From an uncultured Bacilli bacterium (GTDB lineage Bacteria; Bacillota_I; Bacilli_A; RFN20; CAG-449), in contig CALVJO010000005.1 of the NCBI GenBank assembly GCA_944332225.1, positions 1 through 60,432 on the forward strand: a stretch of 60,432 nucleotides of DNA, in the 5' to 3' direction. Below, in pieces: positions 1 through 60,432 of the stretch (positions are counted from its first letter, which is position 1; the number at the start of each line of letters is the position of its first letter). The notes under the pieces were generated by a model. That model had not been told where the DNA came from. It did no database searches and worked only from the letters and a program-made list of their open reading frames with translations. Made by a program: the position numbers and the translations under genes.

Positions 1-379
1 GTCGTGCTTAGAAATGATTTATCTACTTAAATTATAGTAAAATTAAGCAATTATTAAATGATTTTATACTATCGAATATAAGATTTGATCTTTATACTAA
101 TTAAAATTTTCTCTTATTTATGTGCTTTTTGCAGTTAATATTTAAATTTAATAAAAATTTGCATTATCAATTTTAATCAAGCATTTTGATAGAAATTAAT
201 AAAAAATACCTTGATAGCAAATAGTTAATAGGCATATTAGACTATTTTGGTGATTAATTATCGGCTAATTCTTATAAAATTACTCAATAAAAAAATACTA
301 ACTATGATTAAATAGATGATATTTATATTGTTTTTTGCTACTCTTCTACTAGAAAAGAGTATTAAGAAAGGAAACATAT

Positions 380-1261
380 ATGAAAGTGTGTATAGTAACT
401 GATTCTAATTCTGGAATCGGAGTTAAGGAAGGAAAGGAACTAGGAATTGTTGTCATTCCTATGCCATTTTTTATCGATGGCGAGACATTTTATGAAGAGA
501 TCAGCTTATCTCAAGAAAGATTCTATGAACTTTTAGCCCAAGATAAGGATGTATCTACCTCTCAACCTGCAATAGGTGAAGTTACAGACTTATGGGACAA
601 TCTTTTAAAAGAATATGATCAAATCGTTCATATTCCAATGTCATCAGGATTATCTATGTCATGTCAAACTGCGTCTTCATTTGCTTCTGAAGAACCTTAT
701 TTAGGTAAAGTTTTCGTTGTTGATAACTGCCGTATTTCAGTTACTCAAAGACAATCAGTTTTAGATGCTTTAGCATTAGTTAATAAAGGATATAACGGAG
801 AACAAATTAAAGATTATTTAGAGAAAGATAAATATAATTCATCGATTTATATCGTTGTTGATACTTTAAAATATCTTAAAAAAGGTGGTAGAGTAACCGC
901 CGCGGGAGCAATGCTTGGTTCCATCTTTGGAATTAAACCTCTTTTAACCATTCAAGGAGCTAAATTAGATGCCTTTAGCAAACCTCGGGGAATGAAGGCT
1001 GCAAAGCAAAAAATGATCGATGCAGTTAAAAACGATATTAAAGAACGCTTTGGAAACGATATTTCAAAGATTCATATGGAAGTTGCCTATACTTGTTCTA
1101 AAGATGAAGCAATTAAGTTTTTTGAAGAAGTTAAATCGATTTTCCCTGGAGCTATAGATTATGTGATGAATCCTTTATCATTATCAGTTGCCTGCCATAT
1201 CGGCCCTGGTTCTCTTGCTATAGCTTTAACTAAAGATATTTTCTCTTCTTTTGATCTTTAA
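380..1261 (+). CDS. degV: DegV family fatty-acid-binding protein (FakB-like)
   Basis: Motifs IVTDS, STSQP, SSGLS, YLKKGGR, IKPLL and VACHIGPG; SD GAAAGG upstream. Confidence 0.93.
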   Translation: MKVCIVTDSNSGIGVKEGKELGIVVIPMPFFIDGETFYEEISLSQERFYELLAQDKDVSTSQPAIGEVTDLWDNLLKEYDQIVHIPMSSGLSMSCQTASSFASEEPYLGKVFVVDNCRISVTQRQSVLDALALVNKGYNGEQIKDYLEKDKYNSSIYIVVDTLKYLKKGGRVTAAGAMLGSIFGIKPLLTIQGAKLDAFSKPRGMKAAKQKMIDAVKNDIKERFGNDISKIHMEVAYTCSKDEAIKFFEEVKSIFPGAIDYVMNPLSLSVACHIGPGSLAIALTKDIFSSFDL

Positions 1262-1269
1262 TCTTTATT

Positions 1270-2109
1270 ATGGTTTTAAACTTTAAAGATTATCTTCCAC
1301 TTATAGATCAATTTAAAGATTTCTATCTATCGAGAAAGCATTTAGTCTCGTTATTTGATAATGGAGAAATTAAGTTTTTTCAAAATGGGGAATCGCTTCA
1401 TTATAATGAAAAAGTTAAAGGGAAAGTGGAGATCGTCTTTGAAGATAAAAATGAGATTATCCCTTGTTCAAAATCATTAAATATAATCTATGAAGATGAT
1501 GATTATCTTTTAGTTTATAAACCTCGAGGAATGCTAATTCATTCTTCAGAGGATAATGATGCCTTAGTTAATTGTTTAAGTTATTATTTTACTCAGCAAA
1601 AATATTTTACTATTCCAAGAATCAACACGCGTCTTGACCGTGACTGCGAAGGACTAGTCTTAGTTTCTAAGAATATTTTGACGGCAGCCTATGTTGATTA
1701 TCTAATTAGAGAAAGAAAAATTATCAAAAAATACTATGTCGCGGTTAAAGGTCATTTTTCTAAACCATCAGGAAAAATGATTAATTATATATCTAGAGAC
1801 CGTCACGAAAATAAGATGATTGTCTCTAATCACGGGAAAATCGCTAAACTATCATATAAAGTATTAAAAACTAGTAAAGATTATTCCTTAGTTGATATTG
1901 ATTTAGAAACTGGAATAAAGCATCAAATTAGAATTCAAATGGCCGCGTCTAACCATCCTGTCGTCGGCGACGATGTCTATGGTAAGGGAGATAAGACGAT
2001 TAGATTACAATGTTATAAGATTAGTTTCTTTTCTATTTTTAAAAACAAGATAATTGATGTTATAATTCCTATATCTAATAAATTGAAAGAGTTATTTTCT
2101 TATGAATGA
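1270..2109 (+). CDS. RluA-family pseudouridine synthase
   Basis: IIYEDD..LVYKPRG, catalytic RLDRD, LETG..HQIR and HPVVGD..YG motifs. Confidence 0.9.
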   Translation: MVLNFKDYLPLIDQFKDFYLSRKHLVSLFDNGEIKFFQNGESLHYNEKVKGKVEIVFEDKNEIIPCSKSLNIIYEDDDYLLVYKPRGMLIHSSEDNDALVNCLSYYFTQQKYFTIPRINTRLDRDCEGLVLVSKNILTAAYVDYLIRERKIIKKYYVAVKGHFSKPSGKMINYISRDRHENKMIVSNHGKIAKLSYKVLKTSKDYSLVDIDLETGIKHQIRIQMAASNHPVVGDDVYGKGDKTIRLQCYKISFFSIFKNKIIDVIIPISNKLKELFSYE

Positions 2110-2404
2110 CAATGAATTAAATCAAAACCAAGTATTAAACGATGAAAATCAACAGCCTGAAAACAATGGTAAATCAAATTTAGATAATATGATGATATCA
2201 TTATGCGTCGGGGGATTTTATGCTTCTCTCTTCATGCCTTTTGCAGGAATCATCTTTGCCTCAATCGCCTTATATCGTTCTTTTTCTAACAAGTACGATA
2301 ATAAATTATATATTTTTCTTTCAATCGCTGTTTTAATATTCTCAACGTTATTAACTATAGTCACCGTGATAACTGCTTTTAATAATCCCCAAACGAGTCT
2401 ATAA
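2102..2404 (+). CDS. small two-TM membrane protein (DUF4190-like layout)
   Basis: Polar N-terminus then two hydrophobic helices; overlaps upstream stop by 8 nt. Confidence 0.6.
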   Translation: MNDNELNQNQVLNDENQQPENNGKSNLDNMMISLCVGGFYASLFMPFAGIIFASIALYRSFSNKYDNKLYIFLSIAVLIFSTLLTIVTVITAFNNPQTSL

Positions 2405-2406
2405 GT

Positions 2407-3222
2407 ATGAATGAAAGATTAAAAGGAGATTTATATGTTGAGCTAAGCATAAAATCTATCGATAAATTTACAAGCAATTTTAATTCAAAGCTCAGCTCAA
2501 AATATCATAGTCTAATCTATATTTTAGATGGCATAGCCACGATTGTGATCGATGGAAAAGAAACATTCGCGGATAAATTTGATTTATTGTATTTTAATAA
2601 GCGTCAAAAAATTGAGATACAGCCAGGTCATTACACCATCTTACAAATTTTATTTGATGGAACCGCGGTTAATGAATTGATTTTTGAATCATCTTTCAAT
2701 CAATTTAAAATCATAAATGTCATCGAGGGAAGTCAATTATCATATGACCTATATAGGCTAGGCCACCTCGCGGATAATAATTCGCATCCTAATTTATTAG
2801 CCTTAGGTCTTCTTTTTGAGGTGTTCTATGAATTAACGAAAGATTCTTTAAACACTAAAGATGAGAAGGTTTATGGAAAACAATATCATATTAAACAGGC
2901 TAAAAGATTCATGAATTTAAACTATCAAAAAAATATCTCAATCAATGATATAGCTAGATCGATAGGAGTTAGCCCTAATTATCTCGCGGATCTCTTTAGA
3001 ACTTTAGATGAAGTTTCTCCAAAGCAATATTTAACTTCTTTAAGGATGGAAAAAGCTAAAGAACTTCTCTTAACTAGAAGATATAAAATTAAAGATGTCG
3101 CGAAGATGGTAGGATATGATAATCAGCTTCATTTCTCTTCAGAATTTAAAAAGTATTCTTCCTTTACCCCGCGAGATTATGTGATTTTTACGATTCAAAA
3201 TTATAACAAAGATAAAAATTAA
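2407..3222 (+). CDS. AraC family transcriptional regulator
   Basis: N-terminal cupin-like region; C-terminal double HTH (IARSIGVSPNYLADLF ... VAKMVGYDNQLHFSSEFKK..FTP). Confidence 0.92.
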   Translation: MNERLKGDLYVELSIKSIDKFTSNFNSKLSSKYHSLIYILDGIATIVIDGKETFADKFDLLYFNKRQKIEIQPGHYTILQILFDGTAVNELIFESSFNQFKIINVIEGSQLSYDLYRLGHLADNNSHPNLLALGLLFEVFYELTKDSLNTKDEKVYGKQYHIKQAKRFMNLNYQKNISINDIARSIGVSPNYLADLFRTLDEVSPKQYLTSLRMEKAKELLLTRRYKIKDVAKMVGYDNQLHFSSEFKKYSSFTPRDYVIFTIQNYNKDKN

Positions 3223-6200
3223 TTATTAAATAACTTGCCGTCTTTATAGATGATTTTTTGAGCGTCTATCATCGTTGATATGATGTTTTGAATTCTAAAA
3301 TATTGGCTATGGTTCATCTTTTTGTAGCCTAGAGAAACTAAGATTAATTTAATCATCTCATCCTGAGATAAAGGCTTAAAGATGGTGATCTGCTTAATTC
3401 CTGAAGAAATTTCTTCATTAGATACATTATCAAGCTCTCTTAAGGTTCCTTTAGGAGCCTTTTTAAAATGAATCTCTTTATTTTCTAAGAAGATGAAATT
3501 ATGTTCTATTGATATTATATTATCTTGCTCTAAAGACGAGACTAAGGAAGGATAATCATCTTTGAAGAGAAGATTGATTTCCTCAGTTTTAACAGGAGAT
3601 ACTTTCTCTAATACTTCTTTAAAGATTTCTAGCTTAGTTTTATTATCTTTATCCTTAATTTCGATTAAGGCTTGAGATGGAGTAAGATAATCAGAGAAAA
3701 TGATATCTATTAAAGGTTTTTTAACTTTTTTAGTTTTTATTTTTCTTTCTTGGACGGTATTTTTAATAATGAATTCTTTTAATTTTTGATATTGATTTTC
3801 TTCATCGAGGAAATAGAAGAAAGGAATTATATGATAATAGGCAAATTCTAGAGAATTTTCGATATAATCTTTGCCTTTTCCAAGAGAATTAATCGCTGAT
3901 TCAAGAGAGTTATAGGAGAGATGATCCACGATGATCGCAGTTGGACGTTTTGAGGAAGGAACCTTGACTAAAATATCAATAGAGCCTTTAGAAACTTGAT
4001 AATTGGTGATTAAATTAAATCCATCCTCTGTCAAGTGATTAGCTAAAGCTTTAATGAAGGTCTTATCAAAGTTGTTTGGAGATAAAACTTCCTCTAGATA
4101 CGCTTTAGAGCTGTAGAAAACATTATCATAAACTTTATAGATGTTAGATAAGAAACATTCACCTTGATATGGTAAAAGAGAATCAAAGTAATCTCTAGAT
4201 GGATCTTTATCGATGATTATGGTTTGAGAACCCCTAAATAAGGCTAAGATTCCTTCTAAGGTAGATTGATTTTTATCGACTAAAGAGAGAACTAAATCAA
4301 AGCTAGCTTCGTAAGATGAAAACATCTTAGATACATCTTTGATATTCGCTAAGAAAAGAGGCTTATTATAAGAGATAATTAAAGGAATGGATTTAATGAT
4401 TTCCTTATAAGGTAAGATTTTTATCTTATCGTCTAAAGCTGATTTAATATAAGGAAATTCAATGTTCTTTAAAGATAGTCCGATTTGCTTTTGACGGGAA
4501 ACTAGCTGAGATTGAATGATATCTTGAATGATTTCTCTTCTTTCCTTATCGAACTCTTCATAGGTAGCTATCTGATGGTTAAATCCATCTAAAGAGAAGG
4601 TTGACGAAAGCACATTAGAGTCATTTTCCTGATGAAGCTTTTGATAATATAAAGCTTTTAAGAAGGCCCCTGGATAACTTTCCTTTTGAGGTAGTTTCAA
4701 TAATTCATCCGCGAGATTAGGGATTAATTTATTTAATTTATTCGATGATAAATAGAAATCTAAATAATCATTAATCGAAGAGAAGTTTTTCGACATGTTA
4801 ATGATTCTAGTTTCAATAGATATTAAATTTAAATTGAAAAAGTTTAATTTATCTTCAAAGAAGAACTCTTTTAAATAATTTAAGGCTTCTAAGATATGAT
4901 TAAAGGCGATTTGGCATTGCTTTCTAGAATCGACGAATACTGTCATTGTCTCTTCATTAAAGTAATCTAAATAAGATGCATCATAATTAAACCCTTTAAA
5001 GTTTAAATAACGAACATTTTGGAAGAATTTATCGATAGTTTCGTAATCATCGATAAATTGATCGATATCATAATGATTATCTTTAATATAGTAAGAAAGA
5101 TCCTTGTTCTCATTTTCAAAGTTTTTAATATTTTCTTCTTCTTTATGGTAATCGTTTAGCGATGAAGCGACATCTAAGAGAATGCCTTCATCAATTTTGA
5201 TGGTTCGATCAAAGAATCCTCGATATTTTTTTATTAATTTTCCTTTAGAAAGAGTTTTTAAATCTTCGTTTAATGCTTTTTGATCTATAGATAGAACATT
5301 TTCTCCATAAAGGGAGATTAGTTTAGTTTTTGTTCCATTATATTCATCAATCGATTTATTAATTTTCTCTAATTCTAAAGATAGAGACTCTTTAATATTT
5401 TCTTTGATTATCGAAAGAGGAAGCTTTTTAATCATCTCAACGGTAGAAAGGATATTTAAAATAGCCTTCATATCTTTCATGTCATTTGGGAAAGGAATAT
5501 GATAGACCTTCTTTAAATTAGAATAGGCTTTTTTAAAAGGTTGGAATTCTCCTTCTAAAGAGATGATTTTATCTTTTAATTCAATATAACCTTCCTGAGT
5601 TAAATCAAGTCTTTTAAATCCGTAGAAAGGATGATCTAAATAATGACATTTTAATTTATCCGCGGTTTCTACAAATGATTTAATCGCTTTTAAATATCCA
5701 TCGATCTGCTCATTAGAAATATTAACAATATTAGGGATGGTAATATTTATTAAAGGTAGGCCATCTAAATTATAATAGTTAAATAATAATTGATTGATGG
5801 ATAAATTAAGAGGTGGATTAGCCATCCTTAAAGTGTTGATCAATCGAGAGTAGTTATTTTTAACTTGATAGAAGTTATCAACAGAAGAATCGATTTGGCT
5901 AGGGCTGAACCGTTCTTTAAAATTATCTAAAAGAGTCAAAGATGAAAGTAGTTTCTTCTTGTCGCTTGAAGAAGATAAATCGATAACATATCTATTTAAT
6001 GAAGATTCATTTAATATAGAAAGAATCTCTTCTCGATCATTATCATCTTGATAGGTTAATAAAATGTTTTGATTATTTAATAGATAATGAAGCAAGATGT
6101 TATTAAGCAAGTGATCTCTAGTCTCTTTTGAGGAAGGTTTAATAGCTAGATTTTCTCTTAAGGATAATCTTTTCAAGATTTTATATTCATCATTTTCTAA

Positions 6201-6983
6201 GTTTAATAAAGATAGGAAAGAGTTATTTAATCTAGCCCCTTTGACTTTTTTAAAATTATAAAATTCCGAGTTAAAATAAGAGATTTGCTTGATGATATCT
6301 AAAGAAGATAATTCATCTTGATGCTTAATTAAATCGTTAAGATAATAATATTTATCAACATCTAAACTAGCAAAAAAGCATCCGTTATTGACTGAGAAAT
6401 GTAATGATTTAACTCTTGTTGCTACGTAAGTTAGATATTCATATAAAGAAAAATTATTTTCTAAAGGGTAGGAAATATCTAAATTTAAGGTGTTTTGAAA
6501 ATAAGAAATCAAGCATTCATTAAGATATAATTCATGATTGATATTAGATATTTGATAATGATCAGTTTCATTGATGTACTCTAGTTTAATAGGCATTAAG
6601 ACTAAAGGAGCTGAGATGATTTTCATGTTTTTATCAATGAAATAATCGATTAAGCCAAAAGTTAAATATAATTTATTGTCCTTAATCAATAAGGAAAGCT
6701 TTTTATTTTGAACTTGATAATCCTCCGCGGTGTAAAAACCAATTTTATTTTCTTGAGAATTGATCTGTTCCTTCTCTAAAAGAGCTTGATACAGGGTTTT
6801 ATTAGTTAATTCAAGATTTTCAATCTCAAAAGTTTTACCTTCCATCAATAAATTAAAGATTGAGGTATAATCAGAGGTTGCTAGTCTTAAAGGAGAAGGA
6901 TTGTTATAAAAAAAATCTAAAAGGTTAGATTTAGTTAATTGTTCCTTTAACTTTCGTTGATAAATTTCAATTTTGTTATTCAT
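3219..6983 (-). CDS. degenerate DUF4011 / SF1-helicase-like / MTES_1575(Vsr-like) / DUF3320-like protein
   Basis: N-terminal SNLLDF, LYLTFGLI and APLVLMPIKL match DUF4011; HPFYGF coiled-coil insert; FDLVL..GILALFRGSQTIII helicase-like core lacking Walker motifs; IDILVK..TAIIVD nuclease-like tail. Confidence 0.7.
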   Translation of the reverse strand: MNNKIEIYQRKLKEQLTKSNLLDFFYNNPSPLRLATSDYTSIFNLLMEGKTFEIENLELTNKTLYQALLEKEQINSQENKIGFYTAEDYQVQNKKLSLLIKDNKLYLTFGLIDYFIDKNMKIISAPLVLMPIKLEYINETDHYQISNINHELYLNECLISYFQNTLNLDISYPLENNFSLYEYLTYVATRVKSLHFSVNNGCFFASLDVDKYYYLNDLIKHQDELSSLDIIKQISYFNSEFYNFKKVKGARLNNSFLSLLNLENDEYKILKRLSLRENLAIKPSSKETRDHLLNNILLHYLLNNQNILLTYQDDNDREEILSILNESSLNRYVIDLSSSSDKKKLLSSLTLLDNFKERFSPSQIDSSVDNFYQVKNNYSRLINTLRMANPPLNLSINQLLFNYYNLDGLPLINITIPNIVNISNEQIDGYLKAIKSFVETADKLKCHYLDHPFYGFKRLDLTQEGYIELKDKIISLEGEFQPFKKAYSNLKKVYHIPFPNDMKDMKAILNILSTVEMIKKLPLSIIKENIKESLSLELEKINKSIDEYNGTKTKLISLYGENVLSIDQKALNEDLKTLSKGKLIKKYRGFFDRTIKIDEGILLDVASSLNDYHKEEENIKNFENENKDLSYYIKDNHYDIDQFIDDYETIDKFFQNVRYLNFKGFNYDASYLDYFNEETMTVFVDSRKQCQIAFNHILEALNYLKEFFFEDKLNFFNLNLISIETRIINMSKNFSSINDYLDFYLSSNKLNKLIPNLADELLKLPQKESYPGAFLKALYYQKLHQENDSNVLSSTFSLDGFNHQIATYEEFDKERREIIQDIIQSQLVSRQKQIGLSLKNIEFPYIKSALDDKIKILPYKEIIKSIPLIISYNKPLFLANIKDVSKMFSSYEASFDLVLSLVDKNQSTLEGILALFRGSQTIIIDKDPSRDYFDSLLPYQGECFLSNIYKVYDNVFYSSKAYLEEVLSPNNFDKTFIKALANHLTEDGFNLITNYQVSKGSIDILVKVPSSKRPTAIIVDHLSYNSLESAINSLGKGKDYIENSLEFAYYHIIPFFYFLDEENQYQKLKEFIIKNTVQERKIKTKKVKKPLIDIIFSDYLTPSQALIEIKDKDNKTKLEIFKEVLEKVSPVKTEEINLLFKDDYPSLVSSLEQDNIISIEHNFIFLENKEIHFKKAPKGTLRELDNVSNEEISSGIKQITIFKPLSQDEMIKLILVSLGYKKMNHSQYFRIQNIISTMIDAQKIIYKDGKLFNN

Positions 6984-7045
6984 AAAAAGAGTATAGCACG
7001 TTTTAAAAAAATTATTAATAAAGTAAGCGTTAATATCGATGCATT

Positions 7046-7474
7046 TTAAGGATAGTCATAACCTCCATTTGGCTCCTTGCATCTTTTAAGTCGATTTATT
7101 CCCTTTTTCATTCCTTTGATTAAACCATATTTATTGATGGCTAATTTCATATAATCTGAGCAAGATGGTTCAAACCTGCAGCGCATTCTTATCTTTTTAG
7201 GTGCGAGAAGCTGATATAGATCAAGAAAAAACAAAATTAAAGATTTCATTCTTATAATTAAAATAAGGATAGATAATAAGATAGGAATTAATATGGTTAA
7301 AAGTAAATTATTAGAATAAAACCATATTAAAAAAGTGATTAAGGAGATAGAAAGTAGATATAAAATTAAATGAAGGAAAACCCTAAGCCAATTGACTTTA
7401 GGATAGGTTAGTTTTCTATCATAAAGAATCGACTTAGGGTCTTTTTTAGGATCTAAATTTAAATTATTATTCAT
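7046..7474 (-). CDS. yidD: YidD-like membrane protein insertion efficiency factor with N-terminal TM extension
   Basis: YQLLAP..CRFEPSCSDY..AI.KYGLIKG..RL.RC..GGYDYP; start reassigned to ATG 7474, which overlaps the upstream gene stop. Confidence 0.75.
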   Translation of the reverse strand: MNNNLNLDPKKDPKSILYDRKLTYPKVNWLRVFLHLILYLLSISLITFLIWFYSNNLLLTILIPILLSILILIIRMKSLILFFLDLYQLLAPKKIRMRCRFEPSCSDYMKLAINKYGLIKGMKKGINRLKRCKEPNGGYDYP

Positions 7475-7667
7475 CTCTTTCGAAGATGAGCATGTAGATG
7501 GTATAATCTGCAGGTTTCTTGAAACATCCACCTTTATGGGTTTCGCGGATGGTTTCCATAGAATGGTATCTCCAACCTTCTTGCGCTTGAGCGTTAATGA
7601 TGTTTTCAAAATAGCTACAAGCATTACCTTCTACTACTTTAGGTCCTTCTACGACTTTGTATATCAT
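7467..7667 (-). CDS. DUF4177-like small protein
   Basis: YKVV..IINAQAQEGW....LIFER pattern; SD-like GGGGG/AAGG upstream. Confidence 0.65.
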   Translation of the reverse strand: MIYKVVEGPKVVEGNACSYFENIINAQAQEGWRYHSMETIRETHKGGCFKKPADYTIYMLIFERDE

Positions 7668-7811
7668 ACCTTTTTCCCCCTTGTTAATTAAATTATATAT
7701 TTAACTAGCGGTTTTTTCAATTAGGTAAATTTGATTAATGTTATTGAATTTATTTTTGTTTAGTTTAAGTAAAATTAATAATAGTATATTTTAATAAAGA
7801 GAGGTGTAGAT

Positions 7812-8759
7812 ATGAAAACGTTAAGTATATGCGCGCCAATGTATAACGAAAAAGAAATGGTACCTTACTTTTTTGAAAAAATTGATGAGGTAATTAAAAA
7901 ATTATCGTCTTATAAAGTAGAGATTTTAATTGTTAATGATGGTTCTAAAGATAATACTTTAGAGCTTTTAAAAGAGCAAAAAAAGACTCATCCTAATCTT
8001 CACATCGTCTCTTTTTCTCGTAATTTTGGCCATGAAGCCGCGGTTTCAGCCTTATTAAAATATTCTAAAGGTGATGTTGTTTGTATAATGGACAGCGATT
8101 TACAAGATCCCCCTGAGCTAATCATTGATATGTTAAAGCTTTATGAACAAGGATTCGATGTAGTAAACGCAAGAAGAATCAACAGAAAGAAAGATCCGTT
8201 TTTAAAAAGGATAACCGCGGAATTATTTTATAAAGTAATCTCCAAATTATCAGGAAAGATTAAAGTTCCAGATAATGTAGGTAACTACCGTCTATTATCA
8301 AGGCAAGTCGTGGATCACATTAATAATTTAAAGGAAAAGAATTCAGTATTTAGAGTCCAAGTTCCTTATGTAGGATTTAAAACAGCAACCATGGATTTTG
8401 TTAGACCACCTAGACTTAAAGGGGAGACTCATTATAACTATAAATCAATGTTTAAACTTGCAGGAGATTCGATTACATCTTCTTCAACTCAACCCCTTAG
8501 ATGGTCTCTTTATTTAGGTATCATTTTAGGAACGATATCTTTTATATCCTTCATCGTATTTTTAATTTTAAGATTAGTTGGATTCTCTACACTTATCTAT
8601 TTTGAAGCGATGCTTTATTCATTTATCGTTTTAACGCTATCGATTGTCTTAGTCGTATTAGGTGTCGTTGGAGAATATGTTGGAAGAATATTAATAGAAA
8701 CTCAAAATCGACCTTTATACTATGTCGAAGAGGAAATTAAAGGAGACTTAGATGAATAA
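7812..8759 (+). CDS. GT2 glycosyltransferase (GtrB/YkoT-like polyprenol-phosphate glycosyltransferase)
   Basis: PMYNE, VNDGSKD, FSRNFGH, MDSDLQDPPE, two C-terminal TM helices, GEYVGRI..E...RP.Y. Confidence 0.92.
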   Translation: MKTLSICAPMYNEKEMVPYFFEKIDEVIKKLSSYKVEILIVNDGSKDNTLELLKEQKKTHPNLHIVSFSRNFGHEAAVSALLKYSKGDVVCIMDSDLQDPPELIIDMLKLYEQGFDVVNARRINRKKDPFLKRITAELFYKVISKLSGKIKVPDNVGNYRLLSRQVVDHINNLKEKNSVFRVQVPYVGFKTATMDFVRPPRLKGETHYNYKSMFKLAGDSITSSSTQPLRWSLYLGIILGTISFISFIVFLILRLVGFSTLIYFEAMLYSFIVLTLSIVLVVLGVVGEYVGRILIETQNRPLYYVEEEIKGDLDE

Positions 8760-10059
8760 TATAGTTAATAAATTAATGAATTTTATCAATGAATCACCTA
8801 CTTCATATAACGCGGTTAACAATCTTAAAGAAGATTTATTAGCTCGCGGATTTATCTATTTTAATGAAAGTGATGATATAAAATTTGCTAAAGGAAAAAG
8901 CTATTTTACCATTAGAAACGGTTCATCAATCATCGCTTTTTCTATAGGAAAAGATTATAAGGGACCGTTTATGATAACTGCTTCCCATACCGATTCCCCA
9001 TCTTTCAAAATTAAATCTAATCCTAATATTAAAGAAAGATCACATAATTTATTAAATGTTGAGCCTTATGGAGGAATGATTGGGTATAGCTATTTTGATC
9101 GACCTCTTTCTTTAGCAGGAAGACTTCTTATTAAAAATAAAAACAATCAGATCGAAGAGAAAGTAATCGATATTAAAAGACCTCTTTTAGTGATACCTTC
9201 TCTATGCATTCATTTTTCTAGAGAAGTGAATACTAATTTTAAAATTGATTTTGCAAAAGATGTTAGACCATTAATTTCTCAAAGTGAGCAATTTGATTTA
9301 TTAAAGTTTATTCATCAAGAATGTAATATAGAAGATGAGATTTTAGGATATGATTTATTCTTAAAAACCACGGAAAAAGGTACTTTAATTGGAGAAAACA
9401 ATGAATATATCCTTTCTCCTAGATTAGATAATTTAGTCAATATGTATCTTTCTTACCAAGGATTCGTCGAATCTAAAGATAATAATCTTATAACTAAAGT
9501 CTTTGCCTCTTTTGATAATGAAGAAGTTGGTTCATCATCTCTTCAAGGCGCGAATAGCAACTTTTTAGAATCAATTTTAAAAAGAATATTAGAAGATACT
9601 TCGTTTAACGATTATGATCTTTCTAAGATGCTAGAAAAATCATTCATGATGTCTTTAGATAATGGGCACGCGATTCATCCTAATCATTTAGATGTTTGCG
9701 ATTTAGATAATGGAGCCTATCTTAATAAAGGAATCATGGTAAAGATTAATCCTAGCTTAGCCTATGTAAGCGATGGTCTATCTTTAGCAATATTTAAGAT
9801 GATGGTTGGAGATAAAGTTAAATATCAACTATTCCATAACAACAATAAAATAAGAGGAGGCTCTACTTTAGGTAATATTCTTTTAAGAACAGTCTCTTTA
9901 AAATCTATAGATTTAGGACTTCCTACTTTAGGCATGCATTCTTTAGTAGAATTATGCGGGGTTAACGATGTTATTGAAATGTATAATACAGTTTCAGTTT
10001 TCTATCGTTCATATTTAAATCTTGATCAAGGGAAAATATCGATAATTGAGCATGATTGA
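8752..10059 (+). CDS. apeB: M18 family aspartyl aminopeptidase
   Basis: ASHTDSP, VEPYGG, RLDNL, DNEEVGS, GHAIHPN, GGSTLG and GMHS motifs. Confidence 0.9.
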   Translation: MNNIVNKLMNFINESPTSYNAVNNLKEDLLARGFIYFNESDDIKFAKGKSYFTIRNGSSIIAFSIGKDYKGPFMITASHTDSPSFKIKSNPNIKERSHNLLNVEPYGGMIGYSYFDRPLSLAGRLLIKNKNNQIEEKVIDIKRPLLVIPSLCIHFSREVNTNFKIDFAKDVRPLISQSEQFDLLKFIHQECNIEDEILGYDLFLKTTEKGTLIGENNEYILSPRLDNLVNMYLSYQGFVESKDNNLITKVFASFDNEEVGSSSLQGANSNFLESILKRILEDTSFNDYDLSKMLEKSFMMSLDNGHAIHPNHLDVCDLDNGAYLNKGIMVKINPSLAYVSDGLSLAIFKMMVGDKVKYQLFHNNNKIRGGSTLGNILLRTVSLKSIDLGLPTLGMHSLVELCGVNDVIEMYNTVSVFYRSYLNLDQGKISIIEHD

Positions 10060-10861
10060 TTTTTTAAAAAAGTATAAAAAAGAGATAATTAGGGTAGTTA
10101 TTGCTATAGTTAGCATGATTCTTTTAGCCTTGATTATCTTAGGTATTTTAATGCTAACTAAAGTTATAACTTTTGAAGATGGATTTAAATTTAATATCTC
10201 AATCTTTGATAATCTAAGAGATAGTTTTTGGATATACATCGTATTTATTTTATTGCAGGTTGTAATAACTACTCTTCTTTGCTTTGCTCCTGGAACAACA
10301 ACGATGTTTATAGGATTAGGTATCGCTTTATTTGGAGCGAATTGGAAATGCTTTCTTGTCTTATATATAGGCGTGGTTCTCTCATCTATTGCAATGGATT
10401 TAGTCGGTAGATTTGGAGGAAGCTTCCTGATTAAAAAGTTAATTGGAGAAAATAATTATCTAGAAGCTACGAATCTTTTAAAAGAAAAGGGAACGGTATA
10501 TTTACCATTTATGTATCTTTTACCAATTTTCCCTGATGATGCTTTATGCATGGTTGCCGGGATGATTAAATTAAAGTTTCCTTTGCATCTAATATATATT
10601 TGTCTTTGCCGAGGAATCGGAATAGCTACAATCGTCTTTGGCTTCAGCGTTATTCCTTTCTCTGAGTTTGATGGAGTCTATGATTATTTAGTCTTAATCG
10701 CGGTTATCTTAGTTTATGTATTCGTCTTATTTAAAATTACTAGATGGCTCGATAAGATGTATTCAAAGTATTTAAAACGTAAACAAGAAAAAGAATTAAC
10801 AAAGCAAAATGATGATTCAAATGAAATAAAAGAGATTGAATCACCAGAAAACAAAGAATAA
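10046..10861 (+). CDS. DedA/TVP38 (VTT domain) membrane protein
   Basis: Multi-TM; LQV...FAPG, GRFGG and LLPIFPDD..CMVAG motifs. Confidence 0.85.
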   Translation: MSMIDFLKKYKKEIIRVVIAIVSMILLALIILGILMLTKVITFEDGFKFNISIFDNLRDSFWIYIVFILLQVVITTLLCFAPGTTTMFIGLGIALFGANWKCFLVLYIGVVLSSIAMDLVGRFGGSFLIKKLIGENNYLEATNLLKEKGTVYLPFMYLLPIFPDDALCMVAGMIKLKFPLHLIYICLCRGIGIATIVFGFSVIPFSEFDGVYDYLVLIAVILVYVFVLFKITRWLDKMYSKYLKRKQEKELTKQNDDSNEIKEIESPENKE

Positions 10862-10882
10862 ATTATTAAATATTTCCATCAA

Positions 10883-10909
10883 AAAAGCCTTGCATCTAAC
10901 AAGGCTTTT
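10883..10909. terminator. bidirectional intrinsic terminator
   Basis: AAAAGCCTTG-CATCTAA-CAAGGCTTTT hairpin between convergent genes. Confidence 0.8.
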
Positions 10910-10920
10910 AATTTCATTAC

Positions 10921-11505
10921 TTAGGCTTTCTTTGATTTAAAGGAAACAAATAAGCTGATGATTAATACTAGTAAGGCAATTCCAATGATAGGAAGAATCA
11001 CATATAACTCGCTGACGCAGTCATAAGCGACACCTGCAACAAATACGAGTAAGGAAACAAAGATTAACGATATAGCGAATGTTCCATTTTTCTTGTTGAA
11101 TATCGGAGTTAACAAGATTCCAATTAAGGATACAACGAATAATATTGTATAGATTAATGGGAATGATAACTGAGATCCTAAATTGTAGTTATGAGACTCT
11201 AAGATTAAAGCAAGCCAGGTGATATAGATACCTCCGACTGTTAAGATTCCTAGAACAACATTAAGGATCTTACTTAATAGAGAGTTAGAAGTGTCTCTTG
11301 TGCAGTCAATTGTGACATGGATAATTGATAAAGCCTCTATAGCGACTACGAGAACAAGTGGTCCCCACCAGGAGACAACATTGTTAACAGTCATTGTCGC
11401 GAAGTTAATATTGATTGGGCACATGCCTTGCATAGCTCCCATAGTAATCCAAGCGATCACTAGAGAGAGTGAGTTGGCAATTAGGTAATAAATTGATTTT
11501 TTCAT
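10921..11505 (-). CDS. multi-pass membrane protein (possibly DUF1648/SdpI-like)
   Basis: About 6 TM helices; SD AGAGGAG; family guess is weak. Confidence 0.6.
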   Translation of the reverse strand: MKKSIYYLIANSLSLVIAWITMGAMQGMCPININFATMTVNNVVSWWGPLVLVVAIEALSIIHVTIDCTRDTSNSLLSKILNVVLGILTVGGIYITWLALILESHNYNLGSQLSFPLIYTILFVVSLIGILLTPIFNKKNGTFAISLIFVSLLVFVAGVAYDCVSELYVILPIIGIALLVLIISLFVSFKSKKA

Positions 11506-11819
11506 ACGTTCTCCTCTAAAGTGAAACTATAAGAATAATAATAAAGAGGAAGTCAAATTACAACTATAAATAAATGAAAATCTTTTTAATTTCCTTATCT
11601 TTTTTTGATATTTTTTAACTTATTTTTTAATGATTTTTATCTTTAAGGCTAATTTTTTAAATATAACGTTAATTAAATAAATTGTTTTATCCATCAATAA
11701 GATTAATTTTTAGAATATTTTTGAATGTAGAAAAGATTATAAATTTGTTATCATCATTAATAAAGTTTAGATGTTTTTAGGTTTTTGTTATTCTATTTAT
11801 GATAGGTTTGGGTAAGGGT

Positions 11820-14534
11820 ATGAGAAAACAATTAAAAATATTTATCGCTTCATCGATAGTTGAATTTGCTTCTACGCGGGATGATATTGAAAATTATCTA
11901 TGGAAATATCGAGATAAAAATAATTTTGATGTCATTCCGATTAGATGTGAAACTTCTGAGCCATCCATGAGCGTCACTAGAAAAGAAGATGATTATTGCT
12001 CGCTGATTTTTCAAAGCGACGTTTGTCTTTTTCTATTTTCTAAAAATCTAGGAAAGTATTCTTTAGAAGAATATGAATACTCTAAAGAGATAGTTAAAAG
12101 AAATCATAATCTTAAAATAATCGTTTTCTTTGAAGGAGATTATTTATCTTCTTTTAAAAATCAAGTTATCGAAGATGGATTCGAAACATATGATTTAAAT
12201 GAAAATGAAGATATTTATCGAGTCTTAGATATTTTCATTAAAGAAAACGGAAAAAGAATAGAAGAACAATCCTCATCTTTAATTAATATTTTCTTTGCTT
12301 CCTCGATAGATGATGATGTTCAAGAGAGAATCAAAATCGAAAATTTTATTTATAAGATGAACTATGAATTCGTTAATTCATATAATATCTCAATAAGACC
12401 ATTGCTTACTCATGAAGGTGATCTTCAATCATTGATCATCAAAAGTAAAATGTGCTTTTTCATAATCTTTAAAAAGGTGGAAAAAGAAGTTAAAGATGAA
12501 TTAGATTTTGCTAAACAGTATTTTGATAAGACTGGTTTACCTAAGATATATGTATACTTTAACTCGATTGCAGATTCTACTAGCGAAGAAAAATCAGTTA
12601 TCGATTTTAAAGAATATTTAGATAAACAATTGAATCATTTCTATGGCACGTTTAATGGTATCGATACCATTAAACTAAGAATTTTATTGAATTTAGCTAT
12701 TCAAGAAACTGGTTCTAAGCAAGTGATATTTAAAAATGGTAAATGCTATTTAAATGATGATGCTTTGATATCTATCGACCAAGTTTCTGAATTTAAGAAT
12801 AATCAAAAGCTTATAGAATTTAAGCAGGAATTAAATGATTTAGATGAACGTTACCATGTTTTGAAAAAAGCTTATGAATCAGATCGGATGAATGAGGCTT
12901 TAGGTGAGGAATATTATAATGTTGCGACTAGATACTTATCTTTAAAAAATAAAATTGAAAAGTTAGAAGAAAGCATTTTTAACATCACTTTAAGTTTATC
13001 TAACGATGAAGTTAAAGAAACTCTCAGCGTTCGTCAAAAAAGAGCCTACCGTTACTTTGAAGAAGGTAATGTTGAATTAGCTGTTGAATTATTAGATGTT
13101 GACGAGACTTTAAAATCATATGAATCTTTATCTAATATCACAAAGATGAAAGCAAGAGAAGTCATCAGCGAAGGTCGCTTAAAAATAGATTTTTTAAAGA
13201 CCATGTATCAATATAAAAATCGTTATGAGACGATTGAGGATACTTATAAAAAAATATTGTCGGTTGCTTTATCTAGTCAGGTAGAATTAAATATCTACGA
13301 TGAATATGCTTTATTTTTACTAAGTAGAGAAAGACATAATGAAGCGATTAATCAAGCCTACACATTGATGTCTTTTTATTCTCTTTTCCCTCATTTAGCG
13401 ACTCTTGAAGCTAAAAGCGACAATTATTTAGTTTTAGCGACCATCTATAATAAGATGTCAGATCATCAAGAAGAGACTAAAAAATATTCTTTAGAAGCTT
13501 TAAATATTAAAGAAAAGATCTATGAAGATAATAAAGATGATGAGAAAAATAACTATGGAATAAGTCAAATTTGTCTAGCTTTAGGAAATATCTATCGAAG
13601 AGAGCAAAAAGCTCTTCTCGCGGAATCTTATCTTTCTAAAGGTGAAGCTTTATTGCTTGATTTATCTCTTATTTCTAAAAAATACTTGCTAGATTTATCT
13701 AGGATACTAATTATAAAAGGACAAAATTATTTTGATAGGTTTAAAGGTGATGAAGCTTTATCTTGCTACAAAAGAGCTGAAGAATGCATGTTAAAACTAC
13801 CTTTAGATAATCCTGAAGAAAAATATCAATTATCATCCTGTTATCAGAATTCTGGAGCCTTATTTAGAAAGCTATGCAAAAAGGAAGAAGCTTTAAAAAT
13901 GTTCACAAAATCTAGAGATATTCGTCTTAAACTTGCCGATGATGATCCAATTTCCTTTCTTCCAACTCTAGCCTATTCTTATCAAGGGGTAGGAAACGCC
14001 TTAAGATCTTTAGATAGAAAAGATGAGGCTTTAGATAGTTATTTTCACGCCTATAAAATAAGAAAAATGATCTCTAAGAAGAATCCTAATGTTCACGATG
14101 CAGAGATGAGCGATTCAGCTATGAAGATTGCTTCAGTTTATTTAGATAAAAAAGATCCAGATTCAGCCTATCCTTACGTAAAAGAAACTTTAAGTTTAAG
14201 AGAAAGACTTTATAAAATAAGTAACGATACCTACTTCAAATGGTACGCGCAGTCGATATTTGAACTAGGCCGTTATCATGAAGAAAAAAACAATATAGAA
14301 GAAGCTAAACAAAATTATCTTGAAAGCCTTCATATTCAAACTTCAAAAGACATTGATATTCCAACAAACGCGGAAGCTTTACATCTAATTTTTAAAAAGC
14401 TTAAAGAAATATATAAAGAAGATTTTTTAAAAGTCTTATCTCCTAAAGAAAAAGAAGTTCATGATGACTTATATTCATATAACGATAAACATCCTGACAA
14501 TAAGATAGTTTTTGATCCTCTTTATCAAGATTAA
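11820..14534 (+). CDS. tandem DUF4062/TIR-like domains plus coiled coil plus TPR repeats
   Basis: KIFIASS...SDVCLFLF...GKYSLEEYEYS and NIFFASS...SKMCFFII..VKDELDFA..PKIYVYF; C-terminal LAYSYQGVGNAL/EAL..F..A..IR TPRs; start ATG 11820 (AAGGG SD) or 11799. Confidence 0.75.
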   Translation: MRKQLKIFIASSIVEFASTRDDIENYLWKYRDKNNFDVIPIRCETSEPSMSVTRKEDDYCSLIFQSDVCLFLFSKNLGKYSLEEYEYSKEIVKRNHNLKIIVFFEGDYLSSFKNQVIEDGFETYDLNENEDIYRVLDIFIKENGKRIEEQSSSLINIFFASSIDDDVQERIKIENFIYKMNYEFVNSYNISIRPLLTHEGDLQSLIIKSKMCFFIIFKKVEKEVKDELDFAKQYFDKTGLPKIYVYFNSIADSTSEEKSVIDFKEYLDKQLNHFYGTFNGIDTIKLRILLNLAIQETGSKQVIFKNGKCYLNDDALISIDQVSEFKNNQKLIEFKQELNDLDERYHVLKKAYESDRMNEALGEEYYNVATRYLSLKNKIEKLEESIFNITLSLSNDEVKETLSVRQKRAYRYFEEGNVELAVELLDVDETLKSYESLSNITKMKAREVISEGRLKIDFLKTMYQYKNRYETIEDTYKKILSVALSSQVELNIYDEYALFLLSRERHNEAINQAYTLMSFYSLFPHLATLEAKSDNYLVLATIYNKMSDHQEETKKYSLEALNIKEKIYEDNKDDEKNNYGISQICLALGNIYRREQKALLAESYLSKGEALLLDLSLISKKYLLDLSRILIIKGQNYFDRFKGDEALSCYKRAEECMLKLPLDNPEEKYQLSSCYQNSGALFRKLCKKEEALKMFTKSRDIRLKLADDDPISFLPTLAYSYQGVGNALRSLDRKDEALDSYFHAYKIRKMISKKNPNVHDAEMSDSAMKIASVYLDKKDPDSAYPYVKETLSLRERLYKISNDTYFKWYAQSIFELGRYHEEKNNIEEAKQNYLESLHIQTSKDIDIPTNAEALHLIFKKLKEIYKEDFLKVLSPKEKEVHDDLYSYNDKHPDNKIVFDPLYQD

Positions 14535-14538
14535 TTTT

Positions 14539-15183
14539 CTAGTTGCTTTTTCTAGATTTTTTAATCCATTTCACACCTTTTATAAGAAGATATACAGCAA
14601 TTAAAGAATTTATTAATACAATAAAGGCTCCAAATAGAATTTTTATTAAAGCTAATCTATCTTCATAAGTATCTGAAAAGGCATAAATCATAACATTTTC
14701 TAAGTTATATAAGGTCATTAATGTTGAGATAATTTTTATATAAGTGATCAATTTATTTCCATTAGATATTTCATATTTGATATTAATTAAATTTTTAATA
14801 GCAAAGCCTAGATTGATAAAACTATATAAAGCATAAGGATAGATAATAATTTCAGGGTAAGAACCTATGGTTTGATTATTAACTATATAACTCATCATTA
14901 TCGATAAAATAATATTCATTAAAAGAATGATTATTCCGGAAAAGATATATGATTTTGGGGTTTTTTGATTGCTTCTATCATTCTTTAAGGCTAGTAAAAT
15001 AATTATTTTTAAAATAATGATAAATAGATAATAAAAAGCAGTTACCACCTCATATGATGAAAAATAAATAATGGAAGTTATTAAGATAAAGATAAAATAA
15101 ATGACATTAAAAGCAAAAGAGAGCCAAAAATTGGCTTTCTTTCTAAACGAGGGAAGATATAGATAGTAATAGATTAGGTTCAT
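14539..15183 (-). CDS. multi-pass membrane protein of unknown function
   Basis: About 6 hydrophobic helices; start abuts the upstream stop. Confidence 0.65.
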   Translation of the reverse strand: MNLIYYYLYLPSFRKKANFWLSFAFNVIYFIFILITSIIYFSSYEVVTAFYYLFIIILKIIILLALKNDRSNQKTPKSYIFSGIIILLMNIILSIMMSYIVNNQTIGSYPEIIIYPYALYSFINLGFAIKNLINIKYEISNGNKLITYIKIISTLMTLYNLENVMIYAFSDTYEDRLALIKILFGAFIVLINSLIAVYLLIKGVKWIKKSRKSN

Positions 15184-15530
15184 TATTGATTGTTAGAATC
15201 TTTACTTAAGGCAAGTAAGATAGAACCGGAATACTTTTCTTTACGTCTATCTAACCATCTTTTATAGATAAAATAGTTAGTAGAAATCATAACGATACCG
15301 ATTAATCCAATTACGATTCCTAAAGGCATAAGATAGGTTGCTTCACCTAAAACTCCCATAGCAAGGCACATTCCCGTGCCTAAAATTAAAGAACCAACGA
15401 TTCCAAAAATATAGGTAAAAATCGTGCATGGTAACTTACATTGGAAGTCTAATTTTTTAGCTTCATCTAAACCTGTTTTCTTTTTAGGGCTATACTCCTC
15501 TTTTAATTTTTCTTCATCAAAATTAATCAT
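15183..15530 (-). CDS. conserved two-TM membrane protein (family often mislabelled 'dihydropteridine reductase')
   Basis: EYSPK..LDEAKKLD..P..IFTYIFGIVGSLILGTGMCLAM...NYFIYK..L..RKEKY; start reassigned to ATG 15530 with GGAGG SD. Confidence 0.7.
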   Translation of the reverse strand: MINFDEEKLKEEYSPKKKTGLDEAKKLDFQCKLPCTIFTYIFGIVGSLILGTGMCLAMGVLGEATYLMPLGIVIGLIGIVMISTNYFIYKRWLDRRKEKYSGSILLALSKDSNNQ

Positions 15531-15661
15531 TTTTTCCTCCTTGAAGCCTTTTGGCTTACAAATATAGTAAATCAAATAAAATTAAGCTTTTTAACGACAT
15601 AATTTTAAATTTTTGTCGGATTTAACTATATTTATTTATGAGGAACTATTAGGAGAGGCTT

Positions 15662-16768
15662 ATGGATTCAAGTACAATAATTATCATCATTTCTGCAGTC
15701 TTAGGATTAATCATTATTATATTGCTTATAGGATTAATCTCTTTAAGCGTCAAATTTAAAAATAATTCTAATGTTAATATCGATGATTCAAAGTTAAAAC
15801 TTTTAATCAACGATGAAATTAATAAAATGAAAGACAATATTTCTCAAAGGATGGAGTCACAAGACAAAAATATTCAAGATACCTTAGAAAAAGGTTTTGA
15901 AAAGAATATTAATCATCTTGATAAAGTAAATGTTGCCTTAGGAAAAATTACAGAATCTCAATCTCATTTAGATTCATTAAACAATGAGATTTTGAGATTA
16001 AATAAAATATTATCCGACAGCAAAACGCGAGGCACATTTGGAGAAGTGCAGCTAGAAACTATCGTAAAATCTATCTTTGGAGACACGATAAACACCTATG
16101 CTTTTCAAAAGCAAATCGTTAAAGATAATAAAAATGTTAAACCCGACTGCGTGATTTATTTAAATGATCCAGATAAGACTATTCTTTGCATTGATTCTAA
16201 ATTCTCCTTTAATGATTTTGAATCAATATTTAAAGAAGAACCAAAAGAAATAGAAAATTCAAAATTAACAATTTTAAAAAATAGATTAAGAGATCAAATC
16301 GATAAAATTGCGATTGATTATATAATTCCTGATTTAACGTATGAATATGCGATCATGTTTATACCATTTGACTCTATCTATAATTTTATTGTTGGAAATG
16401 ATTATCTTTATTCTAACGTTATTGAATATTCTAGAAAGAAGAACGTAATTATTGTTTCACCTACCACCTTGCAACCTATATTGAATAACATTAATATTTT
16501 CAGAATTGATAGAATCGCTTCTCAAAATATTAAAGATGTAATTATAGAGGTTAAAAAGATTCAAGAGGCCATAAATATTTTTAACGAATCATATATCGAC
16601 TTTACCAAAACTTATAAAACTTTAGCGAATAAGAAAGATAAATTAGATGGAAAAGTAAAAAAAATTATAAAAACATCATCAAAAGCATTAGAAGCGATCA
16701 CGAATGAAGATTATCAATTAATTGAAGAACCTCTTGATCAAGAAGAATCTTCATTTGATGAAGAATAG
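15662..16768 (+). CDS. rmuC: DNA recombination protein RmuC
   Basis: N-terminal TM and coiled coil; KTRGTFGEVQLE, PDCVI, IDSKF, AIMFIP and VSPTTL motifs. Confidence 0.92.
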   Translation: MDSSTIIIIISAVLGLIIIILLIGLISLSVKFKNNSNVNIDDSKLKLLINDEINKMKDNISQRMESQDKNIQDTLEKGFEKNINHLDKVNVALGKITESQSHLDSLNNEILRLNKILSDSKTRGTFGEVQLETIVKSIFGDTINTYAFQKQIVKDNKNVKPDCVIYLNDPDKTILCIDSKFSFNDFESIFKEEPKEIENSKLTILKNRLRDQIDKIAIDYIIPDLTYEYAIMFIPFDSIYNFIVGNDYLYSNVIEYSRKKNVIIVSPTTLQPILNNINIFRIDRIASQNIKDVIIEVKKIQEAINIFNESYIDFTKTYKTLANKKDKLDGKVKKIIKTSSKALEAITNEDYQLIEEPLDQEESSFDEE

Positions 16769-16788
16769 TATGATAAAGAAGTAAAAGA

Positions 16789-17463
16789 TTAATTATCTTT
16801 TTTCATTTTTTTAATATTCTCTAAGTGCTTTAAATGAGCTTCTTTCGATTTAACATTATATGATTCTAATAATTCATAAATTTCATCAATTTCTTCATTT
16901 GAAAGAGAATAATATTTTTTAATGGGCTGATTAATAGTTTCAATAAAAGAAACTTCATCATAGACATAATTTGATGTAACTTGAGATATATCAGTGTTAA
17001 TGAGGACAACAATATTTTTAATTGGGATATCATCGTCTAAAATTTCTTCTATTACTTGGACATGAATTTCGTTTTGTTTGACAGGAGATCTTCTTTTTTC
17101 TACTAGATTATTTTGAATATAAAGCCATTCATCATCATAATCTCTTCCAATTAATGAACCGTGCCAATTTTTAGTTTCAATTACGAAAACTCCATATTTA
17201 TTAATTAAGATTTGATCGATTTCATGGGAATTTTCTTTCCCGTCATAAAATAATCCATTACTTATTAAATGATGATATTCTAAACAATATTTGTTAATAA
17301 GATAATTTATTCTATTTTCCCCTTGCTCGCCTTGCTTATGTAAATAAGATTCATCGGTTGACTGCTGAGTTAAATTATCTTTTTTGGATCTTTTTTTAAG
17401 AAATACGATTAATAGCAGAAAGTATAAAATAGTGAATATTACAATTACAAAAAACCAAATCAT
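16789..17463 (-). CDS. NERD nuclease-related domain protein with N-terminal TM
   Basis: GEQGE, EIDQILI..GVFVIETKNWHG and SPVKQN..H motifs. Confidence 0.88.
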   Translation of the reverse strand: MIWFFVIVIFTILYFLLLIVFLKKRSKKDNLTQQSTDESYLHKQGEQGENRINYLINKYCLEYHHLISNGLFYDGKENSHEIDQILINKYGVFVIETKNWHGSLIGRDYDDEWLYIQNNLVEKRRSPVKQNEIHVQVIEEILDDDIPIKNIVVLINTDISQVTSNYVYDEVSFIETINQPIKKYYSLSNEEIDEIYELLESYNVKSKEAHLKHLENIKKMKKDN

Positions 17464-17560
17464 ATTAATAGTTTATATCAACAATAATGGACTTTAGCAA
17501 GGTTAGATTCTATATTTAATCATCCCGATTATTTCACTTAAAAAATAAATTTACGTCTAA

Positions 17561-17594
17561 AAAACACAAGATTAGAAAATTTAAAACACGAGAT
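17561..17594 (+). promoter_or_regulatory. putative LytTR-type direct-repeat binding site
   Basis: AAAACACAAGAT (17561) and AAAACACGAGAT (17583), 22-bp period, upstream of the glycan operon; LytTR regulator gene at 24948. Confidence 0.55.
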
Positions 17595-17607
17595 GGAAAC
17601 GCTTACA
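17594..17607 (+). promoter_or_regulatory. cre-like (CcpA/LacI-family) operator
   Basis: TGGAAACGCTTACA, one mismatch to TGWNANCGNTNWCA, just upstream of the -10-like TAAAAT at 17613. Confidence 0.6.
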
Positions 17608-17715
17608 TAGAATAAAATCAAAGTAAAAGGCCTTTACTTACAAATTATTTTTTAAGTGCTTTCTACCATAATTTTGAAAGCAAAAAGTTTTATATTAGGA
17701 GGAAAAATAAATAAT

Positions 17716-19929
17716 ATGAAACATCTCAAAAAAGCCACGATGCTTGCTGTATTAGCAGCCTGCTTACTAGGAACGCCTGCATTAACTGCATGCGGAGGCG
17801 GAGGCGGAGGCAGCTCAACCCCATCTTCAATTGATTCTAAAGTTACTTTACAAAGTATTGAAGTAACAAAAATGCCTACAAAAGTAGAGTACATTACTGG
17901 TGAGACATTCGATCCAACAGGCATGGAAATCACCGCGCATTATTCTGATGGATCAACTGAAGTTTTAACTCAGGATGATTATTCTTATCCAAGAACACCA
18001 TTACAAACTGGTCAAGAATCTGTCGAAATCTCTTATCGCGGAAGATCAGTTGAAGTACCTATTACCGTTACTTTCGTATTAATGGTTACTTCTATTGAAG
18101 TAGAACAAATGCCAACAAAGACTACTTATGTTGTTGGAGAAACCTTTGATCCTACAGGCATGAGAGTCACTGGTAGACGTAATGATGGCACGAAAGTTGC
18201 TATTCAAGATTACACCTACGATAAGACAGATCCATTAACTTTAGATGATAGAACTGTAACTATCACCTATGAAGACATGTCGACAACGATTAATATTCAA
18301 GTGGTTGAAGAACAAGTAACTGGAATTAGAGTTACTAAGAATCCTACTAAGATTAATTATATCGTTGGTGAAGCCTTTGACCCAACTGGAATTGAAATCT
18401 CTACAATTACAAATGCTGGTAACTTAACTCCTTTAACTAGCGAAGATTTCACTTACGATAAACATGATCCATTAACGATAGAAGATACTGTTGTTACATT
18501 TACTTATGGTAATTTCACTACTACATTAAATATTTCAGTTTCTGAGAATGCTTTAACTGGAATTGAGATCACCACTCAACCTACTAAAGTAGAATATAAA
18601 GATGGTGAAACCTTTGATCCAACCGGTATGGTAGTAACCGCGCATTATGCAGATGAGTCTACTGCTGAAGTAACTGAATATACTTATCCAACTGATCCAT
18701 TAACGCCAGAAGATACTGAAGTTACTATTTCTTATGTTGGATTCACCGCGACTGTCCAAATCACTGTTTCTCCATTAAAAGATAGAGTTAACGTTAGAGG
18801 AATAGGCCTAGTTCGAGTCGAAGCTGAAGATTTAGATACTTCAAAAGCTACTTTAAGAGATGACTTTATTCAAGCTGGTCGTACCTTTATTGAAAATGGT
18901 GATGGTGCATCAGGTGGAGCAAACATCTGCGGATACAACCCAGGATCAATCTTTGAGATTCCAGTTACCACCGATCAACCAACTAAGATTCTTATTAGAG
19001 CTAGAATGTCTGACACTAACCTTAACTATAAGATTAATGATGGTGTTAGATTCAAAATGGATGAAGATGTTCTAATTTCTGATGATGTTACGTTTACTTA
19101 TGCAGGAACAGGTGACTATTGGAACTGGAAAGAATTCAATATTGCAACAGTTGAATTAGAACCAGGAGAACACGTCTTTAGCTTAGAATCTCTTTCTCAA
19201 AGACCTAATCTTGATAGATTTGATTTCTATGTTCTTGAATATGGTGATGAAGTCATGGAAAAAGAATTAACTAGCCTTCAAGTAACTACTAATCCAACAA
19301 AGACTTCTTATAAAATAGGAGAAACCTTCGATCCAACAGGAATGGTTATCACAGGAGTTTATAATACTGGCGAAACTGAAGTTATCGAAGATTACACAGT
19401 AGATACTACAACTCCTTTAGATCAAAATGATACTTATGTTACTGTCTCAGTTGGTTCAGTAAGCGTTAATGTACCAATTTCTGTATATGGATTAAATGTC
19501 CAAGAAGCCGGCGAATATAAACATGAAGCTGAGCACGTCGATACTAGTCATTTAGTCCCAGACTGGGACGGTGGATTTATTGAAAATTCAGGAAGCGTTT
19601 CATCTAATGGTCAAAATTTAGGCCACATTGCCGGTGGATACATTGAAATCCCATTTGTAACTAATAAAGTTTATAACTTAAAAGTTGATATCTTAATTGC
19701 TTTCCCTACCCCAGTTATGGCAAGCGATAAAATTGATACTTTAGCCATTGATGGTAAAGTGATTGAATTCGAAGATGTTGCTTTAGATGCCGCGGAAGGA
19801 AATCAATATTGGAATTATCAAACCGTTACAATCTCTAAAGATAGTTTAGCTGCTGGTGAACATACATTTAGATTGACCCTCAAAGGCGGCGGAAACTATG
19901 ACTATTTCAACTTTATCTTTACTGAATAA
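17716..19929 (+). CDS. surface lipoprotein with five bacterial Ig-like (Big_3) repeats and two CBM6/CBM35-like modules
   Basis: Lipobox LTAC plus Gly/Ser linker; 5x Y..GE.FDPTG; two EAE..D...YWN...N.D.F.F jelly-roll modules; start ATG 17716 with AGGAGG SD. Confidence 0.8.
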   Translation: MKHLKKATMLAVLAACLLGTPALTACGGGGGGSSTPSSIDSKVTLQSIEVTKMPTKVEYITGETFDPTGMEITAHYSDGSTEVLTQDDYSYPRTPLQTGQESVEISYRGRSVEVPITVTFVLMVTSIEVEQMPTKTTYVVGETFDPTGMRVTGRRNDGTKVAIQDYTYDKTDPLTLDDRTVTITYEDMSTTINIQVVEEQVTGIRVTKNPTKINYIVGEAFDPTGIEISTITNAGNLTPLTSEDFTYDKHDPLTIEDTVVTFTYGNFTTTLNISVSENALTGIEITTQPTKVEYKDGETFDPTGMVVTAHYADESTAEVTEYTYPTDPLTPEDTEVTISYVGFTATVQITVSPLKDRVNVRGIGLVRVEAEDLDTSKATLRDDFIQAGRTFIENGDGASGGANICGYNPGSIFEIPVTTDQPTKILIRARMSDTNLNYKINDGVRFKMDEDVLISDDVTFTYAGTGDYWNWKEFNIATVELEPGEHVFSLESLSQRPNLDRFDFYVLEYGDEVMEKELTSLQVTTNPTKTSYKIGETFDPTGMVITGVYNTGETEVIEDYTVDTTTPLDQNDTYVTVSVGSVSVNVPISVYGLNVQEAGEYKHEAEHVDTSHLVPDWDGGFIENSGSVSSNGQNLGHIAGGYIEIPFVTNKVYNLKVDILIAFPTPVMASDKIDTLAIDGKVIEFEDVALDAAEGNQYWNYQTVTISKDSLAAGEHTFRLTLKGGGNYDYFNFIFTE

Positions 19930-19948
19930 TTATTAGAAAGGTTAATTT

Positions 19949-22927
19949 ATGAAAAGAACAACGACAGTAGTTTCGCTGTCCGTAATGCTCTTTCTCGCCT
20001 CTGCTTTGGCGATTGGTAACTCAATCGCCTTTAGCTATGGTGGAATTCTCGATTCATTCTTCTCTTCAGGAAACAATAATAGCAATACCGACAAAGTCGA
20101 TGAGGCTTTAACTGAAGGAAAGGATCTAGCTCAAGAAATTACGGAACAAGGCGATGTCTTACTTAAGAATAATGGAACATTACCTTTAGATTCATCTCAA
20201 GATTTAAGAGTCAACATCTTTGGTTGGGGAGGATCTGATAATGGATTCCTCTACCAAGGTGGAGGTTCTTCAGAAGGTGGATATTCCGCGGATAGAATCT
20301 CTTTATACGATGCTTTTAGACAAAGTGGATTCGATATCAATGAAAATCTAGCTAATGCGTATAATGCTTTATCCTATCGTAGAGAAGGTGGACCTGACCA
20401 AAATAGACACGATATTTATTATAGAACCTATGAGCCAGGACAAGATTTCTATGATGATAATTTGAAAGATGCCTTAAACTTCTCAGATACCGCGGTTGTG
20501 GTCTTATCTAGAAGAGCAACTGAAGGTGATGATTTACCTAAGGTTAGCTATGATGAATCAGGTAACGCAGATGAAACAAGAAACTATCTTTCTTTAACTG
20601 CTAAAGAAGAGTTAATGATGGATGTAATCACTGAAAACTTTGAAAACGTTATCGTTTTAATTAATTCATCGGCTCCAATGGAGATGGGATTCTTAGATAA
20701 CGATAAAGTCGACGCGGCTATGTATATCGGTTATCCAGGATATTATGGTGCTGTTGCAGTTCCAAAAATCCTTTCCGGCGCGGTTAATCCATCTGGTCAT
20801 TTAACTGATACAGCAGCTTATGAGCTTGAATCAGCTCCTAGCTATTTAAATTCAGGTCCTGATGCTTCAATAGTTTACGGAGGTAGAGGTGGCCGTTATA
20901 AAGACTATGCAGAAGATATCTATGTAGGTTATAAATGGTATGAAACAGCAGATGCTGAAGGATACTTTGATAACGAAACAAGAGATTCCTATGGTAAACA
21001 ATTAACAGGATATGATGCTGTAGTCCAATTCCCTCTTGGATTTGGTTTATCATATACTACATTTGATTGGACTCTTGATGCGATTACTGTTAAAAACGAT
21101 ACAAAGACTGTTGATATCTCTAAAGATAGAAACTATCAATTAAAAGAAACTGACGTCTTAACTTTCCAAGTTTGGGTGGAAAATACTGGCGATGTTCCAG
21201 GAAGAGATGTCGTTCAAATTTATTCTAACCCTCCTTATACTCCAGGTGGAATTGAAAAAGCAGCTCAAAACTTAGTAGCTTTTGAAAAGACTGGCTTATT
21301 ACCTCCTGGTGAAGGACAACAACTTCAATTAGAAGTTAAAGTTACTGATTTAGCTTCTTACGATACTTACGATAAGAATAACAATGCGTTCATGGGCTAT
21401 GAATTAGATGAAGGTGCTTATACTTTCTCTATTAGAACTGACGCGCATACTGTTAAAGTCGATAGCGATCCATTAAACGGCGGAGACATGAATTATACAT
21501 TCTATGTTCCAACCGGCGGATATCAAATCGAAAATGATCCAGTAACTAATTATCCAGTTGAAAATCGTTTCACAAATTACACGAATAATGAATCTGGGGC
21601 TAGCTCAACCTCTCAAGAAACTCAAAATTATTATAATGTTTCTATCGATGGTCACGATTCTAACCCAGCATATGATCAAGATATCACTTATTTAACTAGA
21701 GAAGACTTTGAAGGAACTTTCCCTTCACAAAGAACTGAAACTAGAATTATGTCTGATGAGATGTACAATAATGTCTTCTTAGTACATGCTCCATTTAATA
21801 ATTCTGCCGATGAAATGCCAGCAACTGGTAAGACATTTGAAAAAACAATTACAATTGATGATGTTCGTGGATTAGATTATGATGATTCTTTATGGGATGA
21901 TTTAATCTCTCAATTAACAGTTGAAGAATTACAATATCTTTCCGCGCAGGGTGGATTTGGTACTTACGCGATTACTAGAATTAATAAAGGCCACTGCGTT
22001 GACTCTGATGGAGGAACTGGCTTCACAAACGGAGTTGTTACTTCTGGTGGATTACACGCGATTAAATATCCAGCAGCTAACATTTTAGCGTCAACATGGG
22101 ATGTTGATGAAGCTTATAAATGGGGACACGCGATTGGAACCGAAGGTCAAGCTTTAGGTATCCAAGGTTGGTATGCTCCTGGATGTAACGTTCATAGATC
22201 TCCTTTAGGTGGTAGAAATTTTGAATACTTCTCAGAAGATGGATTCATGTGTGGTAAATTCGTTGCTAACACAGTTAAAGCATGTACTGAAAACGCTGTT
22301 TATGCCTATATGAAACACTTTGCCGCGAACGATACTGATGAAGGTAGAAACGGTCAATTCATCTATATGACTGAACAATCTTTAAGAGAAATTTGGGCAA
22401 AACCAGGTGAAGTTGCCACGAAAGAAGGTAAAGCAAATGCGATGATGGTTTCAGTTGATAGAATTGGAGCAACTAGAGCAACTGGAAGCTATGCTTTATT
22501 AACCGACTTATTAAGAAATGAATGGGGCTTTAGAGGAAGCACGATCACTGACTACTATCAAGGTGGTAATGTTAACGATCTTGATGAAGGAATTAGAGTT
22601 GGTAATGACTTAGCCTTAATGCCAAACGGTGGAAGAAACTTATTCGATGATTGGCAAAATCCATCCGCGACATCAGTTATAGCCTTACAAAATGCCGCGC
22701 ATAATATTCTCTATACCTATGCTGATACTCTTGAGAGAACTGCAAACTTCTCAGGCGTTGATTTAGGTGATGAAATCGGTAACAGAGAAAATGATACTTC
22801 TGGTAGATGGTGGAGATATCTCCTCTACTCAATTGATGCAGTAGTTGGAGTTGGATTCGCCGGATGGGCAACTGCCTGTATCTACTTAACTTGGTTTAAA
22901 AGCAAGAAGAGAAGAGAGGAGGACTAA
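19949..22927 (+). CDS. membrane-anchored GH3 beta-glycosidase, inverted domain order (GH3_C-Fn3-GH3_N)
   Basis: VLLKN, NPSGHL.DT, YAEDIYVGYKWYET, DVVQIY, then GRNFEYFSED, KHFAAND and LLRNEWGFRG..ITDY (nucleophile Asp); N- and C-terminal TM. Confidence 0.92.
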   Translation: MKRTTTVVSLSVMLFLASALAIGNSIAFSYGGILDSFFSSGNNNSNTDKVDEALTEGKDLAQEITEQGDVLLKNNGTLPLDSSQDLRVNIFGWGGSDNGFLYQGGGSSEGGYSADRISLYDAFRQSGFDINENLANAYNALSYRREGGPDQNRHDIYYRTYEPGQDFYDDNLKDALNFSDTAVVVLSRRATEGDDLPKVSYDESGNADETRNYLSLTAKEELMMDVITENFENVIVLINSSAPMEMGFLDNDKVDAAMYIGYPGYYGAVAVPKILSGAVNPSGHLTDTAAYELESAPSYLNSGPDASIVYGGRGGRYKDYAEDIYVGYKWYETADAEGYFDNETRDSYGKQLTGYDAVVQFPLGFGLSYTTFDWTLDAITVKNDTKTVDISKDRNYQLKETDVLTFQVWVENTGDVPGRDVVQIYSNPPYTPGGIEKAAQNLVAFEKTGLLPPGEGQQLQLEVKVTDLASYDTYDKNNNAFMGYELDEGAYTFSIRTDAHTVKVDSDPLNGGDMNYTFYVPTGGYQIENDPVTNYPVENRFTNYTNNESGASSTSQETQNYYNVSIDGHDSNPAYDQDITYLTREDFEGTFPSQRTETRIMSDEMYNNVFLVHAPFNNSADEMPATGKTFEKTITIDDVRGLDYDDSLWDDLISQLTVEELQYLSAQGGFGTYAITRINKGHCVDSDGGTGFTNGVVTSGGLHAIKYPAANILASTWDVDEAYKWGHAIGTEGQALGIQGWYAPGCNVHRSPLGGRNFEYFSEDGFMCGKFVANTVKACTENAVYAYMKHFAANDTDEGRNGQFIYMTEQSLREIWAKPGEVATKEGKANAMMVSVDRIGATRATGSYALLTDLLRNEWGFRGSTITDYYQGGNVNDLDEGIRVGNDLALMPNGGRNLFDDWQNPSATSVIALQNAAHNILYTYADTLERTANFSGVDLGDEIGNRENDTSGRWWRYLLYSIDAVVGVGFAGWATACIYLTWFKSKKRREED

Positions 22928-22929
22928 TT

Positions 22930-23457
22930 ATGAAATCTTTAGGAGAAAACATTAAATTAGCCATTCTCGAAGGTTGTTCGATAATCTCTGGAATTCTTGC
23001 CTTAATCTTCGTGTTTATTCCTGCTTACTTTGAAGATGGACGCGCGGATATGACAACATTCCAAATTATGTTAGGCGATGATAGATTAGATGGATCACCA
23101 TTGATTGTTCTTGGCTTCGTATGCTTGATTCTTGGAATTATCGCTTCAGGAGTTTTACTTGCATTGCTTCTTCTTAAAAAGAGCAATCCTCTCACGACGA
23201 CATTAATTTCAATTGGAAGTATTGTCTTAACCTTAATTGGAGGAGTAATCCTTACTTGTTCAATCTTTATTGTTGGACTTGATACTCTCAACAGCGAACT
23301 TGGATTAGTTCAAGGAAGCTGGGGCTTTAGAGCTGGGTTCTTCTTGATTCCTATCTTTAGTCTCATATCAATTGGATTATCATATCCTTCAGCTATGATT
23401 ATTCTTCATCATCAAGATTTACGTGATGCAGGAAAGTTAGAATCACAAGCTAATTAA
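22930..23457 (+). CDS. four-TM membrane protein co-transcribed with the GH3 gene
   Basis: GAGGAGG SD, 2 nt after the GH3 stop; four hydrophobic segments. Confidence 0.75.
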   Translation: MKSLGENIKLAILEGCSIISGILALIFVFIPAYFEDGRADMTTFQIMLGDDRLDGSPLIVLGFVCLILGIIASGVLLALLLLKKSNPLTTTLISIGSIVLTLIGGVILTCSIFIVGLDTLNSELGLVQGSWGFRAGFFLIPIFSLISIGLSYPSAMIILHHQDLRDAGKLESQAN

Positions 23458-23468
23458 ATAATTAAATT

Positions 23469-23513
23469 AAAAAGAGCTATTATTAACCATTGGCTATAAG
23501 TAGCTCTTTTTTT
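23469..23513. terminator. intrinsic terminator of the glycan operon
   Basis: AAAAAGAGCTAT...GTAGCTCTTTTTTT stem with T-tract. Confidence 0.75.
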
Positions 23514-23535
23514 CTTAAAATATATTTTGCTTAAC

Positions 23536-23922
23536 TTATCCTACAAGATAGGTATTAAGATTCGTGTAGATTACTTTATAAAGGAATGAATAATTTAAAG
23601 CTAGGATAATAGCAAAAGAAGTGAGAACATATTTGTTTTTCTTATAGTTAAGAATAATCAAAACAATATCTAATACCATTAAAAACAAAATTATAGAGGA
23701 GCAAACTAATGAAATCGTTCCAATAGGAATTCTTATAAAATTTTCGATTTTTTAGTTGTAAAATACGTATTCAGTATCATAAAAATACCAAGGTTTAGGA
23801 CCTCTAAAACCATTGTAATATCTAATAGGTAATGTTAATAACAAAATTGGAATAAGAGATATTATGATAAGTACTATATAGGCTATTAATTGATTTCTAT
23901 TTAATCTTTTCAAAACTTCCAT
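23536..23922 (-). pseudogene. small three-TM membrane protein gene with an in-frame TAA
   Basis: AAGGAGG SD, ATG 23922, 56 codons (MEVLKRLNRNQLIAYIVL...), TAA at 23752-23754, then the same frame stays open and hydrophobic to TAA 23536. Confidence 0.6.
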
Positions 23923-23932
23923 ACCATCCTCC

Positions 23933-24280
23933 TTAGAATATTACCCATACCACGAACGTGAAGATGAATATTGATAGATTCGTTATATAAAAAGAGTATG
24001 GTAATCCCTTTTTTCTAATTGATTGAATAATTAAAGAACTTAATCCAAGGACACCTACTAAACTTAAACTAATTAAGGTAACGTTATTTTTAAAAATAAA
24101 TAAAGGTATCTGAGGTACAAGATGAAGATAAATGTATAAATAGGAATAAGTTTGATTTGGATCGCCGAAAGAAGACTCCCTAAAAGGGATGTGGAGATAG
24201 ATAATATACGAGATAAAGAAAATTAATTCTAAAATGGAAAGATAATTAATCTTTAAATAATCTAAAAACTTTTTAATAAT
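23933..24280 (-). pseudogene. 116-codon membrane ORF lacking a canonical start (ATT start or lost ATG)
   Basis: AGGAGG SD followed by ATT ATT AAA AAG; frame (IKKFLDYLKINYLSILELIFF...VVWVIF) is open to TAA 23933, overlapping the next gene's SD. Confidence 0.55.
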
Positions 24281-24375
24281 AATATCCTCCTGTTTTTCTT
24301 CTTTATAATACTAAAATAAAAATAACGAAAGATAATGTAAAGAAAAAAGTAAAATAGCAATTAAAAATATAATAA

Positions 24376-24834
24376 TTGCAAGATATAGTAAATAGTATCT
24401 TTGGAAGTTTAATTGCTTAAAATAAATCAAAAAATATCGATGATTTTATTCAAAAGACATATGATTATTTTAAAAAGAAATTAACTCCTTTTGACCATGA
24501 AGAATTACCTTTATATAAGCAAATTTATAAACGCGAAAAAGAAATAATAGATATCATTAAACAAGTAAGCAAATCATCAAGAGATTATTATGTTTATAGC
24601 GATCATGTATATCGATCAATAAAATATTCTCCTGTTGATGGAGTTATCTCATTTATTGATGAATACCAAAAATCAGAATCTTTTTCTCTCCCTAATTGGG
24701 ATTCATATCTTGATAATTACATCATTAATTATCTAATTAAATGCAACCTTGATTATAGAATATTTGTCTATTCAAAAGATGAGCTTGATAAATATCGTAT
24801 CGTTAATTTAAAAGAAGAATTAGAATTAATTTAA
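24376..24834 (+). pseudogene. gene remnant: TTG start, TAA at codon 15, then 137 open codons
   Basis: MQDIVNSIFGSLIA*NKSKNIDDFIQKTYDYF...EELELI*; long open frame with no internal start codon. Confidence 0.45.
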
Positions 24835-24947
24835 TCACGGTTTTTGCGGTAAATAATTTAATTAAGGCTAATCTTAAAAAGTGACTATATCACTAGATGG
24901 AATGAAGAAATTATGGTAAAATTCAAAATCAAGGACAAGGATTTTTC

Positions 24948-25649
24948 ATGATTAAAGTAGCAATAATTGAAGATGAAAAAAATGAACAAGAACACATCAA
25001 ACAACTCTTAAATTCAAACGGGGGGGGGTATCACTACCTTCTTTCGTTCTTCGATAACGGAAATCAATTCTTCTTTGATTTTCAATATGGTCTCTTTGAT
25101 TTAATTTTGATGGATATCGATCTAAAAGATCGAGAGAATGGAATTCAAATATCGATGCGACTACGCGAAATTGATCCAGATGTTTGCTTAGTATTTATTA
25201 CTAATTTAGCCCAATATGCGATTCAAGGATATCGTGTTAATGCTTTTGATTATATCGTTAAACCGATTAATGAATATGATTTTAATCAGAGAATTGCCTC
25301 AATCAGCAAAATGATTGAAGAGAGGAAAAAAGAAAAAATATTAATCTCTAATGATGGGGCTAAAGTCGCTATAGCGATTAAAGATATCTATTATGTTGAG
25401 GTTGCTAATCATTCTTTGATCTATCATACTTCAAAAGGTGATTTTAAAACTTATGGATCTTTAAAAGAGGTAGTTAAAGATTTTAAAGATAGAAACTTTT
25501 CTTTATGTAATTCTTGCTTTTTAGTCAACCTTGAATACGTGGAACGAATTCAAGGATTCTCAGTTTTTGTAAAAGGACATGAACTTTTAATCTCTCATCC
25601 TAAAAAGAAGAGTTTTTTAGAGAGTTTAAATATCTTTTTAGGTAAGTGA
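24948..25649 (+). CDS. LytTR family response regulator
   Basis: IIEDE, LMDI phosphoacceptor, VFIT, AFDYIVKP receiver motifs; IYYVE...NSCFLVNL LytTR domain. Confidence 0.93.
   Translation: MIKVAIIEDEKNEQEHIKQLLNSNGGGYHYLLSFFDNGNQFFFDFQYGLFDLILMDIDLKDRENGIQISMRLREIDPDVCLVFITNLAQYAIQGYRVNAFDYIVKPINEYDFNQRIASISKMIEERKKEKILISNDGAKVAIAIKDIYYVEVANHSLIYHTSKGDFKTYGSLKEVVKDFKDRNFSLCNSCFLVNLEYVERIQGFSVFVKGHELLISHPKKKSFLESLNIFLGK
25020..25028 (+). repeat. G9 homopolymer inside the response regulator CDS
   Basis: aaacGGGGGGGGGta, currently in frame (Gly-Gly-Gly). Confidence 0.9.
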
Positions 25650-27010
25650 TTATGGATAAATTATACCCAATTAACGGATTGTTCTTTTATCGATTAATTT
25701 TCATGGCTCTTTTGATCTTAGGTGAGGCTATCTTTTGTTATAAATTAGCTAAAAAAGATCATTTTGCTATTAGATTAACTATAGGAATAATCGCTTGCTT
25801 CATATTTGCTTTAGCTTTCCCTATTCCAACATCTAATGATTTTTATTCGATGATGATGTTCTTTTGTATGTTTGCTTTTACTTATCTAGTTAGCTTATTT
25901 TTATTTAAAGCTGATAAGATGATGATTCTATTTTGTTTGATATGTGGATACACAATTGAGCATATCGCTTATGAATTATATCTTTGCTTAACTTCTTTTA
26001 TAGTTGCAGGTGATTCTAAGTTTGGAGGCTTATATAACTACGATAGTTTAAAATTATTTGATGGAAATTTAGATTTAGTTCTTTGGATTGTTTCCTATAT
26101 CAATATCTATTGGATTATGTTAGTTACCTTCGCGCATAAGATAGAAAAAGGAAGAGTCTTTGAAAAATTAGGAGGAGGAAGAGCTTTAGCTATTGGAACC
26201 TTCTTTATAATCATCGATATCGTAATCAACAGCGTGGTGTCTTTCTATTCATCAATTCATTATGAGAGAATCTTTGTTGGTCTCGTCGCTTTAGTGAATA
26301 TGATTTGCTGTGTCATCGGGATATCGTTTATCTTTGAAATGTATTATTTAGGAAACATGAGACGAGAGTATTCAATCATTAGAGAGATTAGAAATGCTGA
26401 AAAAGATCAATATCAATTATCTAAAGAAACCATCGATATGATTAATATTAAATGCCATGATTTTAGGCATCAAATCGTCAAATTTGGTAAAGAACAAAAT
26501 ATTAATGATGAAGCGATTAAGAGTATAAATAATTTGATTGATATCTATGATTCATCAATTAAAACCACGAATAATGCATTGAACGTCATTCTTTCTGAAA
26601 AATCATTAATTTGTTTAAAATATGATATCGTCTTTTCATGCATTGTTAATGGAGACTTATTATCTTTTATGCAAGAAGAAGATATTTATTCTCTCTTTGG
26701 AAATATTTTAGATAATGCAATTGACGCGGTTAAAGATTTAAAAAAAGAACAGAAGACCATTAGATTAAAAATTAAATCGGTAGGTAATATAATCTCAATT
26801 TCTTCAAAGAATTTCTATGACCAAGAATTAACTATTGAAAATGGCTTACCTAAATCGAATAAAGGTGATTCTAACTATCATGGATTCGGTTTAAAATCAG
26901 TAAGATCAATCGCTGAAAAATATAATGGAAGCATGAATATTACTACAGAAAATAATGTCTTTGAAATCACCTTGATGTTTATTCAAGATGATATTAATAA
27001 ATCTAATTGA
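25646..27010 (+). CDS. AgrC/VirS-type GHKL sensor histidine kinase
   Basis: Multi-TM N-terminus, KCHDFRHQ H-box, LFGNILDNAIDA, HGFGLKS..IAEKYNG. Confidence 0.92.
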   Translation: MIMDKLYPINGLFFYRLIFMALLILGEAIFCYKLAKKDHFAIRLTIGIIACFIFALAFPIPTSNDFYSMMMFFCMFAFTYLVSLFLFKADKMMILFCLICGYTIEHIAYELYLCLTSFIVAGDSKFGGLYNYDSLKLFDGNLDLVLWIVSYINIYWIMLVTFAHKIEKGRVFEKLGGGRALAIGTFFIIIDIVINSVVSFYSSIHYERIFVGLVALVNMICCVIGISFIFEMYYLGNMRREYSIIREIRNAEKDQYQLSKETIDMINIKCHDFRHQIVKFGKEQNINDEAIKSINNLIDIYDSSIKTTNNALNVILSEKSLICLKYDIVFSCIVNGDLLSFMQEEDIYSLFGNILDNAIDAVKDLKKEQKTIRLKIKSVGNIISISSKNFYDQELTIENGLPKSNKGDSNYHGFGLKSVRSIAEKYNGSMNITTENNVFEITLMFIQDDINKSN

Positions 27011-27028
27011 TTCTATTGTTAATAAATT

Positions 27029-27056
27029 AAAAATGATGGAGTAATCCATCATTTTT
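27029..27056. terminator. bidirectional intrinsic terminator
   Basis: AAAAATGATGGA-GTAA-TCCATCATTTTT perfect hairpin between convergent operons. Confidence 0.85.
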
Positions 27057-27075
27057 AGGTTTTATAGGGAAGAAT

Positions 27076-27246
27076 TTAGTGCTTAGGATATTTTTTATAA
27101 TATTCTTTAAGCAATTTATTACCATTCATCTTAGAGCAGCAACAGCTTATAGATTCGCCTTTTTTCTTCTTGCTAATAAGATGATAGATAACTAGTGAGA
27201 CAATTAATGCTGTGATGATGATAATTAATATATCAATTAATTGCAT
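27076..27246 (-). CDS. FeoB-associated Cys-rich membrane protein (56 aa, below the ORF-track cutoff)
   Basis: MQLIDILIIIITALIVSLVIYHLISKKKKGESISCCCSK...; 1 nt after the feoB stop, GAGG SD. Confidence 0.8.
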   Translation of the reverse strand: MQLIDILIIIITALIVSLVIYHLISKKKKGESISCCCSKMNGNKLLKEYYKKYPKH

Positions 27247-27247
27247 A

Positions 27248-29551
27248 TTAACCTCGATTCAATGTTAGTCTAGAGGAAGATATTTTCTTGTTATATAGAT
27301 ATATTCCAAGAATAATCAAGGCTATAGCGCCTACCCAAATAAAGGAAGTCCACCACCAAGAACCAACTGTATAGATAAGTGAAGAAACAATATAAGATAC
27401 GATAAGCCAGAAAGCGATCGTGTATTTTAAAGTTCCTTTCTTAAGTTCTGCTTTAGCAGTTGCCACCGCGGCAAAGCAAGGAATTGTTAGCATATTGAAA
27501 GCAATGAAGGAGATGAGAGCAGGAATAGTTATGTTTGTAGCCTGTACCATTGCGACAACTTCGTTAACTCCCTCTCCTTCTGCACTTCCTAATGCGACTC
27601 CAACCACCGCTGCTAACATGCCAAATGTTGCAATTACGTTTTCTTTAGCAATTAATCCGGTTATAGCCCCAACTGCGAAGACCCAACCAAAGGCTGCAAG
27701 CTGAGAACCAAATCCTAGAGGAGTGAATAATGGTTGAATTAATTTTCCAATTCCCGCGAGAATTGAATCATCAGTAGTCAATGTTCCTAAGAACTGTAAT
27801 GTTTCAGGATCATATTCTATATACTTCCAATCAAAGGTAAATGATTGTAAGAACCAAATGACAATCGTAGAAATCAAGATGATCGTGAAGGCTTTTTCAA
27901 TAAAGTGTTTTAATTTATCCCATAAGTGAATCATCAATGATTTAAATTGAGGTAAGTGATAGTTAGGTAACTCCATAATAAATGGAGCGACCTCACCTTT
28001 TAAGGTGGTTTGTTTCATGACAATTAAAGCAACAATGGCAGTTACCATACCAAGCAAATACATGCTTAAGGTGATTAAATCAGCATTTCCGACACCTAAA
28101 GTTATGATAATTGCCCCTGTACATGCTGTTAGAATCGGTAGTTTTGCTCCACATGAGAAGAAAGGAATAACTCTAATGGTCGCGATTTTTTCTTTTTCAT
28201 CTGATAGAGTTCTTGTATTTATCATCGCAGGGACCGAGCAACCAAAGCCCATGATCATTGGCATGAAGGCTCTGCCTGAAACCCCAAATTTTCTAAATAT
28301 TCTATCGAGAATAAAGGCAACTCTAGCCATGTAGCCTGTATCTTCTAAGATCGAGAAGAATAAGAATAACAATAAGATTTGAGGAACAAAGCTTAACACC
28401 GAGAATAAGCCACCTAATATTCCATCGCATACCAACGCTACTCCCCAGTTAGACGCATTCATAGAAGTTAATAAATCGCCAACTAAGGAATTTATCCAAT
28501 CTGTAAAACAGATGACTAGATTTTGTAGGATAACTCCAATAGAATTAATTCCTCCTTCAGTGAAGAATAATCCTTTAAAAGGAGTTCCTGCAAAGTTAGT
28601 AGGGAAACTTACTCCCATCGCGTTCAAATAAAGAAAATCTTCTGCGAATGTAAGATGGAATATAACAAACAAAATCGCGATAAATATTGGAATTCCTAAC
28701 CATTTATTGGTCAAGACTTTATCAATCTTATCTGATTTAGATAGCTTCTTTTTATTAGGATCTTTCTTTGAGTAGACGTTAGATAAATTAGAAGTAATAT
28801 ATTTATATCTTTCATCCGCGACCATCGCTTCTAAATCTTGAGAAGATAGATGTTCATCGTTATATTCTTTAACAAATTTATAAACATCAGGATGTTTATT
28901 AGTTTCAAGCTCATCATTTTCAATGATTTTTAAGGCATGAAATAATGGATTAGGAATATCTTGTTTCTTTAAAGATTCTGTAACCTCATTTATTAAATTC
29001 TTTAAAGGTGAATCTTTTAAGATGGTCATTCCTTCTCTTTTCTTCTTAGCAAAATCAATTGCCCTATCCATTAAAAGAGAAATATTTTCTTCCTTTAACG
29101 CGGATATTTCAACCACGGGAACCCGTAATTTATTTTCTAATTCGCGAACATTAATAGAATCGCCTTCTTTATTAACTTCATCTATCATATTTAAGGCAAT
29201 TACAACAGGTAAATCCATCTCTAATAGTTGAGAAGTTAAATAAAGATTTCTTTCTAGATTTGTCGCATCGACAATATTGATTATTAAATCGATCTTTTCA
29301 TCAATTAAGGCATTTCTAGAAATAACTTCTTCTGAAGTATAAGGAGATAAAGAGTAGATTCCAGGAAGATCTAGAATATAAACTTCTTCCTTAGTCACCT
29401 TATTCTTATAAATTCCATCTTTTTTTTCAACAGTAACTCCTGGCCAGTTACCAACATGGGCTGTTGAGCCAGTTAGAACATTAAATAAGGTAGTTTTTCC
29501 TGAATTAGGATTCCCCGCGAGGGCAAAACGCATTCTTTCTCTTTGAGCCAT
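27248..29551 (-). CDS. feoB: ferrous iron transporter B
   Basis: GNPNSGKT, VGNWPGVTVE, DLPG, LERNLYL, NMID GTPase motifs; EDTGYMAR, GFGCSVP, FIMELP. Confidence 0.97.
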   Translation of the reverse strand: MAQRERMRFALAGNPNSGKTTLFNVLTGSTAHVGNWPGVTVEKKDGIYKNKVTKEEVYILDLPGIYSLSPYTSEEVISRNALIDEKIDLIINIVDATNLERNLYLTSQLLEMDLPVVIALNMIDEVNKEGDSINVRELENKLRVPVVEISALKEENISLLMDRAIDFAKKKREGMTILKDSPLKNLINEVTESLKKQDIPNPLFHALKIIENDELETNKHPDVYKFVKEYNDEHLSSQDLEAMVADERYKYITSNLSNVYSKKDPNKKKLSKSDKIDKVLTNKWLGIPIFIAILFVIFHLTFAEDFLYLNAMGVSFPTNFAGTPFKGLFFTEGGINSIGVILQNLVICFTDWINSLVGDLLTSMNASNWGVALVCDGILGGLFSVLSFVPQILLLFLFFSILEDTGYMARVAFILDRIFRKFGVSGRAFMPMIMGFGCSVPAMINTRTLSDEKEKIATIRVIPFFSCGAKLPILTACTGAIIITLGVGNADLITLSMYLLGMVTAIVALIVMKQTTLKGEVAPFIMELPNYHLPQFKSLMIHLWDKLKHFIEKAFTIILISTIVIWFLQSFTFDWKYIEYDPETLQFLGTLTTDDSILAGIGKLIQPLFTPLGFGSQLAAFGWVFAVGAITGLIAKENVIATFGMLAAVVGVALGSAEGEGVNEVVAMVQATNITIPALISFIAFNMLTIPCFAAVATAKAELKKGTLKYTIAFWLIVSYIVSSLIYTVGSWWWTSFIWVGAIALIILGIYLYNKKISSSRLTLNRG

Positions 29552-29552
29552 A

Positions 29553-29786
29553 TTATCCCTCCAATTCCACTTCTACAAACTTAGCTTCACTTTTTCTTAA
29601 AGTTAGGCTATAGTTTCTGATTTTAACTTCTAAAGGGTCATTTAACGGAGCCTTTTTAACTAAAACAAGCTTTGCTCCAGGAGTAACTCCCATATCAAAA
29701 AGCCTCCTTCTTATTTTCCCTTCACCATAAATCTTTTTAATAGTACCTTGTTCTCCAATTTCAAATTCATCTAATAATTTAATCAT
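29553..29786 (-). CDS. feoA: ferrous iron transport protein A
   Basis: RRLFDMGVTPG...APLNDP...LTLRKSEA. Confidence 0.93.
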   Translation of the reverse strand: MIKLLDEFEIGEQGTIKKIYGEGKIRRRLFDMGVTPGAKLVLVKKAPLNDPLEVKIRNYSLTLRKSEAKFVEVELEG

Positions 29787-30014
29787 TTAAAATCCTTCTT
29801 TCGTTTTAACGTAGATTTTACTAGCTATATCCTTACTAAGAGCCAGTCTTCCATTTTTAATTAGCAAGATGACATTTCCCTTAGATGATTCTAAAAGTGT
29901 AAGCTGCTGGTCAGGAATGATCCCTAAATTCTCTAGATGCTTCTTAAGCTTCCCTTCAGATTGCACTTTGATAATAGTTAGAGGAACACCGATAGGTGCA
30001 AATATTAATGGCAT
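29787..30014 (-). CDS. feoA: ferrous iron transport protein A (second copy)
   Basis: MPL...KHLENLG..P...RLALS..IASKIYV; GGGAGG SD. Confidence 0.88.
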   Translation of the reverse strand: MPLIFAPIGVPLTIIKVQSEGKLKKHLENLGIIPDQQLTLLESSKGNVILLIKNGRLALSKDIASKIYVKTKEGF

Positions 30015-30025
30015 ATATACCTCCC

Positions 30026-30095
30026 GTTAGTTATAACTAACATCATTATATTTAACGGAAATGCCTTGTCAACAAAAAAGTTAGATAGAACTAAC
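30026..30095 (-). promoter_or_regulatory. feo promoter flanked by two DtxR/MntR-family-like operators
   Basis: Minus-strand TTGACA (30072-30067), 16 nt, TATAAT (30050-30045); palindromes GTTAGTTATAACTAAC (30026-30041) and GTTAGATAGAACTAAC (30080-30095). Confidence 0.75.
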
Positions 30096-30232
30096 ATTTG
30101 ATTAAAATAAAGTTTTCTGATCCAGCCTATCTTAATTATTAATAATGTTAGGCAACAAAATAGATAAGGAAAATATTTGATTCAATCTTTACATGCATAT
30201 TATGTAATAGCTTACAAGATAAATGATGAATA

Positions 30233-32101
30233 TTATTTGCTTCTTAAATAATGGTAGTAACCATCTTTCTCTTCGATAAATTTAAAGCCTTTAATTTTAT
30301 ATTTATTACCATTAGCTAAAAGAAAAATATCTTTCAAACTTGAAATCTTTTTATAAATATTATGACTGTTTAAAACAGATCTTGTCTCCATTCCTAACAA
30401 ATCTTTAGATGCTGACGGGGATATTTTAATAAAGATGAAAGTAATTATTTTCATAAAAAATAATTTTAGCTTAGATGGTTTATAATTTGAAGAAACAGCT
30501 AAAGGGACGAATGTTTGCTCTAATAAAGAAGAAACTTGCTTAAAAGTTAATTTTGCTTTTTTAGAATAATGTTTTAAGGCTTTTCTTTGCAATATATTAG
30601 GATTATCTAAAACTAATTTAGATAATGACAAAGTAAAATTAAGATTATTTGATTCTTGTTCCTCTTCTAACATCTTTTCATAAATTCTTTTTTCAAGCGC
30701 GTTGTAATCATTAAAGATGATTGCTTCATATGATTTAGATAAATAAATTGAATCTATTTGTTTGTTAGTATTTAGAAAATTTAAATCCAGACTCTTACCA
30801 TCTAAAGGAAAGATAATTTCCTTTAAAGATGGACAATTTTCAATTAAGCATCTAATCGGTTTATTTACAATGCAGGAAGAATAATCAGCCTTAATTAAAT
30901 TAGGTAGGTTTTCTAGCAGGATAAAGCAATCTTCGTTTCCTTCATCATTTTTAAAATAATTAGATGGAAAGATGATGTTTTCAATTTTAGAATTTTCAAA
31001 ATGATCTAAATATCCATCAAAATTATCATTTAATATGAGAGTTTTTAAATTTTCTTTATTTGAGCATCCAACAACATTGACATCAGGTAAAAATAGCCAA
31101 TTATAATTCTGATCAAAATAATTATTGTTCATCTTAGAAATAGTGTTGTTAACATATATTGTTTTAAGCTTTGGCTTATTAAAATCACCGATGAAATCGG
31201 ATTCAAGATTAGAAACATTTCTTAAATCTAGAATTCTAAGATTCTTGCATCCTAAAAAGACATTTGAATAGATATGTTTACAAGATTTAGGAATATTAAT
31301 TTCCTTTAAAGAAAAGCAGTTAAGAAAAGTATAGCCATTAGAATCAGATTCTATCTTTTCATGCCCACCTATAGATTCTATAGTCTCAGGAAGATAGATA
31401 GTTTCTAAAAAGGTCATATTAGCAAAAGCCATAGGGCCAAGAGCAATAACTTTATATTTTTTATCCTCAATAGTTAAATAAGGAGGAACATTTATTTTAT
31501 AAGCAAAAGGATCTTTATAACCGCTTATGATGAGAGAATCTTCAATAATTTTAACCATGAAAGGATTCTCTTTTTTCATCGCGCGTAAAGCTTTTATTTT
31601 TTCTTCATAAGATGATGCGCCTAGAAGATAGGTTATTTCATTTGCAAATACTTTTTTATATAGCTTCTTTGCTTCGTTTGGTAAAGATAAAGATTCGCTT
31701 AATATTTCCCCTGATACTGTTAAATTATTAATCTTTCCGTAATTAATCGAAAAATATGATTTATGAGAAAGGTCTACTCTTTTCATAAGTCTATAAAGGA
31801 AAGGATCATTCAATGAATCTTCGTTTAAATATATAATTGCTCCTATACAATCATAATCATCAATTTTTTCTAAAATGAAATCTTGATAATCTTTGCTAGA
31901 GTCAATCTTTTTATCGTAGAAAACAGAAATATTTTCTGATAGATAGATTAAAACATCAATCAAGGCTTCCTTATATAAAGAGGTAGGATAGTAAATTAAA
32001 TAATATCCTTGATCTATAAGAGGCTCAGGAATCAGCTTTTTTATATCATCATTAATTTCTTTAGATTGTAAAATTTGGTTAATCTTTTCTTTAGTATCCA
32101 T
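30233..32101 (-). CDS. degenerate TIR plus BspA-type LRR (LRR_5) protein
   Basis: N-terminus colinear with the upstream TIR paralog (GYYLIYY...VFYDKKI...CIGAIIYLNEDSL); LRRs AFANMTFLETIYLP, FLNCFSLKEINIP, FLGCKNLRILDL. Confidence 0.7.
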   Translation of the reverse strand: MDTKEKINQILQSKEINDDIKKLIPEPLIDQGYYLIYYPTSLYKEALIDVLIYLSENISVFYDKKIDSSKDYQDFILEKIDDYDCIGAIIYLNEDSLNDPFLYRLMKRVDLSHKSYFSINYGKINNLTVSGEILSESLSLPNEAKKLYKKVFANEITYLLGASSYEEKIKALRAMKKENPFMVKIIEDSLIISGYKDPFAYKINVPPYLTIEDKKYKVIALGPMAFANMTFLETIYLPETIESIGGHEKIESDSNGYTFLNCFSLKEINIPKSCKHIYSNVFLGCKNLRILDLRNVSNLESDFIGDFNKPKLKTIYVNNTISKMNNNYFDQNYNWLFLPDVNVVGCSNKENLKTLILNDNFDGYLDHFENSKIENIIFPSNYFKNDEGNEDCFILLENLPNLIKADYSSCIVNKPIRCLIENCPSLKEIIFPLDGKSLDLNFLNTNKQIDSIYLSKSYEAIIFNDYNALEKRIYEKMLEEEQESNNLNFTLSLSKLVLDNPNILQRKALKHYSKKAKLTFKQVSSLLEQTFVPLAVSSNYKPSKLKLFFMKIITFIFIKISPSASKDLLGMETRSVLNSHNIYKKISSLKDIFLLANGNKYKIKGFKFIEEKDGYYHYLRSK

Positions 32102-32102
32102 A

Positions 32103-33767
32103 TTATTTATTCTCTATTCTTATAAATTTATGATAGTTAGTTAAATCAGATTCAACCCGTTTAAAAGCTGAACTAACTTTGATTTTTTGGCTTGTTAAAT
32201 AGATAGTATCTAACGTAGGAATAACTTCATCAATATAGGTTAGTCTCTTGCTGTTTTTAATTTTATTTTCAATAACTATAAGTTTCTTTGTATTAATAAT
32301 TGCTGTTTTAAGATTTAGACAATCATTAAAAGAACTAGATGACAAATGAATCTCTTTAGGATGCTTTAGTTCAATTTTTTGAAGGCTGCTACAACCATAA
32401 AAAGCATCTTTATCTATCAAAGAAACATCATTTAATACTAAGCTTTCAAGGCTCTTTAAATTTGAAAATGCCTCGGTTTCTATAGTTAGATTTTTTGCTT
32501 CGTCGATAATGTTTTTTATCTTTATACAATTTTTAAAGGCTTGGGGATAGATGCATTTTAATCCATTTGGTAAATTGATTGATTCTAAACTTTTACAATT
32601 ATAGAACGCGCGATATCTAATGGAATAGCAGTTATCAGGTATGGTGAAATTAATCAAATTTTGGCAGTTAGCTAGAGCCTCATCTTGAATTATTTCTAAA
32701 CTGTTAACGATAATAGTTTTTAAATTAGGAGAATCTTTAAAAAGAAAGAAAGCATCGTCCCCTTTTTCAAATTCAATAGTTTCAAGATATTCACTTTTAC
32801 CGATTAGGGATACATTATTAGGCACGAATAGATATTTTAAGTTGATGCAGTTATTAAACGCGGACATTTCTATTCTCCCGTTTTCCGTCTTAGCTAGATT
32901 TACTTTAGTTAAATTAACGCAGTTATAGAAGGCGTAGTCTTGAATGTATTTCCAGTTTATAGGCAAGCTAATTTCTTCAAGAAAACGAAAATTAGCAAAC
33001 GAACCAACTCCAATTCCTGAAACAGGTTTTGTCTCACCTTTAATTTTAATATTTTGAGGTATAGAAACCTTTTTGATTGATATATCTCGACAATAAGATA
33101 ATAAATATTCATTATTTTCATCGCCCATAGAATCATCTTTTGAGTATTTAAATAATTTTGGAGAAGGAATATTTTTGATTTGCTCCTTAATCTCATCAAG
33201 CGAAGTATTTGAAATCTCCAAAAGGACTTTTGATTTAATTGATAATATTGATTTTAAAAATATTTTTTCATCTAAAGAAATATTTAAAGAATTATATATT
33301 TCATCGGTGACCTCAGCTTCTTTTAAAAGCTTTGGGGAGATATCTTTATTATTAGAAAAGAAGCTATCGATAACTATAAAAAATGGTTCAATATCAGGTA
33401 ATGAGATGATTAATGATGACTTTTTATATTTTGAGGATAAATTGTATTCCTTATTTAAGGAATCAGAATGCAAGCAGTTTTTACTTACAAAATAAATTAT
33501 TCCTTTGCACGAAAAAGAATAAACCTTCTTTTTTACAAATTTAATCCAACTTTCTCCGTTTTCTAAGCCCCTGTCATACCAAAGATTAATTCCTGATTCG
33601 AGAAGCTTTAAGATGTAAGGAAAGACCACTTTATAATCTTTATGAGAATAGGAAATAAAATAATAGCCTTCATCGCTGTTAGGATCTGGCATGATTCCTT
33701 GCTTTTGGACTTCTTCTAATGATTTAGAATTTAGAATGAAATTAATTTTATCTTGTAATGTATCCAT
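32103..33767 (-). CDS. TIR plus BspA-type LRR (LRR_5) protein
   Basis: YFISYSHKD, LWYDRGLENGESW, IYFVSKNCLHSDSLNKE TIR motifs; many AF.NC.NL..I.IP repeats. Confidence 0.85.
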   Translation of the reverse strand: MDTLQDKINFILNSKSLEEVQKQGIMPDPNSDEGYYFISYSHKDYKVVFPYILKLLESGINLWYDRGLENGESWIKFVKKKVYSFSCKGIIYFVSKNCLHSDSLNKEYNLSSKYKKSSLIISLPDIEPFFIVIDSFFSNNKDISPKLLKEAEVTDEIYNSLNISLDEKIFLKSILSIKSKVLLEISNTSLDEIKEQIKNIPSPKLFKYSKDDSMGDENNEYLLSYCRDISIKKVSIPQNIKIKGETKPVSGIGVGSFANFRFLEEISLPINWKYIQDYAFYNCVNLTKVNLAKTENGRIEMSAFNNCINLKYLFVPNNVSLIGKSEYLETIEFEKGDDAFFLFKDSPNLKTIIVNSLEIIQDEALANCQNLINFTIPDNCYSIRYRAFYNCKSLESINLPNGLKCIYPQAFKNCIKIKNIIDEAKNLTIETEAFSNLKSLESLVLNDVSLIDKDAFYGCSSLQKIELKHPKEIHLSSSSFNDCLNLKTAIINTKKLIVIENKIKNSKRLTYIDEVIPTLDTIYLTSQKIKVSSAFKRVESDLTNYHKFIRIENK

Positions 33768-33799
33768 CTTTTTAAGTAATTATATCCCATATTTTTTAG

Positions 33800-34912
33800 T
33801 TAAAATAAGTCACTTTTATTAAAAGAGAAAAAGAAATGAAGAGAATTTAAATCATATAAAGATTCTAATGATAAGATATAACGATTAAATTCCATCATAG
33901 AAGCAAATGTTTTAATTGGATTTTCGCTTGTTTTAGAAATATCGATAGAATCATTATTTATCTTTATTAGAAGTCGTTCATCACCTATTTGATAAACATA
34001 AGTTTTGTTTTCAAAAGTCATGATATTTTTATTGATTGAGAAGAGAAATTTTAAAAATTCAATCTCATCATAGACTTTAATTAATAAATCATCTTGAAGA
34101 GAGATATTCTCACTTAATAATGAAAATTTATAAAATAAATCACGATCTAAAGAAGAGACTGATATTGTTAATTCTTTATTAAAATAATTAAATATAGATT
34201 TAATAATTAAAGGTAATTTATCTATATCAAATATAACAAATTCATCAATATTATCTAAATGTTCTTTTTTGGTGAAGTAGCCATAGACTTTATCATTTTG
34301 CTTTAAAATATAAGGTTTTCTTCTCCCACCTATTAATGATTTATAGAAATCATCTTTAGTTTTAAGCTTATATAAATCCTGCTTTAAATATTGAGAATAT
34401 AAAGCTTCAATATCATCATCTGATTCCTGTAATTCAAGGCATGAAATCTCGGTTTTTAAAGGTAATCTTTTATTTAGAATCGTGAAATTATAATCATAAC
34501 CAACTTTTTCATAACCAAAGTGATTATATCTTGTTCTATCTCCAGTTAAGATAGAGAAAATAACCTTCTGAGAAACATTCTCAGAGTTAATATTTTTCAT
34601 CAATAAAGACATATAGCCCCGATTTTGATATTCTTTTAAAGTCGCGATTGAGCCAACAAAAGAAACTAGATAAGGTTTATCTAGATTAATCTCTTTTAAA
34701 ATATTCCCTCCGACTGAGACCATTTTTTGATCTTCAATGATGCAGAAGTGAGATGGAGAATAGTCAATTTTAGAACTATAGATTTTAGCCATATTGATTC
34801 TAAAATCAAATTCAGGATATCTTACTTCTTTAAACGCGGAGTTCGCGCAGGAGAGGATTTGATTTAGTTCTCCTTTTTTACATTTTCTTATGTTCATTAT
34901 AGGCGTCCTCAT
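33800..34912 (-). CDS. GNAT (Eis-like) acetyltransferase
   Basis: VGSIATLKEYQNRGYMSLLM acetyl-CoA motif, RYNHFGYE; alternative start ATG 34897 with GAGG SD; overlaps the upstream gene end. Confidence 0.85.
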   Translation of the reverse strand: MRTPIMNIRKCKKGELNQILSCANSAFKEVRYPEFDFRINMAKIYSSKIDYSPSHFCIIEDQKMVSVGGNILKEINLDKPYLVSFVGSIATLKEYQNRGYMSLLMKNINSENVSQKVIFSILTGDRTRYNHFGYEKVGYDYNFTILNKRLPLKTEISCLELQESDDDIEALYSQYLKQDLYKLKTKDDFYKSLIGGRRKPYILKQNDKVYGYFTKKEHLDNIDEFVIFDIDKLPLIIKSIFNYFNKELTISVSSLDRDLFYKFSLLSENISLQDDLLIKVYDEIEFLKFLFSINKNIMTFENKTYVYQIGDERLLIKINNDSIDISKTSENPIKTFASMMEFNRYILSLESLYDLNSLHFFFSFNKSDLF

Positions 34913-37900
34913 ATATCTTTAATAATTTTTTACTTCCGCTGATGAAGCCATCAGGGCTTCTAATAATAGTTACTTCATGATTGAATAACTCATTTATTTT
35001 AGGTAAATCTCTTAAAATAGCAAACATTTTAACATGCGTGTTATCTACAAGATCACTTATGTATTTTTTAAGCTCATCGTCTTGAAAATTATTAAGCTTA
35101 TTGTATTCATCTAATCCAATTAAGCAAATGTTATAATCATCTTTTTCGATTCGAACCTGGGAAAGAATCTCTTTATTATTCCTAAATAAGTTTATCTTCT
35201 TATAAAGAACGTCATCATCTACTTTCTTTAAGATGGTAAATTCGCTGCTTTTTTCAATTAAACTTAAATCAATTTTAGTTTTATTCTTGAATTCAAAGGA
35301 TAAGCTTTTAACGTTTTGTTTATTAAACTTGGTATGGAAATCGTTAATGGTTAATAGCTTAATATCATCAAATTGATCGATATATTTAATAGTTAAACCT
35401 GGATAGGAAGATAAGAATAAATAATTTTTATAAGTGATTTTAGTTAAATCTAATTCCCCAAAATCGATATTTTGAATTGATTCCATGTCAGCAAAAGCGT
35501 AGGAACCGATCTCTTTAATTGAAGAATTTAATTTAACGTTATTGATAAATTGACATGTAGAAAGAGAGTCTCCTCCAATTATTGAGACCATCGGATCGAT
35601 AACGATGTCTCCTTTGATTCCAGGAGGCATTCTAAATAAGGTAATCGATGATGAATCTTTAGAATACAATATTCCATCTTTCGTGAAGTATTTAGGATTG
35701 TTTTCAATAAAATACTTCGTTAATATTGGGCAAAAATCTGTGAAGTCAGATGAGATATCTTCAATTTCATCCGGTAAGATTAATTCTTCAATATTTTGAT
35801 TATAGGCTAATGAATGATCTTTAATTTCCTTTATTTCTTTAGGCAAGATCACTCTTCCTTTTAAAGCAGGGACTCCAATATTTAAAATTAATTTATTGTT
35901 TGGACCTTTTGAACAAAGCAGCTGATTATTTAATAATGAGACAAAGTTTTCATTATTTTTAGCTATCTTTATTTCTTTTAATTCATTACAGAATCTAAAT
36001 AATGGATGGTTAAAAACTTTATAGTTATTTCCTATATAGATAGTTTCTAAATTTGGACAGGAGATAAAACAAAATGCTGAAATCTTTAATTCATCCGTTG
36101 AGGAAATTAAATATGCTTTCTTTAATCGAGTCATCTTAGAAAATGACGCGTGAGATATATATTCACATGAAGCAGGGATTTTAATTATTTCTATATTCTC
36201 ACATGAGGCAAAAGCCATCTCAGGAATATAATATAGCTGTAAATTAGTTAAAATTTCATTTTGAATTTCTTCTTCTCGATATAGAGATAATTTATAAATT
36301 AATAAAGTTAAATTTGGATAAGTATTTTGATTTATTAAATTTTTATCAAAGTTTTGTTGGTTACCATTAATTAAGTCAAAAAATAAATCATCTTTGCTTA
36401 ATAGTTTTAATAAAGAATATTTTTCTAAGATATTTGAAGAAAAGTCATCTAATTCGTTTAATTTATCTACCCAATTTATTTTTTTATCTACGATAGAATT
36501 TATTTCTTCTTTAACATATTTATAGAGAAGATAAGTTTTAATTTCGTCGACTATATAGTATTCGTCTCCATCGTTTTGTAAGACTCCATAGGTCACTAGA
36601 AGATCTTTAAATAATAAGTTAGATATTTGTCCATATTCGCTTTTATACGCGCATTTACCGAGGGTTTTAAACTCTTCTAATAATTCTTTTTTGATTAAAG
36701 AGCTGATATCTAAATATTTATTATTAAATAAGGATGAAATTTGATTAATTAAAGATATTTCTCCTCCTGATTCTAAAAGAAGGGAGAAGATTTCTAATTC
36801 ATTTTGAACTAATATTTCTTTTAAGAAAGATTCATTGTTATTAAGTAATTTAATTAACAAATTAATCTTAGAATAAGATGAGAAAAATTTAAAAAACCTA
36901 TCATCTTCCGTTAGATTATTGATTTGATTAATGATATTTGGTGATACTTTACAAAATTTTAAATAGGCGAGAATTTTATTTTTATTAAGAGATAATATCT
37001 CCGCGTATGTTTCTTCCATTTTCTTAGAAATATCTAGGGCTAAAGACTTATTTACATATCTTTTTCTTGAGAAAAATACGATTTCAAAACTAGATTTTAA
37101 ATCGTCTATCTCATTTAAAATTATCTGTTTAAGATTACTAGCTACATAATCAAAATTATCTAATAACAAACATATTTTTTGATGATAGGAAGAATAGGTA
37201 GCTAAATCATCAAAGTTAAATCCGATGGTGTTAGGAAAGTTTAATGAAAAAGCGTTTTGAATAAGATTTTCGTCACTTGAGGATAATGAAGCAATCTTGC
37301 TTAAATCAATATAGAGAGAATATTGATTATTCAAATAATAATTAATTAAAAGATATGAGGTTCCTGAACCTTCTGATCCAAAGATATTAATTGGGAAATT
37401 ATGATTGATTAATTTTTCTAATGACGATGAATTCTCATCTGAAAGATAAACTTGATCCTTATCATCTTTTAAATCAGGTAAAGACGAAGTCATAATCTCT
37501 TTTTTAAAGAAGAAAGATTTAAAATAGATATGATTGATTATTAAGCATGATGAGGTGACTTGATATAGATAATAATTATTTTGATTAATTGATTTAATTA
37601 AGATATTTAAAAAGTATTTAAACCCGTTAATTAAATCATATGTTTCATAATAAATTTTATTAATATCAGAAGAATTATTATAGATATCATTTAATTTTTC
37701 GTTGATGTATATAACGGTTTGATTGATAAATTCTTGATTATCTTTAGTTTTATAATGAGTTAAAAGATGGTCTTTTAAAACTGAATTAACATTAAGAGAA
37801 GAAGGAAGAGAAAGTAAATAAGAATCACTTCGATATCCCATCAAATCGTTTAAGATATTTTTTATAAATATAGAATTAGCTTCTAAGTTTAAGTTATTTG

Positions 37901-38522
37901 AAAAAGGCTCATCGTTAATAAAGGCAAAACTTTTCGTTCTTGGATCGATAAATAAGGTCGAAAAATCAGCTTTAGATGATAGATATTCATTTTGATCTTG
38001 CTTAGCTAAAAGATAAGAAAGCAAATTGATAAATAAAGATAGAAAATTTTCATAGCTAGGAACTAGAGATCCTTTTCCAATATAATTTAAAAATGGAATT
38101 CCATTATTTTCATTAACATCAGAAAAAGTAGTTAATTTACAAGACGGAAAATCATCATGAGAAGTGACGATTTCTATAAACTCATCATAGCTCATAGCCA
38201 CTTGAATCTTAGAAAATTTCTCAGCGAGGCTGAGATTATGAGTTAACTTATCTAAATCGATAACATAGATTTTTTTCTTACGATCAGTTGCATCATCATA
38301 TTCTTTTTGACAATATTCAGAATAGCGATAGTTATTGCTGACAAAAGCGATGAAAATCGTGCATGAAGCAATCGCGCAACGGATGTGCGCGTCCCAAAAG
38401 TCTCCAGATTTTAAATCTTTTTTATCATAAAAATATAGATATCTCTTTTCTTTTAAATAGTTCACATATGGTTCGACTAATAGATAGTCTTTATGTGAGT
38501 AAGATATAAATATAGACCCCAT
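34878..38522 (-). CDS. TIR - STAND/NACHT-like NTPase (degenerate P-loop) - BspA LRR - HPr kinase N-terminal-like multidomain protein
   Basis: IFISYSHKD, FYDKKDLKSGDFW and FIAFVSNNYRYSEYCQKE TIR; IFGSEGSGTS Walker A-like; CLLLDNFD Walker B; LRRs at about aa 770-1050; ICLIGLDEYNKL...ILRDLP...IIRS tail. Confidence 0.75.
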   Translation of the reverse strand: MGSIFISYSHKDYLLVEPYVNYLKEKRYLYFYDKKDLKSGDFWDAHIRCAIASCTIFIAFVSNNYRYSEYCQKEYDDATDRKKKIYVIDLDKLTHNLSLAEKFSKIQVAMSYDEFIEIVTSHDDFPSCKLTTFSDVNENNGIPFLNYIGKGSLVPSYENFLSLFINLLSYLLAKQDQNEYLSSKADFSTLFIDPRTKSFAFINDEPFSNNLNLEANSIFIKNILNDLMGYRSDSYLLSLPSSLNVNSVLKDHLLTHYKTKDNQEFINQTVIYINEKLNDIYNNSSDINKIYYETYDLINGFKYFLNILIKSINQNNYYLYQVTSSCLIINHIYFKSFFFKKEIMTSSLPDLKDDKDQVYLSDENSSSLEKLINHNFPINIFGSEGSGTSYLLINYYLNNQYSLYIDLSKIASLSSSDENLIQNAFSLNFPNTIGFNFDDLATYSSYHQKICLLLDNFDYVASNLKQIILNEIDDLKSSFEIVFFSRKRYVNKSLALDISKKMEETYAEILSLNKNKILAYLKFCKVSPNIINQINNLTEDDRFFKFFSSYSKINLLIKLLNNNESFLKEILVQNELEIFSLLLESGGEISLINQISSLFNNKYLDISSLIKKELLEEFKTLGKCAYKSEYGQISNLLFKDLLVTYGVLQNDGDEYYIVDEIKTYLLYKYVKEEINSIVDKKINWVDKLNELDDFSSNILEKYSLLKLLSKDDLFFDLINGNQQNFDKNLINQNTYPNLTLLIYKLSLYREEEIQNEILTNLQLYYIPEMAFASCENIEIIKIPASCEYISHASFSKMTRLKKAYLISSTDELKISAFCFISCPNLETIYIGNNYKVFNHPLFRFCNELKEIKIAKNNENFVSLLNNQLLCSKGPNNKLILNIGVPALKGRVILPKEIKEIKDHSLAYNQNIEELILPDEIEDISSDFTDFCPILTKYFIENNPKYFTKDGILYSKDSSSITLFRMPPGIKGDIVIDPMVSIIGGDSLSTCQFINNVKLNSSIKEIGSYAFADMESIQNIDFGELDLTKITYKNYLFLSSYPGLTIKYIDQFDDIKLLTINDFHTKFNKQNVKSLSFEFKNKTKIDLSLIEKSSEFTILKKVDDDVLYKKINLFRNNKEILSQVRIEKDDYNICLIGLDEYNKLNNFQDDELKKYISDLVDNTHVKMFAILRDLPKINELFNHEVTIIRSPDGFISGSKKLLKIYEDAYNEHKKM

Positions 38523-38584
38523 GCCTAAATATTATCATTTTTAAACTAATGATTGTATTAAAGTTAAAAAAAACCTGATTTTGA

Positions 38585-39301
38585 TTATTCTTTGCTGACT
38601 GAATAAGGATCAACAAACTGAAAAGTTAAACAGTCTGAATACTTTTTAGCAATTTCAATTTTGCTATCATCATCGATAGTCCAAGATAAAGTTAATCTTT
38701 TATTTATTGATTTTTGATATTTAGGCTTCTTTAAAAGCTCGACATCTAAGTCAACACCTTCAAAAAAGTGACGGAAAATATATGGATATTCATTGCTTCC
38801 AACTAGAAGCAAACGATTGATAGATAATGATTTAACATACAATAAACATTGAGGATAGAAAGAGATGATTAAATAGTTTTTTGCGTCCTTAATATCTTTT
38901 AGCTCTTCTTTTAAGCGATTAGCTAAAGCTTTATAGTTTTGTTTATAAGGCTTAAGTTCAATAACTAAAGGAACCTTTTCTGAGACTAAAGATAGAACCT
39001 CTTGTAAGGTTGGAACCGTCTCACCATTTAATAATCGATAATTATCTTTAATTTCTTGTAAGGTTAAATTTTCAATTATCCCCTCTTTAGATGTAGTTCT
39101 CTTTAATGAAGCATCATGCATCACGATGAGATTATTATCTTTAGAAAGATGAACATCTAATTCGATGGCTAAATTATGATTTAGAGCATTTTTAAAGGCT
39201 TCCATCGAATTTTCAGTGATTTTTTCATTATGTAATCCTCGATGGCAAACACCTTTAAAAATGGATGGATTAATCCTCTTTAATACTTTTTCTTTATTCA
39301 T
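38585..39301 (-). CDS. glycerophosphodiester phosphodiesterase
   Basis: CHRGL..ENSMEAF, IELDVHLSKD, VMHD..LKRT, VPTLQEVL, IELK, WTID; likely start ATG 39301. Confidence 0.92.
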   Translation of the reverse strand: MNKEKVLKRINPSIFKGVCHRGLHNEKITENSMEAFKNALNHNLAIELDVHLSKDNNLIVMHDASLKRTTSKEGIIENLTLQEIKDNYRLLNGETVPTLQEVLSLVSEKVPLVIELKPYKQNYKALANRLKEELKDIKDAKNYLIISFYPQCLLYVKSLSINRLLLVGSNEYPYIFRHFFEGVDLDVELLKKPKYQKSINKRLTLSWTIDDDSKIEIAKKYSDCLTFQFVDPYSVSKE

Positions 39302-39305
39302 ATGA

Positions 39306-40703
39306 TTAATCGTTATCCCCAAGAGCTTCTAATCCAGTTTTAAAAGTAGTCTTAACATTTTTAACGTTTTTAATAAACAAGAAGATGATCAATGATATAA
39401 CTAAGCAAACTAAAGCGTAGTAAGGTAAGACTCCAAAGTCAAAATTAGGAATAAGTAATATTGAACCTAATAAGATAGGTGTAACCGTTTGAGCCGCCAT
39501 ACTAGAAGCATAATAGTATCCGGTGAATTTACCAATTTTCTTTGAGCTGCAAAGCTCGACTACCATCGGATAAGAATTGACGTGAACTAAACTCATACCA
39601 AATCCTTTTAAGAACCAAATGATATATAAATAAACAGGAAATACTCCAGAATTATAAGCAAATTCAGGCAAGGTGAAGTTAAGGATCGCCCATAATCCAT
39701 AGGCCATGAAAGTTAATCCTAAGCCGGAGACCACGGTCCATTTTCTAGTCAATTTAGAGGCGATTAAGCCACCTATTGCAAATCCGATTACTGAACCAAC
39801 TCCTCCCATGATGGTATTTATCATAGTTGAAGATGATGATGCGTTAAGATGATAAACAGTATAATTAGTCATAAATGTTGCGATTCCGTTATCGGCCATA
39901 AACCAGAAGAATTCCGCGACTAAAATAAGAATTAACATTATTTTATTGTTTTTAGATAAAGGTTTATCATCATCAGCTTTCTCTTCTAATTCTGAAAGCT
40001 TTTCACCTAGTTCCATCTCTTCTTTTACTTCTTCAGCAATCTTATTTTCTTTGATGGTAAAGAATAAAACTAAGCAGGAGATAACCATCAATACCGAGGC
40101 TAGTAAGAATGGAACCTCAATAACCCAAATATTATTAAAAGCCCAAGAGCCTTCTTTAGATAGATAGTCAGTTAATACGAAGAATACTCCAACGATGGTA
40201 GCAAAGAAACCTCCGATGTAACCCATGATGTTAATGATTCCATTAGCCTTACTTCTTAAAGGTTTAGGAGTCATATCTGGCATCAAGCTAACTGCAGGAT
40301 TACGATACATCATCATAAATATGACTACGAGGGCCATAAATATTATCATTCCAACTATGTTGTTATAATGGAAAAACACCGGGATAAATGGAAATAAAAC
40401 TGCGGTTACAAAGGTACCAACTAAGATGTATGGCATTCTTTTACCGATAGGAGTTTTAGTCTTATCCGATAAAGAACCAAATATAGGTAATAATATTAAC
40501 GCGGCTAGATTATCAAGAGCCATGATGATTCCAACTAAATATTGAACTTCTTTAGGATCCTCAATTGAAAAAGCTCTTGCGAATTGTTCGCTTAGAAAGG
40601 TAGGACACCAAGAATCGTAAACCTGCCATAATAGTAAGATGCCAAAGAACGCAAATCCGATTATGAATGTTCTCTTTAAATTAAGTTTCAAGGTGTTCTC
40701 CAT
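39306..40703 (-). CDS. MFS transporter (MalT/SLC45-like sugar carrier)
   Basis: About 12 TM; GSLSDKTKT.IGKRMPY, SLMPD.TP, GKFTGYYY motifs. Confidence 0.88.
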   Translation of the reverse strand: MENTLKLNLKRTFIIGFAFFGILLLWQVYDSWCPTFLSEQFARAFSIEDPKEVQYLVGIIMALDNLAALILLPIFGSLSDKTKTPIGKRMPYILVGTFVTAVLFPFIPVFFHYNNIVGMIIFMALVVIFMMMYRNPAVSLMPDMTPKPLRSKANGIINIMGYIGGFFATIVGVFFVLTDYLSKEGSWAFNNIWVIEVPFLLASVLMVISCLVLFFTIKENKIAEEVKEEMELGEKLSELEEKADDDKPLSKNNKIMLILILVAEFFWFMADNGIATFMTNYTVYHLNASSSSTMINTIMGGVGSVIGFAIGGLIASKLTRKWTVVSGLGLTFMAYGLWAILNFTLPEFAYNSGVFPVYLYIIWFLKGFGMSLVHVNSYPMVVELCSSKKIGKFTGYYYASSMAAQTVTPILLGSILLIPNFDFGVLPYYALVCLVISLIIFLFIKNVKNVKTTFKTGLEALGDND

Positions 40704-40712
40704 ATTTTCCTC

Positions 40713-41351
40713 CTAGAGTAATTGATTTATTTTAGTTAAAAGTTCATCTAAAGAGTTAATGAAAGGAACATCATCTTTAATAACTCCAAAGCCGTATCTA
40801 GCATGGATGAACTCAACTTTAGCCTTTTGACATTCTAAATAATCTTTTAAAGTATCTCCGATATAGATTACTTTATCTAAATTATATTTTTCTTTAATTA
40901 ATAAGATATTTTCGTTTTTATCTTTTTTAGTATCTCCCGCGCAGAGGTGATCCTTAAATAAGTGATGTAACTTATAATTATCTAAATAGTTTTCAATATA
41001 TCCTTTGTCTGAATTAGACACGATAAATAAAAGGAATTGTTCTTTTAATTTAGTTAATACATTTATCTCATTTGGATATAGTCTTCCCGGGTGATTCTTT
41101 AAATAACCGATTTCATCTTTAAAACAAAGATTAAAATATTGTTGACCGATTGATGAATCAACATCAGGGAAAGCTAATTTTACGGTTTCTTCAGGGGTTA
41201 AACCCATATATGATCTAATTTGATCGTTATTAAAACGATACGGTAGACCAATGTTATTCATAGTGAGATTATAGCTATCTCGTATTTGCCCGATGGCGTC
41301 CCATAACGTGCCATCTAAATCAAAGATAATACCAACCTTATCCTGTTTCAT
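40713..41351 (-). CDS. HAD-superfamily hydrolase (phosphoglycolate phosphatase-like)
   Basis: FDLDGTLWD motif I, IVSN motif II, K, YIGDT..D motif IV, ARYGFG. Confidence 0.92.
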   Translation of the reverse strand: MKQDKVGIIFDLDGTLWDAIGQIRDSYNLTMNNIGLPYRFNNDQIRSYMGLTPEETVKLAFPDVDSSIGQQYFNLCFKDEIGYLKNHPGRLYPNEINVLTKLKEQFLLFIVSNSDKGYIENYLDNYKLHHLFKDHLCAGDTKKDKNENILLIKEKYNLDKVIYIGDTLKDYLECQKAKVEFIHARYGFGVIKDDVPFINSLDELLTKINQLL

Positions 41352-41530
41352 ACTGAAAAGATTATAACAAAATAAAAGTTAATTAAAAGCGCGAGATTAT
41401 GTTATCTAAAAAAATAAAGCTTAATTTTGACTCAAAAATATAGATAATCAGCAATGTGACTATTAACAAGCATTGTTAAGACATATGTTTTAATATATTT
41501 TAATAATATATTTTACTTTAAGGAGGACGC

Positions 41531-42154
41531 ATGGGACCTGATAAGAAAGCAATACATCCAAATCCAAACATTCCTAGTCTTTGTTTTATTAAAAATATAA
41601 TCAAGAACCCTAATATAATTGTTGGCGATTATACTTATTACGATGATTATGAAACTAATGGTGAGGATTTTGAAAAGCATGTAACTCATTTTTATCCGTT
41701 TATCGGCGATAAATTAATTATCGGTAAGTTTGTTTCTATAGCTAAAGGGATAAAATTCATAATGAATGGGGCTAATCATAGAATGAATGGAATCACTACC
41801 TATCCATTTAATATCTTAGGAAGTGGCTGGGAAAAGGTGACTCCAAAATTAGAAGATCTCCCTTTAAAGGGTGATACGGTGATTGGAAATGATGTGTGGA
41901 TTGGGGAAAATGTTACCATTTTACCAGGAGTCCATATCGGGGACGGTTCAATAATTGGCGCTAATTCAGTAGTTGGAAAGAATATTGAACCATATTCTAT
42001 CTGCGTAGGTAATCCTGTTCGGGTTATTAAAAAACGATTTGATGAAGAGACAATTAATAAACTTCTCTCTCTTCAATGGTGGAACTGGGATGAAGATAGA
42101 ATCTTTAATAATTTAGAATCTTTAGTAAATGGTGATTTAAACAACATTAAGTAA
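41531..42154 (+). CDS. vat: Vat/CatB-family (xenobiotic) O-acetyltransferase, streptogramin A acetyltransferase-like
   Basis: MGPD N-terminus, VGDYTYYDD, MNGANH, TTYPF, KGDTVIGNDVWIG hexapeptide repeats, LL.LQWWNW; AGGAGG SD. Confidence 0.75.
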   Translation: MGPDKKAIHPNPNIPSLCFIKNIIKNPNIIVGDYTYYDDYETNGEDFEKHVTHFYPFIGDKLIIGKFVSIAKGIKFIMNGANHRMNGITTYPFNILGSGWEKVTPKLEDLPLKGDTVIGNDVWIGENVTILPGVHIGDGSIIGANSVVGKNIEPYSICVGNPVRVIKKRFDEETINKLLSLQWWNWDEDRIFNNLESLVNGDLNNIK

Positions 42155-42541
42155 TTAAAGAATGTGGTATTTATGGTTAAAGAATTGCTTTTGTCAATGT
42201 CACTTATAACATCAGTTGGTGACGGCAAGATGGATGGACATTTAACGAAGGAGAGAGGATTTCTTGTTTCTTATGATTTCTAAAAAATTATTTTTTTGCC
42301 TCCGGTGTTTTGATGATTTCAGGTTCTATAATTCTAGAAGGAGGAGTTATAGGTAAGCCATATTATCCCGATGCATTTTGTCTTGCTGATGCGTTAATAA
42401 TTTTTGGTTTTGTTTTTCTTATTTTTGGATTAATCATAGATAATAATTTACGTCATTTATAGAGCTCTAAAATATTGGCTCTTTTATTTTGTTTTTCTAA
42501 GTGATTACAAGTTCATAATTATTTTTGTTTTAACTTATAGA

Positions 42542-42670
42542 TGGTATAATTAAATTAGATTTTTGATTTAAAGAGCTTGCTAAAATAGTAAGTAACATAA
42601 TTCAATCCTATTTATAAGATGGGAGGGATAGTACCTATAGGATTGAAGAAAACTGAAGGTACTAAAAAAT
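42542..42670 (+). promoter_or_regulatory. extended -10 promoter and structured 5' leader (hairpin plus H-type pseudoknot candidate)
   Basis: TGGTATAAT at 42542; hairpin 42575-42593; 42601-42611 pairs with 42637-42647 and 42629-42636 pairs with 42657-42664. Confidence 0.45.
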
Positions 42671-43330
42671 ATGGACAGACTTTTAAAAATTAATGGATAT
42701 GGAAAAATTAATGTTAAAGCAGATCAAATGAATCTAATTTTTACTATGAAGGGAGTTGATGATGCTTATCAAAATGTTTTGCTTAAATCAACTATAATGC
42801 ATGAAACATTACTTCAAAATTTAAAAAAATTAGGCATTGAGGAAAGCAATATCATCACTGAAAGTTTCGATATCTCCCAAAACATGATTAATGTGTTGAT
42901 CGATGGCAAAAATAAAACTGTGCAAGATGGATATAAATTTTATGAAAGGATCAAGGTAAGCTTTCCTTTCGATAACTATAAATTAAATGAGATTCTTCAA
43001 ATGTTAAATGATTCTAGATTTTATACTGATTTTTCAATAGGCTACTCTTTACAAAATCCAGATAAATATCATTCTCTTGCCTTAGAAAAAGCAATTGAAA
43101 ATGTTAAAAACGTAGCCTCTACCATATCAAAAAAATTTGGGATGGAATTAGATAATATAGCTTCAATAAAATATGGAATTCACGATTATAACACAGATTT
43201 AATAGTTCCAGCAGGAGTTAGATTAATGTCTAGCAATAAAGCTAGTTCAAAAGAAATTGGAAAAGTAAATCTAGTTTCTAAGGATATTGTTATCGATGAA
43301 TATATAGAGGTTGAATATTTTATTAAATAA
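42671..43330 (+). CDS. SIMPL domain (DUF541) protein
   Basis: LKINGYGKINVKAD, LKKLGIEE.NI.T..F.I, ALEKAIEN.K..A...G.EL..I.SI, C-terminal I.VEY.IK. Confidence 0.8.
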   Translation: MDRLLKINGYGKINVKADQMNLIFTMKGVDDAYQNVLLKSTIMHETLLQNLKKLGIEESNIITESFDISQNMINVLIDGKNKTVQDGYKFYERIKVSFPFDNYKLNEILQMLNDSRFYTDFSIGYSLQNPDKYHSLALEKAIENVKNVASTISKKFGMELDNIASIKYGIHDYNTDLIVPAGVRLMSSNKASSKEIGKVNLVSKDIVIDEYIEVEYFIK

Positions 43331-43467
43331 TTAAGAAATAGCTTAAAATATAGATTATTAGCAAATTTAAATGTTTTGTCGATAAAATTAAAACTAAGAT
43401 AAAATTCTTTTAATATATTAATATTTTTGATACTTTTATTTAAATATTTTGAAAGGGGATACACATA

Positions 43468-44868
43468 GTGAAAAAAACTTTATTAATTATAACCGCACTT
43501 ACTGTAGCTTTCTTAGCTAGCTGCGATGGATTACCTAGCATCCAAACCTCCTCACCTTCTTCTGATGAAACTAGTCAAACTTCGTCAGTTATCACCTCAT
43601 ATTTAAGATTTAAAGATGATAACGTTGATTCTATTGAATTAGATCAAAGCGTTAAATTAACTGTTGAATATGATGTAAATGCGATGGTTAATTTAGTCTT
43701 TAGCTCATCTCAAACATTAATTTGTTCAGTTGATGATGAAGGAACTATTAAAGGTATTGGAATCGGCGAGGCCACTATTACCGTTAAAGATACTTATTCA
43801 AATTTAGAAGACAGCATAAATATCGAAGTGATTGCTCCATTACCTGAATTTACTTCTTCAGATCAAATTGTATCTTTTATTCGTGAAACATCTGTCTTGA
43901 AAGAATCATCCATCGGAGAGATTAGCCATGTAGAGACATCTAAAAATGATTATTATGATGGCACGGAAACTATAACTATTAAAAATTATGATGGAGATGC
44001 CTTGATTAGAGAAAATGAAGAAACCTATACATCATGGGGGAATGAGAACACATCTTCTTCAACTGACGCTAGAATTATTCAAGATGATAAATATTATGAT
44101 CTAACCTTAGATAATACAGGAGGTTATTCTTACGCGTCAGTATATTCAATAGTTGATTTCCCTGATGGAAGCTCCTCCCAGATTGAATTAACCGAAGCCA
44201 AAGAAAGAGTATCTTCATTCAATGTTTTCGGAGATATAGCTAATGATATAGCTTCATTAAATAAAACTAAGGAAACTATCGAGATAACTAAAGAGACCAA
44301 TCAGCTTGTAAAAGTCAATGGCGAATATCTCAATCAATGGCTAGGCGATCCGACTAAATCTGATTATGAGACGTTTAACTATTCTCTAGAATTTAAAAAT
44401 GATGGAACGATTCTATCGTTTACTCTTGAAAGTTATACTTATTCCGATGATTCTTATGATTTAATCAATAATTGCTTAAAAGAGGACGCGACTATAACAT
44501 CTCAAACATCAATTAAAGTTGAGGTAACTAATGAAACATTATTACCTATGGAAGAGATGAATATCGTTCCTACTGATTATTTTGTAAGTGAGATTATTGA
44601 AGCTAACTATAATACAAACAATCAAATTTCTATTGGTTCAACTTTATCAACTTATAACTTTAATATCACAAAATACTCCCCATCAACTGCCTTAGATTCT
44701 GAAGATTTCAGCATCATAAATGTTGAAAATGAACCAGGTGGACAACAGATTGTTGAAGATCCAATTTGGGGATATGAAGCTCAAAGTGAAGGAATTGCTA
44801 AAGTAACAATCGCTATGGATAATAATCCATCAGTAACCTACACAATAGAAATTACAGTTGTTAGATAA
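43468..44868 (+). CDS. lipoprotein with Ig-like (Big_2) domain
   Basis: GTG start with AAGGGG SD; lipobox LASC, Ser/Thr linker, FSSS...SVDDEGTIKGIGIGEATITV. Confidence 0.75.
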   Translation: MKKTLLIITALTVAFLASCDGLPSIQTSSPSSDETSQTSSVITSYLRFKDDNVDSIELDQSVKLTVEYDVNAMVNLVFSSSQTLICSVDDEGTIKGIGIGEATITVKDTYSNLEDSINIEVIAPLPEFTSSDQIVSFIRETSVLKESSIGEISHVETSKNDYYDGTETITIKNYDGDALIRENEETYTSWGNENTSSSTDARIIQDDKYYDLTLDNTGGYSYASVYSIVDFPDGSSSQIELTEAKERVSSFNVFGDIANDIASLNKTKETIEITKETNQLVKVNGEYLNQWLGDPTKSDYETFNYSLEFKNDGTILSFTLESYTYSDDSYDLINNCLKEDATITSQTSIKVEVTNETLLPMEEMNIVPTDYFVSEIIEANYNTNNQISIGSTLSTYNFNITKYSPSTALDSEDFSIINVENEPGGQQIVEDPIWGYEAQSEGIAKVTIAMDNNPSVTYTIEITVVR

Positions 44869-44881
44869 AAAGGAGAAACGA

Positions 44882-47272
44882 ATGAAAAAACATTATTTAT
44901 TATTAGCCCTCGCGGGAATCGTGTTAGTTTCCTGCCAAGGAGGAGGATCTAGCTCTCCAACTAGTTCTTCACCAAGTGAAGTAACCACCTCAAGTGAAGA
45001 TAATAAATTACAAGCCGTCTTAGAAGGATTAAAGCAAAACAATTTTACTACTAGCTATTCTTTAGGTAATCAAGCTAATACTTACATAACCTATCGTAGC
45101 AATGATTATTTCTTCGATACTTATAATCAAGTTGGATATATAGTTTTAGAAGATGATACGGTCTATAAATTTGCTTTATATGACAATGTTTGCATGCCTT
45201 CAGCCCCTAGAATGGGATTAAGAGATGAGATATTCTCTCCTAACTTTGAACCGATTGATGTTGATTTAGAATCCTGCGAGATGATTGATGATAATATTTA
45301 TCAATCAACTGATATTAAGGTAGTTCAAAGCTTTGCTCATGCTGCAAACATGACTATCTATGATTCAGATAATCAAGTGTATTTAGATACAGTTAATTTC
45401 TATCTTGATAACAATGATAACTTAAAATTCGCTGTTTATACGATCAATGATGTTATCTCTTTACAAGGAACTATCTATGCTATCAACAAGACTTCTTTAG
45501 AAGCCGCGGATCAATTCTTAGAAGAGGGAATATCTCCTGAAAATATAAAAACTGATGATGCATCATTAAAAGATATTTTTGGTGAAGGAGATTTCACTTT
45601 TAGATCTCAAGTTCGAGATTATGTTAACGGATATCAATATCAGCTCGTTCTTGGTAAAGATTACTATTATTATCCATCTAATGGAGAAGGCTCAATGGTT
45701 TTAAGCGATGGATATTCTCATCCATTTACTTTAACTTCTGAAGGAGATTTGACGGTTGATTATGAATATGATGCCTCTGAAGAGTATTATCGAGATTTAT
45801 TCTCTCTTAGAAGAGTCGATTATTCTAAATTCTATAAAGTAGATGATTCAACATTCTTAACTAGAGATTATTTTAATGTTAGCTCCTTAGCTTTCTACTT
45901 AGGACTTACCTCAACGGATGCGACAACTGGAGAAACTGTACCATTAACTAACGCGGATGGATTAAAAATTGTTATCAATCAAGATAATTCTTTAAGTTTG
46001 ACTTTCTATGATGATTCTTCAACTGCCGCGGAGGCTACATTAACTGACATTAATTCAGTCGCGATTGAACAAATTGATAATTATTTAAAATCTAATCTTC
46101 TTCCTAGCTTAGAAGTTCATGAAAATGCGAAGGCTTTAGATGATGCTATTCAAGCCCTAGATGCTTATGCTATTGAAGTTTTAGATTCCTCAAGCTTCGT
46201 GGAGAAAATTGAAATCGACCAAAATGGTAGATATGAAACTTGGAGTTATCCATTATCTAGAGATTTAAATTATGTTAAAAAAGGTAATAATTATTATCCT
46301 TTCTTAGTTAATGGATCTAGCTATGAAATAGATGTCACTCAGCCATTAAGCGAAGAAGAGTATCATTCTTTACTTGATTTAAAATCAATCGATTATTCTA
46401 CATTCTATTATTTAGGTGAGACGGATGGACGATATAGAACTGATATTCAACAACATTTAGATGTTTTATCTAACGTTTTCACTGTTAGTTCATACTCTCA
46501 AATAACTGCAGCATACATAACCTTAAATGATGATGGTTCAATCACTTTCTCTTTACAAGATGATTCATTATTAGGCGGAGGAGAATTACTTGAATACACC
46601 TTAACATCAATGGAAAGTTCATCAACCTTAACAAATGTAGTTAATAGCTTTGACGATAGCTTACTTGATTTAGGTGATCATACTCCTTTAGTTAACTTCT
46701 TTAATAAACTTAATGAAGAACAAAACTTTAGAGTTCGCTTTTTAAGCGGAGAAGGCGATAGCTATACAGAAGAAGATGATGATTTCTACACGAAAGAAAC
46801 ATATTATTCAGGATATTTTAAAGACGGTCTCTATCTCACCCCAAGCGGATATATTTATGAATTTAGAGAATCATATGTTGATTCTGAAACAGGGGATACG
46901 ATTCCTTTCCAAATTGGTTCTCATCCATTGAACGCAACATCAATTTATGAAAGCACCAACCTACCATTATTTACTGAAGAGGTCTTAAATACCTTCAAGT
47001 TAACTTCTCAAGGATTCGAAACTCAAAATAGTTACTATATCGATCTCATCTGCGGCTTCCTTTACATGGATTCTACCTATATTGATAAGATGATATTCTC
47101 TATAGTTGATGATGAACTACACATTAGATTTGAAACTAGAGAGTATACTCAAGATGAATCTGGTTTATTAATTAACGCATATGAATATACCTTATTTGCA
47201 GAGGTTAATATTATTGATGTAGGCTCAACTGTTATTCCTGAAGATGCAGTTTTACCAGAGAAATTAAAATAA
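44882..47272 (+). CDS. large acidic lipoprotein built of about four tandem modules of ~190 aa
   Basis: Lipobox LVSC plus Ser-rich linker; start ATG 44882 with AAGGAG SD; recurring NFT...YY....G.....G..Y.F pattern. Confidence 0.75.
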   Translation: MKKHYLLLALAGIVLVSCQGGGSSSPTSSSPSEVTTSSEDNKLQAVLEGLKQNNFTTSYSLGNQANTYITYRSNDYFFDTYNQVGYIVLEDDTVYKFALYDNVCMPSAPRMGLRDEIFSPNFEPIDVDLESCEMIDDNIYQSTDIKVVQSFAHAANMTIYDSDNQVYLDTVNFYLDNNDNLKFAVYTINDVISLQGTIYAINKTSLEAADQFLEEGISPENIKTDDASLKDIFGEGDFTFRSQVRDYVNGYQYQLVLGKDYYYYPSNGEGSMVLSDGYSHPFTLTSEGDLTVDYEYDASEEYYRDLFSLRRVDYSKFYKVDDSTFLTRDYFNVSSLAFYLGLTSTDATTGETVPLTNADGLKIVINQDNSLSLTFYDDSSTAAEATLTDINSVAIEQIDNYLKSNLLPSLEVHENAKALDDAIQALDAYAIEVLDSSSFVEKIEIDQNGRYETWSYPLSRDLNYVKKGNNYYPFLVNGSSYEIDVTQPLSEEEYHSLLDLKSIDYSTFYYLGETDGRYRTDIQQHLDVLSNVFTVSSYSQITAAYITLNDDGSITFSLQDDSLLGGGELLEYTLTSMESSSTLTNVVNSFDDSLLDLGDHTPLVNFFNKLNEEQNFRVRFLSGEGDSYTEEDDDFYTKETYYSGYFKDGLYLTPSGYIYEFRESYVDSETGDTIPFQIGSHPLNATSIYESTNLPLFTEEVLNTFKLTSQGFETQNSYYIDLICGFLYMDSTYIDKMIFSIVDDELHIRFETREYTQDESGLLINAYEYTLFAEVNIIDVGSTVIPEDAVLPEKLK

Positions 47273-47291
47273 GATATTAATATAATCAAAG

Positions 47292-47330
47292 CCAAAATAA
47301 AAAACCCGATTTGCTCGGGTTTTTATTTGG
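47292..47330. terminator. bidirectional intrinsic terminator
   Basis: ATAAAAAACCCGA-TTTGC-TCGGGTTTTTAT hairpin between convergent lipoprotein genes. Confidence 0.85.
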
Positions 47331-47353
47331 AAACTTTTAATGATTATTAAGCA

Positions 47354-50047
47354 TTAATAATTAGCTTGAATAACCATCGTATATGATTGATCAAGAGTCA
47401 ATGTTACTAATGGTTCAGTAGCGTTTTGAATTGGTAATTGATCGTTAGTGAAATTGTGAGTGATTGTTCCATCGGCAGAAGTGATAGTAACTGTGATATT
47501 TCCACCTTCAGAATATTTATAAACGAAGACATTAACTACAGTTCCTTTATCTACAGCAAGAGTTCTTCCGCTGGAACTATATTCTGGATAAATTTCATTT
47601 CCTTCAGAATCTGTGAAATAGCAGCCTGCTGAATAATTAGAATTATCAGTCACTGATAAAGTTGCTACTTCAAATTTTGTGAATGTGATAGTTACATTAG
47701 CTCCAGTTACATAATAACCAGCTCTAGTTGCAACGATATCACCGAATACTTCTACATCATAACGATAGCCAGCTTCAGCTTCAGGAGTAGTGATAGATAA
47801 GGTATCTCCAACACTTAAGGTAGTTAAATCGGTAGCTTCGGTACCATTGATTTGATAGGTTATATCACCTGTAGTTACAACATCATCATTAACAGTTGCT
47901 GTAACAGTTTGTCTTTCTGCATAAACAACTTTGATACCTGTTATATCTTCAGTTACTTCGATATTTTGATAAGTAATAGAGATAGACAATGTTCCATAGT
48001 TTTGTGAGTAAACTTCACCTGGGACTAAAGCTTCAGTAGATCCATCTGATTTAACAACAGCTAATGAAGGAACGGTGGTCATATCTTCAGTAATGTTATA
48101 AGAAAGGCTCGTAGAAAGAGTTTCTCCGACAATGAAAGGCACGGATAGTTCACTTGCATAGCTTGGCGAATAATAAATGCTACTGTTGGATGTTTGACCT
48201 CTTACGTTGATGCTTGAAAGAGATGATGTTTCTTCACCTGGATCAAGAGTTATGGTTTGTGAATCTAATTTGGTAACTTCAACGACTACAACAACGTCTT
48301 TATCAGGCATTGTGAAGGAAATAGATGTAGAACCATAGAATGTTGAGACTGTTACATCAATTGAATCATCGCCTTCGATATGGGCTCCGGTAATCTCATA
48401 TAATTTAGAAGTAGTGCTTACAGTAATTGTAACAGTTTCACCAGCTCCATATTCAGCATCATTAGGCTTGTTGATTCCTTCAACTTCCTTGACTGATACA
48501 GTTCTTGCTTCAGAAACTCTAAATGTAAAGACGATGTCTTCAGTTTGAGTGGTTGGAATAAAGAATTGAGCATAATCTCCATAGTAAGAAGAAGTTACAT
48601 TAGCCCAGGTAGCTCCGTTATCCATAGAGATACCGGTTAAGAGATATCCTTCTGCAGGTGTCGCGTATACATATACTGAGTTACCAGGAGCGATAGATTC
48701 AACTTCATTTCCTTGCCATCCCCAAGATGATGTAGAAAAGTGAACTTCTGTGATAACTGAGTCTGGATCAAAATAGGATAAACCGATATTATCGCTTAAA
48801 GCGAAAGTGATGGTTACATCTTCTTCAGGCATGACAAATTCAAGTCTACCGGCTGTATTGACGGTTGGTTCAACACCAGTTACGGTTGCAGGTCCAGAGA
48901 TATATTGTCCTTCTTTAGCTGAATAGCTAATTGCAACTGTCTCTCCAACAGTGACATCGCTATCTTGAGAGATACCACTAGTGATGGTGACAGAATCAAG
49001 ATTTGTGAAGCTTACATGTCCAAGACCTAAGTATTCTCCAACAGCTTTAACTACGATTTCGGTAACTTCAGCGTCGATTGAAATCATGATTTGAGTGTAA
49101 TCAGTTGTTTCGTATACGCTATTGATATCAGTCCAAGTTTCTCCGCCGTTAGCAGAATATTGATATTTAGAAACGCTGTAACCTGGTTTAACAGAAGCGT
49201 AAATTTGAACATTTGAATACTTTTCACTATCAATTGTTCCATAGAATGAAACATATTCATTATCTTCGTAAGTAACGCTTGCACCTGTTGTTCCATCAGT
49301 TGCCATGTTGCTGGTTGCGGTAACAACAATCGCTACATCAGCGCTTGGCATAGTAAATGTCGCGGTTCCTGCTGAATAGAGGTTCATGCTTCCTGAAGTA
49401 GTTAATGTTGATTCATCAGGTGTAACTCTAACTCCAACATCATTAGCATATAAGATAAATTGATTGACGTTAGATTCAGGAATTGATCCATTAAAGGTAA
49501 TCTTAACGGTTACTGGAGTTCCAACTACTACCGCGTCAGCTTCTTCTACTTGAACTGCCGCACTTTGGATTTGGCTTTTAGCTTGTCCGCCTAATAAAGT
49601 AGGCTCAGAAACTGCAAAGGTTATATCTTCAGTAGTGACGGTGATTGTGACAGCTTCTCCTGGCATTGTGAAGGTGACAGTTGTTTCTTGCCCTTCGCTT
49701 GATACGACAGGAGTTACTTGTCCGCTAGTTACATCAACTAATTTTTTAGAAGCTTCAAGAGTTAATGTGATAGTTACTTGATCTCCCTCTTCATAGGAAC
49801 CATCGGCATGCTCTCCGTCAAATGCGTGAGTGAATCCGGTTCCTTCCACGGTCACTAAGTATTCTTCAACAGGTGTTTCAGATGTAGTTGAAGAGCTTGA
49901 TGAGCCAGAGTCAGATGTAGTAGTTTCAGAAGTGGTTGGCTCTCCTGAACTAGTTGTTGAGCTTGGGCTAGATGAGCTTGGACCAACGCATGCGGTTAAT
50001 AAACCCGCGGTGGCAAGGACTAATAACCCTAAAGTTTTTTTGGTCAT
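47354..50047 (-). CDS. large beta-rich surface lipoprotein with InlB B-repeat-like modules
   Basis: Lipobox LTAC plus long Ser/Thr linker; repeated F(T/V)MP..(D/A)V.I motifs; start ATG 50047 with AGGGG SD. Confidence 0.75.
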   Translation of the reverse strand: MTKKTLGLLVLATAGLLTACVGPSSSSPSSTTSSGEPTTSETTTSDSGSSSSSTTSETPVEEYLVTVEGTGFTHAFDGEHADGSYEEGDQVTITLTLEASKKLVDVTSGQVTPVVSSEGQETTVTFTMPGEAVTITVTTEDITFAVSEPTLLGGQAKSQIQSAAVQVEEADAVVVGTPVTVKITFNGSIPESNVNQFILYANDVGVRVTPDESTLTTSGSMNLYSAGTATFTMPSADVAIVVTATSNMATDGTTGASVTYEDNEYVSFYGTIDSEKYSNVQIYASVKPGYSVSKYQYSANGGETWTDINSVYETTDYTQIMISIDAEVTEIVVKAVGEYLGLGHVSFTNLDSVTITSGISQDSDVTVGETVAISYSAKEGQYISGPATVTGVEPTVNTAGRLEFVMPEEDVTITFALSDNIGLSYFDPDSVITEVHFSTSSWGWQGNEVESIAPGNSVYVYATPAEGYLLTGISMDNGATWANVTSSYYGDYAQFFIPTTQTEDIVFTFRVSEARTVSVKEVEGINKPNDAEYGAGETVTITVSTTSKLYEITGAHIEGDDSIDVTVSTFYGSTSISFTMPDKDVVVVVEVTKLDSQTITLDPGEETSSLSSINVRGQTSNSSIYYSPSYASELSVPFIVGETLSTSLSYNITEDMTTVPSLAVVKSDGSTEALVPGEVYSQNYGTLSISITYQNIEVTEDITGIKVVYAERQTVTATVNDDVVTTGDITYQINGTEATDLTTLSVGDTLSITTPEAEAGYRYDVEVFGDIVATRAGYYVTGANVTITFTKFEVATLSVTDNSNYSAGCYFTDSEGNEIYPEYSSSGRTLAVDKGTVVNVFVYKYSEGGNITVTITSADGTITHNFTNDQLPIQNATEPLVTLTLDQSYTMVIQANY

Positions 50048-50220
50048 AAATATAATCCCCTTTTTTTGTAAATTTCTCTGTTTGAAATTTATTGAAATTT
50101 TCTTATTTTTATATAGCAATTTCAACGATTTTATTTTTATTTTGATATTTATTGATTAAAATCTCGTCATTTTTAAATAAATATTAACGAAAAATTAATC
50201 TATGATTTTTTGATAAAGAT

Positions 50221-50268
50221 AAAAAACCCAGTTTTAATTCTTAATTAAACAAGAATTTTAAACTGGGT
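50221..50268 (-). terminator. long-stem intrinsic terminator
   Basis: ACCCAGTTTTAATTCTT...AAGAATTTTAAACTGGGT inverted repeat with A-tract (T-tract on the minus strand) right after the 506-aa gene. Confidence 0.7.
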
Positions 50269-50275
50269 AAAAGTA

Positions 50276-51796
50276 TTAAGCTTCGGTAGATGTACCAGGT
50301 GTAGCTTCTGATTCAGGAACTAAATTTTCAAATCTAACTGGGAAATCTGAAGGCTTTCCAGTTTCTAAGAAGCTGATTGAGGTTAAGAATCCATAAGTAG
50401 TTGAAGCACCTTGAATTGTATCAATAGCAGTTCCTTCTTCATTTAATATGATCATCATTTGATCTTCATAAATTTCCATTTGATTTCCTGCTTGATCAAC
50501 TGTGTAGCTGTTTCCTCCAGTTGCCGCGTACATCATAAGTGGAACGATGCTTGTTATATAATCACTTGATATAAATCCTTGATATTCTTGTGTTCCATCA
50601 CTTGATGTTAAAACTGCTTCATCAAAGAATACAGTATTAGCTACATTCCAAATTGGAGCAAAGATTTCCATAGTGACTGGCTCACCATCTACGGTCAAAT
50701 ATTCATCGGATCTTTTTATTTCTTCAGGATTATTTTCATTTACTCCTGCAACTCTATAGATGTATCCAGTTGCTGGATCAGCGATATATCCATAAACATC
50801 GGTATATACAAGTTCATTTGCTTCATTGACTGTGTAGTCTATGTAAATTAATCCTAAATCTGGATCATAAGCTAAAATATAGCTGAAGTAATTCTCAACA
50901 TCAGCAACTTGTTGAACTACCGCGGTGTATCCAGTTTGAAGTTCATCTAAATATCCTGCTAATGCAGTTTGGCCTTGAGTTGGGACTAATGGTTGAGGAA
51001 CTTCATAATCAACCTCAATTTCACTTTCTACAGTTGAAACAACATTGTAGTTAAATTCATATTGAATAGTTCCAGATGAGGTTGAGCCTCTCGTGGTTAA
51101 TTTGAAAGAAGTGATTCCGTCATCATCATAATTAAAGGTTAATCCAGATGGGGTTCCAATGGTGTAACCTGCAAATATCGCGCTTTGGAATTGATTAAGG
51201 AACTCATCGATATCATCACGATATTCATTTGATTGAGACATATCGATAGAAGCTGAACCTTCGCTTAAATTGAAACAGTTGTTAACGAATGTCGCGTTTG
51301 CTGTTGCAAATGGGCTGTAGAGGACTGAAGAGAATTGAGCTCCTAATCCTTGAGTGACTACTTTATTATCAAGTGTATAAGTATAATTTGTTAATTCTCC
51401 AGTTTCGCTATCAGCAAAGAAATAGCTTTCTAATTCAACATATTCATCGCCTGGAACCATGGTATCAGTCTCATCGATTGAGTAAGACATGAGAAAATAA
51501 GCTTCAGTTGAAGTAAGTTGACTTTCAATATACTCAGTTCCGAGTTCAGTAGTTGTTCCTAAAACGGTTAATAATGAAAGATCAGCTGTTCCTTCAAGTG
51601 AGAAAACACTTCCAAGAGCGACAAGCTTCTCTGCGAATGCTTCAGCTCCAGAATCACCTGCTGGGTTAGATGTTGTTGGCTGACTTGTTGAGGAATCGCT
51701 GCTACCTGGGTTTGATGAACCAGATGAGGTAGGATTGTTACATCCAACAAGTATTAATGCGCCGGCTAATGATAGAGTAAATAATTTTTTATTCAT
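50276..51796 (-). CDS. acidic lipoprotein of unknown function
   Basis: Lipobox LVGC plus Ser-rich linker; AAGGGGG SD. Confidence 0.75.
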   Translation of the reverse strand: MNKKLFTLSLAGALILVGCNNPTSSGSSNPGSSDSSTSQPTTSNPAGDSGAEAFAEKLVALGSVFSLEGTADLSLLTVLGTTTELGTEYIESQLTSTEAYFLMSYSIDETDTMVPGDEYVELESYFFADSETGELTNYTYTLDNKVVTQGLGAQFSSVLYSPFATANATFVNNCFNLSEGSASIDMSQSNEYRDDIDEFLNQFQSAIFAGYTIGTPSGLTFNYDDDGITSFKLTTRGSTSSGTIQYEFNYNVVSTVESEIEVDYEVPQPLVPTQGQTALAGYLDELQTGYTAVVQQVADVENYFSYILAYDPDLGLIYIDYTVNEANELVYTDVYGYIADPATGYIYRVAGVNENNPEEIKRSDEYLTVDGEPVTMEIFAPIWNVANTVFFDEAVLTSSDGTQEYQGFISSDYITSIVPLMMYAATGGNSYTVDQAGNQMEIYEDQMMIILNEEGTAIDTIQGASTTYGFLTSISFLETGKPSDFPVRFENLVPESEATPGTSTEA

Positions 51797-51972
51797 AATT
51801 TTGCCCCCTTTTTATTAAGTAAGACTATAAAAACATGTTTTTTAGATGTCAATTAAATTGTAAAAATATTTAACAATAATGGAGATATTGCTTATTAAAC
51901 TAAATTAATTATTTGTTAATTATAGTTAATTTAAATAACTTTATTTTTTGTAAGGTGTTAGTATTTAAATGT

Positions 51973-52788
51973 ATGAAAAGTATTGTTTTAGCTAATTCTA
52001 ATGTAATTCCATCAATAGGATTAGGAGTCTATGGTTTAAGATCAGGTAAAGAAACTATTAATGCTTGTAAGCAGGCTATAGAGCTTGGTTATCGACATAT
52101 TGATACCGCGCGAGTTTATTTAAATGAAGGATCAGTTGGTAAAGCTATCAAAGAATCTAATATTGATAGAAAAGAAATATTTATCACTTCTAAAATGTGG
52201 AATACGTCGATTAGATTCCGTCGTTATAGGCAGGCTTTTAATAAATCATTAAAAAAATTAGATGTAGATTATATTGATTTATATCTATTGCATTGGCCGG
52301 AAAAAAACTTTCTTGAAGCCTATCATTTTTTAGAAGATATGGTGATTCTTGGGAAAATTAAAAATATTGGGGTATCTAATTTTGAAATAAAGCATCTAAA
52401 GCGATTGTTAGCTAACTGTAGAATTAAACCGGTGATTAATCAAATTGAGGTTAATCCATCTTTTAATAATAAAGAATTAATTAAATTTTGTTTTGAACAT
52501 GATATTAAGGTTGAAGCTTATTCTCCTTTAGGAGGGAAAAATCATAATTATGTTAATAATGAGATGATTATTGCTTTAGCTAAAAAATATCATTGTTCCC
52601 CAAGTGAATTAATCTTATCTTGGGAACTAAATCAAGGATTAATTGTCTTACCTCGTTCTAAAAATATTTTGCATCAAAAAGATAATCTTTGCTTGAACGA
52701 TATCGTTTTAGAAAAAGAAGATATGAAGAAGATTGATGCATTAAATTTAAATATTAGAACTGGTAAAGATCCAAATAAATATGAATAG
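51973..52788 (+). CDS. aldo/keto reductase (2,5-DKG reductase-like)
   Basis: IGLG, GYRHIDTA.VY.NE, FITSK.W, DLYLLHWP, IGVSNF, NQIE, YSPLG; likely start ATG 51973. Confidence 0.93.
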   Translation: MKSIVLANSNVIPSIGLGVYGLRSGKETINACKQAIELGYRHIDTARVYLNEGSVGKAIKESNIDRKEIFITSKMWNTSIRFRRYRQAFNKSLKKLDVDYIDLYLLHWPEKNFLEAYHFLEDMVILGKIKNIGVSNFEIKHLKRLLANCRIKPVINQIEVNPSFNNKELIKFCFEHDIKVEAYSPLGGKNHNYVNNEMIIALAKKYHCSPSELILSWELNQGLIVLPRSKNILHQKDNLCLNDIVLEKEDMKKIDALNLNIRTGKDPNKYE

Positions 52789-52796
52789 GAGAAAAT

Positions 52797-53714
52797 ATGC
52801 CAAGTTTTGTTACTCATTATTTATTTGCTAAGGAATTTGATTCTTCAGATGTCACTCTTTTAGGTTCTCAAGGGCCAGATCCATTTTTCTATTATGGAAT
52901 CGTAAAATTTTACAGACCTAATATAAAAAAGATTCATGCTTTTGGTACATTTCTTCATAAGACTAGATTATCTAAAACTATCTCATACATGTTTAAATAT
53001 TTAGAGTATGAAGATGAACACGGTAAATTGATTTTATTAGATTATATTAAAGGATTTTTAATGCATTATTCTTTAGATCGATTGGTTCATCCTTTCGTCT
53101 ATTACCGAACCGGATTTCCTAAAGAAGGAGAAAAGAAAAAATTAAAATACTTTAATTATCATACCCAAATGGAAACATATTTAGATGTGATTAATGCATC
53201 GGATTTTAATTATAAAGTTGATTATAAGAAGATAATTAATATTTCGGAATTTGAATTGAGAGTTATTTCTAGAATGTATCATTTCGTAGCTAAAATGTTT
53301 AATGAATATGATGATTCTATCGACGTCGATACTTATTATTTTGCTATTAAAGACATGATTTTAGAGATTAAATTATTAAATTCAAATGATAAGTGTAGAA
53401 GAAAGAAAGTGTTCCATTTTCTATTTAGAAACACCCCGATTGATACGATGTCTCACATGAGATATGAAGACGTTCCTAAACTTGATTTTTTAAATAATAA
53501 TCATGATGAATTCTATGTTTCTTATCTAGAGAATAAGAAATCGAATGATGATTTCTACACTTTATTTAATAAAGCTAAAGAATATTATATTTCTATATCT
53601 AATAATTTAAATAAGTTAGATGTGAATTATATTGATTCCTTATCCTCTAATATTGATTTTGATGGTTTTAAAATCGGAGAAGAAAAAATTCATTATTCTT
53701 TAATATTTAAATAG
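52797..53714 (+). CDS. zinc-dependent phospholipase C family protein
   Basis: MP..THY.F, LGSQGPDPFFY, GFLMHYSLD..VHPFV, H..ME..LD. Confidence 0.85.
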   Translation: MPSFVTHYLFAKEFDSSDVTLLGSQGPDPFFYYGIVKFYRPNIKKIHAFGTFLHKTRLSKTISYMFKYLEYEDEHGKLILLDYIKGFLMHYSLDRLVHPFVYYRTGFPKEGEKKKLKYFNYHTQMETYLDVINASDFNYKVDYKKIINISEFELRVISRMYHFVAKMFNEYDDSIDVDTYYFAIKDMILEIKLLNSNDKCRRKKVFHFLFRNTPIDTMSHMRYEDVPKLDFLNNNHDEFYVSYLENKKSNDDFYTLFNKAKEYYISISNNLNKLDVNYIDSLSSNIDFDGFKIGEEKIHYSLIFK

Positions 53715-53739
53715 AATAAAAAATAGATTGGAGATTTAT

Positions 53740-54555
53740 ATGAGAATTTTATTAATTAATGATATTTCATGCGTTGGAAAATGTTCTTTGACAGTTGAAT
53801 TTCCTTTAGCCTGCTTAGGTGGGGAAACTGTAGATATTTTGCCAACATCAATTTTATCGACCCATACCGGGGGATTTAAAGGATATACCTTTAGAGATCT
53901 ATCAGATGATTTTGAAAATATTTTAGCCCATTGGAAAAGTTTAAATCTTTCCTATGATTTAATTGTCTCTGGATATTTAGCAAACAAGAAACAAATAGAT
54001 TTAATTAAAAAAATCGTTAAAGAGTTTTTAAAGGAAGACGGAATTTATATCTGCGACCCTTCCTGCGCGGATAATGGTAAATTATATGTAGGATTCGATG
54101 ATGAATTTATTAAAGAGATGAGATCTCTAGTATCTATTTCTACGTATACAGTTCCTAATATCACAGAAGCAAGGTATCTTTGCGATGATTTTACTTCTCC
54201 TATTGACGTTTTATTAAAAAAATTAAAGAAATTAAATACCAATCCATTAATCACTTCTTATCAGGAGAAAGATTTAATTGGGACGGCATATTTAGATGAT
54301 AATGATCAAGTAATATCATCGCTTTCTCAATCTGTTGATGGTTCTTTCCATGGCGCGGGAGATGTATTTTTAGGATCATTTATCGCCTGTATTGTTAAGC
54401 ATGTTCCATTTTCTAAAGCAATCGATATAGCTTCAAATTACTCTTCTCTTTCAGTCAAAGAGACATTTAAAGAAAAAACTGAGCCTAGATTTGGCTTAGC
54501 TTTTGAAAAAAATATTCCTTACTTAGTTGAGCAGATTGAAAAGTATCGTCAGTAA
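53740..54555 (+). CDS. pdxK: pyridoxal/pyridoxamine kinase
   Basis: DISCVGKCSL, LPT.ILSTHTGG, SGYL, DP...DNG.LY, PN.TEA, GAGDVF; ATG 53740 with GGAG SD. Confidence 0.88.
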   Translation: MRILLINDISCVGKCSLTVEFPLACLGGETVDILPTSILSTHTGGFKGYTFRDLSDDFENILAHWKSLNLSYDLIVSGYLANKKQIDLIKKIVKEFLKEDGIYICDPSCADNGKLYVGFDDEFIKEMRSLVSISTYTVPNITEARYLCDDFTSPIDVLLKKLKKLNTNPLITSYQEKDLIGTAYLDDNDQVISSLSQSVDGSFHGAGDVFLGSFIACIVKHVPFSKAIDIASNYSSLSVKETFKEKTEPRFGLAFEKNIPYLVEQIEKYRQ

Positions 54556-54600
54556 ATAACAAATAGTTTTACATTCTATTGATATTGTTTCTCCATAAAT

Positions 54601-54622
54601 ATACTATATGGGGGTATAGTAT
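54601..54622 (+). promoter_or_regulatory. CsoR operator
   Basis: ATACTATA-TGGGGG-TATAGTAT: AT-rich inverted repeat around a G-tract immediately before the csoR SD. Confidence 0.8.
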
Positions 54623-54632
54623 AGGAGGATAT

Positions 54633-54908
54633 ATGAATCATACATATAGAACTGATGAAACAAAGAAAAAATTAAATGATCGAATAAATAGAATCAAAGG
54701 GCAGATGAATGGAATATCTAAAATGATAGATAAAGATCGTTACTGCGATGATATTTTAATTCAGCTCTCCGCGATTAATAATTCTTTAAAGAGCCTAGCA
54801 AATGAAATATTAGAAAATCATCTAAAAAACTGCGTCGTCTCTAAGATTAAAGAAGGAGATGAAAGTATCATTGATGATGTCATGTCTTTAGTTAAGAGGT
54901 TTCAATAA
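54633..54908 (+). CDS. csoR: copper-sensing repressor CsoR
   Basis: RINRIKGQ..GI..MI, YCDDILIQL, HLKNCV (C-H-C ligands); ATG 54633 with AGGAGG SD. Confidence 0.92.
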   Translation: MNHTYRTDETKKKLNDRINRIKGQMNGISKMIDKDRYCDDILIQLSAINNSLKSLANEILENHLKNCVVSKIKEGDESIIDDVMSLVKRFQ

Positions 54909-54910
54909 AT

Positions 54911-57391
54911 ATGGAGAAGAAATTTGATGTAAAGGGCATGACCTGCGCGTCCTGCCAAGCTCATGTTCAAAAAGCAGTTGAAAGTCTTAATGGAGTTAAT
55001 AAAGTTAATGTTAATTTATTGACTAATTCGATGGATGTTGATTTTGCCTGCTCTATTGAAGATATTGAAAAGGCGGTTAAAAACGCAGGATATGAAGCAT
55101 CATTGCCTAATGAAACTAAAAATAATAAAGCTGAAGTAAAAGATTATGGCTTAGTTAAATTAATTATCTCATTAGTCTTATTGATAATACTCATGTATAT
55201 TTCTATGGCTCATATGGTAAATATACCGTTACCTTCTTTTTTAGATGGAATTGAGAATTCTTTAATTAATGCTTTTAGTCAATTTTTAATTAGTTTAATC
55301 GTTATATTCTTATATAAAGATTATTTTACTAACGGATTTAAACGCTTATTTAAATTATCGCCTAATATGGATTCATTGATCGCTTTAGGCGCGTCAGCAT
55401 CTTTTCTCTACGGGATAGTTTCTATCTATTTTATCGGCTACGGACTTGGGCATAATGATTTAGATATCGTGACATCTTATTATCATAATCTATATTTTGA
55501 TTCAGTAGTCATGATTTTAGCTTTGGTTAGCTTAGGTAAATATTTAGAGAATCTATCAAAGAAAAGAACCACGAAAGCAATTGAAAAATTAATAGCGTTA
55601 GCTCCTCAAGAGGCAAGATTATTAAAAGATGGTCAAGAGACTATAGTTAATGTAAATCAAGTTAAAGTAAATGACATTTTCATTGTTAAAAAGGGAGATA
55701 ATGTACCATTAGACGGAGTTATAGTTGAAGGTAAAGGATCGTTAAATCAGGCTAATATAACTGGAGAAAGCCTCCCAGTTTTAAAAGGAGTTGGAGATGA
55801 AATATTCTCTTCAACTATTCTTACTTCTGGATATTTAAAAGTTAAGGCTACTAAAGTAGGAGAAGATACTTCGATCAATCAAATCATCAAATTAGTCGAA
55901 GAAGCATCTAACTCTAAAGCTCCTATTTCTAAATTAGTCGATAAAATATCATTCTTTTTTGTCCCGACTATCTTGTTGATTGCTCTGATCTCATTTATCG
56001 CATTCTTAATTGCTTATGATTTTGAATTAGCCTTTAATATGGGAATATCAGTTTTAGTGATCGCCTGCCCATGCGCGTTAGGATTAGCCACGCCGGTTGC
56101 TATCATGGTTTCTTCAGGTAAAGGTGCGGAGAACGGGCTACTAATTAAAAACGCAGAGATACTCGAAAAGGCTCATAATATTAAAACTATTGTTTTCGAT
56201 AAAACAGGAACGATTACAGAAGGAAATCCTAAGGTTGTCGATATCATCGATTATACAGAAGATAATTTATTGATGAAGATTGCCTATTCTTTAGAATTAC
56301 AATCTGAGCATCCTCTTTCTCAATCAATTGTTAATTATGCAAAAGAAAAATCTTTAGACTATTTTAAAGTAGATAGATTTAATTCTTTAGAAGGTCTTGG
56401 TATCAAAGGAGATATTGATGGAGAATCATTTTATGGAGGCAATTATAAATTAATCATTGAATTAGGTCTTCAAAATGATGGTGTTGAAGAATTATTAAGA
56501 AACTTCTCTAAGCAAGGAAAAACCCCTCTAATATTCGCTTCTAATAAAAAAATATTAGGAGTAGTTGCGATTAAAGATGAAATTAAACCTCATTCTAAAA
56601 GAGCGATTCAAGAATTAAATAAAATGGGAATTAAAACTATCATGTTAACTGGTGATAATCTTGAAACTGCGAAAGTGATCGCAGAAGAAGTGGGAATCAA
56701 AGAATATATTGCTAATGTTTTGCCTCTTGATAAACAAAATGTGATTAATTCCTTAAAGAGCGATTCTCATCATTTGGTAGCAATGGTTGGAGATGGAGTT
56801 AATGATTCTCTAGCTTTAGCTAACGCGGATCTATCAATATCCTTAGGACATGGTAGCGATATAGCTATCGAGACAAGCGACATCGTGCTTTTAAGAGATG
56901 ATTTATTAGATGTTAAAAATGTTATTAAATTATCAAAGAGAACGATAAATACCATTAAATTTGGCTTGTTTTGGGCGTTTTTCTATAACTGTATCGGAGT
57001 AATCCTAGCATCTGGGGTTTTCTATCCTTCTTTTGGAATTAGATTAAATCCGATGATAGGTTCTTTATGTATGTCCTTTTCTTCAGTGTTTGTTGTCTTA
57101 AATGCTTTAACTATTAATTTCTTTAAAGTGGATAAAGATGATAAAACTCAAAATATAGATAAACCTATTAAGAGAAAGGAGGTGAAGAAGATGGAAAAGA
57201 TTACTTTACATGTTGAAGGAATGATGTGCATGCATTGTGTTAAGCATGTTGAAGATGCTTTAAAAAAAGTTGATGGAGTCAAAATAGTTGATGTTAGCTT
57301 AGATAAAAAAGAAGCTATTATCGAAGGAGAAAACTTAAATAAAGAAGAATTGATCAAAGCGATAGTCGCTTCTGGTTATCAAGCATCCTAA
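54911..57391 (+). CDS. copA: copper-exporting P1B-type ATPase with N-terminal HMA and C-terminal CopZ-like domain
   Basis: GMTCASC, TGES, CPCALGLATP, DKTGT, SEHPL, MVGDGVND, YN, MSFSS; C-terminal GMMCMHC. Confidence 0.95.
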   Translation: MEKKFDVKGMTCASCQAHVQKAVESLNGVNKVNVNLLTNSMDVDFACSIEDIEKAVKNAGYEASLPNETKNNKAEVKDYGLVKLIISLVLLIILMYISMAHMVNIPLPSFLDGIENSLINAFSQFLISLIVIFLYKDYFTNGFKRLFKLSPNMDSLIALGASASFLYGIVSIYFIGYGLGHNDLDIVTSYYHNLYFDSVVMILALVSLGKYLENLSKKRTTKAIEKLIALAPQEARLLKDGQETIVNVNQVKVNDIFIVKKGDNVPLDGVIVEGKGSLNQANITGESLPVLKGVGDEIFSSTILTSGYLKVKATKVGEDTSINQIIKLVEEASNSKAPISKLVDKISFFFVPTILLIALISFIAFLIAYDFELAFNMGISVLVIACPCALGLATPVAIMVSSGKGAENGLLIKNAEILEKAHNIKTIVFDKTGTITEGNPKVVDIIDYTEDNLLMKIAYSLELQSEHPLSQSIVNYAKEKSLDYFKVDRFNSLEGLGIKGDIDGESFYGGNYKLIIELGLQNDGVEELLRNFSKQGKTPLIFASNKKILGVVAIKDEIKPHSKRAIQELNKMGIKTIMLTGDNLETAKVIAEEVGIKEYIANVLPLDKQNVINSLKSDSHHLVAMVGDGVNDSLALANADLSISLGHGSDIAIETSDIVLLRDDLLDVKNVIKLSKRTINTIKFGLFWAFFYNCIGVILASGVFYPSFGIRLNPMIGSLCMSFSSVFVVLNALTINFFKVDKDDKTQNIDKPIKRKEVKKMEKITLHVEGMMCMHCVKHVEDALKKVDGVKIVDVSLDKKEAIIEGENLNKEELIKAIVASGYQAS

Positions 57392-57449
57392 TTTTTATTG
57401 AATAAAGTTTGTAATAAGTCTATATTCATTAATACAGGGGGTACAGATT

Positions 57450-58208
57450 ATGTTTATTAACACTCTATCTTTCTTACCTACCAACGGGCAAACTATCGTA
57501 TGGGATTATATCTCAATTGCCTTTATAGTTATTTTAATCATCGCGGTGATTATAAATGCGGTTAAAGGATTTGCTACGTCTTTAATATCTTTAGTAGCAG
57601 GATTAGGATCGATAGTATTAGCTGTCTTATTAGCGACTCCGGTGGGTAACTTGCTCTATCAAACTGGTTTAGGACCATCAATTCAAGGAGGAATTAATGG
57701 ATGGGTATCCTCATCCTTAGGCTCTCTAGCCGATATGGCGTTGACTGAAGAAAACTTAGCTCAAGCGTTTAGTCAGTTAAATATTCCTGAAATATTAGCT
57801 AATCCATTAACTGAGATGATAGCTAATGCGAATTTAGATACTGCAAGCGTCGCGGAAGCTATATCAACATCTTTAGCTAACTATGCCTGCATCGCGATTT
57901 CCTTCATCGTCTTATGGATCGTCTTCTTAGTTGTCTTCTCATTGTTAGGTAAATTAGTCAAAGGCATTAACAAGATACCATTAGTCGGGGTCTTAAATCA
58001 TATCCTTGGAGGAGTCTTTGGTTTAGCTATCGGTTTATTAGTTTGCTTCTTAGCTTGCTATGTCATTCAATTAATCGGATCGATGAATGGTGATTTAAAT
58101 GAAACATTCTCAGAAATGATGCATTTAACAGATGAAGGTGCTTGGTCGATATCTAAAGCACTTTATGAAATCAACTTCATTCCAAAGATTATTGAAGCCT
58201 TGCTATAA
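57450..58208 (+). CDS. cvpA: CvpA family membrane protein
   Basis: D...IVIL....KGF..SL and LNHILGGVFGL motifs; multiple TM helices. Confidence 0.75.
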   Translation: MFINTLSFLPTNGQTIVWDYISIAFIVILIIAVIINAVKGFATSLISLVAGLGSIVLAVLLATPVGNLLYQTGLGPSIQGGINGWVSSSLGSLADMALTEENLAQAFSQLNIPEILANPLTEMIANANLDTASVAEAISTSLANYACIAISFIVLWIVFLVVFSLLGKLVKGINKIPLVGVLNHILGGVFGLAIGLLVCFLACYVIQLIGSMNGDLNETFSEMMHLTDEGAWSISKALYEINFIPKIIEALL

Positions 58209-58221
58209 AGATATGTAAATT

Positions 58222-58262
58222 AAAAAGAACTTGGATCAAAATGAATTCAAGTTCTTTTTTTT
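58222..58262. terminator. bidirectional intrinsic terminator
   Basis: AAAAAGAACTTGGAT...ATTCAAGTTCTTTTT between convergent genes. Confidence 0.8.
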
Positions 58263-58267
58263 ACTTA

Positions 58268-58825
58268 TTATTTTACTTCTCTAAGAGAATCGATTTTTTT
58301 AATTTCTTCTAAATCAGGAACGAAGATTTCTTTATCATTACGGTAGTATTCATCGTAATCTAATCCGTATCCGACTATAAAGTAATTACCGATTTCTTTT
58401 CCGACATAATCACATTGAAAGTTAACTTTTCTTCTAGAAGGTTTATCTAATAAGGTGCAGGTGATAACTTCTTTAGGTTGATAATGTTCTTTTAAATATT
58501 TAGTTAAGTAATCAAGGGTGAAGCCGGTGTCGACTATGTCTTCAACCACGACTACCTTACGGTTTCTAATATCCATCGTTATATCTTTCTTTAAGGATAT
58601 AACTCCGGTTGATTCGCTTCCCGCGTAGGAAGATAATTGAACGAAGTCGAGCATGACTGGGCATTCGATCTCTCTTACTAAATCGATAAAGAATGGTAAG
58701 GCTCCCTTCAATACAGCGATGAAGATCGGAGGAACTTTCTCATCTTTAAATCGATTTGTGAATTCCTTTCCTAATCTTTTGATGATTTCTTTGATTTCTT
58801 GTTCACTTAATACTTTAGTTCTCAT
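58268..58825 (-). CDS. hpt: hypoxanthine phosphoribosyltransferase
   Basis: VLKGA..F..DL.R, SSY, VVVVEDIVDTGFTL PRPP motif, LLDKP, FIVGYGLDY.E.YRN. Confidence 0.96.
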   Translation of the reverse strand: MRTKVLSEQEIKEIIKRLGKEFTNRFKDEKVPPIFIAVLKGALPFFIDLVREIECPVMLDFVQLSSYAGSESTGVISLKKDITMDIRNRKVVVVEDIVDTGFTLDYLTKYLKEHYQPKEVITCTLLDKPSRRKVNFQCDYVGKEIGNYFIVGYGLDYDEYYRNDKEIFVPDLEEIKKIDSLREVK

Positions 58826-58837
58826 TTCCCTTCTCCT

Positions 58838-59986
58838 TTATTTTTTAAAATATAATGTAAAGTATAACAACTGATATGGTGAATATTCAACAATCGTGTA
58901 GATAGGTCGACCATCATCGTCGTTTTCTCCGGTGTCGATGGAAGTTGAATTATCTTGATAATCGTCTGTTCCGTTTTCATTTCCATTTAAAACTAAATAC
59001 AAATTGTTAATAAAATTGCCGACTTTTGATAGCAAATCATGCTCAGAATAATATTTAGATACCTGATTCATCTCATAGATGATTTCAGGATTAAGTTTTG
59101 AAACAAATTCTTCATATAGAGAATAATTAGTTAATCGATAGATATCTAAAAGAGAATTAAATGTCGAGAATAAACCATTATACAAAAGATATGGATCATT
59201 AGATGAAAGCAAGATGTATGAAGCAAGTAAATTAGCTTCATCTTCTCTAGCGACCCCTTTGAGATGAGCCATCTCATGGGCCATCACAAAGGCATATTCA
59301 CAGTCTTTGTTCATGCTAGAGACTGAGGCTTGACCTAATCCTAAAACGGTAACTCCAGTTATATGTAATTCTAAAAATAATGGAGATAAGGTTAATGTTG
59401 AGCAGTTGACATCATCTTGATAAATATTAAGATTGACATGTTTTTTATACTCTTCATTTAATAGATTATTAATCTCTTTTTCGTTGTAAGGGCTAATGAT
59501 GAAACCATCTTCATCTCTAGAAAATGTTTCTGATAAAGAATTAAATAAATTTAAATAATAATCGGTAGTTTCATAAATTAAAGTGTCAGTTACTTCACCT
59601 TGGTAAAGCGATAAATTTAAATTAGATGTATTGTAGCCTATCCCTTGAGTGAAAATAAAATAATCTAAGACAAACAAGGTTATAAGAAATAATGATAAGG
59701 TCTTATTAAAAGCTTTAAATACCTGTCTTTTACATAATTTTATGATGATTGAGATCACAAAATAAAATCCTAAGATAACCATGGTTGTGACTGCAAATTC
59801 AAATAATGAAAATGGAATCAAACCTAAAAACTTATTTAAAAAATTAGTAAAAGGCAAAGTGATATTTTGATAAAATTGATTAGCTACATCTAATGAAGAA
59901 GATATAAAAATTAACGTGACTAAAAAGATAATTAAAATAAATAAAATTATTAGTTTAACAATCCAGGTTTTCTTCTTTGCTTTCAT
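58838..59986 (-). CDS. DUF3810 family membrane protein with HExxH zinc motif
   Basis: PFSLFE, TM helices, AHEMAHLKGVAREDEANLL; likely start ATG 59986. Confidence 0.8.
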   Translation of the reverse strand: MKAKKKTWIVKLIILFILIIFLVTLIFISSSLDVANQFYQNITLPFTNFLNKFLGLIPFSLFEFAVTTMVILGFYFVISIIIKLCKRQVFKAFNKTLSLFLITLFVLDYFIFTQGIGYNTSNLNLSLYQGEVTDTLIYETTDYYLNLFNSLSETFSRDEDGFIISPYNEKEINNLLNEEYKKHVNLNIYQDDVNCSTLTLSPLFLELHITGVTVLGLGQASVSSMNKDCEYAFVMAHEMAHLKGVAREDEANLLASYILLSSNDPYLLYNGLFSTFNSLLDIYRLTNYSLYEEFVSKLNPEIIYEMNQVSKYYSEHDLLSKVGNFINNLYLVLNGNENGTDDYQDNSTSIDTGENDDDGRPIYTIVEYSPYQLLYFTLYFKK

Positions 59987-60030
59987 GATTAAATCATATC
60001 CTATGCGCTTTAGAATGAAAATTGAAAACA

Positions 60031-60057
60031 AAAAAAGTTGCAATTCAGTTGCAACTC
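60031..60057 (-). terminator. intrinsic terminator downstream of ferredoxin
   Basis: AGTTGCAA-TTCAG-TTGCAACT hairpin with adjacent A-tract (T-tract on the minus strand). Confidence 0.7.
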
Positions 60058-60073
60058 TTAGTTTAGAAGTTTG

Positions 60074-60265
60074 TTATTTAACTTCGATTGCTTGAACTGG
60101 GCAATTTGCCGCGGCTTCTTCGACTCCGGCTTCTAAATCAGCTGGGATATCTCCTAAGACGTTTTCAGCTCTGCCTTCGTCGTTTAAAGCGAATACAGCA
60201 TCGCAAATTGAGCAGCACATTCCGCATCCGATGCAGGCGTCGCTAACAGTACAGGTTTTTGCCAT
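60074..60265 (-). CDS. single-cluster ferredoxin
   Basis: CIGCGMC...CPVQAI; AGGAGG SD. Confidence 0.92.
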   Translation of the reverse strand: MAKTCTVSDACIGCGMCCSICDAVFALNDEGRAENVLGDIPADLEAGVEEAAANCPVQAIEVK

Positions 60266-60432
60266 AGAAAAATTCCTCCTTGTGCGCTTTTATTATAATC
60301 GACTAAAGGTTTAATTAAAAGTCTTTTATTTTCTTTTGTAGGTAAGGAAGAAAGGGTTGATAAATGACAAAGTAAATTCAGTTTATATAACTTAAAAGCG
60401 AAATTAATTTGACAATATATAATAGAAATGTG

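Follow-up and report, generated by a model that had tools for sequence, protein, structure and literature searches.

Does the run of four closely packed genes between positions 30233 and 38522 of the window (the whole 60,432-nt stretch of DNA that was analysed, from an uncultured member of the Bacilli) form one multi-receptor immune operon, as an initial annotation had proposed, or does it hold more than one system? An ORF listing returned four long and intact ORFs, all on the minus strand and all exactly where that annotation had put them, with the same gaps of 32 nt (33768–33799) between the genes for the 370-aa and 554-aa proteins and of 1 nt (32102) between those for the 554-aa and 622-aa proteins. 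The overlap it had reported at 34878–34912, between the genes for the 1214-aa and 370-aa proteins, is indeed 35 nt if the longest ORF is used. However, homologues of the 370-aa protein begin at what is here the sixth codon, and a GAGGA sequence lies 8 nt before that ATG, so the true start is probably at 34897 and the overlap 20 nt. Judged from how these genes are distributed among genomes, the run consists of two modules of two genes each, inherited separately and arranged head to tail, rather than one four-gene system. Here we will refer to the genes for the 1214-aa and 370-aa proteins as module A and to those for the 554-aa and 622-aa proteins as module B (Table 1).

Table 1. Features of the two modules in the window.
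Feature	Coordinates	Strand	Evidence
Module A gene 1: NLR-like protein, 1214 aa (TIR, helical linker, NACHT-like NOD, BspA-type LRR, HPr-kinase-N-like domain)	34878..38522	-	ORF, Pfam, AlphaFold2, Foldseek
TIR domain, residues 1-125; conserved Glu E74 at 38301-38303	38148..38522	-	Pfam TIR_2, VIA
NACHT-like NOD module, about residues 318-760	36243..37571	-	VIA, motif alignment
Walker A-like loop, residues 382-389, Thr replacing Lys	37356-37379	-	Family alignment
BspA-type LRR region, about residues 761-1050	35373..36242	-	Pfam LRR_5, VIA
C-terminal alpha/beta domain, HPr-kinase-N-like, about residues 1121-1200	34923..35162	-	PF02603 matches in family, alignment
Module A gene 2: predicted Eis-family three-domain GNAT acetyltransferase, 370 aa; probable start 34897; overlaps gene 1 stop	33800..34912	-	Pfam, model, Foldseek
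Module B gene 1: TIR-LRR protein, 554 aa; SYSHKD and conserved Glu E107 kept	32103..33767	-	Pfam, orthologues
Module B gene 2: paralogous LRR protein, 622 aa, degenerate TIR; start 1 nt past gene 1 stop	30233..32101	-	Homology to 554-aa TIR, orthologues

None of the four proteins has a signal peptide, a transmembrane segment or a cell-wall anchor; mean Kyte-Doolittle values stay below 1.6 over every stretch of 19 residues and no N-terminus is hydrophobic, which agrees with the cytoplasmic location suggested by the initial annotation. A promoter scan gave 67 sites against 76.9 in shuffled sequences and a terminator scan 5 against 4.2, an excess in neither case. Only a perfect TTGACA-16-TATAAT at 30072–30045 stands out, fitting the feo operon downstream. 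No tRNA or Rfam match lies within the window.

The 1214-aa protein is NLR-like. Pfam finds TIR_2 at residues 4–91 (E 3.9e-15) and LRR_5 (E 2.8e-16), and both domains are present in 14 of 14 family members. Its STAND/NACHT domain is invisible to Pfam (Pfam NACHT matches 1 of the 14 members, at E 0.0049), a profile of the central region found no match among PDB sequences at E ≤ 10, and the ESM Atlas gave weak leads (0.80–0.81) to nSTAND/NACHT-type clusters; the domain was confirmed by comparison of folds. An AlphaFold2 model of residues 1–1199 (pLDDT 84.3, pTM 0.75) has NLRC4, NRC3 and NOD2 as its best Foldseek matches (E 1e-10 to 1e-9, with NLRC4 at 1e-10). By VIA, residues 318–800 match NACHT modules best, the NOD fold scoring Z 13.8 to NLRP3, 13.7 to NLRC4 and 12.8 to NOD2 (345–361 residues aligned, rmsd 4.1–4.4). 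The TIR fold scores Z 15.6 to the SPARTA TIR, 14.4 to the SARM1 TIR and 14.2 to the RUN1 TIR (rmsd 2.4–3.1 over about 125 residues), and the LRR fold Z 16.6 to 4gt6, 14.8 to 4h09 and 14.1 to PcpA. Over this one confident model the Z ranges are thus 13–15.6 for the TIR, 12–13.8 for the NACHT and 14–16.6 for the BspA LRR, and they bear out both the STAND domain and the NLR/TNL-like layout that had been ascribed to the protein.

Residue E74 of the TIR domain does not vary among the 14 family members, and by its motif position we take this column (E107 in the 554-aa protein) to be the catalytic Glu. In addition to its Walker A-like loop, the NOD carries a Walker B-like motif at residues 452–459 and a sensor-1-like Arg at 488. 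The loop of the window protein does not follow the canonical GxxxxGK[ST]: the Lys is kept in nine members and lost in five of the 14, the window copy (Thr) included, so its NTP switch may be non-canonical. The Walker B-like Asp residues are retained despite this loss, and the Lys-less members are full length and keep both the TIR Glu and the GNAT partner. Mean pairwise identity among the 14 members is highest in the LRR (0.40 versus 0.21–0.36 elsewhere), unlike what would be expected of a diversifying phage sensor, and this suggests that the LRR ligand is conserved and possibly endogenous.

The large protein also ends in a conserved C-terminal domain that the initial annotation had missed, with invariant residues N1131, G1136, E1139, N1141, P1174 and R1188. 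Hpr_kinase_N (PF02603) is matched in 8 of the 14 family members (best E 4.6e-11) and in four of four orthologous C-terminal pieces (E 1.9e-5 to 0.018; one scores above the 24-bit cut-off). The corresponding piece of the window protein itself has no match to PF02603 at E ≤ 1, so the assignment rests on the alignment, from which we infer that the domain is homologous to the N-terminal domain of HPr kinase.

The 370-aa protein matches the GNAT family Acetyltransf_9 (E 7.6e-11). Its structure model (pLDDT 89.1, pTM 0.88) matches Eis, Eis2 and 2hv2 in Foldseek over the full length (E 1e-17 to 1e-14, TM 0.58–0.67), and its C-terminal Phe is invariant (9 of 9). On the strength of this model the protein is an Eis-type three-domain fold with an N-terminal Acetyltransf_9 GNAT domain, and acetyl transfer is its predicted activity. 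The gene lies directly downstream of the NLR gene, overlapping it by 4–35 nt, at all six module A loci with DNA context (the window, G001, G002, G022, L027 and L028). When the GNAT is taken as the starting point, 4 of its 5 full-length homologues in 61 genomes adjoin the NLR gene. In one of 14 representatives (P0023, known as a database protein without its DNA) the acetyltransferase (31% identity over 341 aa, E 1.5e-34) is fused to the NLR C-terminus, immediately after the C-terminal domain. A complex prediction with NLR residues 750–1214 and the GNAT scored 0.00 in two runs without controls, which is evidence neither way.

In module B, the 554-aa protein matches LRR_5 (E 3.2e-39) and scored 27.6 bits for TIR_2 in one scan (28-bit cut-off) and 30.4 bits in another. 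Pfam finds LRR_5 alone in the 622-aa protein, the N-terminus of which is nevertheless homologous to the 554-aa TIR (E 6.5e-11; BLASTP 2e-18), with YYP replacing SYSHKD and a Leu in the Glu column without any Glu within 5 residues. By fold and conserved Glu the 554-aa TIR is putatively of the NADase type, and the 622-aa TIR lacks that Glu. Pfam and this homology together uphold the TIR, LRR, GNAT and pseudo-TIR calls made at the outset.

The live and dead genes recur as an overlapping pair at two other loci, G339 and L035, both without module A. Orthologues of the 554-aa protein are full length (42% identity in G339, 32% in L035) and keep E107, while those of the 622-aa protein have 42% identity in G339 and 29% in L035 (E 6e-73), and the same degenerate TIR motifs are found in all three orthologues. 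In L035 (47% GC) the pair lies beside a MobA/VirD2 relaxase and a large serine recombinase. In G339 a different, small GNAT follows the pair, and the 824-aa protein upstream of it showed no relation to the NLR family by hhalign. Searching 60 relatives with the N-terminal part of the 554-aa protein gave TIR-level matches only (E 4e-13 and weaker) and recovered no orthologue of the 554-aa gene.

The NLR family of module A is very rare: a search of 1.84 billion representatives at E ≤ 0.001 gave 18 hits, and 13 of these were below 1e-30. Of 60 related genomes, 3 carry a full-length relative, and full-length matches were present in 5 of 185,579 species genomes in a scan that used the closer alignment A1 and was limited to TIR N-terminal patterns. 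Scans of viral contigs with alignments A1 and A5 found no relative. Compared with same-genus genomes, identity is 36% for the NLR and 45% for the GNAT and 59–80% for the flanking HAD, MFS and GDPD genes; by its distribution and divergence together, module A is accessory and fast-evolving. The four genes are flanked by feoA-feoA-feoB on one side and HAD-MFS-GDPD on the other, and the window is not a dense defence island. Pfam scans of neighbours found housekeeping flanks at G022 and L028 also (L027 is too short to tell), and in G001 and G002 a serine recombinase lies directly downstream of module A with an HsdS-like gene nearby. A strain about 98% identical has the same four-gene arrangement, with contigs of run X5 covering 29000–40000; in another, about 92% identical, a single contig of run X12 spans 31947–34515 and with it the module B/A junction.

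PADLOC names neither module, in line with the initial annotation, which did not recognise the set as a named system, and no Avs or NACHT model matched. In the literature searched, whose supplementary tables may list such architectures, we found no description of a TIR-NACHT-LRR protein paired with an Eis/GNAT protein or of a bacterial live/dead TIR-LRR pair. The closest TIR fold to that of module A is from SPARTA TIR-APAZ (Z 15.6), and PADLOC models of Thoeris ThsB gave weak matches (E 3e-4 to 0.02) at the TIR level only. Neither a ThsA, Argonaute or APAZ partner nor a SLOG, Macro or SIR2 effector gene is present in the cluster, which sets it apart from both systems; a ThsA-like gene (SIR2 or Macro plus SLOG) is absent from the cluster and its flanks. 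Thoeris, SPARTA, CBASS and Pycsar were all ruled out as names for the cluster, since their partner genes are absent.

According to Kibby et al. (10.1101/2022.07.19.500537), TIR effectors and LRR sensors are among the architectures of bacterial NACHT proteins, a defence class that is well established, and module A shares with bNACHT and Avs proteins an N-terminal effector, a central STAND/NACHT module and a C-terminal repeat sensor. It differs from them in the BspA/LRR_5 type of its LRRs, the extra C-terminal HPr-kinase-N-like domain, the obligate Eis-like acetyltransferase (fused in one member) and the Walker A Lys lost in the window copy, and none of their PADLOC models matches it. Plant TNLs such as RPP1 have the same order of TIR, NOD, LRR and extra C-terminal domain; RPP1 chains align over the TIR and NOD of module A (Z 12.6–12.7) and the conserved TIR Glu is kept. 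In contrast to the plant proteins, the NOD of module A is nearer NACHT than NB-ARC (Z 13.8 versus 11.2) and the LRR type and C-terminal domain differ, so that common descent of the whole architecture is not implied. The GNAT shares with the Eis family (M. tuberculosis Eis, M. abscessus Eis1/Eis2, E. faecalis 2hv2) the full-length three-domain fold, Acetyltransf_9 and the terminal Phe, which is catalytic in Eis, at a sequence identity of only 11–16%. To our knowledge no Eis protein is the partner of an NLR-like protein, and none was found in the literature searched. For module B, which encodes a Glu-keeping TIR and a Glu-less paralogue side by side, the likeness is to the paired plant TIR receptors RPS4/RRS1 (TIR heterodimer, PDB 4c6t), of which RRS1 is the non-catalytic partner; module B is without a NOD and its heterodimerisation is conjectural, so this is an analogy only.

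On balance we lean towards both modules being cytoplasmic conflict sensors, one NLR-like and one Toll-like, that act against phages or mobile elements through a TIR NADase output. On this reading module A is a cytoplasmic NLR-like receptor with a translationally coupled Eis-family acetyltransferase, and module B a TIR-LRR protein that lacks a NOD, together with its conserved paralogue, whose TIR is dead. In each, the LRR/C-terminal end would bind a ligand and binding would lead to assembly, mediated by the NOD in module A and by a hetero-oligomer of live and dead TIR-LRR proteins in module B. Since assembly would bring the TIR domains together, the conserved Glu site would then cleave NAD+, and through NAD+ depletion or a signal so made the infected cell would be arrested. 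The acetyltransferase is placed at the sensor end of module A and would most likely be a co-sensor or regulator, whether a partner that the receptor guards or a brake that depends on acetyl-CoA; a role as a second effector is less likely. A bolder version is tentative and, we think, rather unlikely: module A would be an NLR class with an Eis-type acetyltransferase integral to the receptor, reading infection via acetylation or the state of a guarded enzyme, and module B a NOD-less, Toll-like heteromer of live and dead TIRs, the prokaryotic counterpart of paired plant TIR receptors. For example, the LRR/HPr-kinase-N end might hold or monitor the enzyme, and the TIR might fire when something binds or blocks the enzyme or when its supply of acetyl-CoA fails.

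It is very unlikely, in our judgement, that all four genes are instead one multi-receptor system that functions only when complete, its GNAT being the shared effector or regulator. The common direction and tight packing of the genes speak for such a system, as do the arrangement kept in the nearer strain, the bridged junction in the more distant one and the small, different GNAT behind module B in G339. However, strain conservation is within one species and therefore not independent, and across species the modules part: module B is not nearby at 5 of the 6 module A loci, module A is absent from 2 of the 3 module B loci, and the 60 relatives yield TIR-level matches to the 554-aa N-terminal part and no orthologue. 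The GNAT that the initial annotation had seen as embedded in a single operon is linked only to the TIR-NOD-LRR gene (adjacent at six of six loci, with one fusion); its unlinking from TIR-LRR genes in relatives, named in advance as telling against that operon, is true of the small TIR-LRR genes but false of the large gene. We give equally little credence to the idea that the genes are decaying remnants of a locus that may have lost its function. The Walker A Lys-to-Thr change and the TIR motifs missing from the 622-aa protein would fit decay, but all four ORFs are long and intact, the dead-TIR orthologues are full length (29–42% identity) with the same degenerate motifs, so that the loss is old and maintained, and the Lys-less NLRs, too, are full length with TIR Glu and GNAT partner in place.

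The products might also be host-directed factors of a gut symbiont, with TIRs that mimic or disturb animal TLR adaptors, BspA LRRs that bind host molecules and an Eis-like enzyme that acetylates host proteins. Bacterial TIR effectors and secreted mycobacterial Eis do act on hosts, the small 1.33-Mb genome is rich in BspA LRR genes (18 LRR_5 matches), the sequencing runs containing this DNA are animal-gut metagenomes (four may be its source) and the nearest solved LRR structures are gut-bacterial surface proteins. Yet every protein is without export signal, membrane segment or wall anchor, secretion genes are absent nearby, a NACHT-like oligomerisation module is the signature of switches that act inside cells, and the relaxase and recombinase adjoin module B in L035, all of which makes host targeting distinctly improbable. 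Non-immune signalling, in which a STAND-type switch would couple a metabolite at the HPr-kinase-N-like domain to acetylation of proteins or small molecules and to NAD+ turnover, strikes us as unlikely. It would account for the LRR and C-terminal domain being best conserved, for the invariant polar residues of the latter, which suggest a fixed ligand pocket, for a metabolic-type, acetyl-CoA-using partner and for the housekeeping flanks at the window, G022 and L028 among the six loci. It sits poorly with the very patchy distribution of the family (3 of 60 relatives and, in the pattern-limited scan, 5 of 185,579 species genomes), with module A genes diverging much faster than their neighbours, with the serine recombinase and HsdS-like gene near module A in G001 and G002, and with a TIR, NOD and repeat layout that is canonical for conflict systems (10.1101/2022.07.19.500537).

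We keep to two conflict-sensor modules as the favoured reading. Bacterial NLR-like proteins are known, while their ligands and their tuning by partners are mostly open questions. The obligate enzyme partner of module A and its natural fusion would offer a direct handle on how an NLR in bacteria can rely on another protein for sensing, as a guardee or as a brake, and the live/dead TIR-LRR pair without a NOD would be a minimal system for how TIR assemblies get licensed. Both modules come from small-genome gut Bacilli, which have hardly been explored for immunity. Should neither of them protect against phage, bacteria would be putting TIR-NOD-LRR layouts to a use other than immunity, an informative outcome as well.

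The ORF listing bears out the four minus-strand genes read in the initial annotation, and the 32-nt and 1-nt gaps between cluster genes are exact. The reported 35-nt overlap of the first two genes holds for the longest ORF but not for the likely start of the second: homologues of its product, a GNAT, begin at codon six of the 370-aa ORF and a GAGGA lies 8 nt ahead of that sixth-codon ATG, so the gene probably starts at 34897 and the overlap is then 20 nt. No hydrophobic N-terminus occurs in any of the four proteins, and none of their 19-residue windows exceeds a Kyte-Doolittle mean of 1.6, in agreement with the proposed lack of signal peptides. The TIR_2 match of the 554-aa protein scored 27.6 bits in one scan, just below the 28-bit cut-off, and 30.4 bits in another.

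Coordinates of the cluster genes and of other features in the window
Feature	Position	Strand	Basis or remark
Large protein, 1214 aa	34878-38522	minus	ORF; Pfam TIR_2 and LRR_5
Second protein, 370 aa	33800-34912	minus	ORF; Pfam GNAT Acetyltransf_9
Third protein, 554 aa	32103-33767	minus	ORF; strong LRR_5, borderline TIR_2 (Pfam)
Fourth protein, 622 aa	30233-32101	minus	ORF; Pfam LRR_5 only
Sigma-70 promoter match	30072-30045	minus	perfect TTGACA-16-TATAAT; just upstream of feoA-like ORFs 29787-30014 and 29553-29786 and of feoB
Candidate helicase-nuclease defence gene, 1254 aa	3219-6983	minus	DUF4011 and MTES_1575 REase-like; PADLOC PDC-S37 (candidate system model), E 1.6e-42

The cluster is two modules side by side. 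Module A comprises the large TIR-NOD-LRR, NLR-like protein and the GNAT; module B comprises the 554-aa TIR-LRR protein, whose TIR appears live, and its 622-aa paralogue with a degenerate (dead) TIR. Six module A loci have DNA context (the window, genomes G001, G002 and G022, and contigs L027 and L028), and because the module B genes are absent from the other five and recur without module A on a metagenome contig (L035) and in a genome from a different family of the same class (G339), the single four-gene operon first proposed is not supported. The predicted linkage of GNAT and TIR-LRR genes in relatives thus stands for the large gene but fails for the small ones. Juxtaposition of A and B is kept within the species only, where contigs of sequencing run X5 span 29000-40000 at ~98% identity and one contig of run X12 (~92% identity) bridges 31947-34515.

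An AlphaFold2 model of large-protein residues 1-1199, built from an alignment of 19 family members (mean pLDDT 84.3, pTM 0.75), was compared with the PDB using Foldseek, and the top matches were the eukaryotic NLRs NLRC4, NRC3, NOD2, NLRP3, ZAR1 and RPP1 (E 1e-10 to 1e-7). The N-terminus models as the expected TIR fold, with residues 1-131 resembling the TIRs of SPARTA, Hydra TRR-2, SARM1, RUN1 and RPS4 (Z 13-15.6, rmsd 2.4-3.1). The 318-800 region aligns over ~350 residues with the NACHT modules of NLRP3, NLRC4 and NOD2 (Z 12.8-13.8) and gives Z 11.2 with the NB-ARC of NRC1; residues 660-1118 match BspA-type LRR proteins (Z 14-16.6). It is these NLR and NACHT matches that make the earlier "STAND" call right, though Pfam NTPase models find no match in the window's large protein.

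The TIR glutamate, E74, is invariant in 14/14 family members. A Walker B-like hhhhDxxD lies at residues 452-459 and a sensor-1-like SRKR at 485-488; a canonical Walker A, GxxGxGK[ST], is present in nine of 14 members, and the other five, the window's protein (Thr instead) among them, have lost the Lys. A C-terminal domain of ~100 residues, overlooked in the initial annotation, has invariant residues N1131, G1136, E1139, N1141, P1174 and R1188. Pfam Hpr_kinase_N matches this domain in eight of 14 members (best E 4.6e-11) and in all four orthologous C-terminal pieces searched, and does not match the C-terminal piece of the window's protein; to our knowledge, the domain has no established function even within HPr kinase. 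Mean pairwise identity in the family is 0.40 for the LRR, 0.36 for the TIR, 0.35 for the C-terminal domain, 0.30 for the NTPase core and 0.21 for the linker. Since the LRR is the best-conserved domain, these values suggest a fixed ligand and not a diversifying one.

The model of the acetyltransferase (pLDDT 89.1, pTM 0.88) resembles over its full length the Eis-family enzymes of E. faecalis (2hv2), M. abscessus (Eis1 and Eis2) and M. tuberculosis (E 1e-17 to 1e-14, TM 0.58-0.67). In the family the C-terminal Phe is invariant and Tyr residues are conserved; the terminal carboxylate of Eis is said to take part in catalysis. Genetic coupling of the NLR-like protein and the GNAT is obligate and includes one fusion. 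At 6/6 loci with DNA context a GNAT homologue (28-46% identity, E 3e-35 to 3e-107) lies directly downstream of the large gene with a 4-35 nt overlap, and in the 1526-aa family representative P0023 the GNAT is fused at the C-terminus (31% identity over 341 aa), separated from the C-terminal domain by a short linker only. Eight of 61 genomes match the GNAT at E<=1e-5; among the five full-length homologues four adjoin a large gene and one (in G054) is solitary, the matches in the other three genomes being weaker, partial and outside this adjacency count.

The live/dead TIR-LRR pair is an independent unit. A search of 60 relatives with the N-terminal portion of the 554-aa protein gave no orthologue of the gene; the matches, all at TIR level, had E 4e-13 or weaker. 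On L035 the orthologue of the 554-aa gene (32%) overlaps that of the 622-aa gene (29% over full length, E 6e-73) by 4 nt, and the pair, in DNA of 47% GC, adjoins a MobA/VirD2 relaxase and a large serine recombinase, a mobile-element context. Both members of the G339 pair show 42% identity. The pseudo-TIR call is upheld by a degeneracy common to 3/3 orthologues, in which YYP replaces SYSHKD and the Glu column holds Leu; SYSHKD and Glu are kept in all three live-TIR orthologues.

Several related arrangements were seen. On L052 (G339:C9, 929-8521) an 824-aa protein without Pfam match, unrelated to the NLR family by hhalign, lies 8 nt ahead of module B, which is followed by an overlapping small GNAT (152 aa), a Mac/hexapeptide acetyltransferase and a short SIR2-family ORF. 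On the metagenome contig L042 (593-5567) three co-directional genes lie in tandem (415, 664 and 488 aa), and the N-termini of all three resemble that of the TIR-LRR family (31-38% identity across some 120-230 aa). At its N-terminus, a 902-aa ORF on L053 (G217:C44, 3986-6694) shares 29% identity with the dead-TIR N-terminus of the 622-aa protein (E 1e-13).

Module A is very rare. A profile of the large protein's central region, searched against 1.84 billion representative proteins, found 18 proteins at E<=0.001 (13 of these < 1e-30), nearly all ~1200 aa long. Full-length relatives occur in three of 60 related genomes, two of them congeneric with the window and the third from a different genus of the same family. 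Scanning 185,579 species genomes with a pattern-limited search gave five loci with a full-length match, labelled uncultured Bacilli (two), Erysipelotrichaceae and, for two short contigs, bins of Muribaculaceae and Ruminococcus; three were identical with known module A loci. Distribution is patchy and divergence fast: between the window and same-genus genomes identity is 36% for the large protein and 45% for the GNAT, against 59-80% for the HAD, MFS and GDPD genes.

These HAD-MFS-GDPD genes lie upstream of the cluster on the same strand, and feoA-feoA-feoB lie downstream, where the predicted promoter marks the cluster's boundary. In same-genus genomes the orientation of module A against HAD-MFS-GDPD is reversed; a serine recombinase gene follows the module immediately and an HsdS-like gene is close by. 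In G022 and L028 the module's neighbours are housekeeping genes. On L013 (G001:C3, 3577-4722 and 13066-15325) the flanks of module A carry a serine recombinase (Resolvase), an HsdS-like gene and a weak match to N6_Mtase, and may represent a phase-variable type I R-M neighbourhood.

PADLOC gave only weak TIR-level matches for the cluster, consistent with the earlier view that it is no named system. The PDC-S37-like gene, 27 kb away, is the sole other candidate defence gene seen in the window. Elsewhere in the window, a 911-aa protein (11799-14534, plus strand) has Pfam matches only to C-terminal TPRs (residues 725-846), none in its N-terminal 700 residues, and no PADLOC match. Four large ORFs (466, 804, 923 and 506 aa; 43468-47272, plus, and 47354-51796, minus) lack Pfam matches, the first three also PADLOC matches, and GC reaches 0.40 at 48-50 kb against ~0.30 for the window. 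The same genome has two more TIR_2 genes (G000:C41:2426-2785 and G000:C17:21458-21820; 444- and 464-aa frames, E 9.8e-21 and 3.1e-10). On L024 (G053:C12, 7101-13755) a 377-aa TIR_2 protein precedes three co-directional ORFs (713, 315 and 795 aa) without Pfam match and may belong to another TIR system.

Bacterial NACHT proteins that combine TIR effectors with LRR sensors have been described as a class (10.1101/2022.07.19.500537), so the large protein, which shares this plan, is of a known kind. What is new is its very rare family, which has BspA-type LRRs and an HPr-kinase-N-like end domain, together with the obligate pairing of an NLR-like protein with an Eis-type acetyltransferase and, as a distinct finding, a TIR-LRR pair that lacks a NOD and in which one member has a conserved dead TIR; a literature search, supplementary tables lying outside it, found neither the NLR-like/Eis (GNAT) pairing nor the live/dead pair.

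Four other readings are kept open by the loss of the Walker A Lys, by an LRR better conserved than any other domain and by a locus that does not form a defence island. Conservation of the LRR and the setting outside a defence island would both suit signalling of a non-immune kind, which we regard as unlikely. Decay of the locus, for which the lost Lys speaks, seems improbable, and we give as little weight to a host-directed function. That all four genes form one true system is quite doubtful given the separate occurrence of the modules.

We infer instead that both modules are cytoplasmic conflict sensors, in which sensor assembly would bring TIR domains together and so lead to NAD+ cleavage. 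In STAND proteins sensing takes place at the C-terminal end, and since the fused GNAT follows the C-terminal domain after a short linker, we favour a role for the acetyltransferase as co-sensor, guardee or brake over that of a second effector. Module B would most plausibly act as a heteromer in which the live chain is regulated or templated by its dead-TIR partner.
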